DNA of 64,000 bases, taken from Candidatus Rokubacteria bacterium 13_1_40CM_69_27. GTDB taxonomy: Bacteria > Methylomirabilota > Methylomirabilia > Rokubacteriales > CSP1-6. The stretch is from assembly GCA_001917535.1 (NCBI GenBank), contig MNEF01000029.1:13815-77814 (forward strand), written 5' to 3'. The position numbers and the translations under genes are program-made. Below, one piece after another: positions 1 to 64,000 of the stretch; positions within the stretch are counted from its first letter, which is position 1; every line of letters starts with the position of its first letter. The notes under the pieces are model-generated. The model was not told the origin of the DNA. It saw nothing but the letters and a program-made list of their open reading frames with translations, and did not search any database.

Positions 1-566
1 GCCCCGGGCCCCGCGCCGCGCCGAAGACGCGCGCGCGCCCGCTCGACCAGGACGGGTGGTGCTCGACCTCCCAGATGAGATACCGGATGGCGAGGAAAGC
101 GCCGGCGCCCAGACCGAGCATCATGCCCAGGCCCGACAGCGACAGCGCGCTCGTCGCCGAGAAGAAGCCGCCGATGTTGCAACCGAAGGCGAGGATGGCG
201 CCAACGCCCATGAGCAGGCCGCCCAGCGCGCCCTTTACCAGCTCTCCGGCCGGCGGCACGCGCACGGCGAACTCGCAGCTGAGCAGCGCCGCCACCAGGC
301 CGCCCACCAGCACGCCGGTGTTCAGCAGCGCTCCCGAGTAGAGCCACGGCGCGATCAAGTCCGGGCGGTGCAGCGCGCCGAGCCCGGTGAGGATCCAGTC
401 GCCCCAGTTCCGCATGCCGTCGGAAGCGGTCCAGGGGCGATCGAAGGCGAAGAGGAAGACGTTCACCGTGGCCACCAGCACGGCCGCGCCCCACACGGGC
501 CAGGGCCGCCGGAACATCGCGTCATGCTGCGCGGCGAAGAGCCCTTTCATTCGGACGAGCATTCTA
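1..566 (-). CDS. YeeE/YedE family membrane protein (putative sulfur-compound transporter), 3' end outside window
   Basis: Own translation of reverse strand from ATG at 566-564 is open to position 1: MLVRMKGLFAAQHDAMFRRPWPVWGAAVLVATVNV...GAILAFGCNIGGFFSA; hydrophobic with the GCNIGG motif typical of YeeE/YedE; not in ORF track because no stop lies in the window. Confidence 0.6.
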
Positions 567-639
567 GCATTACGCCGTGACCAGCGGGGCCGGCGAGGTA
601 TCATCCAGCAACCCACCGCCCAATGGAGCCGGAAGCGCA

Positions 640-875
640 ACGATGAATCTGGCGGCTCTCGGCAAGGACAACGTCCGGACATTCGGCGAGTGCCCGGCGC
701 TCGCGTTCGAGGGCCGCCAGCTGACCGCGCCGCCAATCGACTGGCCAACGCGCTGCGCCGGCTCGGCGCGGGTCCGGGCGACCGGGTCGTCGTCATGCTC
801 CCGAACTGCCCGGAGGTGATGCAGATGTACGCGGCGACCGCCAGCCCGAGGAAACCGCTGGCTTCCTTTATATAG
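640..875 (+). pseudogene. Remnant of acyl-CoA synthetase (AMP-binding) N-terminus, split over two frames
   Basis: Frame 1 (ORF 577..819) MNLAALGKDNVRTFGECPALAFEGRQLT then frame 3 (ORF 387..875) ...RLANALRRLGAGPGDRVVVMLPNCPEVMQMYAA: typical start of fatty-acid CoA ligases, then stop after ~80 aa. Confidence 0.45.
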
Positions 876-1148
876 CATGCTGGGCGATGCGCTTCGCGAC
901 GTGCTCGACCCGCGCCTGCGCGGATCGTAACCCCCTGCCGCCGGCACCGATCAGAAACATCGAGCGGTGTCCGGCGTTCTGACACCGATCCGTCCACGGG
1001 CCTCGGCCGGAATCGCCGCGGAACCCTCGTCAAAATTGGCACGATTCCCCCGTTCGGGGAGTTTGGCACGGGCGCTGCACAACTCACACGCGGTTCGAAA
1101 TCGGGCTTGCCCGGATGGCGGGGCAGGCCACATGAACGAGGTGGAGCA

Positions 1149-2084
1149 ATGGAACACAGGCAGCCCATCGTGGGGTTGAAGCGCTGGAGCCTTTTCCTCA
1201 TCGTCGCGCTCATGCTCGGCGCGGCGGTTCCGGCGGGAGCCCAGAAGCCGGCGGAGACCGATACCCAGCTCGGCAAGGAGGCGAGGGAGATCGACGCCTC
1301 GGCGAGTCGCGCGGACGCGGCGCGCGTGTCCCGGCGGATCGCCGAAGAATTCTCCACGGTCCAGGTGAAGTCGTCGGCCACGGACCCGAACGCGCGGCCT
1401 CTGACGCTCCAGGACGTCCAGACCCTCCGGAGCAAGGGGCTCGGCTACGGCGAGATCACGATTCTCCTGGCCCTCTACGCCCGCCAGTCGAGCGTCACGT
1501 TCTCCACGATCGATCAGATCCGGGAGATGAAGCAGTCGGGCCAGGGTTGGGGCCCGATCGCGAAGACCCTCGGCGTCGAGCGGCTGGGTGCCGTGCGACG
1601 CGACGTCAAGCGGACCGATCACGCCGTCCGCGCCCTCGCCCAACCGATGAACGAGGGGGAGCAGAAGCACGCCGCCCAGCTCCAGGCGGAAGCCAAGGGG
1701 GTCGACGCGGAGGCGGCCGCGGCCGGATCCACCCCGGACGGCCAGCGGCGGGTGACACAGGCCATCGCGAAGGAATTCAAGGTCGACGAGTCGGTGGTCA
1801 CCAGCCTGCGCAATCGGGGGCTCGGCTTCGGCGAGGTGGCCATCACCCTCGCGCTCGCGGACGAGCTGAAGAAGCGCGGGATGACCGACCAGGACGCTCT
1901 CAAGACGATCCTGGATCGACGGGCTGCCGGCCAGGGCTGGGGCCAGATCACCCACGACCTCGACCTCAAGCTCGGCCGCGTGCTCAGCAAGGTCAAGAAG
2001 ACGCAGAAGGAAGTCGCACACGCCGACGGCGCGGGGGCGGCGAAGGCCGAGAAGCCTGAGCGAACGGAGCGGGTCGGACGCTGA
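1149..2084 (+). CDS. Secreted hypothetical protein with internal tandem duplication
   Basis: ORF 1107..2084; Met at 1149 followed by signal-like WSLFLIVALMLGAAVPAGAQ; two repeats of ...SLRxxGLGxGEIxIxLAL...QGWGxIxxxL... Confidence 0.55.
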   Translation: MEHRQPIVGLKRWSLFLIVALMLGAAVPAGAQKPAETDTQLGKEAREIDASASRADAARVSRRIAEEFSTVQVKSSATDPNARPLTLQDVQTLRSKGLGYGEITILLALYARQSSVTFSTIDQIREMKQSGQGWGPIAKTLGVERLGAVRRDVKRTDHAVRALAQPMNEGEQKHAAQLQAEAKGVDAEAAAAGSTPDGQRRVTQAIAKEFKVDESVVTSLRNRGLGFGEVAITLALADELKKRGMTDQDALKTILDRRAAGQGWGQITHDLDLKLGRVLSKVKKTQKEVAHADGAGAAKAEKPERTERVGR

Positions 2085-2238
2085 TGAACCGCCGGGCGCC
2101 GGCGCGGCAACTCCGCCGCGCCGGCGCCCGTTTCCATTTGTAAGGCCGAGTTGTCAGGCCGAGGCCCCTGTGACTATGCTCAAGCCCAGAGACCGCCCGC
2201 TGACAGGCGACTCCATCATCCTCGACCGGAGAACAGCT

Positions 2239-3012
2239 ATGCGCTACTGCGCTGTCATGATCGTGGTCGGGCTCACCTTCGTCGGCGTCACCCCCGCCCT
2301 GGCCGAGGACCCGCACTGGCTGTTTTCGACCTCCATCAACTACTCGCGCGGCGACTACGGCACCGACGAAAACACCACGATCGTCTACGTGCCGTTCACC
2401 TTCGGCGCCGCCTGGGACCGGCTGGAGTTCAAGCTCACCGTGCCGTACCTCCGTCAGACGTCGGAGAACGTCACCGTGACCGGCGGCGGCGTCGCCGTAC
2501 GGAGCGGACAGCAGGCCCGGACCACCGAGGGCGGCATCGGCGATATCCTGCTGCGGGGGTCCTACATCATCCTCGAGGAGCAACAGGTACTCCCCGAGGT
2601 CGCCCCCTACGTCAAGATCAAGTTCCCCACCGCCGACGAGGATCGGGGGCTGGGCACGGGCAAGTTCGATGAAACGCTTGGCGTCGACTTTGCCAAGACC
2701 TTCCTGGAGCGCTGGACGGGATTTCTGACCCTGGCCTACACGTTCATCGGCTCGCCCTCCGGGGCGGACCTCCGCGACTCCTTCAGCTGGTCCATGGGGG
2801 CGGCCTACAGCGTGACGCGGCCGCTCAGCGTCTTTGCGTTCCTCGATGGCGCGCAGGCCATCTCTCCGCACCAGGTAGATCCCTGGGGGCTGCGTTTCGG
2901 CTCGGAGTACCGGCTCACCAGGGTCATGAAGCTGACGGGCTCGGTGGGCGTCGGGCTCACCCGCGGCGAGGCCGACTTCAGCCTGTCGGGCGGGGTCGCG
3001 TTCCGGTTCTGA
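2239..3012 (+). CDS. Outer-membrane beta-barrel protein (MipA/OmpV-like), signal peptide, C-terminal Phe
   Basis: ORF 2170..3012; MRYCAVMIVVGLTFVGVTPALA signal; alternating amphipathic strands; ends ...GGVAFRF. Confidence 0.55.
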   Translation: MRYCAVMIVVGLTFVGVTPALAEDPHWLFSTSINYSRGDYGTDENTTIVYVPFTFGAAWDRLEFKLTVPYLRQTSENVTVTGGGVAVRSGQQARTTEGGIGDILLRGSYIILEEQQVLPEVAPYVKIKFPTADEDRGLGTGKFDETLGVDFAKTFLERWTGFLTLAYTFIGSPSGADLRDSFSWSMGAAYSVTRPLSVFAFLDGAQAISPHQVDPWGLRFGSEYRLTRVMKLTGSVGVGLTRGEADFSLSGGVAFRF

Positions 3013-3016
3013 GAGC

Positions 3017-3825
3017 CTACTTCCCCAGGGCCTTGCGCCGCCAGAGCTCCCACGGGCGGCCGTAGGTCCCGGAGACCGAGGCGTCCGCCTTGCGCGCCTC
3101 CTCGGGATCGAGGTAGGTGACGGGGCCCAGCGCCATCGCCTGGGCCTGCAGCCGCGCGTTCATCTCCATATAGACGCTGCGGGCGACGGCGTGGACGATC
3201 GTGGGGCCCACGACCACCGCGCCGTGGCCGCGCATGATGGCAGTGGTGTGCTGGCCCACCGTCTGCGCCAGCGCCCGGCCGAGCTGCGGGTTACGGACGA
3301 GGAGGTCCGTCAGGCCGCCCGCGTTCCGGATCTCGAAGACCGGTACGCCCTCGCCCAGGAACGCCGCCATATGATAGATGGGTCGAAGCGCGGCCGTGCT
3401 CACGCTGAAGGGGATGACCGACGGCGAGTGATGGTGGACGATGGCCTTGACGTCCGGCCGGACCTTGTAGATCTCGCCGTGGATGAACCGCTCGAGGTAG
3501 CTGGTCCGGCCCCGGGCATCCACCGGATTATTGTCGAGGTCGTACTCCATGATGTCCGCGGCCGTCACCAGCTCGGGGGCGAGCGAGCGCGACATAAGAT
3601 ATCGGTTGGCGTCGCGGTCGTGCCGCACGCTGACGTGTCCGTAGCCGTCGAGCACGCCCTGATCCACCAGGATGCGGTTGGCGGCGACGAGGTCCTCGAT
3701 CAGCTTGGGGTCGGCCGGTCCGGCCGAGGCGGGGGCGGGCTCGGCCGCCGCCCGCCGGGTCACCCCCAGGACGACCACCGGCAGGACGCGGCAGCCGGAC
3801 ACGAGGAGCTGGCGGCGCGTCACCA

Positions 3826-3826
<1 letters not shown>
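3017..3826 (-). CDS. Class II aldolase/adducin-family protein with Tat-like signal
   Basis: ORF 3017..3826; MVTRRQLLVSG... then class II aldolase-like core (HHHSP, GHGAVVVG). Confidence 0.75.
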
Positions 3827-5904
<2,078 letters not shown>

Positions 5905-5951
5905 TCGCGACCTCCCGGGGCGGAGCGATGCGGTGGGGAGATGCTACCATA

Positions 5952-6066
5952 TTTGCTCGGAGGGGGACTCCGTCCCCCGTCCTCGTCGGAGGGGGCCTCG
6001 ACGGCCCCCTCCGAGACCTCCCCCTAGGATAGGTCGCGCCGGCGGAGCCGGCGCTCGAGCTCCGGT
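5952..6066. repeat. GC-rich palindromic repeat element (REP/MITE-like family, copy A)
   Basis: ctcggagggggactccgtcccccgtcc...tcggagggggcctcgacggccccctccga...cctcccc...gcgccggcggagccggcgctcga; the same modules recur at 8.15, 23.65, 38.47, 39.34, 45.72 and 56.28 kb. Confidence 0.6.
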
Positions 6067-7302
6067 TCAGCGCGTGAGGACCTGCTGGACCCGCGCGACG
6101 ATGTCGTCGTCGGAACCGGTGAGGTCGACGGGCGGCGGCAGCGGTGGGGGCTCGTTCTTGATCCCGCTTCCGGTGAGGACGAGGACGATCCGGGCATCGG
6201 CGGCGAGCGCGCCCCGGTCTTTCAGCTGAATCAGCGCCGCGACCGTCGCCGCCGCCTCCGGCGCCGTCCACACGCCGTCGACCCGCGCCAGCAGGCGCTG
6301 GGCCTGGCGGATGGCGGTCTCGCTCACGGCCAGGGCCTCGCCCTTGCTCTCGCGGATCACGCCGAGCATCTGACGTCCCGCGAAGGGAGAGGGCACGCGC
6401 AGCCCCGCCGCGTGGGTCACCGGGCTCGCCCAGGGGCTGGTCGTCTCGGCGCCCTCACGCCATGCCTTGACGACCGGCGCGCAGCCCTCGGCCTGCACGC
6501 TGACGAAGCGCGGCAACGCGCCGGCGAGCCATCCCATCGCCCGCAGCTCCTCGTAGGCCTTGGCGATACCGACCAGGCCGGTGCCGCCGCCGGTAGGGTA
6601 GACGAGGAGGTCGGGCATGGTCCAGCCCAGCTGCTCGGCCAGCTCGAGCCCCATCGTCTTCTTGCCCTCGAGGCGGTACGGCTCCTTGAGCGTCGAGAGA
6701 TCGAACCAGCCGACCTGGGGCGCGACCTCGGCGACGATCTTGCCGGCGGTGGCGATCGAGCCCTCGACCGTGAAGACGTGCGCGCCGGCGATCAGCGCCT
6801 CGGCGACCGCTGCGGGCGGCGTGCCCCGTGGCACGATCACGGCGCACGGCAGGCCGCACCGCGCCGCGTACACCGCCGCCGCGCCGCCGGCGTTGCCCGC
6901 CGACGGGATGACGAAGCCCCGGGCCCCCAGGGTCCGGGCCCGCGTGATCGCCATGCCGAGCCCCCGGGCCTTGAAGGTGCCGGTGGGATTCTGGCCCTCG
7001 TCCTTGGCCAGCACGTGGCGCAGCCCAAGCTGCGCGGCCAGTCGCGGCAGCGGTAGCAGCGGCGTGCCTCCCTCGCCGAGCGTCACCGGCTCCTCGCCGT
7101 CGTCCAGCGGGGTCAGCTCGCGGAAGCGGTACATCCCCGGCGGCCGGCCGCGCAGCGCATCCTTGCTCACGTGCGCCGCCAGGCGCTCGAGGTCGTAGCG
7201 CGCAGCCAGCATCTGGCTGCACCTCTCGCACACGGTGAGCAGGCGCTTGGCGTCGTGGCGGTGACCGCACACGGTGCACTCGACGTGGGTGAGAAAGCTC
7301 AT
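6067..7302 (-). CDS. thrC: Threonine synthase (PLP-dependent, with N-terminal Cys4 zinc-ribbon)
   Basis: ORF 6067..7347; MSFLTHVECTVCGHRH...CERC then GTFKARG Lys motif of fold-type II PLP enzymes. Confidence 0.8.
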   Translation of the reverse strand: MSFLTHVECTVCGHRHDAKRLLTVCERCSQMLAARYDLERLAAHVSKDALRGRPPGMYRFRELTPLDDGEEPVTLGEGGTPLLPLPRLAAQLGLRHVLAKDEGQNPTGTFKARGLGMAITRARTLGARGFVIPSAGNAGGAAAVYAARCGLPCAVIVPRGTPPAAVAEALIAGAHVFTVEGSIATAGKIVAEVAPQVGWFDLSTLKEPYRLEGKKTMGLELAEQLGWTMPDLLVYPTGGGTGLVGIAKAYEELRAMGWLAGALPRFVSVQAEGCAPVVKAWREGAETTSPWASPVTHAAGLRVPSPFAGRQMLGVIRESKGEALAVSETAIRQAQRLLARVDGVWTAPEAAATVAALIQLKDRGALAADARIVLVLTGSGIKNEPPPLPPPVDLTGSDDDIVARVQQVLTR

Positions 7303-7430
7303 CGCGATTTCTGGCTCGTGGGGGTCCTGAGCGCGAGTATAGCCCACGGACCGCCCGCGAGCCGTGTATCGGAATGCCGACGCTGACGAGCCTCCACCAC
7401 CACGCTAGAATGGCCGGCAGGAGACTCCCC

Positions 7431-8138
7431 ATGAGCGATCTCCTCACGCGGCGCCGGTTCACCGTCGAGGAGTACCATCGGATGGGCTCGGCGGAAATCC
7501 TCGCCAAGGACGAGCCGGTCGAGCTCATCGCCGGGGAGATCGTCGTGCGCGAGCCGATCGGCTCGCGGCACGCCGGCACGGTGAACCACCTCACTCATCT
7601 CTGGACGTGGCGGCTGGGGGAGCGTGCCGTCGTCCAGATCCAGAACCCCATCGAATTCCTGAAGGAAGACTCCGAGCCCCAGCCAGATGTGACGCTGCTG
7701 CGTCCACGCGCGGACTCTTACAGGGCGGCGCACCCGGTGGCGGCCGACGTCCTGCTCCTCGTCGAGGTGGCGGACGGCAGCCTCGCCGTCGATCGCCGCG
7801 TGCGGATGCCGCTCTACGCGCGCGCCGGCATCCGCGAGGCCTGGCTCCTGGATCTGACGGCGGACCGCGTGGAGGTCTACCGCGCGCCGACCGCTGACAG
7901 CTACCAGCACGTGGTGTATCACGTAGGCGAACTCGTTGGCGATCGCCGCGTGCTCCTCACCGCAGAATCCGGGCGGGAACGTGTACTCCACCACCGCCAC
8001 CGCCTCGTTGTTCAGCACGACCTTGTCGGCGACGTCCTGCGTCGTCCCTCCCGCCGGCACGAGCAGGGCCAGCACCGTCCCCAGCATGGCATGGCGTGGC
8101 TTCACCGGACACCTCCGACCTGGCGCGGGCGCGATTGA
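7431..8138 (+). CDS. Uma2-family (DUF820) putative endonuclease; C-terminal ~60 aa look degenerate
   Basis: MSDLLTRRRFTVEEYHRMGSAEIL...ELIAGEIVV..PIGSRH...EPQPDVTLL...LLLVEVADGSLAVDRRVRMPLYARAGIREAWLLDL...VEVYR; canonical Uma2 motifs; the tail after ~7930 is low-complexity. Confidence 0.55.
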   Translation: MSDLLTRRRFTVEEYHRMGSAEILAKDEPVELIAGEIVVREPIGSRHAGTVNHLTHLWTWRLGERAVVQIQNPIEFLKEDSEPQPDVTLLRPRADSYRAAHPVAADVLLLVEVADGSLAVDRRVRMPLYARAGIREAWLLDLTADRVEVYRAPTADSYQHVVYHVGELVGDRRVLLTAESGRERVLHHRHRLVVQHDLVGDVLRRPSRRHEQGQHRPQHGMAWLHRTPPTWRGRD

Positions 8139-8149
8139 GACGACATTTC

Positions 8150-8235
8150 GAGCGCGGGCGGAGCCCGCGCAACCGAGTCCTGGGGGGAGGTATCGGAAGG
8201 GGGGCAAAGCCCCCCTCCGAGGCTAAATCGACTGA
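8150..8235. repeat. REP/MITE-like element, copy B (inverted module order)
   Basis: gagcgcgggcggagcccgcgcaa...cctggggggaggt...tcggaaggggggcaaagcccccctccga between convergent Uma2 and ispH ends. Confidence 0.5.
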
Positions 8236-9215
8236 CGCATGACGGTCCGCGAGGGCAGAGTGATCTCCCGCTCGCGAGCCATGTGCTCGAGCTCCGAGGG
8301 CAGCCCGAACCGCACGTTCTCCTCGACGACGTGAACCTCCCGCACCGCGGCGCCCCCTCGTCGGAGCGCTGCCACCGTCTCCGTGACCAGGATCTCGGGC
8401 GTGGATGCGCCGGCGGTCACGCCGATCCGCTGGGCGCCCTGCAGCCACTCGGCCTTGACGTCGTGGACATTGTTGATCAGGTAGGCCGGCGTGCCGGCCG
8501 ACTGCGCCACCTCGACCAGTCGGATGGCGTTCGAGCTGTTGGCCGCGCCGATCACCAGCAGCACGTCCACGTCGCCCGCCACCGTCTTCACGGCCGCCTG
8601 GCGGTTCTGCGTCGCGTAGCAGATGTCGTCCCGGGACGGGCCCACGATCCTGGGAAACCGGCGCCGGAGCGCCTCGATGACGTCCCGCGTGTCGTCCACC
8701 GACAGCGTCGTCTGTGTGAGGTAGGCGATCTTCTCGGGGTTCGGAACCTTCAGCTTCTCGACCTCGGCGACGCTGTCGATGACGAAGATGCGTCGGGGCG
8801 CCTCGCCCAGGGTGCCGATCACCTCGTCGTGGTCCTCGTGGCCGATGAGGATGATGGAGTAGTTTTCTCGCGCGTACCGGATCGCCTCCAGGTGCACCTT
8901 GGTGACGAGCGGGCACGTCGCGTCGATCACCCGCAGGCCGCGGCGAGCGGCGTCCTCCCGCACGGCCGGGGAGACCCCGTGAGCGCTGAAGATCACCGTG
9001 GCGCGGTCGGGAACCTCGTTCAGCTCGTCGACGAATATCGCGCCCTTGGCCCGGAGCTTCTCCACGACGTAGCCGTTGTGGACGATCTCTCGCCGCACGT
9101 AGACGGGCGGCCGGCACACCTCCAGCGCCAGCTCCACGATGTCGATGGCGCGCTCGACCCCGGCGCAGAAACCCCGGGGACCGGCCAGGACGATTTCGGC
9201 GATGGACGTGGCCAT
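8223..9215 (-). CDS. ispH: 4-hydroxy-3-methylbut-2-enyl diphosphate reductase
   Basis: MATSIAEIVLAGPRGFCAGVERAIDIVE...ATCPLVTKVH...: full-length IspH/LytB with conserved Cys ligands. Confidence 0.9.
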   Translation of the reverse strand: MATSIAEIVLAGPRGFCAGVERAIDIVELALEVCRPPVYVRREIVHNGYVVEKLRAKGAIFVDELNEVPDRATVIFSAHGVSPAVREDAARRGLRVIDATCPLVTKVHLEAIRYARENYSIILIGHEDHDEVIGTLGEAPRRIFVIDSVAEVEKLKVPNPEKIAYLTQTTLSVDDTRDVIEALRRRFPRIVGPSRDDICYATQNRQAAVKTVAGDVDVLLVIGAANSSNAIRLVEVAQSAGTPAYLINNVHDVKAEWLQGAQRIGVTAGASTPEILVTETVAALRRGGAAVREVHVVEENVRFGLPSELEHMAREREITLPSRTVMRQSI

Positions 9216-9222
9216 GTGGCTC

Positions 9223-9828
9223 CTACTTGAAGAAGAATGATACGCCTGCCAGGCCCGTATGTGCCTCGAAACCTCGATTGGGGGTCTCGGTGTTCCCGTT
9301 GGACATGTGGACCAGGCGGTAACCGGCGTAGATCGCGGTGTGGTCGGTGATGAAGATCGAAGCTCCCAGGCCGCCGGCCAGCCAGAACGCGAACTCGGAT
9401 CGGATCTCCCTGACCCTGAGATCGGTGGCCCCCGCGGCTCCGGCGATCTCCACATAGGGAACGACGCGGCCGAACGACAGGAAATGGTAGCGGCCCACCA
9501 GCCCGAGGCCGGCGTAGAAGGCCGTCACCGGCTCGGTGTACCTCTGGTAGACCGGCTCCAGCCCGATCTCCAGCGCGCCGTGGAGCAACCCATTCCCCAG
9601 CGGCTGGAAGGGCAGCAGCGACGCGCGGACGCCGGCGTACCAGAGATCGAGACCGGTCTGGACGTCCTGGCCGTCGAGGTTGTGCTGAGCGCCGCCTCCG
9701 GCCTCGAGGGAGAGGATGCGTGTCCCCTTCTGGTACGCCTCGTCGGGGTCGAACGCCAGGGCGGGCCCGACCGTGGCCAGGAGTGCCCAGACCAGCGCGA
9801 GCCCGAGGACTCTCGGAGGCCACGTCAT
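9223..9828 (-). CDS. PagL-like lipid A deacylase / acyloxyacyl hydrolase family outer-membrane protein
   Basis: Signal peptide MTWPPRVLGLALVWALLATVGPALA; C-terminal ...GYRLVHMSNGNTETPNRGFE...VSFFFK (His/Ser catalytic pair as in PagL). Confidence 0.6.
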   Translation of the reverse strand: MTWPPRVLGLALVWALLATVGPALAFDPDEAYQKGTRILSLEAGGGAQHNLDGQDVQTGLDLWYAGVRASLLPFQPLGNGLLHGALEIGLEPVYQRYTEPVTAFYAGLGLVGRYHFLSFGRVVPYVEIAGAAGATDLRVREIRSEFAFWLAGGLGASIFITDHTAIYAGYRLVHMSNGNTETPNRGFEAHTGLAGVSFFFK

Positions 9829-10850
9829 GGCTCGATCAGCACTTTCAACGCCTCGCCTCTCGACATGAGCTCGAGCGCCTCCCGGACGCGCTCCAGTCCC
9901 ATACGATGCGTGAGCAGGCCGTCGGGGTTCAGTGCGTCCGATTCAAGGAGCTCGACCCCCCGGCGGATCAGGTCAGGCGTATGGTGAAACGCGCCGACCA
10001 GGGTGAGCTCTTCGTAGTGCACTCGCCGTGTGTCGAGGGGCACGGTCGTTCCCGGCGCACAGCCGCCGAAGAATACCACGGTCCCGCCCCGCGTCGCCGC
10101 CGCCATCGCCTGCTGCCACACCTCCGGCAGGCCGGTGGCGTCCACGGTGACGTCGGCGCCCCGGCCGGCCGTCACCGCCCGGAGGTCGGCCACGACGTCG
10201 GCCGAGGCCGTGGCGTCGACGCACTCTCCGATCGCCAGCGCGCGCACCCGCTCGAATCGCCAACCGCGCTTGCCCACCAGGATCACGCGCGCCTTGCGGG
10301 AAGCCGCCACCATGCCGAGCAGGCAGCCGAGCGGCCCATGGCCGAAAACGACCACGGTCTGCCCGCGCTCCAGGCGTGCGCGCTCGATCGCGCCGAGGGC
10401 GCAGGCCAGAGGCTCGGCGAACGCCGCCCGCGCCGCGGAGAGCGCGCGGCCCAGGGGCACGACGTTACGCCGGACGAGACGCGGCGGCAGCGCGATGGCC
10501 TCGCCATAGGCCCCGTTGACGAAGAGCAGGTCCTCACACAGGTTGGCCCGACCGCCGAGACACAACGCGCACGCACCACAGGGCGCGGAGTTGGCCGCCA
10601 CCACGCGATCCCCTTCGCGGAGATCGCTCACGCCGGCGCCCACGGCGGACACGGTGCCGGCGAGCTCGTGGCCGAAGACGGTGGGCAGGCGGGGGATCAT
10701 GACCGGATGCCCGCGCCGGAGCGTCTTCACGTCGGTGCCGCAGGTGAGCGCGGCGTCGATCTTGACGACGATCTCGCCGGGTCCCGGCGTGGGCCACGGC
10801 AGATCCTCGTAGCGGAGATCGCCGGGGCCGTGGAAGACGACGGCCCTCAT
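9825..10850 (-). CDS. Zn-dependent alcohol dehydrogenase (MDR superfamily)
   Basis: MRAVVFHGPGDLRYEDLPWP...CGTDV...GHE..G...GDRV.....PCGAC..C; GxGxxG NAD site; ATGA overlaps on both sides. Confidence 0.8.
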   Translation of the reverse strand: MRAVVFHGPGDLRYEDLPWPTPGPGEIVVKIDAALTCGTDVKTLRRGHPVMIPRLPTVFGHELAGTVSAVGAGVSDLREGDRVVAANSAPCGACALCLGGRANLCEDLLFVNGAYGEAIALPPRLVRRNVVPLGRALSAARAAFAEPLACALGAIERARLERGQTVVVFGHGPLGCLLGMVAASRKARVILVGKRGWRFERVRALAIGECVDATASADVVADLRAVTAGRGADVTVDATGLPEVWQQAMAAATRGGTVVFFGGCAPGTTVPLDTRRVHYEELTLVGAFHHTPDLIRRGVELLESDALNPDGLLTHRMGLERVREALELMSRGEALKVLIEP

Positions 10851-11854
10851 GGGGTGACGTACACCTTGACGGCGTCGCGGCGGCGCATGAGATCGACGCC
10901 CTCGCCGAGACGCTCGATCGACACCCGGTGCGTGTACAGCCGTGCCACGGCGATCTCGCCCCCCGTGATGAGTCGAGACGACTCCGCCAGATCCGCCGGC
11001 GACGACGAATAGGTCGCCGTGATGGTGAGCTCTCGTTGATAGAGCGTATCGAGCGCGATCGGCAGCGCGTCGCCATGACCACCGGCGAAGTAGTGGATGC
11101 TGCCCCCGTCCCGGACGACGCCCACGGCCCACGCCAGAACGCTGGCGGCGCCGCCAGTGACGATCACGTGATCGGCTCCCCGGCCCTCCGAAAGCGTGGC
11201 GATCCGCCCCCGGGCGGCCGGCGGGCGCAGCGCCTCCAGGCCGAGTCGCTCGGCGAAGTCGATGCGGTGAACCGCGTCGTCGACGCCGACCACGGTGGCG
11301 CCGGCCCGCTGGAGCAGCGGGACGAAGAGGTGTCCGATCGAGCCCAGCCCCACCACCACGGCCGTGTCGCCCGCCGCGACGTCGGCGCGCCGCACCGCGC
11401 GCAGGCAGCAGCCGACGGGCTCGATGAACGACGCCGCCTCATCGCTGACGGGCGGCGGGATCTTGAACGTCGCGTGACGCACATTCGGCGCCGGCACCCG
11501 GACGTACTCCGCGAACCCACCAGGGTCGAGATGGCTGGTCTTGAAGGCCGGGCACATGGAGTGGCTGCCGCGCCGGCAGTAGTGACAGTCCCCACAGGGC
11601 ACGTGGTGGGCGGCCACGACACGGTCGCCGGGCGCGAAGTCCGCGACACCCGCGCCGATCTCCACCACATCGCCGACGATCTCGTGGCCGAAGACGGCCG
11701 GCGCCGCCGACGTCGGCGTCAGCATCTTCGCGATGTCCGAGCCGCAGAGCCCGCACCCGCGCAGCCGAAGCAGTAGCTCCCCGGGGCCGATCGAGGGGCG
11801 GGGCCACTCCTCGGTCTCGAGCCGCCCGGTGCCTCGGAAGACGGCGGCTCTCAC
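10847..11854 (-). CDS. Zn-dependent alcohol dehydrogenase (second MDR paralog), GTG start
   Basis: VRAAVFRGTGRLETEEWP...CGLCGSDI...FGHEIVGDVVEIGAGV...PCGDCHYC...VVGLGSIGH; GTGA overlap with hpnD stop at 11851-11854. Confidence 0.75.
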   Translation of the reverse strand: MRAAVFRGTGRLETEEWPRPSIGPGELLLRLRGCGLCGSDIAKMLTPTSAAPAVFGHEIVGDVVEIGAGVADFAPGDRVVAAHHVPCGDCHYCRRGSHSMCPAFKTSHLDPGGFAEYVRVPAPNVRHATFKIPPPVSDEAASFIEPVGCCLRAVRRADVAAGDTAVVVGLGSIGHLFVPLLQRAGATVVGVDDAVHRIDFAERLGLEALRPPAARGRIATLSEGRGADHVIVTGGAASVLAWAVGVVRDGGSIHYFAGGHGDALPIALDTLYQRELTITATYSSSPADLAESSRLITGGEIAVARLYTHRVSIERLGEGVDLMRRRDAVKVYVTP

Positions 11855-12741
11855 GCGATGGCCCCGCGGAGGCGCTGGGCGCCCGGCAGGCGCGCGGCCG
11901 TCCAGCACGCGAGCGCGATCGCGAGCTTGCGGCGCCGGGGGACGGTGATCCGCTCGTCGAAGACCCGGAACTGGCGCGCCTCGATCTGGCCGAGCAACGC
12001 GTAGTAAATGCGCCCCATGATCTCGGCGGCGACCAGGGAGCGGGCGTCGGCGGGAGGAAAGGCGGTGCGGGCCCGGCGAAAGAAGGCATGGGCCCGGCCG
12101 GCCTGCCGCTCCATCAGGCCGACGAAGGCGGGGGTGTAGCGGCCGGCGCCCAGATCGTCCACGGTGACGCCGAACGCGCGCAGGTCCGCCTGGGGCAGAT
12201 AGACACGCCCGGCGCGGGCGTCGGCGCCCACGTCTCTCAGAATATTGGTGAGCTGCAGCGCGATCCCGAGGTTCACCGCGTACTCCCGCGCGCGCGGGTC
12301 CCTGTAGCCGAAGATCTCGATGGCGGCCAGGCCCACCGCCGACGCCACCCGGTAGCAGTACGGGTAGAGCGCCTCGATCGTCTCGTAGGCGACGCCGTCG
12401 ACGTCCATCTCGACGCCGTCGATGATCGCCTCCAGCGCCTCGCGGGGGATGGCGTACCGATGAACCGCGGCGGCCAGCCGCTGAGCGATGGGGTGCTGGG
12501 GCGCGCCGCCCGGCTGGTAGCAGCGGGCCACCTCGCGCCGCCAGCATCCCAGCTCCTCCCGCAGCGTCGCCGGCTCGGCGCCCCGCTCCAGCCCCAGGTC
12601 GGCGATGTCGTCCACGGTCCGGCAGAACGCATAGACGGCGTAGAGCGCCTCCCGGCGGGGCCGGGGCAGGGTGAGGAAGGCGTAATAGAAGTTCGAGCGG
12701 CTCCGGCGCGTGAGCCGGGAAACCAGGTCGGTGGCGCTCAT
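11851..12741 (-). CDS. hpnD: Squalene/phytoene synthase family, HpnD-like (presqualene diphosphate synthase)
   Basis: MSATDLVSRLTRRSRSNFYYAFLTLPRPRREALYAVYAFCRTVDDIAD...NILRDVGADARAGRVYLP: both Asp-rich motifs; closer to HpnD than HpnC N-terminus. Confidence 0.7.
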   Translation of the reverse strand: MSATDLVSRLTRRSRSNFYYAFLTLPRPRREALYAVYAFCRTVDDIADLGLERGAEPATLREELGCWRREVARCYQPGGAPQHPIAQRLAAAVHRYAIPREALEAIIDGVEMDVDGVAYETIEALYPYCYRVASAVGLAAIEIFGYRDPRAREYAVNLGIALQLTNILRDVGADARAGRVYLPQADLRAFGVTVDDLGAGRYTPAFVGLMERQAGRAHAFFRRARTAFPPADARSLVAAEIMGRIYYALLGQIEARQFRVFDERITVPRRRKLAIALACWTAARLPGAQRLRGAIA

Positions 12742-13751
12742 GTCGCGGCGGCGCGCCTGGTCGCCCCTACATAGCCGTGCTCGGAAAACCACTCGACCGC
12801 GTCGGCCAGCGCCTCGCGCACGTCGGTCTGAGGCAGCCCGAGCTCCCGCACCGCCTTGGCGGGGTTGAAGAACATGCGCTTGCGCGCCATGCGCACCGCC
12901 GTCAGCGACACCTGCGGGCGGCGGCGAGTCAGGCGTGCCGCGCCCTCCAGGCCGGCGGCGGCCAGCCAGGCGACCGCATACGGGATGCGAAGCCGCGGGG
13001 GCCGGAGCCCCGCGATGTCGGCGAGCAAGCGGAAGATCTCGGCGAGCGGGAGATTGGCGTGGCCCAGGATGTATTTCTCGCCGACCCGCCCACGCTCGGC
13101 CGCCAGGAGATGACCGCGCGCGACGTCGCGCACGTGCACGACGTTGAGCCCCGTGTCGAGCGAAGCGAACATCCTGCCGCGAAGAAAGTCCACGATCATC
13201 TGCCCGGTCGGCGTCGGCTTGATATCCCAGGGGCCCACCGGCGCCGACGGATTGACGATGACCACCGGCGCGCCGGCGCGGGCTCGCTCGAGCGCCACCT
13301 GCTCGGCGAGGAACTTGGAAGCCTTATACGGGCCGATCATGTCCGTCAGCGACACGGGCGTGTCTTCGGTTCCCGGGCTGCCGTCCTTCGGGATGCCCAG
13401 CGCCCCGACCGTGGACGTGTAGACGATGCGCTTGGCCCCGGCCTCGGCGGCGGCGTCGAGGATGGCCCGCGTGCCTTCGACGTTGGTGACGTAAAGCTCT
13501 TCCGGCCGCGACGCCCACAGGCGATAGTCGGCGGCGACGTGGAGCACGGTGTGAACGCCGGCGACCGCACGGCGAAGCGAGGCGGGGTCACGCAGGTCGC
13601 CCTCGCAGATCTCGACCGCGAGCCCGGCCAGCGTGCGGCGGTCGCCCCCCGGCCGCGCCAGCACGCGGACCGTCGCGCCCTGACGCAGCAGCTCGCGCAC
13701 GACATTGGCGCCGACAAACCCGGTACCGCCTGTCACCAGCGCGTCAGGCAT
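12738..13751 (-). CDS. hpnA: Hopanoid-associated NAD-dependent sugar epimerase/dehydratase
   Basis: MPDALVTGGTGFVGANVVREL...YKASK...: SDR-e fold; position in hpn cluster. Confidence 0.8.
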   Translation of the reverse strand: MPDALVTGGTGFVGANVVRELLRQGATVRVLARPGGDRRTLAGLAVEICEGDLRDPASLRRAVAGVHTVLHVAADYRLWASRPEELYVTNVEGTRAILDAAAEAGAKRIVYTSTVGALGIPKDGSPGTEDTPVSLTDMIGPYKASKFLAEQVALERARAGAPVVIVNPSAPVGPWDIKPTPTGQMIVDFLRGRMFASLDTGLNVVHVRDVARGHLLAAERGRVGEKYILGHANLPLAEIFRLLADIAGLRPPRLRIPYAVAWLAAAGLEGAARLTRRRPQVSLTAVRMARKRMFFNPAKAVRELGLPQTDVREALADAVEWFSEHGYVGATRRAAAT

Positions 13752-13954
13752 GAGGCTCTCGGTGCGAACGGGTGGCGGGGGAGCACTCCCCATCCGTCAG
13801 CAGCCTGTGGCACCTCGCGCGGAGGGCGGAAGAAATCACGACGGACGCCAGGGGTCGATTCGCCTCGCCCGCAACGCAAGTCGGCGACAGCGATGCCGGA
13901 TGGGGGGGGCGACCCCGACAGGACCCGTTCGCACCGAGAGCCTCATGCCCTGAC
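13743..13954. mobile_element. MITE-like element: ~150-bp core flanked by ~31-bp terminal inverted repeats, between hpnG and hpnA
   Basis: gtcagg-catgaggctctcggtgcgaacgggt (13743-13773) is the reverse complement of acccgttcgcaccgagagcctcatgccctgac (13923-13954); inner 20 bp perfect; the repeats contain the hpnG stop (TGA) and hpnA start (ATG). Confidence 0.5.
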
Positions 13955-14617
13955 GATCTTCCCCAGCGCGGCCGCGACGGTCTTGAGGGCGGCAGCCGTG
14001 CCGCGCCCGAGGATCACCGCGTCGGCTACCGCGCGTGGCCGTCCCAGCGCGACGCGCAGGGCCCGCCCGGCGCGGACGCCGCCGCCGGGCTCCACCAGCG
14101 CGGCGAGATCGGCGGGCACCGTCTGCTGCGCCGTGTCGGCGACGCCGCGTACGACCACGACCGGCACGCCGCGCGCGCGGGCCCACGTGACGATCGTGGC
14201 GGACTCCATGTCGACGGCGAGGGCGCCCGTCGCCACCCACAGCCTGGCCTTGGCGGCGGGGGTCTCCACGAGCTCGGCGACGGTGAGGAGCGCGCCGGCG
14301 CGGACGAGCCCGGGCCGGGGATCGGTTGCGTGCCGGGCCCCGGTGGGGGCGATCACGGTCTCGGGCACGACGAGATCACCCGCGGCCAGATCCGGCGCCA
14401 GCGCGCCACACGCGCCCGCCGACACGACGAGCGAGGGCGGCGAACCGCCGGCCACGCGTTCCTCCAGGCAGCTTCCGCGCACGCCGATGCCGGCGATCTC
14501 CAGCGCGCCCCCACGGTAATGCGGCCAGCCGGCGCCGCCCACGGGCTCCAGGCCCAGGTGCCGGGCGAGACCACGGGCTTCCACGTCGACGGCGGCGAGC
14601 ACGAGGACGTGCGTCAC
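13943..14617 (-). CDS. hpnG: Hopanoid-associated phosphorylase/nucleosidase (PNP/MTAN family)
   Basis: VTHVLVLAAVDVEARGLARHLGLE...AVDMESATIV...: PNP_UDP_1 fold; GTG start overlaps upstream stop (GTGA). Confidence 0.75.
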   Translation of the reverse strand: MTHVLVLAAVDVEARGLARHLGLEPVGGAGWPHYRGGALEIAGIGVRGSCLEERVAGGSPPSLVVSAGACGALAPDLAAGDLVVPETVIAPTGARHATDPRPGLVRAGALLTVAELVETPAAKARLWVATGALAVDMESATIVTWARARGVPVVVVRGVADTAQQTVPADLAALVEPGGGVRAGRALRVALGRPRAVADAVILGRGTAAALKTVAAALGKIVRA

Positions 14618-14946
14618 GCCGGCGGTGCGGACTCTTCGGCCTGGGTCTTGCGACGGAGCCAGGCCTCGTACGACTTTCCGGCCGCCGTGTCCCTGCCCGT
14701 GAACCGGACCGTGCGGACCTCGGCGTAACGGAAGGTGTGCGAGGCGCCGGTGGGGTCGAACAACTGCAAGAACGGCTCGGGCACGTCGCGGTTGCGGTTG
14801 TAGACGTACCCGATCACCTCGGTGCCGTCACTCCGGACGATCGTGACGTCCCCGCGATAATCGAAGGCGAGGTCGACCACCTCGTGGAGGGTGACACCGC
14901 CGCCGATCGTCGGCGACCAGCCCTCCAGAGACCTCTCGACCATCAT
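14614..14946 (-). CDS. Small conserved hypothetical protein (110 aa) embedded in hpn operon
   Basis: MMVERSLEGWSPTIGGGVTLHEVVDLAFDYRGDVTIVRSDGTEVIGYVYNRNRDVPEPFLQLFDPTGASHTFRYAEVRTVRF...; protein-like composition; stop overlaps hpnG GTG start. Confidence 0.5.
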   Translation of the reverse strand: MMVERSLEGWSPTIGGGVTLHEVVDLAFDYRGDVTIVRSDGTEVIGYVYNRNRDVPEPFLQLFDPTGASHTFRYAEVRTVRFTGRDTAAGKSYEAWLRRKTQAEESAPPA

Positions 14947-14962
14947 CAGCTCGTCTCGGACG

Positions 14963-15985
14963 TCAGAGCCGGCCAGTGACGGTGGTGACGACGGCGTCCC
15001 TGAAGCCGCGCCAGGAACTGAAGGTGTGATCCACCGCGGTGGCCTCGTACCCGCAGTGGACCATGCAGTCGCGGCACTTCGGATTGCCGCTCTTGCGGCC
15101 GTACTGCTCCCACGTCGTCGTCTCCATCAGTTCCTGGAACGTCGACGCGTACCCCTCCTGCAGCAGATAGCAGGGGCGCTGCCAGCCGAAGAGGTTGTAG
15201 GTCGGATTGCCCCAGGGCGTGCATTCGAAGTCCTGCTTGCCCATGAGGAACTGGAGGAAGAGGGGCGACTGGTTGAACCGCCACCGTCGCTTGGCCCGGG
15301 CGAGCATGGTCGAGAACAGCTCGTGGGTTCGCTGGCGCCGCAGGAAGTGCTCCTGGTCCGGCGCCTTCGAGTAGCTGTAGCCGGGGGAGATCATCATCCC
15401 CTCGACGCCGAGGTCCATCATCTCGTCGAAGAACTGGCGTATGCGGAGCGGGTCGGCGCCCTCGAAGAGGGTCGTGTTGGTGGTGACGCGGAAGCCCCGC
15501 CGGAGCGCCTCCTTGATCCCCTCCACCGCCTCGTCGTACACGCCTTCGCGGCAGACGGCCTCGTCGTGCTCCTGACGGGGGCCGTCCATGTGGATGCTGA
15601 AGGAGAGGTACGTCGAGGGCTCGAACGTCCCCTCTTCCAGCTTCTGCTTGAGCAGGATCGCGTTGGTACAGAGGTAGATGTACTTCTTCCGGGCGACCAG
15701 CTCCTTCACAAGCTGGCCGATCTCCGGGTACATCAGCGGCTCCCCCCCGGGGATGCTGACCATCGGCGCGCCGCACTCCTCCACCGCCCGCAGGCACTGC
15801 TCCACCGTGAGGTGCCGCTTCAGGATGTGGGCGGGGTACTGGATCTTGCCGCAGCCGGCGCAGGCCAGGTTGCACCGGAACAGCGGCTCCAGCATGAGGA
15901 CGAGGGGATAACGCGCTCGCCCCTTGAGCTTCTGCCCGAGCACGTACGTCGCCACGGTCCACATCTGCGACAGCGGAACACTCAT
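14963..15985 (-). CDS. hpnH: Hopanoid biosynthesis radical SAM protein (adenosylhopane synthase)
   Basis: MSVPLSQMWTVATYVLGQKLKGRARYPLVLMLEPLFRCNLACAGCGKI...: CxxxCxxC radical-SAM motif, typical HpnH N-terminus. Confidence 0.9.
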   Translation of the reverse strand: MSVPLSQMWTVATYVLGQKLKGRARYPLVLMLEPLFRCNLACAGCGKIQYPAHILKRHLTVEQCLRAVEECGAPMVSIPGGEPLMYPEIGQLVKELVARKKYIYLCTNAILLKQKLEEGTFEPSTYLSFSIHMDGPRQEHDEAVCREGVYDEAVEGIKEALRRGFRVTTNTTLFEGADPLRIRQFFDEMMDLGVEGMMISPGYSYSKAPDQEHFLRRQRTHELFSTMLARAKRRWRFNQSPLFLQFLMGKQDFECTPWGNPTYNLFGWQRPCYLLQEGYASTFQELMETTTWEQYGRKSGNPKCRDCMVHCGYEATAVDHTFSSWRGFRDAVVTTVTGRL

Positions 15986-16757
15986 GCGCTCTCAACCCCC
16001 CTCGTTCCGAAACCGCCGCCCCTCTCCGCGCTCAGACGCAGCACGCGGAGAGAGACCGCGCTGAGCGCGTGGAGCGCGAGACCCACCCCCAAGAGCGGCC
16101 ACTCGCCGATCCACGCCGTCACGGCCAAATTGAACCCGAGCACCGCGTAGTATAACGCGACGCCGGCCCCGAGGCGGCGGTCTCCGGGGGCTGGGCCCGC
16201 TCCCCCCGCGAGCAGATAGGCGCCCACGCCGATCACCCCCACCAGCCACCAGCCGGCGAAGTTCGACAGCGGGACACCGAAGTACACGCCGCCCTCCGGA
16301 TAGTAGAAGACCCGCCCCAGGAACCAGCGGTCGCCGCGGACGGCGAGGGGGTCGATCACCACGTCCAGAAGCATCATCAGGAAGCCCGTGCACCCCGCCA
16401 GGGCCAGGCGGGACACCCGCCGACCGGCCAGGGCCGCGCGGGCCAGGCAGAACGCCGCGTAGGCCAGGAACGTGAACGACAGCGAGTCCATGAACGGCAC
16501 GTTGGCGATGTAGAGCTCCTGCCCTCGCGTGGTGCCGGTATAGTGGTAGAGCCCGAACGGCACGCCCACGCGCGTCGAGGAGAACTCGGCGAGCCACGCC
16601 ACCGGCCAGACCCCGGTCGCGAAGAGCAGCGTGCGGCGCCACCCGAGGTCGGCCGCGCCGGCGGCCAGAAACGCCGCCAGGAAGCCGAAGACGTAGGGGC
16701 GCAGCACGATCGTGCCGAAGAGCAGTTCCATGGGTTTTCCGCGGCGAATCCGCATGT
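15982..16757 (-). CDS. Polytopic membrane protein, unknown function (start at 16757 or 16733)
   Basis: MELLFGTIVLRPYVFGFLAAFLAAGAADLGW... ~7 hydrophobic segments; stop overlaps hpnH ATG; divergent from shc. Confidence 0.5.
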
Positions 16758-18676
16758 TACCATCTGCGATCGTGACAGGGCTCTCCGAAGCCATCTCCCG
16801 CGCTCAGGTCCACCTCCTCTCCCGCCAAGCCGCCGATGGCTACTGGGTCGGCGAGCTGGAAGCCGACACGACGATCACGTCCGAGTACCTGCTGCTCTGT
16901 CATCTCATCGACCGGGTGAATCGCGAGCGGGAACTCAAGGCGGTGCGGTATCTGAGGTCGCGGCAGCTCCCCGACGGCGGCTTCAATCTCTTCGAGGGGG
17001 GGCCAACCAATCTGTCGGCCACGATCAAAGCGTACTTCGCCATGAAGATGGCGAGCGTGGCGGTCGACGATCCGGCCATGGTCCGGGCCCGAGAGCGCAT
17101 CCGCGCCATGGGCGGCCCGGCCCGGGCCAACGTCTTCACCAAGATCCAGCTGGCGCTCTTCGGCGAGTACGACTGGAACGGCGTGCCGGCGATGCCGGTG
17201 GAGATCATGCTGCTGCCGCCGCCGTTCTTCCTGTTCAACATCTACGAGGTCTCGTACTGGTCACGGACCGTGATCGTGCCGCTGCTCATCATCATGGACC
17301 GCAAGCCGGTGAAGTGGCTGCCGCCCCACCTCTCCCTCGACGAGCTGTGGCCGGTGCCGCGCGAGCAGACCAGCCTGCGCTTTCCCCGCCTGCCCGAGCC
17401 GTTCTCGTGGCGCGCGCTGTTCTGGAAGAACTTCTTCATCGCCGTGGACGACGGCCTCAAGATCTGGGAGCGCTTCTCGCCCCGGCCCCTGCGCAAGCGC
17501 GCGGTGGAGGCGGCGCGGCTGTGGCTGGAGGAGCGGCTGGCCGTGCCCGGCGGGCTGGGCGGGATCTACCCGGCGATGGCGTACGCGGTGGTGGCCCTGA
17601 GGCTGCTCGGCTATCCCGACGACCATCCGCTGATCCGCGGCCAGCTCAAGGAGATCGAGGCGCTGGCGCGCGAGGATGCCGACCAGATCCACTACCAGCC
17701 CTGCCTGTCGCCGGTGTGGGACACGGCGCTGGCCATCAACGCGCTCATCGAGAGCGACCTCGAGCCCGACCATCCGGCGCTCCGACGCGCGGGCGAGTGG
17801 CTGCTCGACGGTCAGGTGCTGGTGTCCGGCGACTGGCAGGTGAAGCGGCCCTACGTGCAGCCGGGGGGCTGGGTCTTCCAGTACGCGAACGACTACTACC
17901 CGGACCTGGACGACACCGCCATGGTGCTCATGGCGCTCGAGAAGCTCCGCGGTCTCGATCCCGATCGTGTGCAATCGGCTCAGGAGCGCGGCCTGGGCTG
18001 GCTCCTCGGCATGCAGGCCACCGACGGCGGCTGGGCCTCGTTCGACACCGACCAGAAGCGGCTCTACCTCAACAACATCCCATTCGCCGACCACGGCGCC
18101 CTGCTCGATCCCTCGACCGAGGACCTGACCGGCCGCGGGCTGGAGCTGCTCGGGACCTGCGGCTACCGAGCGGATTTCGAGCCGGCCCGGCGCGGGCTCC
18201 AGTTTCTCCGGCACACGCAGCGCCACGACGGCCCGTGGTTCGGCCGCTGGGGCGTAAACTACGTCTACGGCACCTGGTCGGTGCTGCGGGGACTGCGCGC
18301 GATCGGCGAGGACCCCCAGCAGGAGTACGTGCAGCGGGCGGTGCGCTGGTTGGAGCGCCACCAGAACCCGGACGGCGGCTGGGGCGAGACCTGCGAGAGC
18401 TACGACCGGCCGGAGCTGGCCGGCAAGGGCGACTCGATCCCGAGCCAAACCGCCTGGGCCTTGCTGGGGCTCCTGGCGGCCGGCTCCACCAACCGGCGCG
18501 TCATCGACGCCGGCATCGGTTATCTCTTACAGACACAGCGTGCGGACGGCTCCTGGGAAGACTCGCGGTGGAACGGGACGGGCTTTCCCCGCGTCTTCAT
18601 GCTCAAGTACCACCTCTACGCCGCGTACTTTCCCCTCTGGGCGCTCGGGGTCTACCGCCGAACCCTCGATGGCTGA
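16754..18676 (+). CDS. shc: Squalene-hopene cyclase
   Basis: MLPSAIVTGLSEAISRAQVHLLSRQAADGYWVGELEADTTITSEYLL...; QW repeats; GWVFQYANDYYPDLDDTAMV (DxDD protonation motif). Confidence 0.9.
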   Translation: MLPSAIVTGLSEAISRAQVHLLSRQAADGYWVGELEADTTITSEYLLLCHLIDRVNRERELKAVRYLRSRQLPDGGFNLFEGGPTNLSATIKAYFAMKMASVAVDDPAMVRARERIRAMGGPARANVFTKIQLALFGEYDWNGVPAMPVEIMLLPPPFFLFNIYEVSYWSRTVIVPLLIIMDRKPVKWLPPHLSLDELWPVPREQTSLRFPRLPEPFSWRALFWKNFFIAVDDGLKIWERFSPRPLRKRAVEAARLWLEERLAVPGGLGGIYPAMAYAVVALRLLGYPDDHPLIRGQLKEIEALAREDADQIHYQPCLSPVWDTALAINALIESDLEPDHPALRRAGEWLLDGQVLVSGDWQVKRPYVQPGGWVFQYANDYYPDLDDTAMVLMALEKLRGLDPDRVQSAQERGLGWLLGMQATDGGWASFDTDQKRLYLNNIPFADHGALLDPSTEDLTGRGLELLGTCGYRADFEPARRGLQFLRHTQRHDGPWFGRWGVNYVYGTWSVLRGLRAIGEDPQQEYVQRAVRWLERHQNPDGGWGETCESYDRPELAGKGDSIPSQTAWALLGLLAAGSTNRRVIDAGIGYLLQTQRADGSWEDSRWNGTGFPRVFMLKYHLYAAYFPLWALGVYRRTLDG

Positions 18677-19463
18677 CGCACCGACCTGGGCCGTCCTCCG
18701 TCCGTTCGAGCTGCTGGGCGAACGGGTGCTCGGCCTGCTCGAATCGCTGGGGCGTTTCGGCTCGTTCTTCGCGCGCGCCGTCCTCTCCATGGTCACGCCG
18801 CCGTTCAAGGTCCGCGCCTTCGTCGACCGCATCGACTACATCGGGTATCGCTCGCTGGTCATCATCGTTCTGACGGGCGCGTTCACCGGGATGGTGCTCG
18901 GCCTCCAGCTCTTCCTGACCCTCTCCCGGTTCGGCTCGGAGGCCTTCCTGGGCCCGGCGGTGGCGCTGGGGCTCATCCGGGAGTTGGGGCCGGTGCTGGC
19001 CGCGCTCATGGTGACCGGCCGGGCCGGCTCGGCGCTCACCGCCGAGATCGGGATCATGCGGATCACCGAGCAGATCGACGCGCTCACGGTGATGGCCCTG
19101 AGCCCGTTCCGCTACCTGGTGACGCCGTCGATCCTGGCCGGCGTCGTCACCTTCCCCCTCATGACCGCGCTCTTCGACGTGGTGGGGATCTTCGGCGGCT
19201 ACCTGGTGGGGGTGAAGCTTCTGGGGCTGTCGGAGGGCACCTACTTCGGCGAGATGCAGACGTTCGTCCACCTGGACGACATCTTGACCGGCTTCTGGAA
19301 GTCGCTGTCCTTCGGCGTGCTCGTCACCTGGGTCTGCACCTACAAGGGCTACTACGTCGGCCACGGCGCCGAGGGCGTGGCGCGGGCGACAACGCAGGCG
19401 GTGGTGCTGTCGTCCGTGCTCATTCTGCTCTGGGACTACTTCCTGGGCTCGGTACTGCGGTGA
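18669..19463 (+). CDS. mlaE: MlaE-family ABC transporter permease
   Basis: MADAPTWAVLRPFELLGERVLGLLESLGRFGSFFARAV...; start overlaps shc stop (ATGGCTGA). Confidence 0.85.
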   Translation: MADAPTWAVLRPFELLGERVLGLLESLGRFGSFFARAVLSMVTPPFKVRAFVDRIDYIGYRSLVIIVLTGAFTGMVLGLQLFLTLSRFGSEAFLGPAVALGLIRELGPVLAALMVTGRAGSALTAEIGIMRITEQIDALTVMALSPFRYLVTPSILAGVVTFPLMTALFDVVGIFGGYLVGVKLLGLSEGTYFGEMQTFVHLDDILTGFWKSLSFGVLVTWVCTYKGYYVGHGAEGVARATTQAVVLSSVLILLWDYFLGSVLR

Positions 19464-19654
19464 TCGTGGTGAGTCTATGATCGTGGCCGTGCGAGCCGCA
19501 GCCGAAGGTGAGGCGAGCCTGTGATCGTGGCCGTGCGAGCCGCAGGACGGCGGCGGGCCGCTGGGCGAGCCGCCGGGCGCCCAGGGGCTGGGGCCCCTGC
19601 GCCCGAGGCGAGCGAACCTCGAGAGCCCCGCCCGTCGGAGGCGAGCCTGTGATC
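19461..19654. repeat. Tandem direct repeats in mlaE-mlaF spacer, duplicating the mlaF initiation region
   Basis: tgatcgtggccgtgcgagccgcag at 19478-19501 and 19522-19545; gaggcgagcctgtgatc at 19510-19526 and 19638-19654 (the second carries the mlaF GTG start). Confidence 0.5.
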
Positions 19655-20404
19655 AAAGTCGAGGGGCTCACCAAGTCCTTCGACGGCCAGATGGTCCTCC
19701 GGGGCTTGGAGCTGGAAGTGCGCGACGGGTCGATCACGATCATCATCGGCCGGAGCGGCGGCGGCAAATCGGTCTTTCTCAAGCATCTGCTCGGCCTCCT
19801 GCGTCCGGACGCCGGCCGCGTCCTGGTAGGCGGCGTCGACCTGACCGGCGTCTCCCGGCGCGAGATCGACCGGGTTCGCGATCGGTACGGGGTCGTCTTC
19901 CAGGGCGGCGCGCTCTTCGACTCGCTGACGTGCGCGCAGAACGTCGCCTTCCCGCTGCGCGAGAAGACCCGCCTGGGCCGCGCGGAGATCACCAAGCGCG
20001 TGGAGGTGGGGCTGGCCCAGGTGGGACTGGAGGGCGTCGGCCCCAAGTACCCGGAGGAGATCTCGGGGGGCATGCGCAAGCGCGTGGCGATCGCCCGGGC
20101 GCTCATCACGGAGCCGGAGATCGTCTTCTTCGACGAGCCGACGACCGGGCTCGATCCCATCCTCGTGAACAGCATCCACGGGCTCATCCAGGATCTCCAC
20201 CGGCGCTTCGGCTTCACCGCGGTGATGGTGAGCCACGAGATCCCCGAGATCTTCGGGATCGCCGATACGGTGGCGATGCTGCACGACGGCCGGATCGTCG
20301 AGGTCGGACCGCCGGAGGCGATCCAGGGGTCGCGGAATCCCATCGTCCAGCAGTTCATCCGCGGCCAGCCCGACGAAGGCGGAGCCTTCAAGGAGAGCGG
20401 CTGA
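19649..20404 (+). CDS. mlaF: MlaF-family ABC transporter ATP-binding protein (GTG start)
   Basis: VIKVEGLTKSFDGQMVLRGLELEVRDGSITIIIGRSGGGKS...LSGGMRKRVAIARAL...FFDEPTTGLD. Confidence 0.85.
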   Translation: MIKVEGLTKSFDGQMVLRGLELEVRDGSITIIIGRSGGGKSVFLKHLLGLLRPDAGRVLVGGVDLTGVSRREIDRVRDRYGVVFQGGALFDSLTCAQNVAFPLREKTRLGRAEITKRVEVGLAQVGLEGVGPKYPEEISGGMRKRVAIARALITEPEIVFFDEPTTGLDPILVNSIHGLIQDLHRRFGFTAVMVSHEIPEIFGIADTVAMLHDGRIVEVGPPEAIQGSRNPIVQQFIRGQPDEGGAFKESG

Positions 20405-20844
20405 TGGACCGGTCCAAGGTGAATATCGCGGTGGGGATCTTCGTCGTCCTGGGTATCTTGGCATTGGGGTACCTTTCCATTAAACTCGGCAGGGTCAGTT
20501 TCTTCACGGGTGGCGGCTATCAAGTGACGGCCGATTTCCCCTCCGTGGGAGGCTTGCGACCCGGCGCCAGCGTCGAGATCGCCGGCGTCGAGGTCGGGCG
20601 GGTCGAGTCCATCGGGTTGGCGGACTATCAGGCGCACGTCGTCCTCCGGCTCAATTCGGACGTGAAGCTGCAGGATGATGCGATCGCGTCGATCAAGACC
20701 AAGGGCCTGATCGGCGAGAAATTCATTCGCATCAGTCCCGGCGCCTCCGAGAAGCTCATCGCGCCGGGGGGCCGTATCCGCGAGATCGAGGCTCCCGTCG
20801 ACCTCGAAGAACTGATCTCCAAGTACGTGTTCGGGAAGGTGTAG
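20404..20844 (+). CDS. mlaD: MlaD-family MCE-domain protein
   Basis: MDRSKVNIAVGIFVVLGILALGYLSIKLG...; single N-terminal TM + MCE domain; TGATG overlap with mlaF. Confidence 0.8.
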   Translation: MDRSKVNIAVGIFVVLGILALGYLSIKLGRVSFFTGGGYQVTADFPSVGGLRPGASVEIAGVEVGRVESIGLADYQAHVVLRLNSDVKLQDDAIASIKTKGLIGEKFIRISPGASEKLIAPGGRIREIEAPVDLEELISKYVFGKV

Positions 20845-20867
20845 TCGCAGGAACGGGAGGTCCGCCA

Positions 20868-21500
20868 ATGACGTCGTTACAGCGTGGCTTCGCGCTCGTG
20901 GTCGCCCTGGTCCTGGCCGCGGTGGTCGGCCCGGCGCCCGCGGCCGCCGCCGGTCCGACCGACCAGCTGCGCGCCCAGATCGACAAGGTCGTGAAGACGC
21001 TCGAGGACCCCGCGTTCAACAAGGAAGGCCAGGCCAAGGAACGCCGGGTGGCGGTGCGCAAGATCGCGGAGGAGATCTTCGACTTCGGCGAGACCGCCAA
21101 GCGCTCGCTGGCGCGCCACTGGCTGGCGCGCACGCCGGCCGAGCGCGAGGAATTCGTCGCGCTGTTCGCCGATCTCCTGGAGCGCTCGTACATCTCGAAG
21201 GTCGAGCTGTTCAACGGCGAGCGGATCACCTACACCGGGGAGACCATCGACGGCGACCAGGCCGTCGTGAAGACCAAGATCATCACCAAGCAGGGGACCG
21301 AGATCCCCGTCGACTACCGCCTGCTGCGAAGGGGCGAGCGCTGGCTCGTCTACGACGTGATCATCGAGGGCGTGAGCCTGGTCGCCAACTACCGGACGCA
21401 GTTCAACAAGATCATCCAGACCTCGTCCTATCAGGAGCTGGTCAAGAAAATGAAGACCAAACAGGAAGAGTTCCTCGAGCAGGAGAAGAAGCGGACATGA
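20868..21500 (+). CDS. hpnM: MlaC/Ttg2D-family periplasmic lipid-binding protein (HpnM-like)
   Basis: Signal peptide MTSLQRGFALVVALVLAAVVGPAPAAAAG; ...KVVKTLEDPAFNKEGQAKERRVAVRKIAEEIFDF... Ttg2D fold. Confidence 0.7.
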   Translation: MTSLQRGFALVVALVLAAVVGPAPAAAAGPTDQLRAQIDKVVKTLEDPAFNKEGQAKERRVAVRKIAEEIFDFGETAKRSLARHWLARTPAEREEFVALFADLLERSYISKVELFNGERITYTGETIDGDQAVVKTKIITKQGTEIPVDYRLLRRGERWLVYDVIIEGVSLVANYRTQFNKIIQTSSYQELVKKMKTKQEEFLEQEKKRT

Positions 21501-23164
21501 GCAAGGCCCACGCGCTCCGCGAGCTGCTGGCCGGTCCCGGTCTGGTCCCCGCAGTGGGGGCCCACGACGCGCTCAGCGCGAAGCTGATCGAGGCCGCCGG
21601 GTTTCCCGTCGTCTGGTCGTCCAGCTTCACCGTCTCCGCCGCCCAGCGGGCCATGCCCGACGTCAACCTCCTGACGATGACCGAGACGCTGGAGGCGGCG
21701 CGGCACATCGACAACGCCGTGAGGCTCCCCGTGATCGCCGACTGCGACAACGGCTACGGCAACGCCGTGAACGTCGTGCGGACGGTGGAGGAGTACGAGC
21801 GGGCGGGCATCGCCGGCATCTGCATCGAGGACAACCTCTTTCCGAAGAAATGCAGCCTCTATCCGGGGATGCGGCGCGAGCTGGCGTCGATCGAGGAGCA
21901 CGCCGGCAAGATCCGCGCGGCCAAGAAGGCCCAGCGGGATGCGGCGACGGTCATCATCGCCCGCACCGAGGCGCTGATCGCCGGCTGGGGGATGAAGGAG
22001 GCGCTGCGGCGCGCCCAGGCCTACGCCGAGGCGGGGGCCGACATGATCCTCATGCACTCGAAGGCGCCGACCGCGGCCGAGGTGCTGGAGTTCATGCGAC
22101 TCTGGGAGCGGCCCACGCCCATCGTGGTGGTGCCCACCCTCTACCCGTCGGTGACCTTCGAGGAGCTGGAGGCGGCGGGCGTCAAGCTCGTCATCTGGGC
22201 GAACCAGGTGCTGCGGGGCGCCGTGAAGGGCATGCAGGAGACGCTGGCGACGCTCGGGCGGGCCCGCCGCCTCGACGCCCTGGCCCCCCACATCGTCGCG
22301 CTGGAGGAGATCTACCGTTACGTCGGCGTGGACGAGTTCAAGCGGATCGAGACGGAGTTCCTGCCGCGGGGCGCCTCGGACGTGCGGGCCGTCATCATCG
22401 CGGCGGGCTCGGGCAAGTCGCTCCTGCCGCTGACCGAGGACCGGCCCCAGTGCATGCTCGACATCAAGGGGCGGACGGTGCTGGAGCGGCAGCTCGAGAC
22501 GCTGCGCGCCGGCGGTATCCAGGAGATCGCGGTGGTCCGCGGCTACCGCAAGGAGACCGTGGTGGCCCCGGGGGTGCGCTTCTACGACAACGACGCCTTC
22601 GACGAGAGCGGCGAGCTCGCCTCGCTCTTCGCGGCCGAGCCCGAGCTGCACGGCCGCGTCCTCTTCCTCTACTCGGACATCCTGTTCGAGCGCGCGGTGC
22701 TGGACAAGGTGCTCCGCGCCGAAGGGGACGTCGTCATCGCCGTGGACCGCGCCTGGGTGGACCAGCGGGACCGCCTGCTGCCGCTGGCCAAGCCCGTGGA
22801 TCTGGTGGTCACCTCCGACCCGCCCCGGCCCGGCCGCCGCTCGCTCGGCGAGGACTGGCGTGACGAGCTGGTGCTGATCGGCCAGCGCATCGCCCCGGAG
22901 GCGGCCACCGGCGAGTTCATCGGGCTGGCGGCCCTTTCGCCGCGGGGCGTGGAGCTCGCGCGCGAGAGCCACGCCCACGCTGTGGCCGCGGGCGCCGCAC
23001 CCTTTCACGAGGCGGCCAGCGTCCGGTACGCCGCCTTCACGGACCTGCTGCAGACGCTGGTGGCGGCCGGCCACCCCGTCACCTGCGTGAGCACGTGGAA
23101 GGGCTGGCTCGAGATCGACACGTTCGAAGACTACCAGCGCGCCTGGGCCGAGATCAGGTCGTAG
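21497..23164 (+). CDS. Phosphoenolpyruvate mutase fused to C-terminal nucleotidyltransferase domain
   Basis: N-term ~290 aa: ...LLTMTETLEAARHIDNAVRLPVIADCDNGYGN...GICIEDNLFPKKCS (PEP mutase/ICL family with the EDK(x)5NS-type motif); C-term ~250 aa: AVIIAAGSGKSLLPL...KGRTVLERQLETL (NTP_transferase fold). Confidence 0.85.
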   Translation: MSKAHALRELLAGPGLVPAVGAHDALSAKLIEAAGFPVVWSSSFTVSAAQRAMPDVNLLTMTETLEAARHIDNAVRLPVIADCDNGYGNAVNVVRTVEEYERAGIAGICIEDNLFPKKCSLYPGMRRELASIEEHAGKIRAAKKAQRDAATVIIARTEALIAGWGMKEALRRAQAYAEAGADMILMHSKAPTAAEVLEFMRLWERPTPIVVVPTLYPSVTFEELEAAGVKLVIWANQVLRGAVKGMQETLATLGRARRLDALAPHIVALEEIYRYVGVDEFKRIETEFLPRGASDVRAVIIAAGSGKSLLPLTEDRPQCMLDIKGRTVLERQLETLRAGGIQEIAVVRGYRKETVVAPGVRFYDNDAFDESGELASLFAAEPELHGRVLFLYSDILFERAVLDKVLRAEGDVVIAVDRAWVDQRDRLLPLAKPVDLVVTSDPPRPGRRSLGEDWRDELVLIGQRIAPEAATGEFIGLAALSPRGVELARESHAHAVAAGAAPFHEAASVRYAAFTDLLQTLVAAGHPVTCVSTWKGWLEIDTFEDYQRAWAEIRS

Positions 23165-24324
23165 TGAGCGGACGCGACTTCGCCGCCCTGCTGGAGCGCC
23201 GGGGGTTCGACTTCTTCGCGGGCGTACCCTGCTCGCTGATCGAAGACCTGATCGCGAACCTCGAGAGCCATCCGCGCCTACCCTACATCGACGCCGTCCG
23301 GGAAGACGTGGCGGTGGGCCTGGCCGGGGGCGCCTGGCTGGCCGGCCGGCGCCCCGCGGTCCTCATGCAGAACTCAGGGCTCGGCACGAGCCTGAACGCG
23401 CTCGCCTCCTTCTCCTTGATGTACGGCCTGCCGGCGCTGCTGCTCGTCACCTGGCGCGGCTTCGGCGGCAAGGACGCGCCCGAGCACATCCTCATGGGCG
23501 AGATCTCCCCGGGCCTGCTGGACCTGCTGGGCATCCCCTACCACGTGCTGGCCGGCGACTCGCTCGAGGCGGGCGTCGCCTGGGCGCGGGAGGAGATGGA
23601 CGCCCGCATGAGCCCGGTGGCGCTGCTCATCCCGCCCGGCATATTTTACTCGGAGGGGGCCTCGACGGCCCCCTCCGAAGCCTCCCCCAGGATTGCGCCG
23701 GCAAAGCCGGCGCTCGAACCGCGGCCGCGCCACCGCGCGGAAGGCGCACCGTTGGTGGCGAGGATTTCCCGGATGCAGGCGATCACGGCGGCGGTCAAGC
23801 AGCTGGGTGACGAGCCGGCCATCCACGCCAACGGCTACCCGTCGCGCGAGTCCTGCGCGGTCGCCGACCGCCCGCAGAACTTCTACATGATCGGCTCCAT
23901 GGGCCTGGCTTCGGCCATCGGCCTGGGCGTGGCGCTCGGCCGACCCCAACGGCGCACGATCATCTTCGACGGCGACGGGAACCTCCTGATGAACCTCGGC
24001 GTGATCACCAACGTCGCCGCGCTGGCTCCGCGCAACTTCATCCACTGCGTCTTCGACAACGAGGCCTACGGCTCGACCGGCAACCAGCGGTCGGCGTCGG
24101 CGCACGTCCGGCTCGATCGGGTGGCCGCGGCGGCCGGCTACCGGACGGTGGCGGCGGTGACCGAGGCCGACGAGGTCGCCGCGGCGCTCCGGACGATGCT
24201 CGCCTCGGACGGTCCCCACTTCCTCCTCGCGAAGGTGACGCGCGAGCAGGCGAAGGTCCCGCGGATCCCCCACACCCCCCCGGCGATCCGCGACCGCTTT
24301 CGCGCCAGCATGCTGGGACCGTGA
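23164..24324 (+). CDS. Phosphonopyruvate decarboxylase (ThDP-dependent), carrying an in-frame repeat insertion
   Basis: VSGRDFAALLERRGFDFFAGVPCSLIEDLIANL... (pyrimidine-binding half) and ...GSMGLASAIGLGVALG...IIFDGDGNLLMNLG (ThDP-binding GDG motif); TAGTG overlap with PEP mutase stop. Confidence 0.8.
   Translation: MSGRDFAALLERRGFDFFAGVPCSLIEDLIANLESHPRLPYIDAVREDVAVGLAGGAWLAGRRPAVLMQNSGLGTSLNALASFSLMYGLPALLLVTWRGFGGKDAPEHILMGEISPGLLDLLGIPYHVLAGDSLEAGVAWAREEMDARMSPVALLIPPGIFYSEGASTAPSEASPRIAPAKPALEPRPRHRAEGAPLVARISRMQAITAAVKQLGDEPAIHANGYPSRESCAVADRPQNFYMIGSMGLASAIGLGVALGRPQRRTIIFDGDGNLLMNLGVITNVAALAPRNFIHCVFDNEAYGSTGNQRSASAHVRLDRVAAAAGYRTVAAVTEADEVAAALRTMLASDGPHFLLAKVTREQAKVPRIPHTPPAIRDRFRASMLGP
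23649..23745. repeat. REP/MITE-like element copy C, inserted in frame inside the phosphonopyruvate decarboxylase CDS
   Basis: tcggagggggcctcgacggccccctccgaagcctcccccaggattgcgccggcaaagccggcgctcgaa matches the intergenic copies; encodes the interdomain stretch EGASTAPSEASPRIAPAKPALEPRPRH. Confidence 0.55.
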
Positions 24325-25061
24325 AGGCCATCATCCTCGCCGCCGGCGTGGCCCGCCGCCTCGCGCCGCTCACCGACCGGACGCACAAGTGCCTGCTGCC
24401 CGTGGGCGACCGGCCGCTGCTCACCCGGATGCTGGCCGCCCTGGAGGCCGTCGGCGTCGCCGAAGCGCTGCTCGTCGTCGGTCACTGCGCGGACCAGGTC
24501 CGCGCGGTGGCGGGCGCGCGCTTCGGCCGGATGAGGGTTCGCTACATCGACAACCCGGAGTACACCAGGGGCTCGGTGCTGTCGCTCTACGCCGCGCGCG
24601 AGCACCTCGCCGAGCCCGCCCTGGTGATGGACGCCGACGTCCTCTTTTCCCGCGAGCTCCTGCGTCGCCTGCTGGCGGCGCCGCCCCCCAGCGCCTTCCT
24701 CCTCGATCGCGGGTTCCAGGATACGGGCGAGGAGGTGAAGTACTACACGCGGGGCGATCGGGTGATCGCGCTCGGCAAGAAGGTCGTGCCCGAGTCCTGG
24801 GAGCTCGCGGGGGAGGGTGTCGGCTTCTTCAAGTGTGGCGCCGAAGCCGGCCCCGAGCTGGTCCGCCTGCTCGAGCGCGTCATCGCCGCGGGCAACGGCC
24901 TCAACGAGTACGAAGACGCCCTGCACCTCCTGGTCACGCGGCGTCACGTCGGGTGGGTCGACATCACCGGCCTGCCCTGGACCGAGATCGACTTCGCCGA
25001 GGACCTGCGCCGCGCGCGGGACGAGGTGCTGCCGCACGTCGTCCGGCTCGACGGCGCGTGA
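24321..25061 (+). CDS. Nucleotidyltransferase, LicC/cytidylyltransferase-like (candidate phosphonate cytidylyltransferase)
   Basis: VKAIILAAGVARRLAPLTDRTHKCLLPVGDRPLLTRMLAAL...: GxGxRL-like motif; GTGA overlap with ppd stop. Confidence 0.7.
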   Translation: MKAIILAAGVARRLAPLTDRTHKCLLPVGDRPLLTRMLAALEAVGVAEALLVVGHCADQVRAVAGARFGRMRVRYIDNPEYTRGSVLSLYAAREHLAEPALVMDADVLFSRELLRRLLAAPPPSAFLLDRGFQDTGEEVKYYTRGDRVIALGKKVVPESWELAGEGVGFFKCGAEAGPELVRLLERVIAAGNGLNEYEDALHLLVTRRHVGWVDITGLPWTEIDFAEDLRRARDEVLPHVVRLDGA

Positions 25062-26224
25062 TCACCGAGGCCGCGCTCTATCTCGCGAGCCCCGAGGACG
25101 CGAGCAGGGCGCGTTCAGCGGTGGCCGGCCGGCCGGTCGCCTTCCGGATGCTGATGGCGGCGATCCGCGCGGGGTGCCGGCGGGTGTACGTTCCGGACAT
25201 CTTCCGGGGCAGCGACGTCGAGCGCGCCATCGCGGCGGCCGCCTCCGCGCGGGCCGCCACCGTCTGGCTCGATCACGACGCGAAACCGCCGGAGGGGCCG
25301 ATCCTGCTCCTACCCGCCGCCGCCCTCGTCCCGCCCTCCGCGCTGGCCGCGCTGCTGGCCGCGCCTCCCCTCGCGCTCCTGGCCGCCTCCCGCGACAGCG
25401 ACGCGCCCGTGGTGGCCGCCGGCGCGGCCCTGGCCGCGGCGCTCTGGACGTCGATCGCGGCGGGTCAGCCGCTGGGAGATGCGTTGGAGCGCGCCCTCAA
25501 GGGCACCGAGGTCACGGTGATTCCGGGCGCCGGATGGTACGTGCGGTCGGTGTCGCCCGCGGCCGGGAAGGAGGCGGAGGTGCAGATCTACGCCGGCCTG
25601 GCCAGCGCCATCGACACCTGGCTCGACACGGTCTTTCATCGGCGCTTGTCACTTCCGCTGAGCCGGGCGGCGGTAGCGGGGGGCCTGACGCCCAACCAGG
25701 TCACCCTGGCGAGCCTGCTGGTGGGCCTGGGGGCGGTCTGGTGTTTCTGGCAGGCGACGCCGGCTCGCGCGATCGTCGGGCTGCTGCTCTACGCGGCGGC
25801 CGTCGTCCTCGACCACGCCGACGGTGAGGTCGCGCGGCTCACCCTCACCGAGTCACCGCTGGGCGCGTGGCTCGACGTGGCGGTGGACACCGCGATCCAC
25901 GCGCTGCTCGTCGTGGCTATGGGCATGACGGCCCAACAGGTCGGGGGCGACGGCGCCGCGCTGGCCGGGGTGGTGGCGGCGATCGGCGTCGTGGCGAGCG
26001 CGACGCTGACGCAGACCTCGCCGCCGGCCCGAGGCGGCGGGATCGGCCTGCTGCTCGACGCACTGAGCAACCGGGACGGGTTCTACGCGATGCTGGTCAT
26101 CTTCATCCTGGGGCTCGCGCTCCGGCCAGGCGCGCTCCCCGCGCTCATGATCTTCCTGGCGGTCGGCTGTCACGCCTTCTGGTTGAGCCGGTTGGCCTGG
26201 CGCCCGTTCCTGCGCACTAAGTGA
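25058..26224 (+). CDS. Bifunctional-type protein: degenerate nucleotidyltransferase-like N-domain + CDP-alcohol phosphotransferase membrane domain (IPCT/DIPPS- or BEPIS-like)
   Basis: C-terminal half with ...LDHADGEVARLTLTESPLGAWLDVAVDTAIH (CDP-OH_P_transf D-G-x2-A-R...D-x3-D motif) and 5-6 TM segments; N-terminal ~190 aa soluble; GTGA overlap. Confidence 0.65.
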   Translation: MITEAALYLASPEDASRARSAVAGRPVAFRMLMAAIRAGCRRVYVPDIFRGSDVERAIAAAASARAATVWLDHDAKPPEGPILLLPAAALVPPSALAALLAAPPLALLAASRDSDAPVVAAGAALAAALWTSIAAGQPLGDALERALKGTEVTVIPGAGWYVRSVSPAAGKEAEVQIYAGLASAIDTWLDTVFHRRLSLPLSRAAVAGGLTPNQVTLASLLVGLGAVWCFWQATPARAIVGLLLYAAAVVLDHADGEVARLTLTESPLGAWLDVAVDTAIHALLVVAMGMTAQQVGGDGAALAGVVAAIGVVASATLTQTSPPARGGGIGLLLDALSNRDGFYAMLVIFILGLALRPGALPALMIFLAVGCHAFWLSRLAWRPFLRTK

Positions 26225-26355
26225 ATGTGCGCGATGGTGGGCCCTCGTGATCGAGCTAACCGCCGCGCGGAGATGAGTTGCCTTCCTGGTGCTATAGTAA
26301 GGACCCGGCCGTGACGACCTCACGATCGGACGTGACGTCCTGCGATCGAGCACGA

Positions 26356-27051
26356 ATGTCGGCGAACAGCTGCGGACTTACTGGAGCTGTGCTGTTCGAT
26401 TTCGGCGGCACGCTGGATGCCGACGGTCTACCCTGGAAAGAGCGCGTGGCCCGGCTCTTTAGGCAGGAGGGCCTCGTCGTTACGGTTGAGCGGTTCGATC
26501 CCCTCTTCTACGCGGCGGACGACGCGCTCGTCGGTGCGGTGCCGCCCACCCTGCCGCTTCGGGAAACGGTGTTTCGGCTCGTAGCCGGTCTGGCCCGCAG
26601 CCTCGGGCTGCGTGACGACACCATGGTCGATCGCGTCACGACACGATTCGTCGAGCATGCGGTAGAGAACCTGCGGGGCAATCGGCCCCTGCTCTGGGAG
26701 CTCAGCCGCCGCTACCGTTTGGGCCTCGTCGCCAACTTCTACGGCAATCTCGCCGCGGTGTGTGCGGAGTGCGGAATCCGCGAGCTCTTCGGCGTCATCT
26801 TAGATTCGGCAGACGTGGGATGCGCGAAACCGGACCCCAAGATCTTTCGCATAGCGGCCGAGGCGCTGGGGCTAGCGCCCGCTCACGCCCTGTTCGTGGG
26901 CGACTCCCGGCCCCGCGACATGGCCGGCGCACGAGCGGCCGGCATGCCCCACGTCTGGTTGGTCGGCGAGACCTCTAGCGACGGGCAGCCCTGCTGTCCG
27001 GGCGACGCGGTGATCCGTTCGCTGAAGGACCTGGAAGAGCTGCTATTGTGA
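26356..27051 (+). CDS. HAD-superfamily hydrolase (phosphatase-like)
   Basis: GAVLFDFGGTLD (motif I DxG), ...LGLVANF..., ...FVGDSRPRDMAGARAAG (motif IV). Confidence 0.65.
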   Translation: MSANSCGLTGAVLFDFGGTLDADGLPWKERVARLFRQEGLVVTVERFDPLFYAADDALVGAVPPTLPLRETVFRLVAGLARSLGLRDDTMVDRVTTRFVEHAVENLRGNRPLLWELSRRYRLGLVANFYGNLAAVCAECGIRELFGVILDSADVGCAKPDPKIFRIAAEALGLAPAHALFVGDSRPRDMAGARAAGMPHVWLVGETSSDGQPCCPGDAVIRSLKDLEELLL

Positions 27052-27758
27052 CGCGTGAGCCGACGCTTCGAGGAGGCATCATCGCGGCGGGCAAGGGTCG
27101 CCGGTTGCGCCAGGGGGGCTGGACGATGCCCAAGCCTCTGGTTCCCATCGCCGGTGTGCCCTTGATCGAGTCGGTGATTCGGAACTTCAGCGCCGCGGGC
27201 ATCACCTCCCTCGTCATCATCGTGAACGAGCAAGGACGCGACTGCTTGGAGCACGTGCGCCGGCGCTTCCCCGACCTGGACCTGGACTTCATCGTGAAGA
27301 CTACCGCGTCGTCCCTCGAGAGTTTCGGCGAGGTGGCGACGCGTCTGGGTCGTGGCCGCGCATTGATTTCGACGGTCGACGCCTGGTGCCGGGAAGCCGA
27401 CTTCGTGCACTTCGTGGAGGCGGCGCGACAGCGCCCGGTTCAGGCGACGGTCCTCGCGGTGACGCCGTTGGTGTCGGATGAAGACCCGCTGTGGGTGAGG
27501 CTTGACGACGACGGCCGTGTCAGCGATCTCGGGGGCCGCTCGGGCGAGATGGTCACCGCTGGGATCTATCTGGTCTCCGAGCGTGTGCGGACGATGGTCC
27601 CGCCGTCCGAGCTGGCGCGGCTGCGGGACTTCTTGACCTGGCTCCACTCCCGGGGAGAGGTGCTCTGCGGCGAAGTCATCCAAACGGTCGTCGATGTCGA
27701 CGAGGCCGAAGACGTGGCCCTCGCCGAAGCGCTGGTGGGCGCCGGCAAGAACCCGTGA
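27048..27758 (+). CDS. Nucleotidyltransferase (sugar/alcohol-phosphate NTP-transferase fold)
   Basis: VTREPTLRGGIIAAGKGRRLRQGGWTMPKPLVPIAGVPLIESVIRNF...; GTG start overlaps HAD stop. Confidence 0.65.
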   Translation: MTREPTLRGGIIAAGKGRRLRQGGWTMPKPLVPIAGVPLIESVIRNFSAAGITSLVIIVNEQGRDCLEHVRRRFPDLDLDFIVKTTASSLESFGEVATRLGRGRALISTVDAWCREADFVHFVEAARQRPVQATVLAVTPLVSDEDPLWVRLDDDGRVSDLGGRSGEMVTAGIYLVSERVRTMVPPSELARLRDFLTWLHSRGEVLCGEVIQTVVDVDEAEDVALAEALVGAGKNP

Positions 27759-27777
27759 GTCCTTCGGGAGGTGTCGC

Positions 27778-28614
27778 GTGAGCCGAGCATGTTGGGGCAT
27801 TTTTCGAGAACGGGCGCATTCGCCCGGTCGGGAGAGCGACGACACCGAAATCCTCCGTCTGACGGGAAAGCACCTCGAGGCGAATGGGTACGAGGTGATC
27901 TTGAAGGCGCCGGAGGAGGTGAACGGCGCCACCGACGGCCGCCCGCGCTTTGCGTTCCTGATGTGTGAAGGTCTCGCCGTGCTGGGCCAACTCCGGGCCT
28001 GGGAGGCCGACGGGGTGCGGCAGGTGAACAGCCCCCTGGCGGTCCTGAACACGTATCGGGAGCGGATGATCGCGCAGCTCAAGGAGGCGAACGTTCCGTT
28101 CATCCAGAGCCGTATCGTTTCGACCGCCGAGCCCTACCGTGGCGCGGCTCCGCCCGTATGGGTCAAGCGAGCCGATGTTCACTACACCCAGGAGGGCGAT
28201 GTGGTCTTCGCGCCCAGCGAGGGTGTGCTCGGCGAGTCGCTCCGGGGGCTGGCCGAGCGCGGGATTCCCCGCGCGGTGATCCAGGCGCACGTCGAGGGCG
28301 ACCTCATCAAGTTCTACGGGATCGGCAGCGGAGGCGGAGCCGACGGCGGGCCACAGTGGTTTCGGTGGCTCTATCACAAGGACCAGACGGTGGCCGGCCA
28401 CCCGTTCGACCCGGTGCGATTGGCCCGGCTCGTGCGGAGAGCGGCCGGAGCCCTGAGCCTCGAAGTCTACGGGGGCGACGCAATCGCCACCGCAGCCGGT
28501 GACCTCGTGTTGCTCGACCTCAACGCCTGGCCCAGCTTCGCCCTGTATCGGGAGGAGGCGGCCGCCCGCATCGCCGCCTACCTCGCCCTTCGCTTCCGGG
28601 AAGAGGCGCTGTGA
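27778..28614 (+). CDS. ATP-grasp-fold protein (putative carboxylate-amine/alcohol ligase); start uncertain
   Basis: ...ILRLTGKHLEANGYEVILKAPEEVNG...WVKRADVHYTQEGDVVFAPSEG...VIQAHVEGDLIKFYGIGSGG...; RimK/GshB-like topology; first in-frame start after upstream stop is GTG 27778. Confidence 0.5.
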   Translation: MSRACWGIFRERAHSPGRESDDTEILRLTGKHLEANGYEVILKAPEEVNGATDGRPRFAFLMCEGLAVLGQLRAWEADGVRQVNSPLAVLNTYRERMIAQLKEANVPFIQSRIVSTAEPYRGAAPPVWVKRADVHYTQEGDVVFAPSEGVLGESLRGLAERGIPRAVIQAHVEGDLIKFYGIGSGGGADGGPQWFRWLYHKDQTVAGHPFDPVRLARLVRRAAGALSLEVYGGDAIATAAGDLVLLDLNAWPSFALYREEAAARIAAYLALRFREEAL

Positions 28615-29939
28615 CCGCGCGGCGTCCGGTCGGTCCCCGGTCTCAACGGATCGTCGCCCAGGAAGCGCGGCGGATCGCCCCCGGTTTGCAGTCGTACGCC
28701 CTTTACTCGGGTCTGGCCATGGCGCGGGGAAGCGGCTGCACGCTCGTCGACGAGGACGGGAACGAGTACATCGACTTCATCGCGGGGATCGGAGTGGGCA
28801 GCGTCGGCCACTGCCATCCGCACTACGTGGAGGCGCTCAAACGGCAGGTCGAGCGATTGACCTTCGGTAGCTTCACCACCGAGGGGCGGGCGCGCTTTCT
28901 CGAACTGCTGGCCACCGTCACCCCGCCGGGATTGACGCGTATCCAGTTGTTCTCGGGAGGAGCCGAGGCGGTGGAGGCGGCCTTGCGGCTGGCGAAGGCG
29001 GCGACTCGGAAACACGAGGTCATCGGATTCTGGGGCGGGTTCCACGGGAAAACCGGCGGCGTACTGGGGCTGCTGGGGAGCGAGTTCAAGCACCATCTCG
29101 GACCCTTCGTGCCCGGCCAGTACCTGTCGCCGTATGCGGACTGCTATCGCTGCCCGCTCCGGCTCCGCTACCCGGAGTGCGGCATCGCCTGCGCCGAGTA
29201 CCTGCGCGACGTCATCCGCTATCAGACCAGCGGCGAGATCGCGGCGGTCATCGTCGAGTCTATCCAGGGGACGGCCGGCAACGTCGTCCCTCCGGAGGGG
29301 TTCCTCCGGGCCATCCAGACGATCGCCCGCGACCACGGCGCCCTGCTGATCGTCGACGAGATGCTGACCGGCTTCGGTCGAACCGGGTCCATGTGGGGCT
29401 GCGATCACGACGGGGTCGTCCCCGACGTCATGACGGTGGGCAAAGGCATCGGCGGGGGCTTCCCCATGAGTGGCGTGGTCTCCACGGACGAGCTCACCAG
29501 CCGCAAGCCGTGGTCCAACCCGAGCGCGAGCTCCTCGAGTTACGGTGGCAACCCGCTGGCCGCCGCCGCCGGGCTGGCGTCGCTCGAGATCATCCTGAAG
29601 GAGGACCTCGTCAAGAAGGCCGAGCGGGTGGGCACCGTGATGCTGGCGCGGCTGGAAGCACTGAAGGAGAAGTATCGGTGCGTCGGCGACGTGCGGGGCC
29701 GAGGCCTCATGCTGGGCATCGAGCTCGTGAAGGATCGCATGACGAGGGAGCCGCTGGCCAAGGAGGTGACGCAGGCTCTCTATCAGGAGTGTCTGCGGCG
29801 CGGCTTGGTGGCGATGTGCTATTCACCCTCCATTCGGATCAACCCGCCGCTCATCATCGGCGAGGACCGCGCCCTGGAAGGTCTCGCCATCCTCGACGAG
29901 GCCCTGGCGGCGGTCCTCCGGCAACACGGGCTCACGTAG
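28611..29939 (+). CDS. Class III (omega-type) PLP aminotransferase
   Basis: ...DFIAGIGVGSVGHCHPHYVEAL...LLIVDEMLTGFGRTGSMWGCDHDGVVPDVMTVGKGIGGGFP...: fold-type I class III signature with the Lys in TVGKG; GTGA overlap. Confidence 0.8.
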   Translation: MTARRPVGPRSQRIVAQEARRIAPGLQSYALYSGLAMARGSGCTLVDEDGNEYIDFIAGIGVGSVGHCHPHYVEALKRQVERLTFGSFTTEGRARFLELLATVTPPGLTRIQLFSGGAEAVEAALRLAKAATRKHEVIGFWGGFHGKTGGVLGLLGSEFKHHLGPFVPGQYLSPYADCYRCPLRLRYPECGIACAEYLRDVIRYQTSGEIAAVIVESIQGTAGNVVPPEGFLRAIQTIARDHGALLIVDEMLTGFGRTGSMWGCDHDGVVPDVMTVGKGIGGGFPMSGVVSTDELTSRKPWSNPSASSSSYGGNPLAAAAGLASLEIILKEDLVKKAERVGTVMLARLEALKEKYRCVGDVRGRGLMLGIELVKDRMTREPLAKEVTQALYQECLRRGLVAMCYSPSIRINPPLIIGEDRALEGLAILDEALAAVLRQHGLT

Positions 29940-29940
29940 G

Positions 29941-30999
29941 ATGCTGCGCGGAGCGATCGTCGGCCTCGGCAACGTCGCCGTTCACGCGCACCTTCCTGGC
30001 TGGCTCCAGCGTTCCGACGTCGAGATCGTCGCGGCCACCGATACGCTCCCGACGCGGCGCGCTGCCGCGGAGGCTCTTCTACCGGGCGCCCGCTGGCACG
30101 ACTCCGCCGCGGAGCTCATGGCGCGCGGAGATCTCGACTTCGTCGACATCTGCACCCCTCCCTCGAGCCACGCGGGGCTGATCCGGACCGCCCTCCAGCG
30201 CGGCCTCCACGTGCTGTGCGAGAAGCCGTTGGTCTGCTCGGTCGACGAACTGGCGGCGCTGGCGCGACTGGCGGCGGCCAGGGATCGGGTGCTCCACACC
30301 GTTCACAACTGGCACTACGCGCCGATCATCCAACGGACCTGGACGCTGCTCCGAGACGGGGCGATCGGCCAAGTCCGGCGGGTCGTCTGGCAGACCCTGC
30401 GGACGAAACCCGCTGACGGCGGCGACGAACGCAACGGGAACTGGCGCGTCAATCCGGACGTCGCCGGCGGCGGCATCCTCACCGACCACGGCTGGCACAT
30501 CTTCTACGTCCTGCAACGCTGGATCGGCCAGCGACCGACGTCGATCAGCGCCACGCTGGAAACGCGCCAGCACACCCAGTGGCCCGTCGAGGACACGGCG
30601 ACCCTTCGACTGACCTTCCCGGAGGCGACGGCGGAGGTCCTGCTTACCTGGGCATCCAATGTGAGGCGAACCTGGGCCGAGGTCACGGGCACCGAGGGCA
30701 CGATCCGGCTGGAAGACGGCACCCTCGTCCTGAAGCGCTCCGGCCGCGAACGCCTGGAGCGGCGGTGGACGTGCCGACCAGGGCTGTCGGAGGGATCGCA
30801 TCATCCCGACTGGTTCCACACAGCCGCGGACCATTTCCTGGCCGCGGTCAACGGCTTGAGTCCGCGGACCGCGAATCTCGCCGAGGCGTCGCTCTGCGTC
30901 ACGCTAGAGGCGCTGGCTCGGGAATCGAATCACCGAGGGCAAGCGCTGTCACTGTCCCCACTCTCTGTTCCCCTCCCCGGGCCGGAGTCATCCCTCTGA
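29941..30999 (+). CDS. Gfo/Idh/MocA-family NAD(P)-dependent oxidoreductase
   Basis: MLRGAIVGLGNVAVHAHLPGWLQRSDVEIVAATD...HVLCEKPL...: Rossmann N-domain + Gfo C-domain. Confidence 0.8.
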   Translation: MLRGAIVGLGNVAVHAHLPGWLQRSDVEIVAATDTLPTRRAAAEALLPGARWHDSAAELMARGDLDFVDICTPPSSHAGLIRTALQRGLHVLCEKPLVCSVDELAALARLAAARDRVLHTVHNWHYAPIIQRTWTLLRDGAIGQVRRVVWQTLRTKPADGGDERNGNWRVNPDVAGGGILTDHGWHIFYVLQRWIGQRPTSISATLETRQHTQWPVEDTATLRLTFPEATAEVLLTWASNVRRTWAEVTGTEGTIRLEDGTLVLKRSGRERLERRWTCRPGLSEGSHHPDWFHTAADHFLAAVNGLSPRTANLAEASLCVTLEALARESNHRGQALSLSPLSVPLPGPESSL

Positions 31000-31037
31000 A
31001 CACGGAGACCGCTGGCTCCATCCAGTCCGGGGAGGAC

Positions 31038-32186
31038 GTGGTGGTCGTCCTCCCGTCCCGGACGGAGGAGGTTCCCCCGAGCACGCGGCTCGCCGGGCTT
31101 CCGTTGCTCCGTCGGATCGTGCTGGCGGCCGGGCGCGCGGGGTTCGGACGAGTTCTGGTGGGGTGCCTGCGGAGCGAAGACCAGCCGCTGCTCGCCGGCA
31201 CCTGCGCCGGGGCGCTGCGCCCGAACGGGCCGACGTCGCTGTCGGCCCGGCGCATCGTGCTTCTGCCCATGAACGTCGTGCCGCAGCCGAGCTGGTTGCG
31301 ACAGCTTCGGGAGATCGAGCTCGAGCCCGACCGGCTGTACGTAGACCAGGCGTCGGTGGCGGTCGTGGAGGCGACGGACCCGGCGCGGGTGGTCGCCGTG
31401 GCCGCTCGGTGTGGCAGCGCGGCCGACGTCGTCGCGACCTTGCGGGGCACCTTCAAGGCCGCAGACCGGGCCTTCGATGAGAAGGGGCGATTCCCGCTGG
31501 CGTCGCTCCGCGACATCCCGGCCGCCGAGACCTGGCTCCTGCGGAGCCTGATCAAGCAGCACGAAGGGTTCATGTCACGCCACCTGGAGCGACGAATCTC
31601 CCTGGCCCTGACCCGCAGGCTGGTCACCACGCGAATCACGCCGAATGCGATGACCGTGGTGAGCGTCGCCATCGGGCTTGTCGGCGCGCCCTTCTTCCTG
31701 TCTTCCGCCCCCGCCTACCAGTTGGCGGGGGCGCTCCTCTTCTTGACCCATTCGATCGTCGACGGGTGCGACGGAGAGATCGCCCGATTGAAGTTCCTGG
31801 AGTCGGCGGCCGGCGCTGTCCTCGACTTCTGGGGCGACAACCTCGTGCACGCGGCGGTGTTCACCTGCCTGGCGGTCGGTTGGAGCCTCGATACCGGGAC
31901 CACCTGGCCGCCGCTGCTCGGCGGTATCGCGGTCGCGAGCACGCTGGGATCGGCCGCCGTCGTCTATGGGCGCGGCCTCCGGGCCTCCCACGCGAACGGT
32001 GAGACCTCACGGCTGTCGCGCCTCGCCGATGCGCTCTCTCACCGGGACTTCATCTATGTCATCCTCCTCCTGGCCGCAGCGGGAAAGGCCGCATGGTTCC
32101 TCGTCATTGCCGCGGCCGGGGCGCCGATCTACCTGCTCCTGCTCGCGTGGATCGGTCGAACGGATCGAGGTGCTGCGCCGTCGTGA
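31038..32186 (+). CDS. Second IPCT/DIPPS-like protein: nucleotidyltransferase-like N-domain + CDP-alcohol phosphotransferase (paralog of 25058..26224)
   Basis: ...VVVVLPSRTEEVPPSTRLAGLPLLRRIVLAAGRAGFGRVLVG... then ...FLTHSIVDGCDGEIARLKFLESAAGAVLDFWGDNLVH (DG..AR..D...D motif) and TM segments; exact start (GTG ~31038) uncertain. Confidence 0.6.
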   Translation: MVVVLPSRTEEVPPSTRLAGLPLLRRIVLAAGRAGFGRVLVGCLRSEDQPLLAGTCAGALRPNGPTSLSARRIVLLPMNVVPQPSWLRQLREIELEPDRLYVDQASVAVVEATDPARVVAVAARCGSAADVVATLRGTFKAADRAFDEKGRFPLASLRDIPAAETWLLRSLIKQHEGFMSRHLERRISLALTRRLVTTRITPNAMTVVSVAIGLVGAPFFLSSAPAYQLAGALLFLTHSIVDGCDGEIARLKFLESAAGAVLDFWGDNLVHAAVFTCLAVGWSLDTGTTWPPLLGGIAVASTLGSAAVVYGRGLRASHANGETSRLSRLADALSHRDFIYVILLLAAAGKAAWFLVIAAAGAPIYLLLLAWIGRTDRGAAPS

Positions 32187-32721
32187 CCGCGTTCCTCGAT
32201 GTCGTGCTCCACGGCGCCGGTCTGTCGAGTCAGGCCATCGCCGTCGGAGGTGTCCTCTTCGTCCTCCTGGTGCTTCGGCCAGCAGGCGTGACGGCGGCGG
32301 AGATCGCCCCGCTCGTCGGCCGATCCCTTACGCTCGTGGCCGGGTGCGCCGTCGGCGTGGCCATCGCCCAGTGCCTGAGCCTCGTGCTGCAGCTCGACGC
32401 CTTGGCGGGCGACGACGGCTCTTCGAGTGGATGGTGCGAACCGGGCGGCTTCGCTCTCGATGCTGCGCGCTCGTCTTCCCGCTCCTCTGCGCCGTCGGCA
32501 GTGGGCTCCTCCTCACGCATTCGCACGCCCTCGACAGCCTCAAGACGGAATTTCTCGTCGAGGTGACACACGCCCCGCTGGCGATCGTGGGGATGCTCGT
32601 CGGGTGGGCCCGGTGGCTCGAGCTCCGGCTGCCGCCTCCCGACGACCGCCTGCCCGGCCGGCTCTGGCCGGCGGGCCTTACGCTGGTCGGCCTGCTGCTG
32701 CTCCTCTACCGGGAGAGCTGA
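32183..32721 (+). pseudogene. Internally deleted, frameshifted paralog of the CopD-CtaG-like membrane protein at 48055..49629
   Basis: Frame A (ORF 32093..32566) VTAFLDVVLHGAGLSSQAIAVGGVLFVLLVLRPAG... matches N-terminus MAGFLDVLLRGLLLTCVSVAVGGIAWLRLVLRAEP; frame B (ORF 31966..32721) from ~32430 FEWMVRTGRLRSRCCALVFPLLCAVGSGLLLTHSHALDSLKTEFLVEVTHAPL...LLLLYRES matches C-terminus FEWMVRTGRLRPRPWSYVFPLLCAVGGGLLLTHSHAMFSLKDEFLTEVAHAPL...LLLFYRES. Confidence 0.55.
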
Positions 32722-32728
32722 GGTCGGG

Positions 32729-33721
32729 ATGCGCTCCATCCGTTTGGGGTTCCTCGCGCTGGGGGCGACGCTGCTCGTCGGCCTGATCGTCGAGAACGAC
32801 CCGGGAGCGATCCTGGCCTCCATGTCGCAGCTGTCCTGGCGGCTCCTCATCGTGCTCTGCTTCCCGATGCCGCTCGTCGCGCTCTTCGACACGCTTGGGT
32901 GGCGTTCCGCGTTCCCGCGGCACCGCGTCGCGTTCCGCACGCTGCTGTCGGTGCGGCTCGCCGGCGAAGCCTTCAACATCACCACTCCCACGGCCGCCCT
33001 GGGCGGCGAGGCCGTCAAGGCCTGGCTGCTGCGGGATCGCGTCCCGCTCGACGAGAGCCTGCCGTCCCTGATCGTGGCGAAGACGACGATCACGATCGCG
33101 CAGGGTGTCTTCCTCCTGCTCGGGGTCACGCTCGCTCACTGGACGTTGCCGCCGGATTCGCTGCTGCTCCGGGGCATGCAGGCGTTGCTGGTGGTGGAGG
33201 TCGTTGCCCTGACCGGATTCGTCCTCGCCCAGATGCGGGGCGTGCTCGGATGGGGCAGACGCCTGCTGAGCGGCTTCGGCTTCGGCTTGCCGCGGTTCTT
33301 CGAGGCCCGCGGCACGCTCGAGCGCGTCGACGACGGGCTGGCACGCTTCTACCGCCACGAGCGGGGGCGATTTATCGCGTCGATTCTCTGGCATCTCGTC
33401 GCCTGGCTGCTTGGTTCGGTCGAGACCTACCTGATCCTCCGCTTCATCGGTGTGGGCGTGTCGTTGACCACCGCCACCGTGATCGAAGCCTTCGGCGCCG
33501 CCGTCCGCGTCGCCACATTTTTGATCCCGGCCAGTCTGGGGGCCCTCGAGGGCGGCTTCGTCGCGACGTTCGTGGCCCTGGGGCTCGGGCCGACCGCCGG
33601 CGTCTCGTTCAGCCTGGTGCGGCGCGTGCGCGAGGCGACCTGGGCCGGAGTCGGACTCGTGGCGTTCGCGGCGCGCGCCCGGTCGCAGGCGCGTGGCCAC
33701 CGCCCGGCTTCCGCCCACTGA
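32729..33721 (+). CDS. Lysylphosphatidylglycerol-synthase-TM / UPF0104 'flippase-like' membrane protein (possibly HpnL-related)
   Basis: MRSIRLGFLALGATLLVGLIVENDPGAILASMSQLSWRLLIVLCFPMPLVALFDTLGWRSAF...: ~8 TM, conserved Arg/Glu pattern of LPG_synthase_TM domain. Confidence 0.6.
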   Translation: MRSIRLGFLALGATLLVGLIVENDPGAILASMSQLSWRLLIVLCFPMPLVALFDTLGWRSAFPRHRVAFRTLLSVRLAGEAFNITTPTAALGGEAVKAWLLRDRVPLDESLPSLIVAKTTITIAQGVFLLLGVTLAHWTLPPDSLLLRGMQALLVVEVVALTGFVLAQMRGVLGWGRRLLSGFGFGLPRFFEARGTLERVDDGLARFYRHERGRFIASILWHLVAWLLGSVETYLILRFIGVGVSLTTATVIEAFGAAVRVATFLIPASLGALEGGFVATFVALGLGPTAGVSFSLVRRVREATWAGVGLVAFAARARSQARGHRPASAH

Positions 33722-33754
33722 GGCTCTCCCGGCGGGGCCGGCGATCCTCCGAGA

Positions 33755-34502
33755 TCAGCGCGTGAGGGGGGAGGCGCGGCGGGCGGCGCCGCCAAAGACC
33801 GACCGGAAGCCGAAGTAGGCGATCGAGTCCTTCATGTTCGACACGAACCGCTTGAGCGGACTCATTCCCGGGTCCGTGACGTACTCGAGCGTGAGGCTCA
33901 CGCGCTCCTCGCCCTCGCCCAGCGGCGTGATCGTGTGCCACAGGTTGTCGCCGTTGAACAGCACGAGGGTGCCCGGCTCGGTGGCCAGCCGGATCTCCAG
34001 GGGCTCGCGCCGCGGGTCCTTGCGGTAGGGCTGGCAGACCAGGCGGCTCGACGACCGCTCGATGAGGCCTACCAGCACCGTGTAGCGGGCACCGTTGTAA
34101 TAAGACGTGTCGAAGTGGAAGCCGATATGATCGCCCGGCTCGGTGTAATAGTAGAGCGCGCACGCGTGCGGATCGGTGTCGGGACAGCACTGGAGCGGTC
34201 GTCCCGTCACCCGGCGCAGGAAGTCGATGAACGCGGGCGAGCGGTAGAGCGCCAGGATGGCCGGCGCTTCGGCCGCCAGCGTGAAGGAGCTCACGCTGCC
34301 GCCCTTCTTGTGCTTGGGGATGTAGTTGCGGTGAACGGCGGGCCGGACGCGCTCGACCTCGGCCACCAACGGCTCGATGACGGACGACGGCAGGCAGCGC
34401 TCGAGATAGACGAACTCGTTCTGCCGCCAGTACGCCGCCTGCACCGCCTCCACGTCGAGCGCGCGGATCACGCGCGCGATCTCCTCCTGCACCGGGTCCA
34501 TC
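33755..34502 (-). CDS. 2OG-Fe(II) oxygenase-superfamily protein (putative hydroxylase); start uncertain
   Basis: ...[24 protein letters not shown]...[11 protein letters not shown]...: H-x-D...H facial-triad spacing of 2OG-FeII_Oxy/PhyH-like enzymes. Confidence 0.5.
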
Positions 34503-34649
34503 AGGCGATCGAGCACTCGGCCCTCCGGGCGATCGTGTCGGCTCGCTGGCGACGCGCGGCCCCGCCCGCTATGGTACACTGGCCCGGTCCCGCTGACCGG
34601 GGGATCGTTCCCGCTCATCGCGCGTTCATATCGACGAAGGAGGCACCCC

Positions 34650-35723
34650 GTGGCATCGGTTCGAGTCGCCCTCATCGGCGTCGGCAACTGCGCGTCGGCC
34701 CTCGTCCAGGGCGCGCAATTCTACCGCACCACTCCCGAGGAAGGTTTCGTGCCCGGCCTGATGCACCCGCGGCTGGGCGAATATCATATCGGCGACATCG
34801 AGTTCTCGGCGGCCTTCGATATCGATGTCCGCAAAGTCGGCCGGGATCTTTCCGAGGCGATTTTCGAGGTTCCGAACAACACCGTGCGCTTCGCCCAGGT
34901 CCCGCCCCTGGGCGTGCCGGTGCACCGGGGCATGACCCATGACGGGTTGGGAACCTACCTCTCGCAGATGATTCGCAAGGCCCCCGGCTCGACGGCCGAC
35001 ATCGCGGGCATCTTGCGGGAGACGGGGACCCACGTCGTCGTCAACTTCCTCCCGGTCGGCAGCGAGATGGCGACGAAGTGGTACGTCGAGCAGGTCCTCG
35101 ACGCCGGCTGCGCCTTCGTCAACTGCATCCCCGTCTTCATCGCCCGGGAGGCCTACTGGCGCCGGCGCTTCGAGGAGCGCGGGCTCCCGGTCGTGGGCGA
35201 CGACGTCAAGTCCCAGGTGGGCGCCACCATCGTCCACCGGGCGCTGGCCCGGCTCTTTATGGATCGCGGCGTTCGCCTGGAGCGCACGAGCCAGCTCAAC
35301 GTCGGCGGCAACACCGACTTCTACAACATGCTCGAGCGCGAACGGCTGGTGTCGAAGAAGATCTCGAAGACCGACGCGGTGCGCTCCCAGCTCCGCCACG
35401 ACCTGCCGAGCGAGGCGATCCACATCGGACCCAGCGACTACGTGCCCTGGCTCGAGGACCGCAAGTGGGCGCACATCCGCCTGGAGGGCCGCAGCTTCGG
35501 CGATCAGCCGGTGACGGTGGAGCTGAAGCTCGAGGTCTGGGACTCGCCCAACTCGGCCGGCGTGGTGATCGACGCCATCCGCTGCGGCAAGATCGCGCTC
35601 GACCGCGGCCTCAAGGGCGCGCTCCTGGCGCCCTCCGCGTACCTCATGAAATCACCGCCGGAGCAGTGGGCCGACGACACGGCCCGCCAGCGTCTGGAGC
35701 GGTTCATCAGCGGCGAAGAGTAG
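34650..35723 (+). CDS. ino1: myo-inositol-1-phosphate synthase (bacterial/archaeal short type)
   Basis: [26 protein letters not shown]...[28 protein letters not shown]...: ~357 aa MIPS with Rossmann N-terminus and conserved SKxxSKT-like region. Confidence 0.85.
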
Positions 35724-35724
35724 C

Positions 35725-38481
35725 TTGGCGCTCGTCACGACGACCGGCGGCGTCCTGCGCCGGCTGGTGCGGGTCGCCTGCACGTTTCCCGCTCTCACGG
35801 TGGCCGCGGCGCTCGCCCTGTCCGCGGCGTCCGTCTGGTACGCCCTCACCACGCTCACCTTCGCGACCTCGACCCGCGCGCTCCTGCCCTCGGGCCTACC
35901 CTACATCGAGCGGTACGTCGAGTACGACCGAGAGTTCGGCGAGCTCGATGACCTGGTCGTCGTGGTCGAGGCCCGATCGCCTCCGGAAGCGAAGGTCTAC
36001 GCCAGCCGCCTGGTCCGCGAGGTGCGCGCCCAGCACGTCCCCCTGCGGCGCATCGCCTACCGGATCGATCCCAAGCAGTTCGAGGGGCGCGCGCTGCTGT
36101 ATATGTCCAAGGAGAAGCTGACCGAGATCCGTGACAAGGTCTTCGACTACCAGGAGTTCATGGAGACCTTCGCCGCCCAACCCACGCTCGACCAACTGGT
36201 GGCCGGCCTGGCCACCCAGATCGCCAACTCTTTTGTCACCGGCTTCTTCGATCTCGGGCTCGAGGACACCAAGGCCACCAGCGACCTGCGCTTCATCGAG
36301 GACCTGGAGGCGCAGGTCTCGGCGCGCCTCGAGCGCCCGGCGCCTTACCGCTCGCCGTGGGGCGCGCTCTTCTCGGCGGAGGCCGAAGAGTCGGGCGCCG
36401 GCTACTTCCTCTCCGACGATCAGCGGCTGCTCTTCATCCTGGCCGATCCGGAGAGCGATGCCGGCAGCTTCAGCCAGGACCGCCGCGCAGTCGAGGCAAC
36501 CCGCGCCGTCATTGCCTCGCTCCGGCGCGACTTCCCCCAGGTCAACGTGGGCGTTACCGGCAAGCCGGCCCTGGCCAGCGACGAGATGACGGCGGCGTTC
36601 CGGGACAGCGAGAAAGCCACCCTGCTGGCCTTCGCGCTGACGCTGGTCCTCCTGATCGTCGCCTTCCTGCGGGCGGGCAAGCCGCTGCTCATGCTGTTCG
36701 TGCTGGCCATGAGCCTCGGCTGGTCGATCGGCATCGCCACCCTGGCCATCGGCCACCTGTCGCTCTTCTCGGTGATGTTCATCTCGATCGTCATCGGCAT
36801 CGGCATCGACTACGGCATCTATTTCCTCTTCCGCTACGAGGAGGAGTTGTTCCTGGGCCGGAGCCTGCGCGAGGCGATCGAGGTGACAGCGGCCCGCAGC
36901 GGTCCGGGCATGCTGGTGGGCGCGGCCACGGCCGCGGCCACCTTCTACGTGCTCATGCTGACGGACTTCCGGGGGCTCCAGGAGCTGGGGCTCATCGCGG
37001 GAAGCGCCATTTTAATGTCCTGGCTGGCGATGATGACGGTCTTCCCAGCCACCCTCATGCTGGTCGACCGGCGGCACGCCCGGCGGCCCCAGCGGACGAT
37101 TCCGCGGGCGATGGAGCTGGAGCGTATCCGCGTACCGTTGCTCGATCTCATCGCCGCCCACCCCAAGACGGTGCTGGCGCTGGCCGCTCTCGTCACCGCC
37201 GTCTCCGCCTGGGGACTCCGCTGGGTCCAGTTCGACTACAACCTGCTCAACCTCCAGGCGGACGGGACCGAATCGGTCGTCTGGGAGAAGAAGGTGCTGG
37301 CCACGGCCGGCCGCTCGGGGTTCGCCGCGCTCGCGCGCGCCGACTCCTTCGAAGAGCTGCGACGCAAGCACGCCGCCTTCAGCCGGCTGCCCAGCGTGTC
37401 GGAGGTGGATTCGGCGCTGCTCCTGATCCCCGAGGACCAGGACGAGAAGCGGAAGATCATCAGCGACTTCGCCCCTCTGGCGGCGCCCGTGCGGGTGAAC
37501 CGACCGCTCCCGGTGGACCTCGATCGCCTGGTCAACGCCTTCGAGACCCTGAAACGACGCCTCGACATCGCGGCGAAGGAGGCGCCGCCCGGCGACGCCA
37601 AGCGCCGCCTCGAGCGGCTGGCCGAGCAGCTCAGCGAGCTGCTGACGAAGCTCCGGCAGGGCGACCGCGACGCCACCGAGGCCGCGCTGGCCCATCTCCA
37701 GCAGCAGCTCTACCGCGACTTCGTGCGGAGCTTCCAGCGGCTGCAGGCGAATCTGGCGCCGCCGCGCATCGGCCTGACGGACCTGCCCCCCGAGATCCGG
37801 CGCAAGTTCGTCAGCGACCGCGGCCGGTTCCTGATGCAGATCCATCCCGCCGTCGACATCTGGGGCCGCGAGGGCGCGCAGCGTTTCGTCACCGAGCTGC
37901 GGTCGGTCGACCCGGACGTCACCGGGACGCCGGTCATCACCTTCGAGGCGATCCGGCTGATGGAGCGCGCCTACCAGCAGGGCACGGTCTACGCGATCCT
38001 GCTGGTGGCCGCCCTCACCGCGCTCACGATCCGGCGCTGGCGCGAGACGCTGCTGGCGCTGCTGCCGCTGGGGCTGGGCCTCCTGTGGACGTTCGGTCTG
38101 CTGTACTTCTTCGACCTGAAGCTGACGCTGGGCAACGTCTTTGGGATCCCCCTGATCCTCGGCGCGGCCGCGGAGTTCGGCTCGAACATCGTGCTGCGCT
38201 TCATGGAGGGCCAGGACTACGAGGGGCCGCTCATCGCGCGCAGCACGGTCATGGCCGTGCTGGTCAACGGGCTGACCACGATCGTCGGCTTCGGCAGCCT
38301 GATGCTCGCGCGCCACCGGGGGATCTTCGGGCTGGGGCTCCTGCTCACGCTCGGAATGGTGACGAGCCTGATCGCGGCGCTGGTCGTGCTTCCCGTGCTG
38401 CTGCGGATGGTCCGGCAGATGCGGACCACCCGCCGGGCACCACCCGCCCCGCGCTCGGTCGAGCCCGTAGGAACGGGCTAG
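35725..38481 (+). CDS. hpnN: Hopanoid-associated RND/MMPL-family transporter (HpnN-like, ~918 aa)
   Basis: 12 TM with two large periplasmic loops; ...FLSDDQRLLFILADPES... FDYNLLNLQADGTESVVWEKKV...; start codon (TTG 35725 or GTG 35767) uncertain. Confidence 0.8.
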   Translation: MALVTTTGGVLRRLVRVACTFPALTVAAALALSAASVWYALTTLTFATSTRALLPSGLPYIERYVEYDREFGELDDLVVVVEARSPPEAKVYASRLVREVRAQHVPLRRIAYRIDPKQFEGRALLYMSKEKLTEIRDKVFDYQEFMETFAAQPTLDQLVAGLATQIANSFVTGFFDLGLEDTKATSDLRFIEDLEAQVSARLERPAPYRSPWGALFSAEAEESGAGYFLSDDQRLLFILADPESDAGSFSQDRRAVEATRAVIASLRRDFPQVNVGVTGKPALASDEMTAAFRDSEKATLLAFALTLVLLIVAFLRAGKPLLMLFVLAMSLGWSIGIATLAIGHLSLFSVMFISIVIGIGIDYGIYFLFRYEEELFLGRSLREAIEVTAARSGPGMLVGAATAAATFYVLMLTDFRGLQELGLIAGSAILMSWLAMMTVFPATLMLVDRRHARRPQRTIPRAMELERIRVPLLDLIAAHPKTVLALAALVTAVSAWGLRWVQFDYNLLNLQADGTESVVWEKKVLATAGRSGFAALARADSFEELRRKHAAFSRLPSVSEVDSALLLIPEDQDEKRKIISDFAPLAAPVRVNRPLPVDLDRLVNAFETLKRRLDIAAKEAPPGDAKRRLERLAEQLSELLTKLRQGDRDATEAALAHLQQQLYRDFVRSFQRLQANLAPPRIGLTDLPPEIRRKFVSDRGRFLMQIHPAVDIWGREGAQRFVTELRSVDPDVTGTPVITFEAIRLMERAYQQGTVYAILLVAALTALTIRRWRETLLALLPLGLGLLWTFGLLYFFDLKLTLGNVFGIPLILGAAAEFGSNIVLRFMEGQDYEGPLIARSTVMAVLVNGLTTIVGFGSLMLARHRGIFGLGLLLTLGMVTSLIAALVVLPVLLRMVRQMRTTRRAPPAPRSVEPVGTG

Positions 38482-38560
38482 AAGACTCGGAGGGGGGCTT
38501 CGCCCCCCTTCCGAACCCTCCCCCCAGGACGGATGGCGCGGGCCAAGCCCGCGCTCGGGC
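38472..38560. repeat. REP/MITE-like element copy D
   Basis: ctcggaggggggcttcgccccccttccgaaccctccccccaggacggatggcgcgggccaagcccgcgctcggg between convergent hpnN and 38586..39317. Confidence 0.55.
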
Positions 38561-38585
38561 CGGTCGTCACCCAGTTCCGCGAGTC

Positions 38586-39317
38586 TCACGAGGCGGCGGC
38601 GCCGCCGAAGGCCTCGAGCATCCCCTCGGCGCAGATGCGCCGCACGGTGATGGCGCGTCGCAGGGCCAGCCGGCCCCGTGCCTGCTCTTCATCGGTGACG
38701 GCCAGCCGCTCGAGCAGCCGCACGGCGCGCTCGGCGTGATCACCCTCCACCTCCATGTGGACGTAGTAGAAGTCGAGCGCGTCCCGGGCCACCCCGTAGT
38801 GCTTCTCCATCGCCTCGGCCATCTGTTTCATGTGGAGGGGGTTGATCGACTCGGTGGCGATGTTGCCGCCGCACAGCGCCTCCAGCACTGAGGAGCGCTG
38901 CAGGAGGAACAACTCGTTCTTCTCGATGATCGTGGTCGGCAGATACTCCGTCGCGAACACCTCGGCCCGCGGGATGCCCAGCGCCTCGGCCAGACGGAGA
39001 AAGAGGTAGGCGTGGGCGGTCGTCTTGCCGCCGATCGTGTCCTCGCCGCCCTCCTCGACGACGAGCGGGATCAGGGCGCGCTGGCGCTCGAGGTCCTCGA
39101 ACGTCGGCATGGAGCCGCCGACGGAGATGATCTTCCACGCCGCGTGGCGGAGCGTGTCGAGGAAGAAGCAGCCCTGCTGCCGGATCACCCGCTGGAGCTG
39201 GCGCCGGTCGAGCTTGCCCTCGTAGATCAGGTGGAAGAGCCGGTGGTGGAGCCAGGGATGCGTCTCCCGGGCTTCGTTCAGCAGGCTTGCCGCGAACTCC
39301 GCCGGAGCGAGCGCCAT
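38586..39317 (-). CDS. Iron-containing redox enzyme family protein (heme-oxygenase-like fold, TenA/PqqC/CADD-like)
   Basis: MALAPAEFAASLLNEARETHPWLHHRLFHLIYEGKLDRRQLQRVIRQQGCFF...HMEVEGDHAERAV...: all-helical, conserved Glu/His pattern. Confidence 0.55.
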   Translation of the reverse strand: MALAPAEFAASLLNEARETHPWLHHRLFHLIYEGKLDRRQLQRVIRQQGCFFLDTLRHAAWKIISVGGSMPTFEDLERQRALIPLVVEEGGEDTIGGKTTAHAYLFLRLAEALGIPRAEVFATEYLPTTIIEKNELFLLQRSSVLEALCGGNIATESINPLHMKQMAEAMEKHYGVARDALDFYYVHMEVEGDHAERAVRLLERLAVTDEEQARGRLALRRAITVRRICAEGMLEAFGGAAAS

Positions 39318-39334
39318 GCTTACCTCCTGTTCGG

Positions 39335-39445
39335 GCGCGGGCTTCGCCCGCGCAACCACCGGGGTGTTTCAGAGGGGGCCGCGCGGCCCCCTCTGACTAT
39401 GGATCTCGGAGGGGGCCATCGAGGCCCCCTCCGACCCGTACCCGC
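39335..39445. repeat. REP/MITE-like element copy E (two hairpin modules)
   Basis: gagcgcgggcttcgcccgcgc...agagggggccgcgcggccccctct...tcggagggggccatcgaggccccctccga. Confidence 0.55.
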
Positions 39446-39574
39446 CGGCCGGGCGTTACACCGGCGGCTATCCGCGACGATGGCCCGGAGGGCCTGGGCA
39501 TCCCCGGCTTGCAGCGCTGGCCACACCGGCGCGGCTTCACCCGTCCCCGGAAGGACGCGGCGGGCATGACCGGA

Positions 39575-41635
39575 TCATACGCCGGCCGTGGGAGCGAGCG
39601 CGACCTCGACGAGGTTCGAGTGGAAGGCAGGACCGCCCCCCAGGTCCGTGACTCGGTCGCTCGTCAGCACGTTGACGGCGTGGCCACCCGGGTGAAAACG
39701 GTGCCACCAGATGCCTTCGATCACGACCACGCCCGGCCGCGTGGCATCGCTGACGTGCGCCGTGAAGCGCGACGATCCTCGATCGTTGACGACACGCACG
39801 GGATCCCCCTGCCCGATCCCGCGCCGCGCCGCGCCGCGTCTTCGGGGGCGATCAACACCATGGGCGTCTTCTGCCGGCTGCGCAGCAGCGCAGACTGGCT
39901 GAACGACGAGTTCAGGAAGAACCGGTTCGGCGGCACGATGCACTGGAGCGGGTATGACCTGGCTCGCTCGACGTCGTCGGGACCCTCGACCAGCGGGACG
40001 TAGGTGGGCAGGGGCGGATGGCCCTGCGCCGCCAGGCGCTCGGAGTAGAACTCGATCTTGCCCGAGGGCGTCGGCGCGCTCTCAGCGAACAGCATGTACG
40101 GGCGCGGCAGGTTGAGGCGGACGGAGTGCTCCTCGCGCAGCCGCTCGTACGTGATCCCGTGCACCGATTGACCGCCGGCCGCGAGCAGCTCGCGAATGAG
40201 CTGCTCGGCCGGCTTCGCGTAGTGATCCTCGGCCACCCCCAGGGCCCGCGCCAGGAGCCCGAAGACCTCCCAATTGGACTTCGCCTCGCCCGGTGGCGAG
40301 AGCACGGGTTGCGCCAGCTGCAGGTGGTAATGGCCGTACGACCGGTAGAGGTCCTCGTGCTCGAGGGACATCGTCGCCGGGAGCACGAGGTCGGCGTAGC
40401 GGGCCGTGTCGGTCATGACCTGCTCGTGGACGACCGTGAAGAGGTCCTCGCGCCCGAGCCCTCGGAGCACGAGCGCCTGGTTGGGGCACACCGCCGCCGG
40501 GTTGGAGTTGTAGACGTAGAGCGACCTGACCGGCGGCGAGAGCGCGGGATCGGTGAGCACGCGGCCCAGGTGGATCATGTTGATCACTCGCGGCGCGGCC
40601 GGCGGCGTCAGATCGGGCCGGGTCAGCACCGAGTAGTCGAACTCGAAGCCGTCACTCGAGGACAGCAACGCGCCGCCGTGGGGATCGGCGTAGGCGCCGG
40701 TGAGCGCGGGCAGGCAGGCGATCGCCCGGCAGGTCATCCCGCCGTTGGTGTGGCGGCTCAGCCCGATGCCCACGCGAATGAACGAGCGAGGGCTCGCCCC
40801 GTAGAGCCGCGCGAAGGCAACGATCGTCGCCGCCGGCAGGCCCACGATGTCGGCCACGCGCTCCGGCGGGTATGCTTTCACGTGCTCGGCCAGCCGCTCG
40901 TAGCCGGCGGTCGCCCGCGCGATATAGCTCCGATCGACACGGCCCTCGCTGATCAGGACGTGCATGACGCCCAGGACCAGTGCCGTGTCGGTCCCGGGGT
41001 GGACCATCAGGTGCTCGTCCGCCTGCTCGGCGGTGGGCGTGCGATACGGATCGATCGCGACGACCCAGGCCCCGCGCTGGCGGGCCTGCTTGACCAGCGT
41101 CATCACGTTGATCGTCGAGTAGGCGGCGCTCAGGCCCCAGAGCACGACGAGATCGGCGCCGACCATCTGCTCGGAGTCGTTGCCGTCGACGGCGCCCACC
41201 GTGGCCCGCCAGCCCGCGTAGGCGGTCGAGACGCAGATGGTGCGATCGAGCTGGCTGGCCCCCAGCGCGTGGAAGAGCGGATGGCCGGCGTAGTACTGCA
41301 CCTGGCCCATCGTGCCCGCGTAGGAGAACGGCAGGATCGCCTCGGCGCCATCGGTGGCGATGATGGCCCGCCAGCGCGCGGCGATCTCGGTGATGGCCGC
41401 GTCCCACGAGATCTGCTCGAGCGTGCCCTCGCCCTTGGGGCCGACACGCCGCAACGGATGGAGCACGCGCAGCGGCGAATGGACGCGCTCGGCGTAGGCC
41501 CGCACCTTGCCGCAGATCACGCCCTGGGTGAACGGGCGGTCGGGGTTCCCGGTGACCTCGGTCAGCCGCCCGTCCTCTACGGTGACGACCAGCGAGCACG
41601 CCGAAGGGCAGTCGTGAGGGCACACCGAGAACATC
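39575..41635 (-). pseudogene. Molybdopterin (bis-MGD) oxidoreductase catalytic subunit, reading frame broken near 39.83-39.87 kb
   Basis: MFSVCPHDCPSACSLVVTVEDGRLTEVTGNPDRPFTQGVICGKV... (4Fe-4S CxxCxxxC + MopB domain) in ORF 39721..41988; C-terminal molybdopterin-dinucleotide-binding domain (GDPVRVVNDRGSSRFTAHVSDATRPGVVVIEGIWWH) continues in another frame (ORF 39575..39943); junction in a cgcgccgcgccgcgccgcg simple repeat. Confidence 0.6.
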
Positions 41636-41661
41636 ACGGATAACGTATCATTGCGCCCGGG

Positions 41662-42912
41662 ATGCTCGACCGCCTCCGACGGCTGCACCCCTTCCAGACT
41701 CCCGACGCTCGACGCCTCGCCCTCCTGTTCGCCATCGTCTACTTCGCCCAGGGCATGTGGTACGTGCCCAACCAGACGATCACCATCGTCCTCAAGGACC
41801 GCGGGTTCTCCGCCGGCGACGTGGCAGTGTTCTTCTCGATCACAACCATCCCCTGGCTGATCAAGCCTGTCTATGGACTCATCTCGGACTTCGTGCCGCT
41901 CTGGGGCCGGCGGCGGAAGAGTTATCTGCTGCTCACCTCTGCGCTGGCGGCGGGCGCCGGCGCCATCCTGGCGCTGGTCGCGGATCATTCCTACGGGCGG
42001 CTGGCGATCTTCTTCACGATCATGGGGCTAGGTCTGGCGTTCACGGACGTGCTGGTCGACGCGCTCATGGTCGAGAACGGGCGGCCGCGTGGCCTCACGG
42101 GCGCCTTCCAGTCGGTCCAGTGGGCCGCGATCTACACCGCGTCGGTCTTGGTCGGGCTCCTCGGCGGTCATCTCGCCGAAAAGCGCGACCTCCACACCGG
42201 CTTCGCTATCGCCGCCTGCTTCCCGCTGATCTCGTTCCTCATGACGGCCCTGGCCATCACCGAGGGCCCGGTACCGGCCGACCGCGAGGCCTTCCGCAAG
42301 ACGCTGACGGCGATCCGCGGAGCCCTGCGGGAGCGGGACGTGTGGGTGGTGGCCGGCTTCATCTTCTTCTGGACCTTCAGCCCCTCGTTCGGGCCCGCGC
42401 TCATCTACTATCAGACGGACGTCCTGAAGTTCAGCCAGCACTTCATCGGCTTGCTCGGCTCCCTGGCCGCCATCGCCGCCGTCGTGGGCGCGTTCGTCTA
42501 TGCGCCGCTCTCGCGCCGGGTGCCGCTCAGGACCCTGATCAACCTGGCGATCGGGATCGGCGTCGCGGGCACACTGGCCTACCTCGGCTACCGGGACTGG
42601 ATCTCCGCCCTCGTCATCGACATCGCCTTCGGCTGCATCGGCATGATCACGCAGCTCGCCTTCCTCGACCTGGCGGCCAAGAGCTGCCCCCGTCGTGTGG
42701 AAGCGACGTTCTTCGCCCTGCTGATGTCGGTGTTCAACGGCGGCGTGCAAGGCTCGCAGATCGTGGGCGGCTACCTGTACGACTGGCTCGGTTACACGCC
42801 GCTCATCTTCATCTCGACCGGGATGACGGCGCTGGCGTGGTTCCTCGTCCCGCTGGTGAAGATCGACCGGATCGACGCCAAGGCCCGGGCCGAGGCCGCC
42901 ACGTCCGTCTGA
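41662..42912 (+). CDS. MFS-type transporter (BT1/folate-biopterin-transporter-like)
   Basis: 12 predicted TM; MLDRLRRLHPFQTPDARRLALLFAIVYFAQGMWYVPNQTITIVLKDRGFSAGDVAVFFS... Confidence 0.7.
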   Translation: MLDRLRRLHPFQTPDARRLALLFAIVYFAQGMWYVPNQTITIVLKDRGFSAGDVAVFFSITTIPWLIKPVYGLISDFVPLWGRRRKSYLLLTSALAAGAGAILALVADHSYGRLAIFFTIMGLGLAFTDVLVDALMVENGRPRGLTGAFQSVQWAAIYTASVLVGLLGGHLAEKRDLHTGFAIAACFPLISFLMTALAITEGPVPADREAFRKTLTAIRGALRERDVWVVAGFIFFWTFSPSFGPALIYYQTDVLKFSQHFIGLLGSLAAIAAVVGAFVYAPLSRRVPLRTLINLAIGIGVAGTLAYLGYRDWISALVIDIAFGCIGMITQLAFLDLAAKSCPRRVEATFFALLMSVFNGGVQGSQIVGGYLYDWLGYTPLIFISTGMTALAWFLVPLVKIDRIDAKARAEAATSV

Positions 42913-42925
42913 GGCGCGCCCGCAA

Positions 42926-43228
42926 TCAGTCGGTCAGCGAGCGGTAGATCTCAACCTCGACGGCTCTGGCCACCAGTCCCTTACGCTGCTCTTGAAAGGC
43001 GGCCAGGTGTGGCGCCGTGCGATGGAACTCGAACGCCGCCGCCGAGCGGTACTGCTCGTAGAAGAGGAAGACGACCGGCTCTTTGGCCGACCGGTGCGGC
43101 CGGTACACGATGCAGTCGGGCTCGGCCTTGCGGACCGCCTCCGCCTGCTTGATCAGGATCGCCTCCAGCTGGTCCTCGCACCCCGGCTTCGGGTAGATCC
43201 TCGCCACCACGGTCAACACGTCAGGCAT
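42926..43228 (-). CDS. Antibiotic-biosynthesis-monooxygenase (ABM/Dabb) family protein
   Basis: MPDVLTVVARIYPKPGCEDQLEAILIKQAEAVRKAEPDCIVYRPHRSAKEPVVFLFYEQYRSAAAFEFHRTAPHLAAF... Confidence 0.7.
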   Translation of the reverse strand: MPDVLTVVARIYPKPGCEDQLEAILIKQAEAVRKAEPDCIVYRPHRSAKEPVVFLFYEQYRSAAAFEFHRTAPHLAAFQEQRKGLVARAVEVEIYRSLTD

Positions 43229-43510
43229 CGGGCTCGTCCTCCTCGGGGCCGCGCGTGGTGGCGGCCCAGGCGCGCCGCAGCCAGCGCAGCGCCAGGTCCA
43301 TCTGGGCGGGGTCGTCGATGATCAGCTCCACCCAGCCGCGGCGGGCGAAGCGGCGGTGCGGGCGGACGCGGCGATCGCGGAGTGCGCGCGCCTGGTCCTC
43401 GGCGGTCAGGCGGATCCACAGGTCCCGGTCCTTCTCGCGCACGGGAAAGCAGGCGAAGAGCCGCGGGCCCACGAAGTAGCCCCAGCGCCCGAACATGGGC
43501 GCGATCTTCA
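43221..43510 (-). CDS. TfoX-N-terminal-domain-like small protein (start uncertain)
   Basis: ...VKIAPMFGRWGYFVGPRLFACFPVREKDRDLWIRLTAEDQARAL...: resembles the TfoX_N ...MFGGyG.y.dGk.Fa.. core. Confidence 0.4.
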
Positions 43511-43621
43511 CGCCCGTCCACCGCGCCAGGGCCTCGTTCAGGTGGTAGGCGGGCCCGGCCCCGCCCCGCGTGAGCGTACGCCGCGTCCGGCGCCCGCGGC
43601 CGAGACCGCGGAAGCGTCGGA

Positions 43622-43933
43622 CTATGGCCAGACCTGCATGTACGCGAAGCGCGCCCGCTCGCTCACCGCACCGAACGCGGCATCGTACTCGGCCTTGAGC
43701 TGCTTGAAGTGCGGCGACTCCATGAGCCGCCGGAACGTCGCTTCGTCCTGCAGCTCGTAGACGGCCATGTACTGGTACCGGTCCTCTCCCATGATGGCCT
43801 GGTAGCGCCGGGCGCTGACCGCGCCCTTGAACTGGAGAAACTGCGGAATATGCTCCTCGTTGTACCAGCGGTTGAACGCTTCCTCCCGATCCTTGGTGAT
43901 GGTGGCCTTCACCACGAACAGCACGGTGGCCAT
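43622..43933 (-). CDS. Small conserved hypothetical protein (~104 aa, Dabb-like)
   Basis: MATVLFVVKATITKDREEAFNRWYNEEHIPQFLQFKGAVSARRYQAIMGEDRYQYMAVYELQDEATFRRLMESPHFKQLKAEYDAAFGAVSERARFAYMQVWP. Confidence 0.5.
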   Translation of the reverse strand: MATVLFVVKATITKDREEAFNRWYNEEHIPQFLQFKGAVSARRYQAIMGEDRYQYMAVYELQDEATFRRLMESPHFKQLKAEYDAAFGAVSERARFAYMQVWP

Positions 43934-44046
43934 GGCGAACCTCCTGGGGACATTCCCTCGCCGCGCCCCCCGCGGCGCCCGCATTCTGCCATTGACAGGT
44001 CTTGGCCGCCATGCGAAAAGGTATCGGTTAAACCAAGGAGCGATTC

Positions 44047-45726
44047 ATGGCAGGTTCGGCAACGACGCGCGCGCGCTGGGCGCGGGTCGAGGGCGCGGCG
44101 GAACTGTTCACGCCGGCCTTCCTCGACTACCTCCTGAGCCTCCACGATCGGTTCGCGCCGCGCATCCGCGAGCTCCTGGCCCGACGGGCAGAAGCGCTCG
44201 ACCAGGCCCTTCGGCAGGGCCGTCCGCCCACCCATCCGCCGGCCAGCGTCGCCACCACGGGCCACTGGAAAGTTCCGCCCGTGCCGGACGACCTCAGGAA
44301 GCCCGGTATCGAGATCTCGGGGCCCTGCTCCATCACGCCCATGTTCATCAACGCGCTCAATCCCGGCCCGGAGGGCGAGCGCGCCGAGGGCGACCTGGAC
44401 GACGACGAGGATTCGGGCGGCCATCGCCTCATCGACACGGTCCGGGCGGCCCACAATCGGAGTGCCGCCATTCATCGCGAGCTGCACTACTTCGACCGGG
44501 AACGGAACAAGGAGTACAAGATCGTCGAGGGCGAGCTGCCCTTCTTCATGCACCGCGAGCGCGGCCTCCACCTCGAGGAGCCGGACGTGACGATCGACGG
44601 CGCGCCCGTGAACGCCGCCATCCTCGGCACCGCGCTGACGCTCTTCTATGCCGGCCGCGCGCAGGCCGAGCGGGGCCAGGGCATCTACTTCTACCTGCCG
44701 AAGCTCGAGTTCGCGCCCGAGGCGCACCTCTATCGCGATCTCTTCGACGCCAGCCGCGAGCGGCTGCCGTGGCTCGAGAGCGCGACCATCCGGGCGGTCG
44801 TCCTCGTCGAAGCGCTGCCGTGCGTGTACGAGATGGAGCAGATGCTGTACGAGCTGGGGCCCTACGCGGCGGGGCTCAACGCCGCCCGCTGGGATCTCAA
44901 GGCCAGTATCTTCGAGTACGTCATGACGAATCCCAAGTCGGTGTGGCCCGATCGCTTCGGCGTGGACATCAAGACCACGCCGTTCCTCGCCGACATCTTC
45001 CGACGCCTCGTTGCCATCTGCCTCAAGCGCGGCGCCGCGCCCATCGGCGGCATGGCCACCGCCCTGCCCAGTTCCGATCCGGAGGTCAACCGCGTCGCCG
45101 CCGAGGCCATCCGCGCCGACAAGGAGTGGGAGGCCCGCCAGGGCTTCATCCGCGCCTGGGTCGCGCACATCTTCCACATGAAGACCGCCGCCGACCCCTT
45201 CAAGAAGCTCATCGCGTCAGGCTGGAAGCCGACACCGGAGATGGCGAACCCCGACAACTACCCCGTGCGGATCGACGTCCCCCAGGGGCCGATCACCGTC
45301 GAGGGGACGCGCCGCAACTGCCGGATGCTCATCGAGTACGTGGAGGGCTGGCTCAACGGCCGCGGCGCCAAGAGCATCGACAGCCTCGCCGGCAGGCCCG
45401 GCGTCCACCCCGCGTTGATGGAAGACCTGGCCACCGGCCGCATGTCCGTGGCCCAGATCGCCCAGCGCATTCGTCACCGGGTGCCCCCGACCGAGGGCCC
45501 GGCCGACGTCCACGACGTCGCGCTGGTCAAGCGACTGCTCCAGGAGGAGGTCGAGGACATCCTGGCGCGCGCGAAGCCGGATGCGCCGGGCCAGGCGCGC
45601 TACCGCAAGGCGATGAAGATCGCCATGCGCTGGATCAAGAACTACGCGGAGCTGGACTTCCGCAGCCTCGGCTCTTACACGCGCGCCGACCTGGAGAGGA
45701 TCGCCGCCGGGCCGGAGGCGCTTTAG
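44047..45726 (+). CDS. aceB: Malate synthase A
   Basis: ...LPFFMHRERGLHLEEPDVTIDGAPV...IYFYLPKLEFAPEAHLYRDLF...IRAVVLVEALPCVYEMEQMLYELG...: full-length ~559 aa with catalytic Arg/Asp region. Confidence 0.9.
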   Translation: MAGSATTRARWARVEGAAELFTPAFLDYLLSLHDRFAPRIRELLARRAEALDQALRQGRPPTHPPASVATTGHWKVPPVPDDLRKPGIEISGPCSITPMFINALNPGPEGERAEGDLDDDEDSGGHRLIDTVRAAHNRSAAIHRELHYFDRERNKEYKIVEGELPFFMHRERGLHLEEPDVTIDGAPVNAAILGTALTLFYAGRAQAERGQGIYFYLPKLEFAPEAHLYRDLFDASRERLPWLESATIRAVVLVEALPCVYEMEQMLYELGPYAAGLNAARWDLKASIFEYVMTNPKSVWPDRFGVDIKTTPFLADIFRRLVAICLKRGAAPIGGMATALPSSDPEVNRVAAEAIRADKEWEARQGFIRAWVAHIFHMKTAADPFKKLIASGWKPTPEMANPDNYPVRIDVPQGPITVEGTRRNCRMLIEYVEGWLNGRGAKSIDSLAGRPGVHPALMEDLATGRMSVAQIAQRIRHRVPPTEGPADVHDVALVKRLLQEEVEDILARAKPDAPGQARYRKAMKIAMRWIKNYAELDFRSLGSYTRADLERIAAGPEAL

Positions 45727-45945
45727 CCTCGGAGGGGGGCTCCGCCCCCCTTCCGAAACCTCCCCCCAGGAATCGATTGCGCCGGCGAAGCCGGCGCTCG
45801 AATGCCGCGAGATCTTCCCGGTCCGCTACGGGCGCGTCGGAGTAAACACTGGTCGAGCGCGGGCTTCGCCCGCGCAATCTTTGCTAGGGGGAGGCTTCGG
45901 AGGGGGCCGTCGAGGCCCCTCCGATGACCTAGGGGAAGCGGTAGC
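45724..45945. repeat. Composite pair of inverted REP/MITE-like elements (copy F)
   Basis: ctcggaggggggctccgccccccttccgaaacctccccccaggaatcgattgcgccggcgaagccggcgctcgaa ... gagcgcgggcttcgcccgcgcaatctttgctagggggaggcttcggagggggccgtcgaggcccctccga; between convergent aceB and 45929..46690. Confidence 0.6.
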
Positions 45946-46690
45946 GGCTGATGTGCAGATGCACGCCGTGACTGGACACCGGCTCGATGGTCACCTCGCC
46001 CGTCCCCCGGAGGAACTTCACGCGGGCCCGGTCGCAGGCCTCGGTCAGAGCGGCGAACTCCTCGGCGACGAACGACAGCGCCACCATCCCCTCCGTCCCG
46101 CCCACCTCGTCGGCCGGCACGACCAGCAGCGCGCCCTGGCCCACGCCCAGCATGGTGCGGGGCCCGCCGTTCATCGCCACCTCCGACAGCGCGAAGAGCG
46201 TCTGGAAGATGTCGGCGGTGCGCTTCGGCTCGCTGGCTCCGATCACCAAGCGCTTGAGCTGGAGCGGCGATGGGCGCGCGTCCCCCGCGTCCTCGGCCGG
46301 CGTGGCCAGTTCCACCAGCACGCCGGCGCACGCCCGCGGGTGCAGGAAGGCGATGCGACCGGCCAGGCCCGGGCGCGGCGCCGTGTCGATCAGCTCGACG
46401 CCGCGGTGCTTGAGCCCGGCGAGCGCGGCCTCGACGTCGGGGGTGTCGAAGCAGAGGTGGTGGAGGCCCTCGCCGTGGCGCGCGAGATACCGCCCGACGC
46501 CGCTCGATCCATCGAGCGGCTCCAGCAGTTCGATCTCGCACTCGCCGGCGCCCAGCAGGGCCGCGCGCACGCCCTGATCCGGGAGGTCCGCCTTCCTGAG
46601 CAGCGGAAGCCCCAGCGTATCGCGATAGAACCTATAGGCCTCCGGGAGACGCTTCACCACGATTCCCACGTGATGAATCCGTCGCACCAC
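45929..46690 (-). CDS. Two-domain VOC (glyoxalase/methylmalonyl-CoA-epimerase-like) family protein
   Basis: MVRRIHHVGIVVKRLPEAYRFYRDTLGLPLL...HHLCFDTPDVEAALAGLKHRGVELID...: tandem beta-alpha-beta-beta-beta modules. Confidence 0.7.
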   Translation of the reverse strand: MVRRIHHVGIVVKRLPEAYRFYRDTLGLPLLRKADLPDQGVRAALLGAGECEIELLEPLDGSSGVGRYLARHGEGLHHLCFDTPDVEAALAGLKHRGVELIDTAPRPGLAGRIAFLHPRACAGVLVELATPAEDAGDARPSPLQLKRLVIGASEPKRTADIFQTLFALSEVAMNGGPRTMLGVGQGALLVVPADEVGGTEGMVALSFVAEEFAALTEACDRARVKFLRGTGEVTIEPVSSHGVHLHISRYRFP

Positions 46691-46925
46691 GTTCGGTCCC
46701 TCCTTTAGCGGATGAATGCCGTGACCCGGGGCGCGCGGCCGTCAAGGACACGGAGGCGGTGGTTGGGCAGCACCGGGGCCGGCCGGCGTCGCGGGCGAAG
46801 GAGCAAGCTCGAGGGTCGCGTCGCACGCCGTGAGCTGGCCGACGACGTCGGGGTCAATCGTGATCACCCGCACACCGTACCCGAGGGCCGGCGGCTCTGC
46901 AAGGTGCCGAGGCCCGCGCATCGGA

Positions 46926-48038
46926 TCAGGCCTGGGTGAACAGGCGCCCGAATTGCTTCCAGGGCATCGGCGACGTGGCGGCCACGGCCGCGTTTTCCTC
47001 CACGTGGGCGACCGATTTCATTCCGACCAGCGCCGTGCCGATCCCGGGCGTGGAGCGTACGAACTGGAGCGCGCGCTGCGCGTCCGTGGTGAAGCCTGGC
47101 AGGTACTGGGCCACGACCGGGGGCAGGTTCCGCGTGAGCTGGCCCTGGTACACCGACGCCGAGGCCATCACGTAGACGCCGAGACGGCGCGCGGCCTCCA
47201 CGGTCGTCACCGTCTGGGTCCCCACGCGCTGGTTGGCGCGGGTGAACGCTTCGGGCATGGCGAGGTTGTAAGGGAGTTGAATCACCTTGAAGTGATGGTC
47301 GGGGCCGCCGACGGCGCGGGCGGCGGTCACCAACTCCTCGAGCGACAGATAGTCCGGCGCGTCAGGTGGCTGGCGGTAGCCATTCCACGTCGCCGTGCCG
47401 TAGCAGCCGATCTTCCCTTCCCGGGCGGCCTGCTCGAGGGCCTGGAAGGCGTCGCGAATCCGGGTCAGGAACTCCTCGCGCTCGACCTCCTGGAGCTGGG
47501 TCTCCGGGTTATGCAGGTAATAGACGTCGACGGTCTCCAGGCCGAGGTTCGCGCAGCTGCGGCCGAGCTGATCCTGGAGGTACCGCGGCGTCATGCAGTG
47601 GGCACCGGCCACCACATCGTCGGGGCGAATGATGCCCGGCCGGAGATAGGTTTCGGTGAAGTACGTGCGCGGGTCGAGCGTGGACTCGGCGTCGAGCGGA
47701 ATGTAGCCGCCCTTGGTGGCCACGACCACCTCGTCACGCTGGAGGGTGCCACGGCCGACGAGGTCGCCGAGGGTGGCGCCGACGGCGCGCTCGCTCCGCT
47801 GGTGGCGGTAGTTCACCGCGGTGTCGATGACGTTGAAGCCGCGCTCCACCGCCCGCGTGATCGCGCGCCGGTAGAGGGCGTCGGTCGCGGCGTCCTCGGC
47901 TCCCAGATAGGTGCCGAGGCCGAGGCTCGAGGGCAGCCCCAGGGGCCCGAAGGGCCGAAAATGCTCGACGGGGACGCTCGGTGCACAGCGGGCGGCGTAC
48001 CGCTCGGTCCCGGCGTTCGTCGCGCGACCGGTCAGCAT
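46926..48038 (-). CDS. Aldo/keto reductase family oxidoreductase
   Basis: MLTGRATNAGTERYAAR...LGLGTYLGAED...IDTAVNYRHQRSERAVG...VYYLHNPE...: AKR TIM-barrel motifs. Confidence 0.8.
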   Translation of the reverse strand: MLTGRATNAGTERYAARCAPSVPVEHFRPFGPLGLPSSLGLGTYLGAEDAATDALYRRAITRAVERGFNVIDTAVNYRHQRSERAVGATLGDLVGRGTLQRDEVVVATKGGYIPLDAESTLDPRTYFTETYLRPGIIRPDDVVAGAHCMTPRYLQDQLGRSCANLGLETVDVYYLHNPETQLQEVEREEFLTRIRDAFQALEQAAREGKIGCYGTATWNGYRQPPDAPDYLSLEELVTAARAVGGPDHHFKVIQLPYNLAMPEAFTRANQRVGTQTVTTVEAARRLGVYVMASASVYQGQLTRNLPPVVAQYLPGFTTDAQRALQFVRSTPGIGTALVGMKSVAHVEENAAVAATSPMPWKQFGRLFTQA

Positions 48039-48054
48039 GGCGCCATTATGCCCC

Positions 48055-49629
48055 TCAGCTCTCGCGATAGAACAGCAGGAGCAATCCAACGCCGACCAGG
48101 CAGGCGCGCCAGAGCCAGCCCGGTGTCTCGCCGGCCTCGGGCAGCCGGACCTCCAGCCAGCGCGCCCAGCCGGCGAAGGCTCCAAGGGTCCCCAGCGGCG
48201 CGTGCGCCACTTCAGTGAGGAACTCATCCTTCAGGCTGAACATCGCGTGGGAGTGCGTGAGGAGGAGCCCGCCGCCGACGGCGCAGAGGAGCGGAAAGAC
48301 GTAGCTCCAGGGCCGAGGACGCAGGCGCCCGGTGCGCACCATCCACTCGAAGACGCCGAAGGCGACGATCAGCAGCACGAACGCGCGGTGCTGCAGCACG
48401 TCCGGCAGTGTCATGCTTTCCCAGAAGCCCGTGGGGCCGAGCGGCCAGGCCCGGGGATCGTTGCGGATGAAAAGGAAGGTCGCCAACCCCAGCAGCGCGA
48501 GCGGCCAGTGGCGCCCCCCGCGCAGGCCGAGGCGCTCGAGCACCGCGAGCGACCCCATGGCCAGCACGAACAGTCCCGCCCAGTGGTGGTTGTACTCCGA
48601 CCACGCGCGCTCGATGGGCTTGCGCTCCCCCGGCGGCGCCATGAGCGGATCGGCAGTACGTAGCAGCTCGTCGATCGGGGGGCTGGCCAGGCGCGGCGGC
48701 GCGGGCGCGAACCGCGAGGCGACCTCGGCGACGGTCGCCCGGTCGGCCCGCACGTCCACCGCCGGCGGCAGCGAGGTGAGGGACGCCGCGGCGAAGAGGA
48801 CGGTGACGCCAAGCCCGAGCTCCACCTCCACGAAGCGCGCCAGGCGCGCGGTCGACGCCGCGGCGGCCCGACGCACCAGACGGAAGTTGGCGTAGGCGAG
48901 CACCAGGGCGGCCCCGAGCAGCACGACCTTGCTGAGGATCATCACCCCGTACGCGGTGCCCACCAGAGCCGCGAGATCGCCCACGTACATCACCGTCAGC
49001 GTGGCCCCCGTCGCCGTGAGCGCGGCCACGGCGCCGAGCGCCATCGACGAAAAGCGGCGCGCCACCACGCCGTCGCGAGGGTCCGCCTCGTCCCGGCCCC
49101 GCACCGCGTGGAGCGTGAGGTGGGCGAGACCACCCACCCAGACCGCGACGGCGAGCTGGTGGGCGGCGTCGATTGCGAAGAGGAGCGCGCGATCGCTCAC
49201 GCGGGCGACGGCGTGGCTCAGCGCCGCCGACGAGACGACGAGGGACAGGCCTAGCGCCGCCAGCGCCGCCCAGGCCCGCCGCCCCGCGGCGCGGTGCGCC
49301 AGTCTCGCCGCCACCAGGCCCAGTACCACGCCGAGGACGATGCGCCCCAGCGCGATGCGCGCGAAGGTCGTTTCTAAGTAGAGCCCCAGCTGGAGCCCGC
49401 CGGTCCTGGCGGCGAGATCCCCGAGGAGCAGCAGCACGATCGCGCCCTGCACGGCCGCTGCGAGCCACGCCGCGATCGAGACCACGCGGAGCGAGGCGAA
49501 CGTGGCGGCGTCGGGCTTCGCGTAAGGCTCCGCCCGGAGGACCAGGCGAAGCCAGGCGATGCCGCCGACGGCCACGCTGACGCACGTCAGCAGCAACCCC
49601 CGCAGGAGCACGTCCAGGAAGCCCGCCAT
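48055..49629 (-). CDS. copD: CopD-family copper resistance membrane protein fused to a C-terminal CtaG/caa3-assembly-like domain (524 aa)
   Basis: MAGFLDVLLRGLLLTCVSVAVGG... ~14 TM; C-terminal ...FEWMVRTGRLRPRPWSYVFPLLCAVGGGLLLTHSHAM...; immediately downstream of copC. Confidence 0.7.
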   Translation of the reverse strand: MAGFLDVLLRGLLLTCVSVAVGGIAWLRLVLRAEPYAKPDAATFASLRVVSIAAWLAAAVQGAIVLLLLGDLAARTGGLQLGLYLETTFARIALGRIVLGVVLGLVAARLAHRAAGRRAWAALAALGLSLVVSSAALSHAVARVSDRALLFAIDAAHQLAVAVWVGGLAHLTLHAVRGRDEADPRDGVVARRFSSMALGAVAALTATGATLTVMYVGDLAALVGTAYGVMILSKVVLLGAALVLAYANFRLVRRAAAASTARLARFVEVELGLGVTVLFAAASLTSLPPAVDVRADRATVAEVASRFAPAPPRLASPPIDELLRTADPLMAPPGERKPIERAWSEYNHHWAGLFVLAMGSLAVLERLGLRGGRHWPLALLGLATFLFIRNDPRAWPLGPTGFWESMTLPDVLQHRAFVLLIVAFGVFEWMVRTGRLRPRPWSYVFPLLCAVGGGLLLTHSHAMFSLKDEFLTEVAHAPLGTLGAFAGWARWLEVRLPEAGETPGWLWRACLVGVGLLLLFYRES

Positions 49630-49638
49630 CGTGATGCG

Positions 49639-49995
49639 CTACGGCCTGATCCGGAAGGGGAAGGCGCCGCTCACCAGATGGCCATCGGTAGAGAGCACGG
49701 ACCACTCCAGGCGGTACGCTCCCGGCCCCAGGGTCGGCGCCTCCGCCTCCAGCTGCTCGGAGGGCCCGTCGGGCAGCGTCGCCAGCACGCGCGCCTCACC
49801 ACGCGGGTCGACGAGGCGGATACGCGAGAGGCGCTTCTCGATCCGGTTGTTGAACCTGAGGCTGACGCGGGCCGGCGGCGCGACCACGGCGCCGGCAGCG
49901 GGCGACGAATCGAGCAGGAGCGAGTGAGCGGAGGCGGCCGCCCCCAGGCTCAGGAGCAGGGCGCCGGCGATGAGGGTAAGCCAGCGGGACGTCAA
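49639..49995 (-). CDS. copC: CopC-family periplasmic copper-binding protein (TTG start)
   Basis: LTSRWLTLIAGALLLSLGAAASAHSLLLDSSPAAGAVVAPPARVSLRFNNRIEKRLSRIRLVDPRGEARVLATLPDG...: mature N-terminal His right after the signal-peptidase site, as in CopC; TTGA overlap with upstream stop. Confidence 0.7.
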   Translation of the reverse strand: MTSRWLTLIAGALLLSLGAAASAHSLLLDSSPAAGAVVAPPARVSLRFNNRIEKRLSRIRLVDPRGEARVLATLPDGPSEQLEAEAPTLGPGAYRLEWSVLSTDGHLVSGAFPFRIRP

Positions 49996-51023
49996 CGCCA
50001 GTCGTCGAGCACCAGGTGGGTGGGGTCCTCGTACCCCTCCTGCTTGCCGCGCTGCATGCGGACCATCGTGAAGTCGACCTGATACCCCCCGCGGAGCAAG
50101 GTGCTGTAGGCCGTCCAGTAGGTCGTATAGGCAGGCAGGATGACCCGCTGGATGCCCAGCTCGTGGCCGAGATCCTCGAGCGCCGCGATGAACTGCTCGA
50201 GGTACTCCACCCGCTTCTGCTGTGGATCGATGGCGAGGTACTTGACGTAGAGGGTGCCCGCGGGCGCCTCGCTCACGCCGGGCGTGTGATAGATCGCAAA
50301 GCCCACCAGATCGCGGCCGCGCTCCAGCAGCAGAGTGTCCCCCAGCGCGAGGCCATCGACGATCTCGACCTCCTTGGCCAGGTCGAGGCCCCGGCACACG
50401 GCGTTGGTGATCCGGTGGAATCGCGCGAGCGCCGCCTTCTTTTTCGTCTCCTCCAGCGTGGAGAAGCGACGCGCTGCCAGCGGCCCCTTCGGCGAGCGGG
50501 GCGCCGCGCTCCGGCTGTCGCGCCGCTCGAGCACCCGGCTCATCACCACCATCAGACCCTTCGGCCGGTAGCCGAACTTGTGATAGATGGCGAGATGCTT
50601 CGCGCTCGTCGGATAGGTGACGCAACCGTGCAAGGCGACCTTGTTCTCCTCGAAGAAGTCCTCGACCGCCTGGATGAGCTGCTGGCCGATCTTCTGGTTC
50701 TGATAGTTCGTGAGCACCGCGATGGGCCCGATCACGCCGACGGCGCCCCACGTCACGCCCAGCCCCGCCCCGACGATCTTGGACTGATCCTCCTCGGCGA
50801 CGAAGCAGCCCCAGGGCTCCATGAGCCAGCGGTGGTGGACGTACTGGGCGCCACCGAACGGTTGCCGCGGGCGCGTCCCCAGCTGGCGCTCGAGGAAATC
50901 GCTGAAGGTCTGCTCGATGACGTCGCGGACCTTGGAGAGATCGCCCTTGCGGACGCGCCGGATCTGGACCTTGGTCGAACGCCCGTGGGAATCGATCCCG
51001 ACGCGGTCGACCGTCGCCCTCAC
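49992..51023 (-). CDS. GNAT-family N-acetyltransferase (two-domain, GTG start)
   Basis: VRATVDRVGIDSHGRSTKVQIRRVRKGDLSKVRDVIEQTFSDFLERQLG...IVGAGLGVTWGAVGVIGPIAVLTNYQNQKIGQQLI...: acetyl-CoA-binding Q/RxxGxG/A-like segment; GTGA overlap with upstream stop. Confidence 0.65.
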   Translation of the reverse strand: MRATVDRVGIDSHGRSTKVQIRRVRKGDLSKVRDVIEQTFSDFLERQLGTRPRQPFGGAQYVHHRWLMEPWGCFVAEEDQSKIVGAGLGVTWGAVGVIGPIAVLTNYQNQKIGQQLIQAVEDFFEENKVALHGCVTYPTSAKHLAIYHKFGYRPKGLMVVMSRVLERRDSRSAAPRSPKGPLAARRFSTLEETKKKAALARFHRITNAVCRGLDLAKEVEIVDGLALGDTLLLERGRDLVGFAIYHTPGVSEAPAGTLYVKYLAIDPQQKRVEYLEQFIAALEDLGHELGIQRVILPAYTTYWTAYSTLLRGGYQVDFTMVRMQRGKQEGYEDPTHLVLDDWR

Positions 51024-51904
51024 GCGGAAGCGCCCGCGAGGTCTTCCAGCAGGGTGATCACGGCGGAGTGGTCGAGGCCGCCACGTCCCTTGACCCGCAA
51101 CGCGTTGAACAACTCCTGCACGACGGCCGTCGCGGGAAGCGGCACGCCGAGCGCGCGCGCGGCCTCCATGATGAGGCCGAGATCCTTGTAGTGCAGGTCG
51201 ATCTTGAAGCCGGGCTTGTAGCTGCTGGCGATGTAGTTGGGCGCCTTCTGGTCGAGGCACTTCGACCCCGCCAGTCCGCCCGCGAGCGCCTTGAGCGTCA
51301 GCTCACGGTCGAGGCCGGCCTTCTTGGCGAGCGTCAGGGCCTCCCCGAGCGCGGTCAGGTTGATGGCGACGATGATCTGGTTGGCCAGCTTGGTGAAGCC
51401 GCCGGACCCGAGCGGCCCCAGGTGCGTGATCGTCTTGCCCATCGCCTGGAAGATCGGCAGCACCGACTCGAAGATGGCCTTGTCGCCGCCCACCATGATG
51501 GAGAGCGCGCCCTCGATCGCGCCCTTCTCACCCCCGGAGACGGGGGCATCCAGCATCCTGACGCCCTTGGCCTCGAGCGCCTTGCCGACCTTCTGCGACA
51601 CGATGGGCGAGATCGTGGACATGTCCACGAAGATCAGCCCCGAGCGCACGCCCTCGATGATCCCGTCTCTGCCGAGCGCGACCAGCTCGACGTCGGGGGA
51701 GTTCGGAAGCATGGTGACGAGGACATCGCACCGGCCGGCCACGTCCCTGGGCGATGCGGCGGCCTTGGCTCCGGCCGCAACCAGTTCGTCTACCGACCCC
51801 CGGCTTCGGTTGTAGACTACCAGGGGGTAACCCGCCGATACCAGTCTTCTGGCCATGGGGCGGCCCATAATGCCAAGACCAATAAATCCAACGACTTGCG
51901 CCAT
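51020..51904 (-). CDS. 3-hydroxyisobutyrate dehydrogenase-family NAD(P)-dependent oxidoreductase
   Basis: MAQVVGFIGLGIMGRPMARRLVSAGYPLVVYNRS...DAPVSGGEKGA...: HIBADH/6PGDH N- and C-domains. Confidence 0.8.
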   Translation of the reverse strand: MAQVVGFIGLGIMGRPMARRLVSAGYPLVVYNRSRGSVDELVAAGAKAAASPRDVAGRCDVLVTMLPNSPDVELVALGRDGIIEGVRSGLIFVDMSTISPIVSQKVGKALEAKGVRMLDAPVSGGEKGAIEGALSIMVGGDKAIFESVLPIFQAMGKTITHLGPLGSGGFTKLANQIIVAINLTALGEALTLAKKAGLDRELTLKALAGGLAGSKCLDQKAPNYIASSYKPGFKIDLHYKDLGLIMEAARALGVPLPATAVVQELFNALRVKGRGGLDHSAVITLLEDLAGASA

Positions 51905-51940
51905 GAAACCCCCATGCGGAGAGGGCTCAGTTTGGATCGT

Positions 51941-51985
51941 AAGCCCGCCGACACATAACACACGGTTGCGCAGTGGGTCAAGGCG
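51941..51985 (-). promoter_or_regulatory. Candidate sigma70-type promoter for the minus-strand HIBADH-GNAT-copCD operon
   Basis: Reverse strand reads TTGACC-17 nt-TTATGT about 40 nt upstream of the ATG at 51904, inside a locally lower-GC spacer (51.91-52.06 kb); GGGGG 5 nt before the ATG as possible RBS. Confidence 0.3.
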
Positions 51986-52179
51986 TATTCAGCCTATTGA
52001 CACGCATGTATGGCCGTAAAACCATTCTTAATAATCCCGGTCGAAATACTTCGTGGCGAACGCGCCGGCGGTGCTCGGCTTCGACCCCTTCGCCCGCTTC
52101 GCCCACTGCATCGTCCGCGTGGCGACGCGCGGCCGGCGCGGCTGAAGCCAGCGCGCGCCGACCGGCCACCGCGGCGGCG

Positions 52180-54111
52180 CTACTTCTTGGCCCCCCAGAG
52201 GTCCCGGGCCAGCCAGTCGAGCCGCAGATCCTTGAGCGTCTTGGGGAGGGGCTTGCCGGTCTTGCGGTCGTAGCCCACCTGCACGTACCAGGTGTCGACC
52301 ATCTTCTCCCACTGCTCGCTGACGGCCTGCCCCTTGGCCGGGCCGTCGTGCGGCGTGGAGCCGTAGCGGGCCGACGGCCGCTCGAGCTTCGGGCCGATGC
52401 CACAGCGGAGCCGCACCGATCGTAGGATCGCGGCGGTGCGCCGCCCGAACCTCATCGCCTCGTCCAGGGTGTAGTACCAGCCGGTGGCCGCCGAGAGCGC
52501 TCGACAGAGGTTCTCCATGCGCGTGCGTGCGGTGAAGATGCAGATGCCCAGCGAGTCTTCGAAGTGGCGACGCCCGAGGATGCCGGCGACCTGCCGGGAC
52601 ACCGCCTCGCCGTCGAAGGGGGTGATGCGCGTGGGCAGCCCCAGCTCGGCCACGTGGACGGGGACGCCGCTTTCCAGGGTTCCGGTGCCGGCCGTGCAGG
52701 TGTCGAGCATCTCGTCCCAGCGCCCGCGGTGATCGTGGCCCCGCGGCGAGGCGCCCAGCAGTGTGTAGATCGCGCACTCCTTGGCCCGGCCGCCCAGGCG
52801 CTCGGCGGCGATCTTCACGCCCTCGGCCAGCAGGTCGCCGAGCCCCTCGCGGTGCGAGATCATCCGCAGCAGCCGGTGGGCGCCCTTGATGTCGCCCCAG
52901 CGGAGCTCGAAGCCCAGCTGCTGCTTGGTGATGTAGCCCTTCTCCTGGCACTCCATCACCCAGCCGCAGACCCAGCCGAACTCGTTGACGTCCACGCAGG
53001 CACGATCGCACTCGGTGTTGAGCCAGGAGATCCCTTCCTTGTCCCGCGCGCCGATCTGCCAGCCGCAGCCCGACCACCCTTCGTACTCCGGCTCATCGAC
53101 GACCTTCCCCTTGTGCTCGCCGCCGCGGATCACCTGCATATGGCAGTGGTGCATGCCGCAGGCGTTGCACTGGTGACCGCGGTGGTCGAAGCCCTCCCGC
53201 AGCTTGGGGGCTTCCCAGGTCGACGTGTCGTCGTAGGGCACGTTGGTCGTGTAGTTCTTGATGGGCAGCATGCCGAGCTTGGAGAGGTTGACGACGCCCG
53301 GCAGGGTGCCGTACTCGTACAGCGACTTCGCCGAGGGGTCGGTGCGGAGGTCGTGGGCGATGTCATCGGCGGCCTGGATCACGCCGCGGTAATCGGCGGC
53401 CGTGAGGGCCTGCGTCCCCTTCACGATGGCCACCGCCTTGAGCTTTTTCTTACCCATGACCGCGCCGCACCCGTTCTTCGAGGCGACGTGGCCATAGTCG
53501 CCGTGGATGGCCGCGAAGCGCACCAGGTTCTCGCCGGCCGGGCCGATGGCATACACGGACAGCTGATGGCCGGAGAGCCCGTGGGCGGCGCCGAGCGCCT
53601 CCTGCGTCTCCCAGGTGTCCTTGTCCAGCAGGAACTTCGCATCGCGCAGCTCGACGACGTCGTCGTCGATGTAGAGATAGGCCCAGTCCTTCGACCGCCC
53701 CTGCACGATGATCGCGTCGTACCCGGAGTACTTGAGGTTCGTCCCGAAGAACCCGTTGGCCTGGGTGGACGTGGGGCCGTTGGTCTGGGCCCCGATGGTG
53801 ACGACCGTGAGCGCGCCCGTCCCCCACACGGGCAGGCCCGCCAGCGGACCGGTGGCGAGCACGAGCCGGTTGTCGGGATGGTCCCAGGCGACGTTGCCCT
53901 TGCCGCCGCGCGTGGCGGTCTCCCGGTAGAGGATCAGCGCTCCCAGCCCGACGCCGCCGAGCAGGTCACGCATCTCGTCCGGGCTCCAGGGCTCGGCCCA
54001 GCACTTCTTGCGCGTGAGATCGACGCGGAGGAGACGGCCGGCGTAGGCGCCGGGGCGCGCAGGGGCCGACTTCGTCTTGGTCGCCGACGCGGCGAGGGTC
54101 GGGGGGCTCAT
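52180..54111 (-). CDS. aor: Tungsten-containing aldehyde:ferredoxin oxidoreductase (AOR family)
   Basis: MSPPTLAAS...YAGRLLRVDLTRKKCWAEPW...GGVGLGALILY...CNACGMHHCHMQ...: AFOR_N + AFOR_C domains with tungstopterin/4Fe-4S ligand region. Confidence 0.9.
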   Translation of the reverse strand: MSPPTLAASATKTKSAPARPGAYAGRLLRVDLTRKKCWAEPWSPDEMRDLLGGVGLGALILYRETATRGGKGNVAWDHPDNRLVLATGPLAGLPVWGTGALTVVTIGAQTNGPTSTQANGFFGTNLKYSGYDAIIVQGRSKDWAYLYIDDDVVELRDAKFLLDKDTWETQEALGAAHGLSGHQLSVYAIGPAGENLVRFAAIHGDYGHVASKNGCGAVMGKKKLKAVAIVKGTQALTAADYRGVIQAADDIAHDLRTDPSAKSLYEYGTLPGVVNLSKLGMLPIKNYTTNVPYDDTSTWEAPKLREGFDHRGHQCNACGMHHCHMQVIRGGEHKGKVVDEPEYEGWSGCGWQIGARDKEGISWLNTECDRACVDVNEFGWVCGWVMECQEKGYITKQQLGFELRWGDIKGAHRLLRMISHREGLGDLLAEGVKIAAERLGGRAKECAIYTLLGASPRGHDHRGRWDEMLDTCTAGTGTLESGVPVHVAELGLPTRITPFDGEAVSRQVAGILGRRHFEDSLGICIFTARTRMENLCRALSAATGWYYTLDEAMRFGRRTAAILRSVRLRCGIGPKLERPSARYGSTPHDGPAKGQAVSEQWEKMVDTWYVQVGYDRKTGKPLPKTLKDLRLDWLARDLWGAKK

Positions 54112-55454
54112 ACGGCCACCGGAGTCGTGCCGGGCGCTTTGGACGGACGCCCCAGCACGGTCTGAGGGAGCAGCTTGCTCGTCGCCTTCGAGGCGATGTA
54201 GGCCGGCTTGATGTCGAATGGGTTCTTCCGGAGGTAGTCCTTGAAGCGCGCGAGCGAGACCTGGGAATGCACGAGGCCCTTGAGCATACCGATGTCGTTC
54301 GTCGTCCAGATGGCGCTCGAGAGGCCCACGATGATGGCGCCGGTCAGCCGGTCGCCCGTCCACAGGAGTTTGCGATAGGCGGACCGATCCGACTTGACCC
54401 CCGTCACCGCCTCGGCCTTGGGATCGTCCCAGGCGCCGAACGACGCGATGTCGAGGTGGCAGACCTCGACGATGTTCATGGAGAGGCTCCCGCGGTAGGG
54501 GACCTGGCGCCCCGCCATGTTGGCGCCGACCACCCGCCCGTGCTCCTGCGCCGTCGGCTCGATGGCGTGGACCACACTGGCGCCCGAGATCAGCTCACGC
54601 CCCTCGGCGACGTCACCGGCGGCATAGACGTTGGGAACGGTCGAACGGAGATGGTCGTCCACGACGATGCCCTGGTCGATCCGGAGACCCGCGCCCTTCA
54701 GCCATTCGAGATTCGCCCTGATGCCCGTGGCCATGATCACCACGTCAGCGACGATGTCGGCGCCTTTGGCGAACCGGAGCCGCTTCCGGATTGTCTTGGA
54801 GCCGCGGGCGCCGGGGACATCCTCGATGTGGGCGAGCCGGGCGTCGGTGCGGATGGTCACCCCGTGTTTCCGGAGCCACGCCTCCACCACGTCGGCGCCG
54901 GTGGCATCGATCATGCGCGGCAGGATCCGCGGCGCGATCTCGACGATGGTGAGCGTGGCGCCCCGGGCCAGGATCGAGTTGAGGATGGTGAAGGCGATGA
55001 AGCCGGCGCCCACCATGACGACATGGCTCCCCGGCCTGGTGTCGGCGATGAGCCGGCGGCACTCGTCGAGCGTCCAGAACGAGTGCACGCCCCGTCCGTC
55101 GGCGCCGGGCACCGGCGCCTTGACCGGGGAAGAGCCCGTGGCGATCAGGCAGTCGTCGTACGCGATCGTGGTCCCGTCGTCGAGCGTGCAGACGTTGGCC
55201 TTGGTATCGAGGCTCGCCGCCCGCCGGCCGAGATGGGCCTTCACCCCCCACTCGGCCAGCACCCCCGCCGTGGCCGTGAAGACGTGCGACTCGGCGATCG
55301 AGCGGTCCAGATAATACGGCAGCACCATCCGGGAGTACGGCTTCTCGGCGCTGACGAGGGTGAGCTCCGACCGCTCCTTCTCCTCTTCGCGGATCGTGCG
55401 CATGGCGTTCATGCCCGCCGTGCCGCCGCCGATGATCAGATGGCGCGCCGGCAT
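54108..55454 (-). CDS. FAD-dependent pyridine-nucleotide-disulfide-family oxidoreductase (AorC-like NAD(P)-binding subunit)
   Basis: MPARHLIIGGGTAGMNAMRTIREEE...HVVMVGAGFIAFTILNSILARG...AAGDVAEG...: two GxGxxG dinucleotide sites; ATGA overlap with aor. Confidence 0.8.
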   Translation of the reverse strand: MPARHLIIGGGTAGMNAMRTIREEEKERSELTLVSAEKPYSRMVLPYYLDRSIAESHVFTATAGVLAEWGVKAHLGRRAASLDTKANVCTLDDGTTIAYDDCLIATGSSPVKAPVPGADGRGVHSFWTLDECRRLIADTRPGSHVVMVGAGFIAFTILNSILARGATLTIVEIAPRILPRMIDATGADVVEAWLRKHGVTIRTDARLAHIEDVPGARGSKTIRKRLRFAKGADIVADVVIMATGIRANLEWLKGAGLRIDQGIVVDDHLRSTVPNVYAAGDVAEGRELISGASVVHAIEPTAQEHGRVVGANMAGRQVPYRGSLSMNIVEVCHLDIASFGAWDDPKAEAVTGVKSDRSAYRKLLWTGDRLTGAIIVGLSSAIWTTNDIGMLKGLVHSQVSLARFKDYLRKNPFDIKPAYIASKATSKLLPQTVLGRPSKAPGTTPVAV

Positions 55455-55922
55455 CACCGGACTCCCGCCAGCAGGCGCGTCGTCCGCTCGGCGGCGAAAT
55501 CTCCGAGCCAGTCGACGGTCGGGACGTCGTCGTAAGTGATGGCGGCGGTGGGACAGGCCTGAGCGCAGGCGGGATCGCCGCCGCACAGGTTGCACTTGAA
55601 CGCCTTCCGCGTGTCGGGATCGTAGAACATTGTCCCGTAGGGGCAGGCGATGGTGCAGAGCTTGCAGCCGACGCAGGTGTCGTCGAGCACGTCCTTGGCG
55701 CCCGCCGCGTTGATCGTGATGGCCCCCACCGGGCACGCCGTCATGCACCACCCCTCGGCGCACTGCGGGCACGTGTAGGGCGCGTAGGAGGTGTGGCCCT
55801 CGAAGGGGGAGACGCGGATGACCGACTTCGCTGGCTGGAACGTCCCCGTCTGCATGTACGAGCAGGCGATCTCGCACCGCAAGCAGCCGGTGCACTTCTC
55901 GGGCATGATCTTGAGGATCCTC
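55454..55922 (-). CDS. 4Fe-4S dicluster ferredoxin (AorA-like electron-transfer subunit)
   Basis: MRILKIMPEKCTGCLRCEIACSY...CPQCAEGWCMTACPVGAI...CVGCKLCTIACPYG...CNLCGGDPACAQACPTAAI: four Cys clusters; TGATG overlap with downstream gene. Confidence 0.8.
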
Positions 55923-56235
55923 ATCGCTTCTTCCGAGCCCCGGCCTTCCCGTTGTGCTCGAGCCGGCTGATGAACTCCTCGAGGGGGATGGCGGCCATGG
56001 TCATGCCGGCCACGCCGCCCCGCGCGCCCAGTTCGACCGACACGCGCGAGATGGTGGCGTTGTCCGGCGCCTCGATGACGGTGACGAAGTCGTAGGGGCC
56101 GAGCACGGCGTACTGGGCGAGCACGCGGGCGCCCATGCGCTTGACGTCGGCATTGACCTTGCGGATCCAGCCGGGTCGCTCGCGAAGGACCCGCCGGCCC
56201 GATTCCGAGAGCGTGCTGAGCATGATGTAGAGACT
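55921..56235 (-). CDS. GYD-domain small protein (start uncertain)
   Basis: ...YIMLSTLSESGRRVLRERPGWIRKVNADVKRMGARVLAQYAVLGPYDFVTVIEAPDNATISRVSVELGARGGVAGMTMAAIPLEEF...: G-Y-D triad present. Confidence 0.5.
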   Translation of the reverse strand, partial: SLYIMLSTLSESGRRVLRERPGWIRKVNADVKRMGARVLAQYAVLGPYDFVTVIEAPDNATISRVSVELGARGGVAGMTMAAIPLEEFISRLEHNGKAGARKKR

Positions 56236-56278
56236 CACGGCCGATCTCCTCTCGCCCGAAACGCCCGCGTAGTATAGC

Positions 56279-56405
56279 ACGCGAATTTCGAGCGCCGGCT
56301 CGAGCGCGGGCCATCGACCTGTGGGGAGGTTCGGAGGGGGCCGGGCGGCCCCCTCCGACTATGGATTTCGGAAGAGGGGCGAAGCCTCCCTCCGAGGCTA
56401 GACGG
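56279..56405. repeat. REP/MITE-like element copy G
   Basis: gagcgccggctcgagcgcgggcc...ggggaggttcggagggggccgggcggccccctccgactatggatttcggaagaggggcgaagcctccctccga. Confidence 0.55.
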
Positions 56406-57300
56406 GAGCCTCCCGACTCGACGGCTCGAGGAACCGATAGACTGACGAGAAGTCCTTGCGCCCGAAGCCGTGCGACGAGGCCAGGCGGAGAAGCTGCTGG
56501 GCCGCCGGCGCCACCGCGACAGGAATGCGGAGCTCGCGAGCGGCGTTCACGGCGAGCCCCAGATCCTTCGCCATCAGATCCGTCATGAACCCGGGCGCGT
56601 AGTCGCGGCTGGAGGCCGCCTTCTCCACGATGCCCGGCACCGGATGGCCGTGCTCCATCACCCAGGTGCTGCCGGAGGACTTCGAAATCACCTGGGTGAG
56701 GATCTTCGGATCGACGCCGAAGCCTTCGGCGATCCGGAAAGCCTCGCTCACCGCCACCATCGCCACGCCGGCGATGAGGTTGTTGCAGAGCTTGGCGACC
56801 TCCCCCGCGCCCACGTCCCCCACGTGGATGACGTTGGTCCCCATGGCCGCCAGCGCGGGCCTCGCCTCCTCCAGATCCCGGGCGTCGCCGCCGACCATGA
56901 TCGTGAGCGTGCCCTCGACGGCCCGCGGCACCGCGCCGGACACCGGCGCATCGAGAAAGCGTACGCCCCGCTCGCGCAGCCGGGCGGCCACGCGCCGCGA
57001 GGTACCCGGGTCGATCGTGGACATGTCGACGCAGATCCGGCCCCGCGCCACGCCCTCCAGGACACCCCCGGGGCCGAGGTACGCGCTCTCGACGTGGGCC
57101 GATGAGGGCAGCATGGTGATGACCAGGTCGCCCTGCTTGGCGGCCTCCGCCGCCGAGCCCGCGGGGGCGGCGCCCAGCCGGAGCGCGGCCTCCAGGGCCG
57201 CCGGGGCCACGTCGTAGCCGACGACGGCGAAGCCCTTCTTCAGCAAGTTGTTCACCATCGGCTGTCCCATGGTTCCCGTTCCGATGAACCCGACTTTCAT
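56398..57300 (-). CDS. 3-hydroxyisobutyrate dehydrogenase-family oxidoreductase (second paralog)
   Basis: MKVGFIGTGTMGQPMVNNLLKKGFAVVGYD...DAPVSGAVPRAVEGTL... Confidence 0.8.
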   Translation of the reverse strand: MKVGFIGTGTMGQPMVNNLLKKGFAVVGYDVAPAALEAALRLGAAPAGSAAEAAKQGDLVITMLPSSAHVESAYLGPGGVLEGVARGRICVDMSTIDPGTSRRVAARLRERGVRFLDAPVSGAVPRAVEGTLTIMVGGDARDLEEARPALAAMGTNVIHVGDVGAGEVAKLCNNLIAGVAMVAVSEAFRIAEGFGVDPKILTQVISKSSGSTWVMEHGHPVPGIVEKAASSRDYAPGFMTDLMAKDLGLAVNAARELRIPVAVAPAAQQLLRLASSHGFGRKDFSSVYRFLEPSSREAPV

Positions 57301-57334
57301 GGGCGAGCTCCCGTGCAGTGCGAGGGTGGTACCA

Positions 57335-57988
57335 TCATCGTTCCTCCAGTCCGAAGATGCGCGCGGGCGCGCCATCGCCCCCCCGGATCTTGAGTGGGAA
57401 CGCGCCGATGCTCAGGCGCCGCCCCCCGATGCGGGTGAGGTTCGCCAGGTTCTCCGCGATGAGGACGCCCGCCCCCAGCAGCCGGTGGTGCACCGGCCAG
57501 TCGAAGCCGGGCGGCCGCAGGGGCACCGGCAAATCCGCGGAGAAGAAGTCCACGCCCACCATCCGAACACCGCGCTCGACCAGCCAGGCCGCGGCCTCAT
57601 CGCTGAGATAGGGGTGCGTGTGGTAGTCCGGCGTCGAAAACTTGCGGTCCCAGCCCGTCGCCAGCAGCACGATGTCGCCGCGCTCGACGGTGAGGCCGGG
57701 GGCTTCGAGATGGCGGACGGTGATCGGCTGGCTCGCGCCCGCGTGGACGGGCAGCACCAGGCCGGGACCGCCTAGCTCGCCGAGGGCGTAGGTGTCGATG
57801 GTCCGCCCGCCCTTGATGAAGTGGAAGGGGGCGTCCACGTGGGTGCCGAGGTGCGTGCCGAGCACGAGCCGTTGGATGTTGAAGGGGCGCTCCCCGATCG
57901 TCCAGACGTTCTCGATGCAGGGCGGGCCGATCATGGGCTGCGTCGTCATCGCCGCGTGATAGTCGTGGGCCAGATCGTGCCAGATCAC
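57335..57988 (-). CDS. Cyclase-family protein (kynurenine-formamidase-like metal hydrolase)
   Basis: ...LVLGTHLGTHVDAPFHF... (HxGTHxDxPxH motif). Confidence 0.75.
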   Translation of the reverse strand: MIWHDLAHDYHAAMTTQPMIGPPCIENVWTIGERPFNIQRLVLGTHLGTHVDAPFHFIKGGRTIDTYALGELGGPGLVLPVHAGASQPITVRHLEAPGLTVERGDIVLLATGWDRKFSTPDYHTHPYLSDEAAAWLVERGVRMVGVDFFSADLPVPLRPPGFDWPVHHRLLGAGVLIAENLANLTRIGGRRLSIGAFPLKIRGGDGAPARIFGLEER

Positions 57989-58401
57989 GGGGTGAGCACC
58001 ATCTGAGTCTGGACGGTCATGGCCAGCAGACGCCCGGACTCGTCGGTGATGCGCGTCTGCCAGACCATCGTGCGCCGCCCGCGGTGCAGCGGCGTCGCCT
58101 CTGCCCGCACCCGGCCCTCACGGCCAGCAGCGAAGAAGTTGGTCTTCGACTCGATCGTGGTGGTCGAGGCCCCGGCTGGGAGATTGATGAACGTCGCGGT
58201 GGCGCCCACCGTGTCGGCGAATGCCATGATCGTGCCCCCGTGCAACGCCCCGCCCAACGTTCTCAAGTCGTCGCGGATGCTCAACTCCGCCACGACGCGC
58301 TCCGGGCTGACCTCGACGAAGCGCACGCCCAGGAACGCCGCCAGCGTGCCGCGCTGCCGCTCCTCGAGCGTCTTCGGGTCGATCGTGCTCGGCTGCGGCA
58401 T
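57985..58401 (-). CDS. PaaI/hotdog-fold acyl-CoA thioesterase
   Basis: ...AFLGVRFVEVSPERVVAELSIRDDLRTLGGALHGGTIMAFADTVGA...: 4HBT-type hotdog motif. Confidence 0.75.
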   Translation of the reverse strand: MPQPSTIDPKTLEERQRGTLAAFLGVRFVEVSPERVVAELSIRDDLRTLGGALHGGTIMAFADTVGATATFINLPAGASTTTIESKTNFFAAGREGRVRAEATPLHRGRRTMVWQTRITDESGRLLAMTVQTQMVLTP

Positions 58402-58430
58402 GTCCCCACCCTCCGCTATAATGCCCCGAC

Positions 58431-59303
58431 GTGCTGCAGGGCCTTCTGCTGATCGCTCTGGCGGCCGTCTCCTGGGGCACCACCGGCTCGGTCACCGCCG
58501 TCCTCGTCGACCGGGCCGCCGCCCAGCCGCTGCTCATCGGCACCGTGCGCCTCGCCGTGGCCGCCGTGCTGCTCCTCCTGGGCGCGCGGATCATCGCGGG
58601 CCCGCTGGCCATCGCCCGGGGCGATCTCCCCCGCTGTCTGGCGATGGCCGCGTGCATGGCCGCCTACCAGGCGACCTACTTCACCGCGGTGACGATGACG
58701 GGGATCGTGCTGGCCGCGCTCATCTCCATCTGCTCGGCGCCCGTCATCATCGCGGCGCTGGCCGTCGGTCTCCTGGGCGAGCACCTTACCGGGCGGGTCG
58801 CGCTGGCCCTCGTCCTCGGCGTGCTCGGCACCGCCCTGCTGATCGCCGACCCGGTTCCGGCCGGCCCCGCGCCCCGTTTTCTCGCCGGGACCCTGCTCGC
58901 CCTGGGGGCGGGAGTGGCCTACGCGCTCTACGTCGTCACCGCCAAGGCCAGTCTCGCGCGTACGGCTCCCCTCCCGCTGACGGCCGTGACCTTTACGGCC
59001 GCGGCGCTCTTCACGCTCCCGCTGCTCGCGTGGACCGACGCGCCGGTCGCCCAGGTCGCGCGGGGCTGGCCCTGGCTGCTGTACTTGGGCGCCGTGGCCA
59101 CGGCCGGTGCCTATGCGCTCTACTCGGTCGGCCTCCGCCGGGTGCCGGCGTCGGTGGCCGGGGTCGTCACCCTGCTCGAGCCGCTCACGGCGACCCTGCT
59201 GGGCGTGTTCATCTTCGGGGAGCGGCTCAGCGGCACTGGAATCACCGGCGCCGCTCTGCTCCTCACCGCGATCGTGCTCCTGCTCGTGGATCAGTCCCGG
59301 TAG
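58431..59303 (+). CDS. EamA/DMT-family transporter (GTG start)
   Basis: 10 TM in two EamA repeats; VLQGLLLIALAAVSWGTTGSVTAVLV... Confidence 0.75.
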   Translation: MLQGLLLIALAAVSWGTTGSVTAVLVDRAAAQPLLIGTVRLAVAAVLLLLGARIIAGPLAIARGDLPRCLAMAACMAAYQATYFTAVTMTGIVLAALISICSAPVIIAALAVGLLGEHLTGRVALALVLGVLGTALLIADPVPAGPAPRFLAGTLLALGAGVAYALYVVTAKASLARTAPLPLTAVTFTAAALFTLPLLAWTDAPVAQVARGWPWLLYLGAVATAGAYALYSVGLRRVPASVAGVVTLLEPLTATLLGVFIFGERLSGTGITGAALLLTAIVLLLVDQSR

Positions 59304-59353
59304 ATCCTGGCGCCTCGTGCACCCTGGCCGCCCGCGTTCGGCCGTGGTCGCCC

Positions 59354-60394
59354 TCACGCTCCCCGGCCCGGGAGGCGGATCGGACGCGAGGCGGCGCGGC
59401 TGAAGCAGCAGTTGGGCACGACGCTCGAGTGCTTGCCGGGCCCGCCGGCCACGACGACGAAGACGTCCTCGGGCGACGGCACGCGCGGGGGCAGCGCGTC
59501 GTCGTCGCGCAACGCCGTCATCCAGGCGGGCCAGTCCTGCATGCCCCACATGCCGCCCAGCTTGAGCGTCCGCAGTGGCAGCCGCGCGTGTTCGTAGACG
59601 AACCGCTGCACGTCCGCGCGCGTCAGACCGTCAGTGGCGATGGTCTGAGCGTGCTCGGGCCCCAGGACGAGCAGGAGCTGACTCTGGGAGAAATACCAGC
59701 CGACATTGGAGCCGAGGGTAACCGCGGTGTGGGCGACGGTGGTGAGGATGCCGGAGGCGGTGGTCGAGCCGTGATCGTTGATGTTGTGCGGCGCCTCGCC
59801 GCCGTACACGGTCACGACATCCCCCTCGTGCAGCGGGCCCCACGGCGAGGCCGCCTCGTTCTCGGCGAGGCAGTAGCTGAACTTGGCGGGGCTGCCCTGC
59901 GTCGCCATGTCGTGCCGGCCCGGCCAGCCGCCCCCGACATTCATGAGGATCAGGCGGATGGCCCGGCCGATGGTGGCATTGACGCGGAAGCCGGGGCCGA
60001 AGCAGCCGCTGCCGCCGTGGAGGCCGATCTCGCGCGCGTAGGGACCGTTGACGATGGTCAGCGGCGCGACCGGATGCGTCGTGGCCTGCACCCCGTAGAG
60101 GTTGAAGGCGGGGTCCAGCATCGCTTCCACCGCGGCGACGATCACGGGGAAGTACTCCGGCCGGCACCCCGCCATCACCGCGTTGATCGCCAGCGTCTCG
60201 AGCCTGGCTTCCCGCCAGAGGGGAGGCATCGCGCCCAGCGAGAACCGCCCGTCGGCGCCGCCCAGCATCGTCCGGACGCGATCCTCGGTGGGGGGCACGA
60301 TCGGCAGCCCGTCGCACCACTCGCGCTCGACGAAAGCCTCGAGAAGGGCCTCCGGCGCGTCCTCGACCTCGAGCTCCCGGGCACCCGCCGTCAT
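59354..60394 (-). CDS. Conserved hypothetical protein, translationally coupled to the UGSC selenoprotein gene
   Basis: MTAGARELEVEDAPEALLEAFVEREWCDGLPIVPPTEDRV...LAINAVMAGCRPEYFPVIVAAVEAML...GVQATTHPVAPLTIVNGPYAREIGLHGGSGCFGPG...; TGATGA overlap with upstream stop. Confidence 0.5.
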   Translation of the reverse strand: MTAGARELEVEDAPEALLEAFVEREWCDGLPIVPPTEDRVRTMLGGADGRFSLGAMPPLWREARLETLAINAVMAGCRPEYFPVIVAAVEAMLDPAFNLYGVQATTHPVAPLTIVNGPYAREIGLHGGSGCFGPGFRVNATIGRAIRLILMNVGGGWPGRHDMATQGSPAKFSYCLAENEAASPWGPLHEGDVVTVYGGEAPHNINDHGSTTASGILTTVAHTAVTLGSNVGWYFSQSQLLLVLGPEHAQTIATDGLTRADVQRFVYEHARLPLRTLKLGGMWGMQDWPAWMTALRDDDALPPRVPSPEDVFVVVAGGPGKHSSVVPNCCFSRAASRPIRLPGRGA

Positions 60395-60924
60395 CAGCGA
60401 CGCCCGAGGAGACTCGTGAGTTGTTCTAGGGCCTGCTGAGCCCGGCGAGCGACCCCTTCGGCGCGCTCGCCGCCGAGCGGGTGCTCGATCACCAGCAGCG
60501 GCAGCCCGGACACGCCGCGGGCGGCGAGTTGGCGTACGGCCAGCCCCTGAAAGGCGGTGGTGGCGATCAGTCCGGGCGGCGTGCCGACCTTGGCCAGCTC
60601 AAGGGCATCGTGGAGACTCCACGACGTGCACGACCCTCAGTCGGCGGAGCCGGCGAAGACCACGTCGCACGCCTTCGCCAGCTCGGCGATCAGCTCGGAC
60701 GACGCGGCCGTGGACGCGTTCGCTTTCCGGCGGTGGACGATCGCTTTGACGCCGTAGCGCTCGCGCAGCAGCTGGCCCATCTCGCCGGCGAGGCGGTCGA
60801 AGTTGGGCTTGGTATTGTCGAGGAAGCCCACGGTGCGGTTCGCGAGGTCCGGCGGGAGCGCGGGAACGGTGACCGTCTCGCTGGACTCGACGCCGACGGG
60901 GCTCAGGACGCGGATGCGTGCCAT
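60394..60924 (-). CDS. UGSC-family selenoprotein; in-frame TGA (Sec) at 60637-60639 (minus strand)
   Basis: MARIRVLSPVGVESSETVTVPALPPDLANRTVGFLDNTKPNFDRLAGEMGQLLRERYGVKAIVHRRKANASTAASSELIAELAKACDVVFAGSAD-U-GSCTSWSLHDALELAKVGTPPGLIATTAFQGLAVRQLAARGVSGLPLLVIEHPLGGERAEGVARRAQQALEQLTSLLGRR*; ORF track stops at the TGA (60637..60924), but my own translation shows the frame stays open and protein-like for 79 more codons to a TGA at 60394-60396. Confidence 0.7.
60605..60636 (-). promoter_or_regulatory. Putative bacterial SECIS hairpin immediately 3' of the Sec-UGA
   Basis: mRNA: UGA GGGUCGUGCAC GUCGUGGAG-UC-UCCACGAU GCCC; 8-bp stem (GUCGUGGA/UCCACGAU incl. one G-U) begins 11 nt after UGA with a small apical loop containing G/U. 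Confidence 0.4.
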
Positions 60925-60954
60925 CGGACCCTCCTTCGGGCGCTTTATTCTACT

Positions 60955-61176
60955 TCAGCGGCCGCCGCCTCGCGGGAAACCCTTCGACCGCGCCAGGAGT
61001 CGGCCGAGCGCGTCGTGCACCTCGCTGAGGATGGACCGCTTGACGCGCACGGTGATCGACTCCACCGGCTCAGTGCTGCCGACGCGGTGGATGACCAGCG
61101 TGCCCGTGAACTCCTCGGCGCGCTCGTCGGTCGCGGCCAGCCCGCGCAGCGTGAGAACTTCCCACGTCTCGCCCAT
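60955..61176 (-). CDS. Small hypothetical protein (73 aa) upstream of the selenoprotein gene, weak call
   Basis: MGETWEVLTLRGLAATDERAEEFTGTLVIHRVGSTEPVESITVRVKRSILSEVHDALGRLLAR...: first 60 aa protein-like, tail low-complexity. Confidence 0.3.
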   Translation of the reverse strand: MGETWEVLTLRGLAATDERAEEFTGTLVIHRVGSTEPVESITVRVKRSILSEVHDALGRLLARSKGFPRGGGR

Positions 61177-61205
61177 GAGCGGTATCTTACCCGAGGCGGC
61201 CTACT

Positions 61206-62651
61206 ATGATCATTGCGCTCGACATCGGCACCTCGTCCGCCCGCGCCGCGGCGTACGACGATGGGGGTCGGCCCCTGCCGGGCCGGTTCCACCGGGTGCG
61301 CTATCGCCCGAGGGTGACGCCCGACGGCGGCGTGGAATACGAGCCCCAGCATCTCTTCGACGCGGTGGTGGCCTGTCTCGACGCCGTCCAGGCGGGAGGC
61401 CGGCCGCCGGAGGTGGAGGGGGTCGGCGTCGCCACCTTCTGGCACGGACTGCTCGGCTTCGACGGCGCCGGCCACACCGTCACGCCCATCTACATGTGGG
61501 CCGACACGCGCAGCGCGCCGGACGCGATGCTGCTGAGGGAAGCGCTGGACGAGAGGGCGGTCCACGCGCGCACCGGCTGCCACCTGCACTCCTCGTACTG
61601 GCCGGCCAAGCTGCGCTGGCTCGTCCGCGAGCGACCCGAGGCGACGGCGCGCGTCGCCCGGTGGGGCTCCTTCGGCGAGTATCTGGAGCTGAACCTCTTC
61701 GGCGAAGCATCCACCAGTGTCTCGATGGCCTCGGCCACGGGGCTGTTCGATCAGCAGGCGCTGCGCTGGGACGCTGAGGCGCTGGCCGCCGCGGAACTCG
61801 ATGAGAGGTGCCTGTTCCCGCTCTGTGACCGCCGCGATGCGCGGCGGGGGTTCCGGCCCCAATGGGCGAAACGCTGGCCCGCCCTGCGGAGCCGGCCCTG
61901 GTTCGCCGCCGTGGGCGACGGGGCGGCCAGCAACATCGGCTCGGACTGCATCGATCCCGGCCGCGTCGCGTTGAACGTGGGGACGTCGGCGGCCCTCCGG
62001 GTGGCCACGACCGCGCCGGGCCGGCCGCCCTGGGGACTCTGGCGCTACCGTGTCGACCGGGGGCTGTCGCTCATCGGCGGGGCCCTCTCCGAGGGCGGCA
62101 ACGTGTACGAGTGGTGCCGTGACGTGCTGCGCCTGCCTGCCGACGAGGAGCTCGAGGCCGCGCTGGCCGCGGCCGCGGCCGACGCGCACGGCCTCACGAT
62201 GCTCCCCTTCGTCGCGGGTGAGCGCGCCCCCGGCTGGCGGGGGGAGCGGCGGGCGGCGCTGACCGGGCTCAGCCTGGACACGACCGCGCTCCAGATCCTG
62301 AAAGTCGCGCTCGAAGCCGTCGCGCTCAGGATCTCGCTGGTCTATGACTTGCTTCGGTCGTGCGCGCCGCCCGACCATCAGATCGTCGCCTCCGGCGGCG
62401 CGATCGCGCGATCGCCGGCCTGGGCGCAGATGATCGCGGACGCGCTGGGTCGTCCCATCACCCTGTCCGGTGAAGAGGAGGCTACGAGCCGCGGCGCCGC
62501 GCTGCTGGCGCTGGAGGCGCTCGGGCGGCTGCCGGATCTCGCGTCCGCGCAGGCGCCGCTGCACCGGACCTTTCACCCCGATGCCGCGCGACACGCGCGC
62601 TATCGTCACGCCCGCGACCGCCAGCGAGGGCTGGACCAGAAGCTCCCGTGA
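61206..62651 (+). CDS. FGGY-family carbohydrate kinase (gluconokinase/xylulokinase-like)
   Basis: MIIALDIGTSSARAAAYDDGG...GVATFWHGLLG...: FGGY_N (DIGTSS) and FGGY_C domains. Confidence 0.8.
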   Translation: MIIALDIGTSSARAAAYDDGGRPLPGRFHRVRYRPRVTPDGGVEYEPQHLFDAVVACLDAVQAGGRPPEVEGVGVATFWHGLLGFDGAGHTVTPIYMWADTRSAPDAMLLREALDERAVHARTGCHLHSSYWPAKLRWLVRERPEATARVARWGSFGEYLELNLFGEASTSVSMASATGLFDQQALRWDAEALAAAELDERCLFPLCDRRDARRGFRPQWAKRWPALRSRPWFAAVGDGAASNIGSDCIDPGRVALNVGTSAALRVATTAPGRPPWGLWRYRVDRGLSLIGGALSEGGNVYEWCRDVLRLPADEELEAALAAAAADAHGLTMLPFVAGERAPGWRGERRAALTGLSLDTTALQILKVALEAVALRISLVYDLLRSCAPPDHQIVASGGAIARSPAWAQMIADALGRPITLSGEEEATSRGAALLALEALGRLPDLASAQAPLHRTFHPDAARHARYRHARDRQRGLDQKLP

Positions 62652-62710
62652 GCCGATGGCGGGCATGACGCGGGCGGCGAAACGGTCCGGAGTATGATCT
62701 GGGCATAGCC

Positions 62711-63454
62711 ATGGAGACAAAGACGGACGTCGCGGTGTTTGCCGATCCCGGCGCGCTCGCCGACGCCACGGCGCAGACGATCGTCAGGGAAGCCGCCGCG
62801 GCCGTCGCCGCCCGCGGGCGCTTCCTGGTCGCGCTGGCGGGCGGGGCCACGCCGCGCGAGACGTACGCGCGGCTGGCGCTTCCTCCGCGCAGCGAGGCGA
62901 TGCCGTGGCCGCGAACCTTCGTCTTCTTCGGCGACGAGCGCTGCGTGCCTCCCCAGCATCCGGAATCCAACTACCGCATGGCCCACGAGATGCTGCTCGG
63001 CAAGGTCGCCATCCCGCCTTCCCAGGTTTTTCGCTTGCGCGGTGAAAGCGACGACCCGGAGGCGGCGGCGGCCGAGTACGGGCGCACGCTCGCCGAGGTG
63101 TTCGGCACGCGCCGGGGCGAGATACCGCGCTTCGATCTGATCCTGCTCGGGATGGGTCTCGACGGGCACACGGCCTCCCTCTTCCCGGGCTCGCCGGCGC
63201 TCAAGGAGATCTTCCGCCCGGTGGCCGGCGTCCACGCCGCCGCCGCGGCCATTCCCCAGCGACTCACCCTGACCTTCCCGGTGCTGAACGCGGCGGCCTG
63301 CGTGGTCTTCATCGTGGCGGGCGCAGAGAAGGCCAAGGCGGTGAAGGCAGTGCTCGCCGACGGCGCCATGCTGCCCGCCGGCATGGTGCGGCCGGAGAAT
63401 GGGCGGCTCCTGTGGCTGGTCGATCGCGCAGCTGCCGCGCTGCTCAAGGCCTGA
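62711..63454 (+). CDS. pgl: 6-phosphogluconolactonase
   Basis: ...RFLVALAGGATPRETYARLA...FFGDERCVP...LILLGMGLDGHTASLFPG... Confidence 0.8.
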   Translation: METKTDVAVFADPGALADATAQTIVREAAAAVAARGRFLVALAGGATPRETYARLALPPRSEAMPWPRTFVFFGDERCVPPQHPESNYRMAHEMLLGKVAIPPSQVFRLRGESDDPEAAAAEYGRTLAEVFGTRRGEIPRFDLILLGMGLDGHTASLFPGSPALKEIFRPVAGVHAAAAAIPQRLTLTFPVLNAAACVVFIVAGAEKAKAVKAVLADGAMLPAGMVRPENGRLLWLVDRAAAALLKA

Positions 63455-63457
63455 GCG

Positions 63458-64000
63458 ATGCGCATCGCGATCGCCGGCGACCACCACGGCGCGGCCTACA
63501 AGAAGGAGCTCATCCGGGCGCTGACGAGCGAGGGCCATGAGGTGCTGGACCTGGGTCCTTCGTCCACCGACCCCGTCGACTACCCCGACTACGCCCGGGC
63601 GGTGGGGCTGGCGGTCCGCAATGGGCGCGCCGAGCTCGGCGTCCTGATCTGCGGCAGCGGCGCCGGCGTGTCGATCGCCGCGAACAAGATCCACGGCGTG
63701 CGCGCCGCGCTCTGCCATGACCTCTTCACGGCGCGCCAGGCGCGCGAGGATGACGACGCCAATGTCCTCTGCCTGGGCGCGCGGGTGGTGAGCCTCGAGC
63801 TCGCCATGCAGCTGACCCGCGCGTTCGTGGGCGCGCGCTTCTCCGGCGCCCCTCGACACGCCCGCCGGCTGGCCAAGGTGCTGGCGCTGGAGGCGGCCCG
63901 GGGGGACGACGCGGTCGCTGACGCGACGCCCGAGTGGCCGATGGCGCCCGCCGTCACCGCCGCGCTCGAGCGGCTCGAGCGCGCGTCGGTCGGTGCCCGG
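63458..64000 (+). CDS. rpiB: Ribose-5-phosphate isomerase B (RpiB/LacAB family); 3' end not reached in window
   Basis: Own translation from ATG 63458: MRIAIAGDHHGAAYKKELIRALTSEGHEVLDLG...GVLICGSGAGVSIAANKIHGVRAALCHD...; no stop before window end. Confidence 0.8.
   Translation, partial: MRIAIAGDHHGAAYKKELIRALTSEGHEVLDLGPSSTDPVDYPDYARAVGLAVRNGRAELGVLICGSGAGVSIAANKIHGVRAALCHDLFTARQAREDDDANVLCLGARVVSLELAMQLTRAFVGARFSGAPRHARRLAKVLALEAARGDDAVADATPEWPMAPAVTAALERLERASVGAR

What the first reader, a model, noticed from the sequence alone, without database searches (positions are those of the whole stretch)
25058..32186. Two paralogous nucleotidyltransferase-like + CDP-alcohol phosphotransferase fusion proteins
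Both proteins (25058..26224 and ~31038..32186) carry the DG(x)2AR…G…D(x)3D CDP-alcohol phosphotransferase motif (LDHADGEVARL… / VDGCDGEIARL…) in a 5-6 TM C-domain. Each follows a ~190-aa soluble N-domain whose first strand-helix resembles NTP-transferase folds but lacks a canonical GxGxR motif. This matches the IPCT/DIPPS (di-myo-inositol-phosphate) and BEPIS (CDP-inositol-dependent ether phosphoinositide synthase) architecture. Together with the MIPS at 34650 and the HAD phosphatase at 26356 it predicts CDP-inositol-based chemistry; two copies suggest two acceptors or two donors (CDP-inositol vs CMP-aminoethylphosphonate).
Basis: partly seen in the sequence, partly recalled or inferred. Interest (0 to 1): 0.65.

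Follow-up and report, generated by a model that had tools for sequence, protein, structure and literature searches.

The report
Inositol head-group transferases inside hopanoid locus
Two distantly related membrane enzymes of the CDP-alcohol phosphotransferase family, each carrying a dead nucleotidyltransferase-like domain, sit inside the hopanoid lipid locus of an uncultured soil bacterium (Rokubacteria), next to inositol-phosphate synthesis genes, and probably attach inositol-derived head groups to a membrane lipid that nobody has yet identified.

Summary
Both ORFs (A, 25058-26224; B, 31038/31041-32186) are real genes. Each has the complete D-x2-D-G-x2-A-R-x8-G-x3-D-x3-D motif, a 6-TM catalytic domain, and a ~165-190 aa N-domain with a nucleotidyltransferase-like fold but no G-rich loop.

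The closest known structure is not IPCT/DIPPS. It is AF2299 of Archaeoglobus fulgidus, an enzyme with a cytidylyltransferase-like domain and no assigned function.

The window comes from Candidatus Rokubacteria bacterium 13_1_40CM_69_27. Both genes lie in its hopanoid locus (SHC, HpnH/G/A, Mla-like transporter, HpnL, HpnN).

- **Family A** is restricted to Methylomirabilota. It is almost always arranged MlaC, IPCT/LicC-like cytidylyltransferase, A, Fe/2OG hydroxylase, MIPS, HpnN. The phosphonate genes (Ppm-PntC, Ppd) are present in only a minority of loci.
- **Family B** belongs to a separate conserved operon: HAD, cytidylyltransferase, ATP-grasp, aminotransferase, GFO dehydrogenase, B, HpnL-like flippase. 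This operon repeatedly lands beside MIPS, HpnN or SHC.

Best reading: two Kennedy-type pathways in which a separate active cytidylyltransferase makes a CDP-cyclitol and A or B transfers it to a membrane alcohol. Substrates and product are inferred, not shown.

The parts
25058..26224 (+). Protein A (388 aa). An AF2299-type CDP-alcohol phosphotransferase. The N-domain (about residues 1-165) has a nucleotidyltransferase-like fold without the G-loop. The C-domain has six TM helices and the motif D252-H-A-D255-G-E-V-A-R260...G269...D273...D277.
31038..32186 (+). Protein B (382 aa, or 381 aa from GTG 31041). An AF2299-type CDP-alcohol phosphotransferase, co-linear with AF2299 down to residue numbers (D242-G-C-D245-G-E-I-A-R250...G259...D263...D267).
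24321..25061 (+). NT1, an active-type LicC/IPCT/PntC-family cytidylyltransferase (LAAGVARRL loop). It is translationally coupled to A through a GTGA overlap. It is the proposed CDP-inositol synthase.
34650..35723 (+). myo-Inositol-1-phosphate synthase (MIPS).
   Evidence: TIGR03450, 503 bits; found within 3.5 kb downstream of A in 29 of 33 loci
33755..34687 (-). HalD/BesD-like Fe(II)/2-oxoglutarate oxygenase with an HxD (HFD) triad, so a hydroxylase type. It is conserved next to A.
21497..23164 (+). PEP mutase fused to a PntC-like cytidylyltransferase. This is the accessory phosphonate branch.
23095..24324 (+). Phosphonopyruvate decarboxylase-like TPP enzyme (accessory).
   Evidence: (TIGR03297, 301 bits against a cut-off of 312.5)
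26278..27051 (+). HAD-IA phosphatase, first gene of the B operon. The likely start is near 26356.
27048..27758 (+). NT2, the second active-type nucleotidyltransferase (AAGKGRRL loop), in the B operon.
27778..28614 (+). Conserved ATP-grasp protein with no Pfam match, in the B operon. It could be a ligase or a kinase.
28611..29939 (+). Class III aminotransferase, in the B operon.
29941..30999 (+). Gfo/Idh/MocA NAD-dependent dehydrogenase, in the B operon. It lies directly upstream of B in 56 of 60 metagenome loci.
32729..33721 (+). HpnL-like LPG_synthase_TM (flippase-like) membrane protein. It is the partner of the B operon.
   Evidence: (TIGR03476, 165 bits against a cut-off of 195.65)
35725..38481 (+). 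HpnN-like MMPL/RND hopanoid transporter.
18258..21500 (+). Mla-like lipid transport genes: MlaE, MlaF, probably MlaD, and MlaC/HpnM. In most relatives they lie directly upstream of NT1-A, and the MlaC-to-NT1 gap is 6-80 bp.
16697..18676 (+). Squalene-hopene cyclase. It anchors the hopanoid locus, together with HpnH 14963-15991(-), HpnG, HpnA and HpnD upstream.

Best explanation
A and B are distant paralogues of the AF2299 type of CDP-alcohol phosphotransferase. Each has a six-TM catalytic domain with an intact metal and nucleotide motif. This is preceded by a cytosolic domain that keeps the nucleotidyltransferase fold but has lost the catalytic G-rich loop, so it is probably structural, docking or regulatory.

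Each enzyme appears to work with a separately encoded, active LicC/IPCT-type cytidylyltransferase in a Kennedy-type head-group pathway fed by MIPS.

- Module A is conserved across Rokubacteria. MIPS makes inositol-1-phosphate, NT1 activates it with CTP to CDP-inositol, and A transfers phospho-inositol to a membrane alcohol. The acceptor could be a hopanoid polyol such as bacteriohopanetetrol, or a glycerolipid. The product would then be handled by the adjacent Mla-like and HpnN transporters. In some lineages a PEP mutase-PntC/Ppd branch adds 2-aminoethylphosphonate-type chemistry.
- Module B makes a modified, probably oxidised and then aminated and possibly acylated, cyclitol phosphate. The enzymes are the HAD phosphatase, GFO dehydrogenase, class III aminotransferase and ATP-grasp protein. 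NT2 activates the product, B transfers it, and the HpnL-like protein flips the result.

Shown: domain architecture, motif, fold, family restriction and synteny. Inferred: every substrate, the order of steps and the lipid acceptor.
For: Architecture and fold. The best solved match for both is AF2299, then IPCT-DIPPS.

Dead N-domain: the family consensus has no GxGxR(L) loop. There is no Pfam nucleotidyltransferase or AF_2299-like_N hit. There is no sequence link to NT1. The B N-domain alone finds only 93 relatives among 1.84 billion representatives, none of them a canonical nucleotidyltransferase.

NT1 as the IPCT-like enzyme: of the three active nucleotidyltransferases, it is the only one that aligns over the full IPCT domain. 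It scores 71 bits on NF041135 positions 1-223, and E 5.5e-8 against 2xme over its full length. The Ppm-fused domain does not hit IPCT.

Synteny of family A in species-level Methylomirabilota genomes:
- NT1 directly upstream in 34 of 38 loci.
- MIPS downstream in 29 of 33.
- HpnN in 25 of 29.
- SHC in 23 of 26.
- MlaC-to-NT1 gap of 6-80 bp in about 26 of 34.

B operon: it is conserved, with GFO upstream in 56 of 60 loci, the full five-gene set in 18 of 23, and HpnL downstream in 20 of 39. It is repeatedly re-associated with MIPS, HpnN, SHC and MlaC in different gene orders (L098, L120, L131, L075, L102).

Precedents: an operon of MIPS, IPCT and the CDP-inositol-dependent lipid synthase BEPIS in Rhodothermus (as reported in PMC4587543). 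Also the Bacteroides 'alternative' cluster of MIPS, NTP transferase, CDP-alcohol transferase and HAD, with a lysyl-PG-synthase-like gene nearby (PMC9246714).
Against: No substrate was tested. AF2299 and AfDIPPS, the closest solved relatives, use soluble substrates and 'do not process lipids' (PMC4634129). NT1's best single PDB hit is LicC (phosphocholine), and it also aligns over its full length with PntC, so its substrate is not fixed by sequence. A carries an unusual D-H-x-D-G variant of the motif. Distant CDP-alcohol transferases sharing it in Omnitrophota and DPANN archaea sit beside Ppm and Ppd (3 of 10 loci). That hints at a phosphonate donor. No phosphorylated or inositol-linked bacteriohopanepolyol turned up in the literature search. 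No cultured Rokubacteria exist to supply lipid data.
Confidence: 0.45

Rival explanations
1. Soluble-osmolyte reading. NT1, A and MIPS form a split DIP-type pathway (IPCT plus a DIPPS-like enzyme). It would make di-myo-inositol phosphate or a related soluble phosphodiester, such as a glycero-phospho-inositol-like compound, as a compatible solute. Under this reading it is co-located with hopanoid genes only because both serve stress tolerance.
For: The best NCBIfam model for both C-domains is IPCT/DIPPS. The closest structures, AF2299 and AfDIPPS, use soluble substrates (PMC4634129). An RD motif after TM4 is shared with DIPPS and AF2299. MIPS, IPCT and DIPPS make up the complete known DIP gene set. 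Hopanoid producers are reported to be enriched in osmotic-stress functions (PMC12324291).
Against: NT1-A is operon-coupled to MlaE-F-D-C, with gaps of 6-80 bp, and MIPS abuts HpnN. B is followed by a flippase-like membrane protein. Scores against the DIPPS model are far below its cut-off (50 and 84 bits against 580). From general knowledge, DIP is known from hyperthermophiles, whereas these are soil and groundwater mesophiles. The core A module has no phosphatase.
Confidence: 0.2
2. Phosphonate-transferase reading. A's real donor is CMP-2-aminoethylphosphonate, or a related CMP-phosphonate, made by the Ppm-PntC/Ppd branch. A would transfer the phosphonyl group to inositol phosphate or to a lipid, giving a phosphonolipid or the 'phosphono-terpene' that others have speculated about.
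For: In this window Ppm-PntC, Ppd, NT1 and A are contiguous. Distant CDP-alcohol transferases with the same LDHxDGEVA motif lie beside Ppm and Ppd in 3 of 10 non-Rokubacteria loci. Linkage of hopanoid genes with PEP mutase has been noted in Roseomonas and Nitrosococcus, and a terpene-phosphonate product proposed (PMC8776678, PMC8942020).
Against: Most A loci lack Ppm and Ppd, and MlaC directly abuts NT1, so A's conserved role cannot depend on them unless the genes lie elsewhere in the genome. NT1 is retained alongside the PntC domain, which implies a different substrate. MIPS is the constant partner.
Confidence: 0.15
3. Bifunctional-fusion reading, closest to the first reader's title. The N-domains are active but non-canonical nucleotidyltransferases, so A and B are true IPCT/DIPPS-like bifunctional enzymes.
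For: The fold is nucleotidyltransferase-like. The N-domains keep several invariant polar residues: A has Y8, R50 and W70, and B has R26, R72 and W86.
Against: The G-rich loop and signature Lys/Arg are absent from the whole family. No Pfam nucleotidyltransferase hit appears even at E <= 10. hhalign against NT1 is not significant. A complete active nucleotidyltransferase gene accompanies each enzyme. The NF041135 alignment covers only the C-terminal half.
Confidence: 0.05
4. Housekeeping reading. A and B are ordinary phospholipid synthases (PgsA, PssA or a PI-phosphate synthase using CDP-diacylglycerol), as several database names suggest ('phosphatidylglycerophosphate synthase').
For: JGI source names. 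Membership of PF01066.
Against: PgsA and PssA models score 18-22 bits against cut-offs above 100. PIPS and AIPS models score 32-51 bits against 170-180. The N-domain and the AF2299-like TM2-TM3 sequence argue for small CDP-alcohol donors (PMC4634129).
Confidence: 0.05

Closest known systems
AF2299 of Archaeoglobus fulgidus (PDB 4O6M/4O6N/4Q7C)
   Same: The two-domain plan is the same: a cytosolic cytidylyltransferase-like domain followed by a 6-TM CDP-alcohol phosphotransferase. It is the best sequence and fold match for both A and B. For B, the profile search gives E 2.5e-31, the TM-score is 0.77, and the TM2-TM3 stretch is nearly identical (HSIIDGCDGEIARLKFMES against HSIVDGCDGEIARLKFLES) with the same residue numbering.
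   Different: The N-domains of A and B are longer and do not match Pfam AF_2299-like_N. Overall identity is 18-24%. The genomic setting differs: AF2299-like genes in Archaeoglobi-like contigs sit among unrelated housekeeping genes, whereas A and B sit in a hopanoid, inositol and lipid-export locus. AF2299 itself has no assigned physiological function.
Bifunctional IPCT/DIPPS (PDB 4MND; NCBIfam NF041135)
   Same: The order of domains is the same. The C-domain is the second-best match. There is a link to MIPS and CDP-inositol.
   Different: In IPCT/DIPPS the N-domain is an active cytidylyltransferase. Here it lacks the catalytic loop, and the active enzyme is a separate gene. Scores are far below the family cut-off. 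IPCT/DIPPS makes a soluble product in hyperthermophiles.
BEPIS pathway of Rhodothermus marinus, and the putative Bacteroides vulgatus-type 'alternative' inositol-lipid cluster
   Same: The gene logic matches: MIPS, a separate CTP:inositol-phosphate cytidylyltransferase, and a CDP-alcohol phosphotransferase that uses CDP-inositol on a lipid alcohol. The Bacteroides cluster also has a HAD hydrolase, with a lysyl-PG-synthase-like membrane protein nearby (PMC4587543, PMC9246714). That mirrors HAD, NT2, B and HpnL here.
   Different: Orthology was not tested, because no reference sequences were available. The Rokubacteria modules add a pseudo-nucleotidyltransferase domain, a dehydrogenase/aminotransferase/ATP-grasp set, and a phosphonate branch. 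They are also embedded in a hopanoid locus.
PntC/Ppm phosphonate tailoring clusters
   Same: There is a Ppm-PntC fusion followed by Ppd, as in many AEP cell-surface tailoring clusters (PMC6697681, PMC8942020).
   Different: The transferases noted in the clusters that paper examined are LicD-like enzymes or glycosyltransferases. Here the candidate is a CDP-alcohol phosphotransferase, and the phosphonate genes are dispensable in most relatives.

Membership tests
CDP-alcohol phosphotransferase (Pfam PF01066) | Signature D-x2-D-G-x2-A-R-x8-G-x3-D-x3-D | tested here: met
   Complete in A (D252...D277) and in B (D242...D267), and invariant in both 64-sequence alignments
CDP-alcohol phosphotransferase (Pfam PF01066) | HMM score above the gathering cut-off | tested here: met
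   37.4 and 39.9 bits against 22
CDP-alcohol phosphotransferase (Pfam PF01066) | Polytopic membrane fold (six TM helices plus juxtamembrane helix) | tested here: met
   AlphaFold2 secondary structure and Foldseek matches to AF2299, DIPPS and PIPS
CDP-alcohol phosphotransferase (Pfam PF01066) | CMP-releasing transfer of a substituted phosphate to an alcohol | not testable with these tools
   Needs an enzyme assay
AF2299-type (cytidylyltransferase-like domain + CDP-AP) | N-terminal cytosolic domain with nucleotidyltransferase-like fold, packed on the TM domain | tested here: met
   Whole-chain TM-score 0.73-0.77 to 4O6M. The N-domains also hit MurU, RmlA, KdsB and PntC. PMC4634129 describes the AF2299 domain as cytidylyltransferase-like.
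AF2299-type (cytidylyltransferase-like domain + CDP-AP) | Sequence match to Pfam AF_2299-like_N (PF21682) | tested here: not met
   No hit for either N-domain at E <= 10. The domain is recognised on Archaeoglobi-like relatives.
Bifunctional IPCT/DIPPS (NF041135) | Active IPCT domain (G-rich loop, full-length model match above cut-off) | tested here: not met
   Only model positions from about 192 or 209 onward align, at 50 and 84 bits against a cut-off of 580. No GxGxR in the consensus.
Bifunctional IPCT/DIPPS (NF041135) | Genomic association with MIPS | tested here: met
   29 of 33 A loci. B lies next to MIPS in some loci, such as L098 and L120.
BEPIS-type CDP-inositol lipid synthase | Operon with MIPS and a separate IPCT-like cytidylyltransferase | tested here: met
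   NT1 upstream in 34 of 38 loci, MIPS downstream in 29 of 33. NT1 aligns over its full length with IPCT.
BEPIS-type CDP-inositol lipid synthase | Orthology to the characterised R. marinus enzyme; lipid alcohol acceptor | not tested
The acceptor needs biochemistry.
PIP synthase / AIP synthase | NCBIfam equivalog score above cut-off | tested here: not met
   32-51 bits against cut-offs of 170-180
Housekeeping PgsA / PssA | NCBIfam equivalog score above cut-off | tested here: not met
   pgsA 22 bits against 109, pssA 18 bits against 107

The most novel reading that the evidence does not exclude
Rokubacteria may make a class of composite hopanoids that has not been described. In these, a bacteriohopanepolyol would be phosphodiester-linked to inositol by A, and to an aminated or acylated cyclitol by B. 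In some lineages a 2-aminoethylphosphonate decoration would be added. That would make A and B the first hopanoid head-group phosphotransferases, and HpnL-type proteins the flippases for such lipids.
Probability: 0.2. Interest if true: 0.85.

Novelty: new variant of a known kind. Interest (0 to 1): 0.58.

Why it matters
Hopanoids are major bacterial membrane lipids and geological biomarkers. I found no report of a phosphorylated or inositol-linked head group on them. HpnL, and the genes for many side-chain modifications, still have no assigned function.

Here a whole uncultured, soil-abundant phylum keeps a CDP-inositol-type module wired into its hopanoid and lipid-export operon. That gives a concrete, testable gene set (MIPS, NT1, A; and the B operon with HpnL) for finding a new lipid class. 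It also offers a physiological context for the AF2299 enzyme type, whose function is still unknown although its soluble domain is used as a crystallisation chaperone. Finally, it bears on the 'phosphono-terpene' speculation raised for Roseomonas and Nitrosococcus.

Tried and rejected
- **Pfam and NCBIfam on the isolated N-domains** gave nothing, even at E <= 10.
- **hhalign of the B family against NT1** was not significant. The link to nucleotidyltransferases is therefore by fold only.
- **phmmer of the B N-domain against 1.84 billion representatives** found only its own narrow family.
- **AF2299's genomic context.** I tried to learn its function by retrieving relatives with a fragment of its sequence. 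The nearest relatives sit among tryptophan, purine and CTP-synthase genes, which is uninformative.
- **The unknown ORF 27778-28614** gave nothing by single-sequence search. Only a profile showed it to be an ATP-grasp protein.
- **Literature searches** for inositol- or phospho-linked bacteriohopanepolyols found nothing relevant.
- **Rejected ideas.** The segment 26278-33721 is not a one-off insertion: the same operon recurs beside hopanoid genes in other gene orders. The phosphonate genes are not the core of the system.

Full report
**What is there.** The window has about 70% G+C, so I chose genes by third-position GC. The two ORFs of the finding are real.

A runs from 25058 to 26224. It starts at a GTG that overlaps the TGA of the upstream gene, and it is 100% identical to a 388-aa protein of Candidatus Rokubacteria bacterium 13_1_40CM_69_27.

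B runs from 31038, or more likely 31041, to 32186. It is preceded by GGGAGGA.

Both pass Pfam CDP-OH_P_transf, at 37.4 and 39.9 bits against a cut-off of 22. Both carry the complete D-x2-D-G-x2-A-R-x8-G-x3-D-x3-D signature, and those residues are invariant in 64-sequence family alignments.

**Architecture.** The AlphaFold2 models are confident, with pLDDT 94.6 for A and 89.6 for B. Each shows an alpha/beta N-domain of about 165 residues, then linker and juxtamembrane helices, then six long helices.

Foldseek against the PDB puts AF2299 (4O6M) first for both, as a whole-chain match with TM-score 0.73-0.77. IPCT-DIPPS (4MND) comes next, followed by the AF2299-PIPS chimeras. The N-domains on their own also pick up MurU, RmlA, KdsB and PntC.

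Sequence searches agree. For B, AF2299 scores E 1.3e-20 with a single sequence and 2.5e-31 with a profile, with the same residue numbering through TM2-TM3. For A the values are 1.2e-10 and 1.6e-15.

PMC4634129 states that AF2299 and AfDIPPS, unlike most family members, have an N-terminal cytidylyltransferase-like domain and do not process lipids.

The N-domains here lack the G-rich catalytic loop in the whole family. They match no Pfam model, including AF_2299-like_N. They have no significant sequence link to the neighbouring active nucleotidyltransferase. They also form a narrow family of their own, with 93 hits among 1.84 billion representatives.

A and B are homologous along their whole length (hhalign 99.8%, E 2.4e-28, 28% identity). 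BLAST sees only the C-domains, at 30% identity.

NCBIfam ranks the C-domains in the order IPCT/DIPPS, then AIPS, then PIPS, and far below those PgsA and PssA. All scores are well below the cut-offs.

**Context.** The surrounding genes form a hopanoid locus. They include IspH, HpnD, HpnA, HpnG, HpnH, a CruF-like gene, squalene-hopene cyclase, MlaE/F/(D)/C (HpnM), an HpnL-like protein and HpnN.

Between MlaC and HpnN lie, in order: a PEP mutase-PntC fusion, Ppd, NT1, A, HAD, NT2, an ATP-grasp protein, a class III aminotransferase, a GFO dehydrogenase, B, a frameshifted gene remnant, HpnL, an Fe/2OG hydroxylase on the minus strand, and MIPS.

**Family A.** A scan of one genome per GTDB species found A only in Methylomirabilota/Rokubacteria, with 44 loci at 40% identity or more. 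The synteny counts are:

| Feature | Loci with feature / loci with enough flank |
|---|---|
| NT1 directly upstream | 34 / 38 |
| Fe/2OG hydroxylase downstream | 28 / 33 |
| MIPS within 3.5 kb downstream | 29 / 33 |
| HpnN downstream | 25 / 29 |
| SHC within 10 kb upstream | 23 / 26 |
| Ppd upstream | 4 / 26 |
| Ppm upstream | 1 / 26 |

In about 26 of 34 loci MlaC abuts NT1, with a gap of 6-80 bp. The remaining loci carry a Ppd-only insert of about 1.2 kb or a Ppm-PntC plus Ppd insert of about 2.8 kb. The conserved unit is therefore Mla, NT1, A, hydroxylase, MIPS and HpnN, and the phosphonate branch is accessory.

NT1 belongs to the LicC/IPCT/PntC group. It is the only one of the three active nucleotidyltransferases that aligns over the full IPCT domain.

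**Family B.** The segment 26278-33721 is absent from the A loci of other genomes. It recurs as a conserved operon:
- GFO directly upstream of B in 56 of 60 loci.
- The full set of HAD, NT2, ATP-grasp, aminotransferase and GFO in 18 of 23.
- HpnL at 50% identity or more downstream in 20 of 39.

The operon is found beside MMPL/HpnN, MlaC, MlaA, MIPS or SHC in several different gene orders (L005, L075, L098, L102, L113, L120, L131). In some of these A is absent and B sits next to MIPS. A minority of B-family members lie in an unrelated context, DAO followed by B.

**Mechanism.** The gene logic matches two described inositol-lipid gene arrangements. The first is the Rhodothermus operon of MIPS, IPCT and the CDP-inositol-dependent lipid synthase BEPIS. 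The second, still putative, is the Bacteroides cluster of MIPS, NTP transferase, CDP-alcohol transferase and HAD, with a lysyl-PG-synthase-like gene nearby.

I therefore favour, at about 0.45, two Kennedy-type head-group pathways that use separately encoded cytidylyltransferases. A would transfer phospho-inositol. B would transfer a modified, probably aminated, cyclitol phosphate. In both cases the acceptor would be a membrane alcohol that is then flipped and exported. A hopanoid acceptor is the most interesting possibility but is only an inference from operon structure.

The rivals are a soluble DIP-like osmolyte (0.2), a CMP-phosphonate donor for A (0.15), truly bifunctional enzymes (0.05) and housekeeping synthases (0.05). 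The phosphonate rival draws on A's D-H-x-D-G motif variant. Omnitrophota and DPANN transferases that lie beside Ppm and Ppd share that variant.

**Novelty.** The enzyme type is known structurally (AF2299) but has no assigned function. Linkage of hopanoid genes with PEP mutase has been noted elsewhere only as speculation. HpnL remains unassigned. I found no report of a CDP-inositol module conserved within hopanoid loci, or of phospho-inositol hopanoids.

I rate this a new variant of a known kind, of moderate to good interest. The interest is limited because every substrate assignment is inferred.

Noticed in passing
window 33755-34687 (-): A HalD/BesD-like Fe(II)/2-oxoglutarate oxygenase with an H-F-D triad, so a hydroxylase type rather than a halogenase. 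It is conserved next to A in 28 of 33 Rokubacteria loci. It is a candidate for an unassigned hydroxylation of the hopanoid side chain or head group.
   Followed up: partly
window 32186-32729: Between B and HpnL there is a stretch that reads as membrane-protein sequence in two different frames (for example ...LLTHSHALDSLKTEFLVEVTHAPLAIVGMLVGW...). It looks like a frameshifted remnant of a His-rich membrane protein. In L005, by contrast, B and the flippase-like gene overlap directly.
   Followed up: partly
window 27778-28614 (+): A strongly conserved protein of about 275 aa with no Pfam or NCBIfam match. A profile search shows it to be an ATP-grasp protein: 7DRM at E 9e-5, RimK-like ligases at 4e-4, and a weak ITPK1 hit. 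It cannot yet be called a ligase or a kinase.
   Followed up: partly
window 21497-24324; loci L001-L055: The phosphonate genes show three states between MlaC and NT1: none (gap 6-80 bp), Ppd only (about 1.2 kb), or Ppm-PntC plus Ppd (about 2.8 kb). Ppd without an adjacent Ppm in several genomes is unexplained.
   Followed up: partly
L064 8500-16800 (Omnitrophota); also L063, L065 (DPANN archaea): A 250-aa CDP-alcohol transferase with LDHSDGEVAR and no N-domain. It lies in a cluster with a LicC-like nucleotidyltransferase, a radical SAM enzyme, Ppm-PntC and Ppd. This is a likely phosphonolipid or phosphonoglycan pathway that uses a CDP-alcohol-type transferase.
   Followed up: partly
L005 12178-14294: In another Rokubacteria genome the B operon is followed by a radical SAM gene and a third AF2299-like paralogue of 399 aa. 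The phylum therefore has an expanded set of these enzymes.
   Followed up: no
L153 5637-6735, L154, L155: In Archaeoglobi-like contigs the AF_2299-like_N domain (Pfam PF21682) is called as a separate ORF of 129-131 aa, just upstream of a CDP-alcohol transferase of 210-244 aa. The domain may therefore exist unfused, or the genes may be split by gene calling.
   Followed up: no
window 15982-16803 (-) and 9825-11438 (-): Two further genes lie inside the hopanoid locus. One is a CruF-like carotenoid-hydratase-family membrane protein, next to HpnH and SHC and conserved in relatives. The other is a Zn-dependent dehydrogenase with IolM-like and TDH-like scores. Their roles are unknown.
   Followed up: no
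window 38586-42912: Downstream of HpnN lie a CADD/PqqC-like iron oxygenase, a molybdopterin oxidoreductase and a folate/biopterin-family MFS transporter. The MFS (BT1) gene also follows HpnN in L001 and L003.
   Followed up: no
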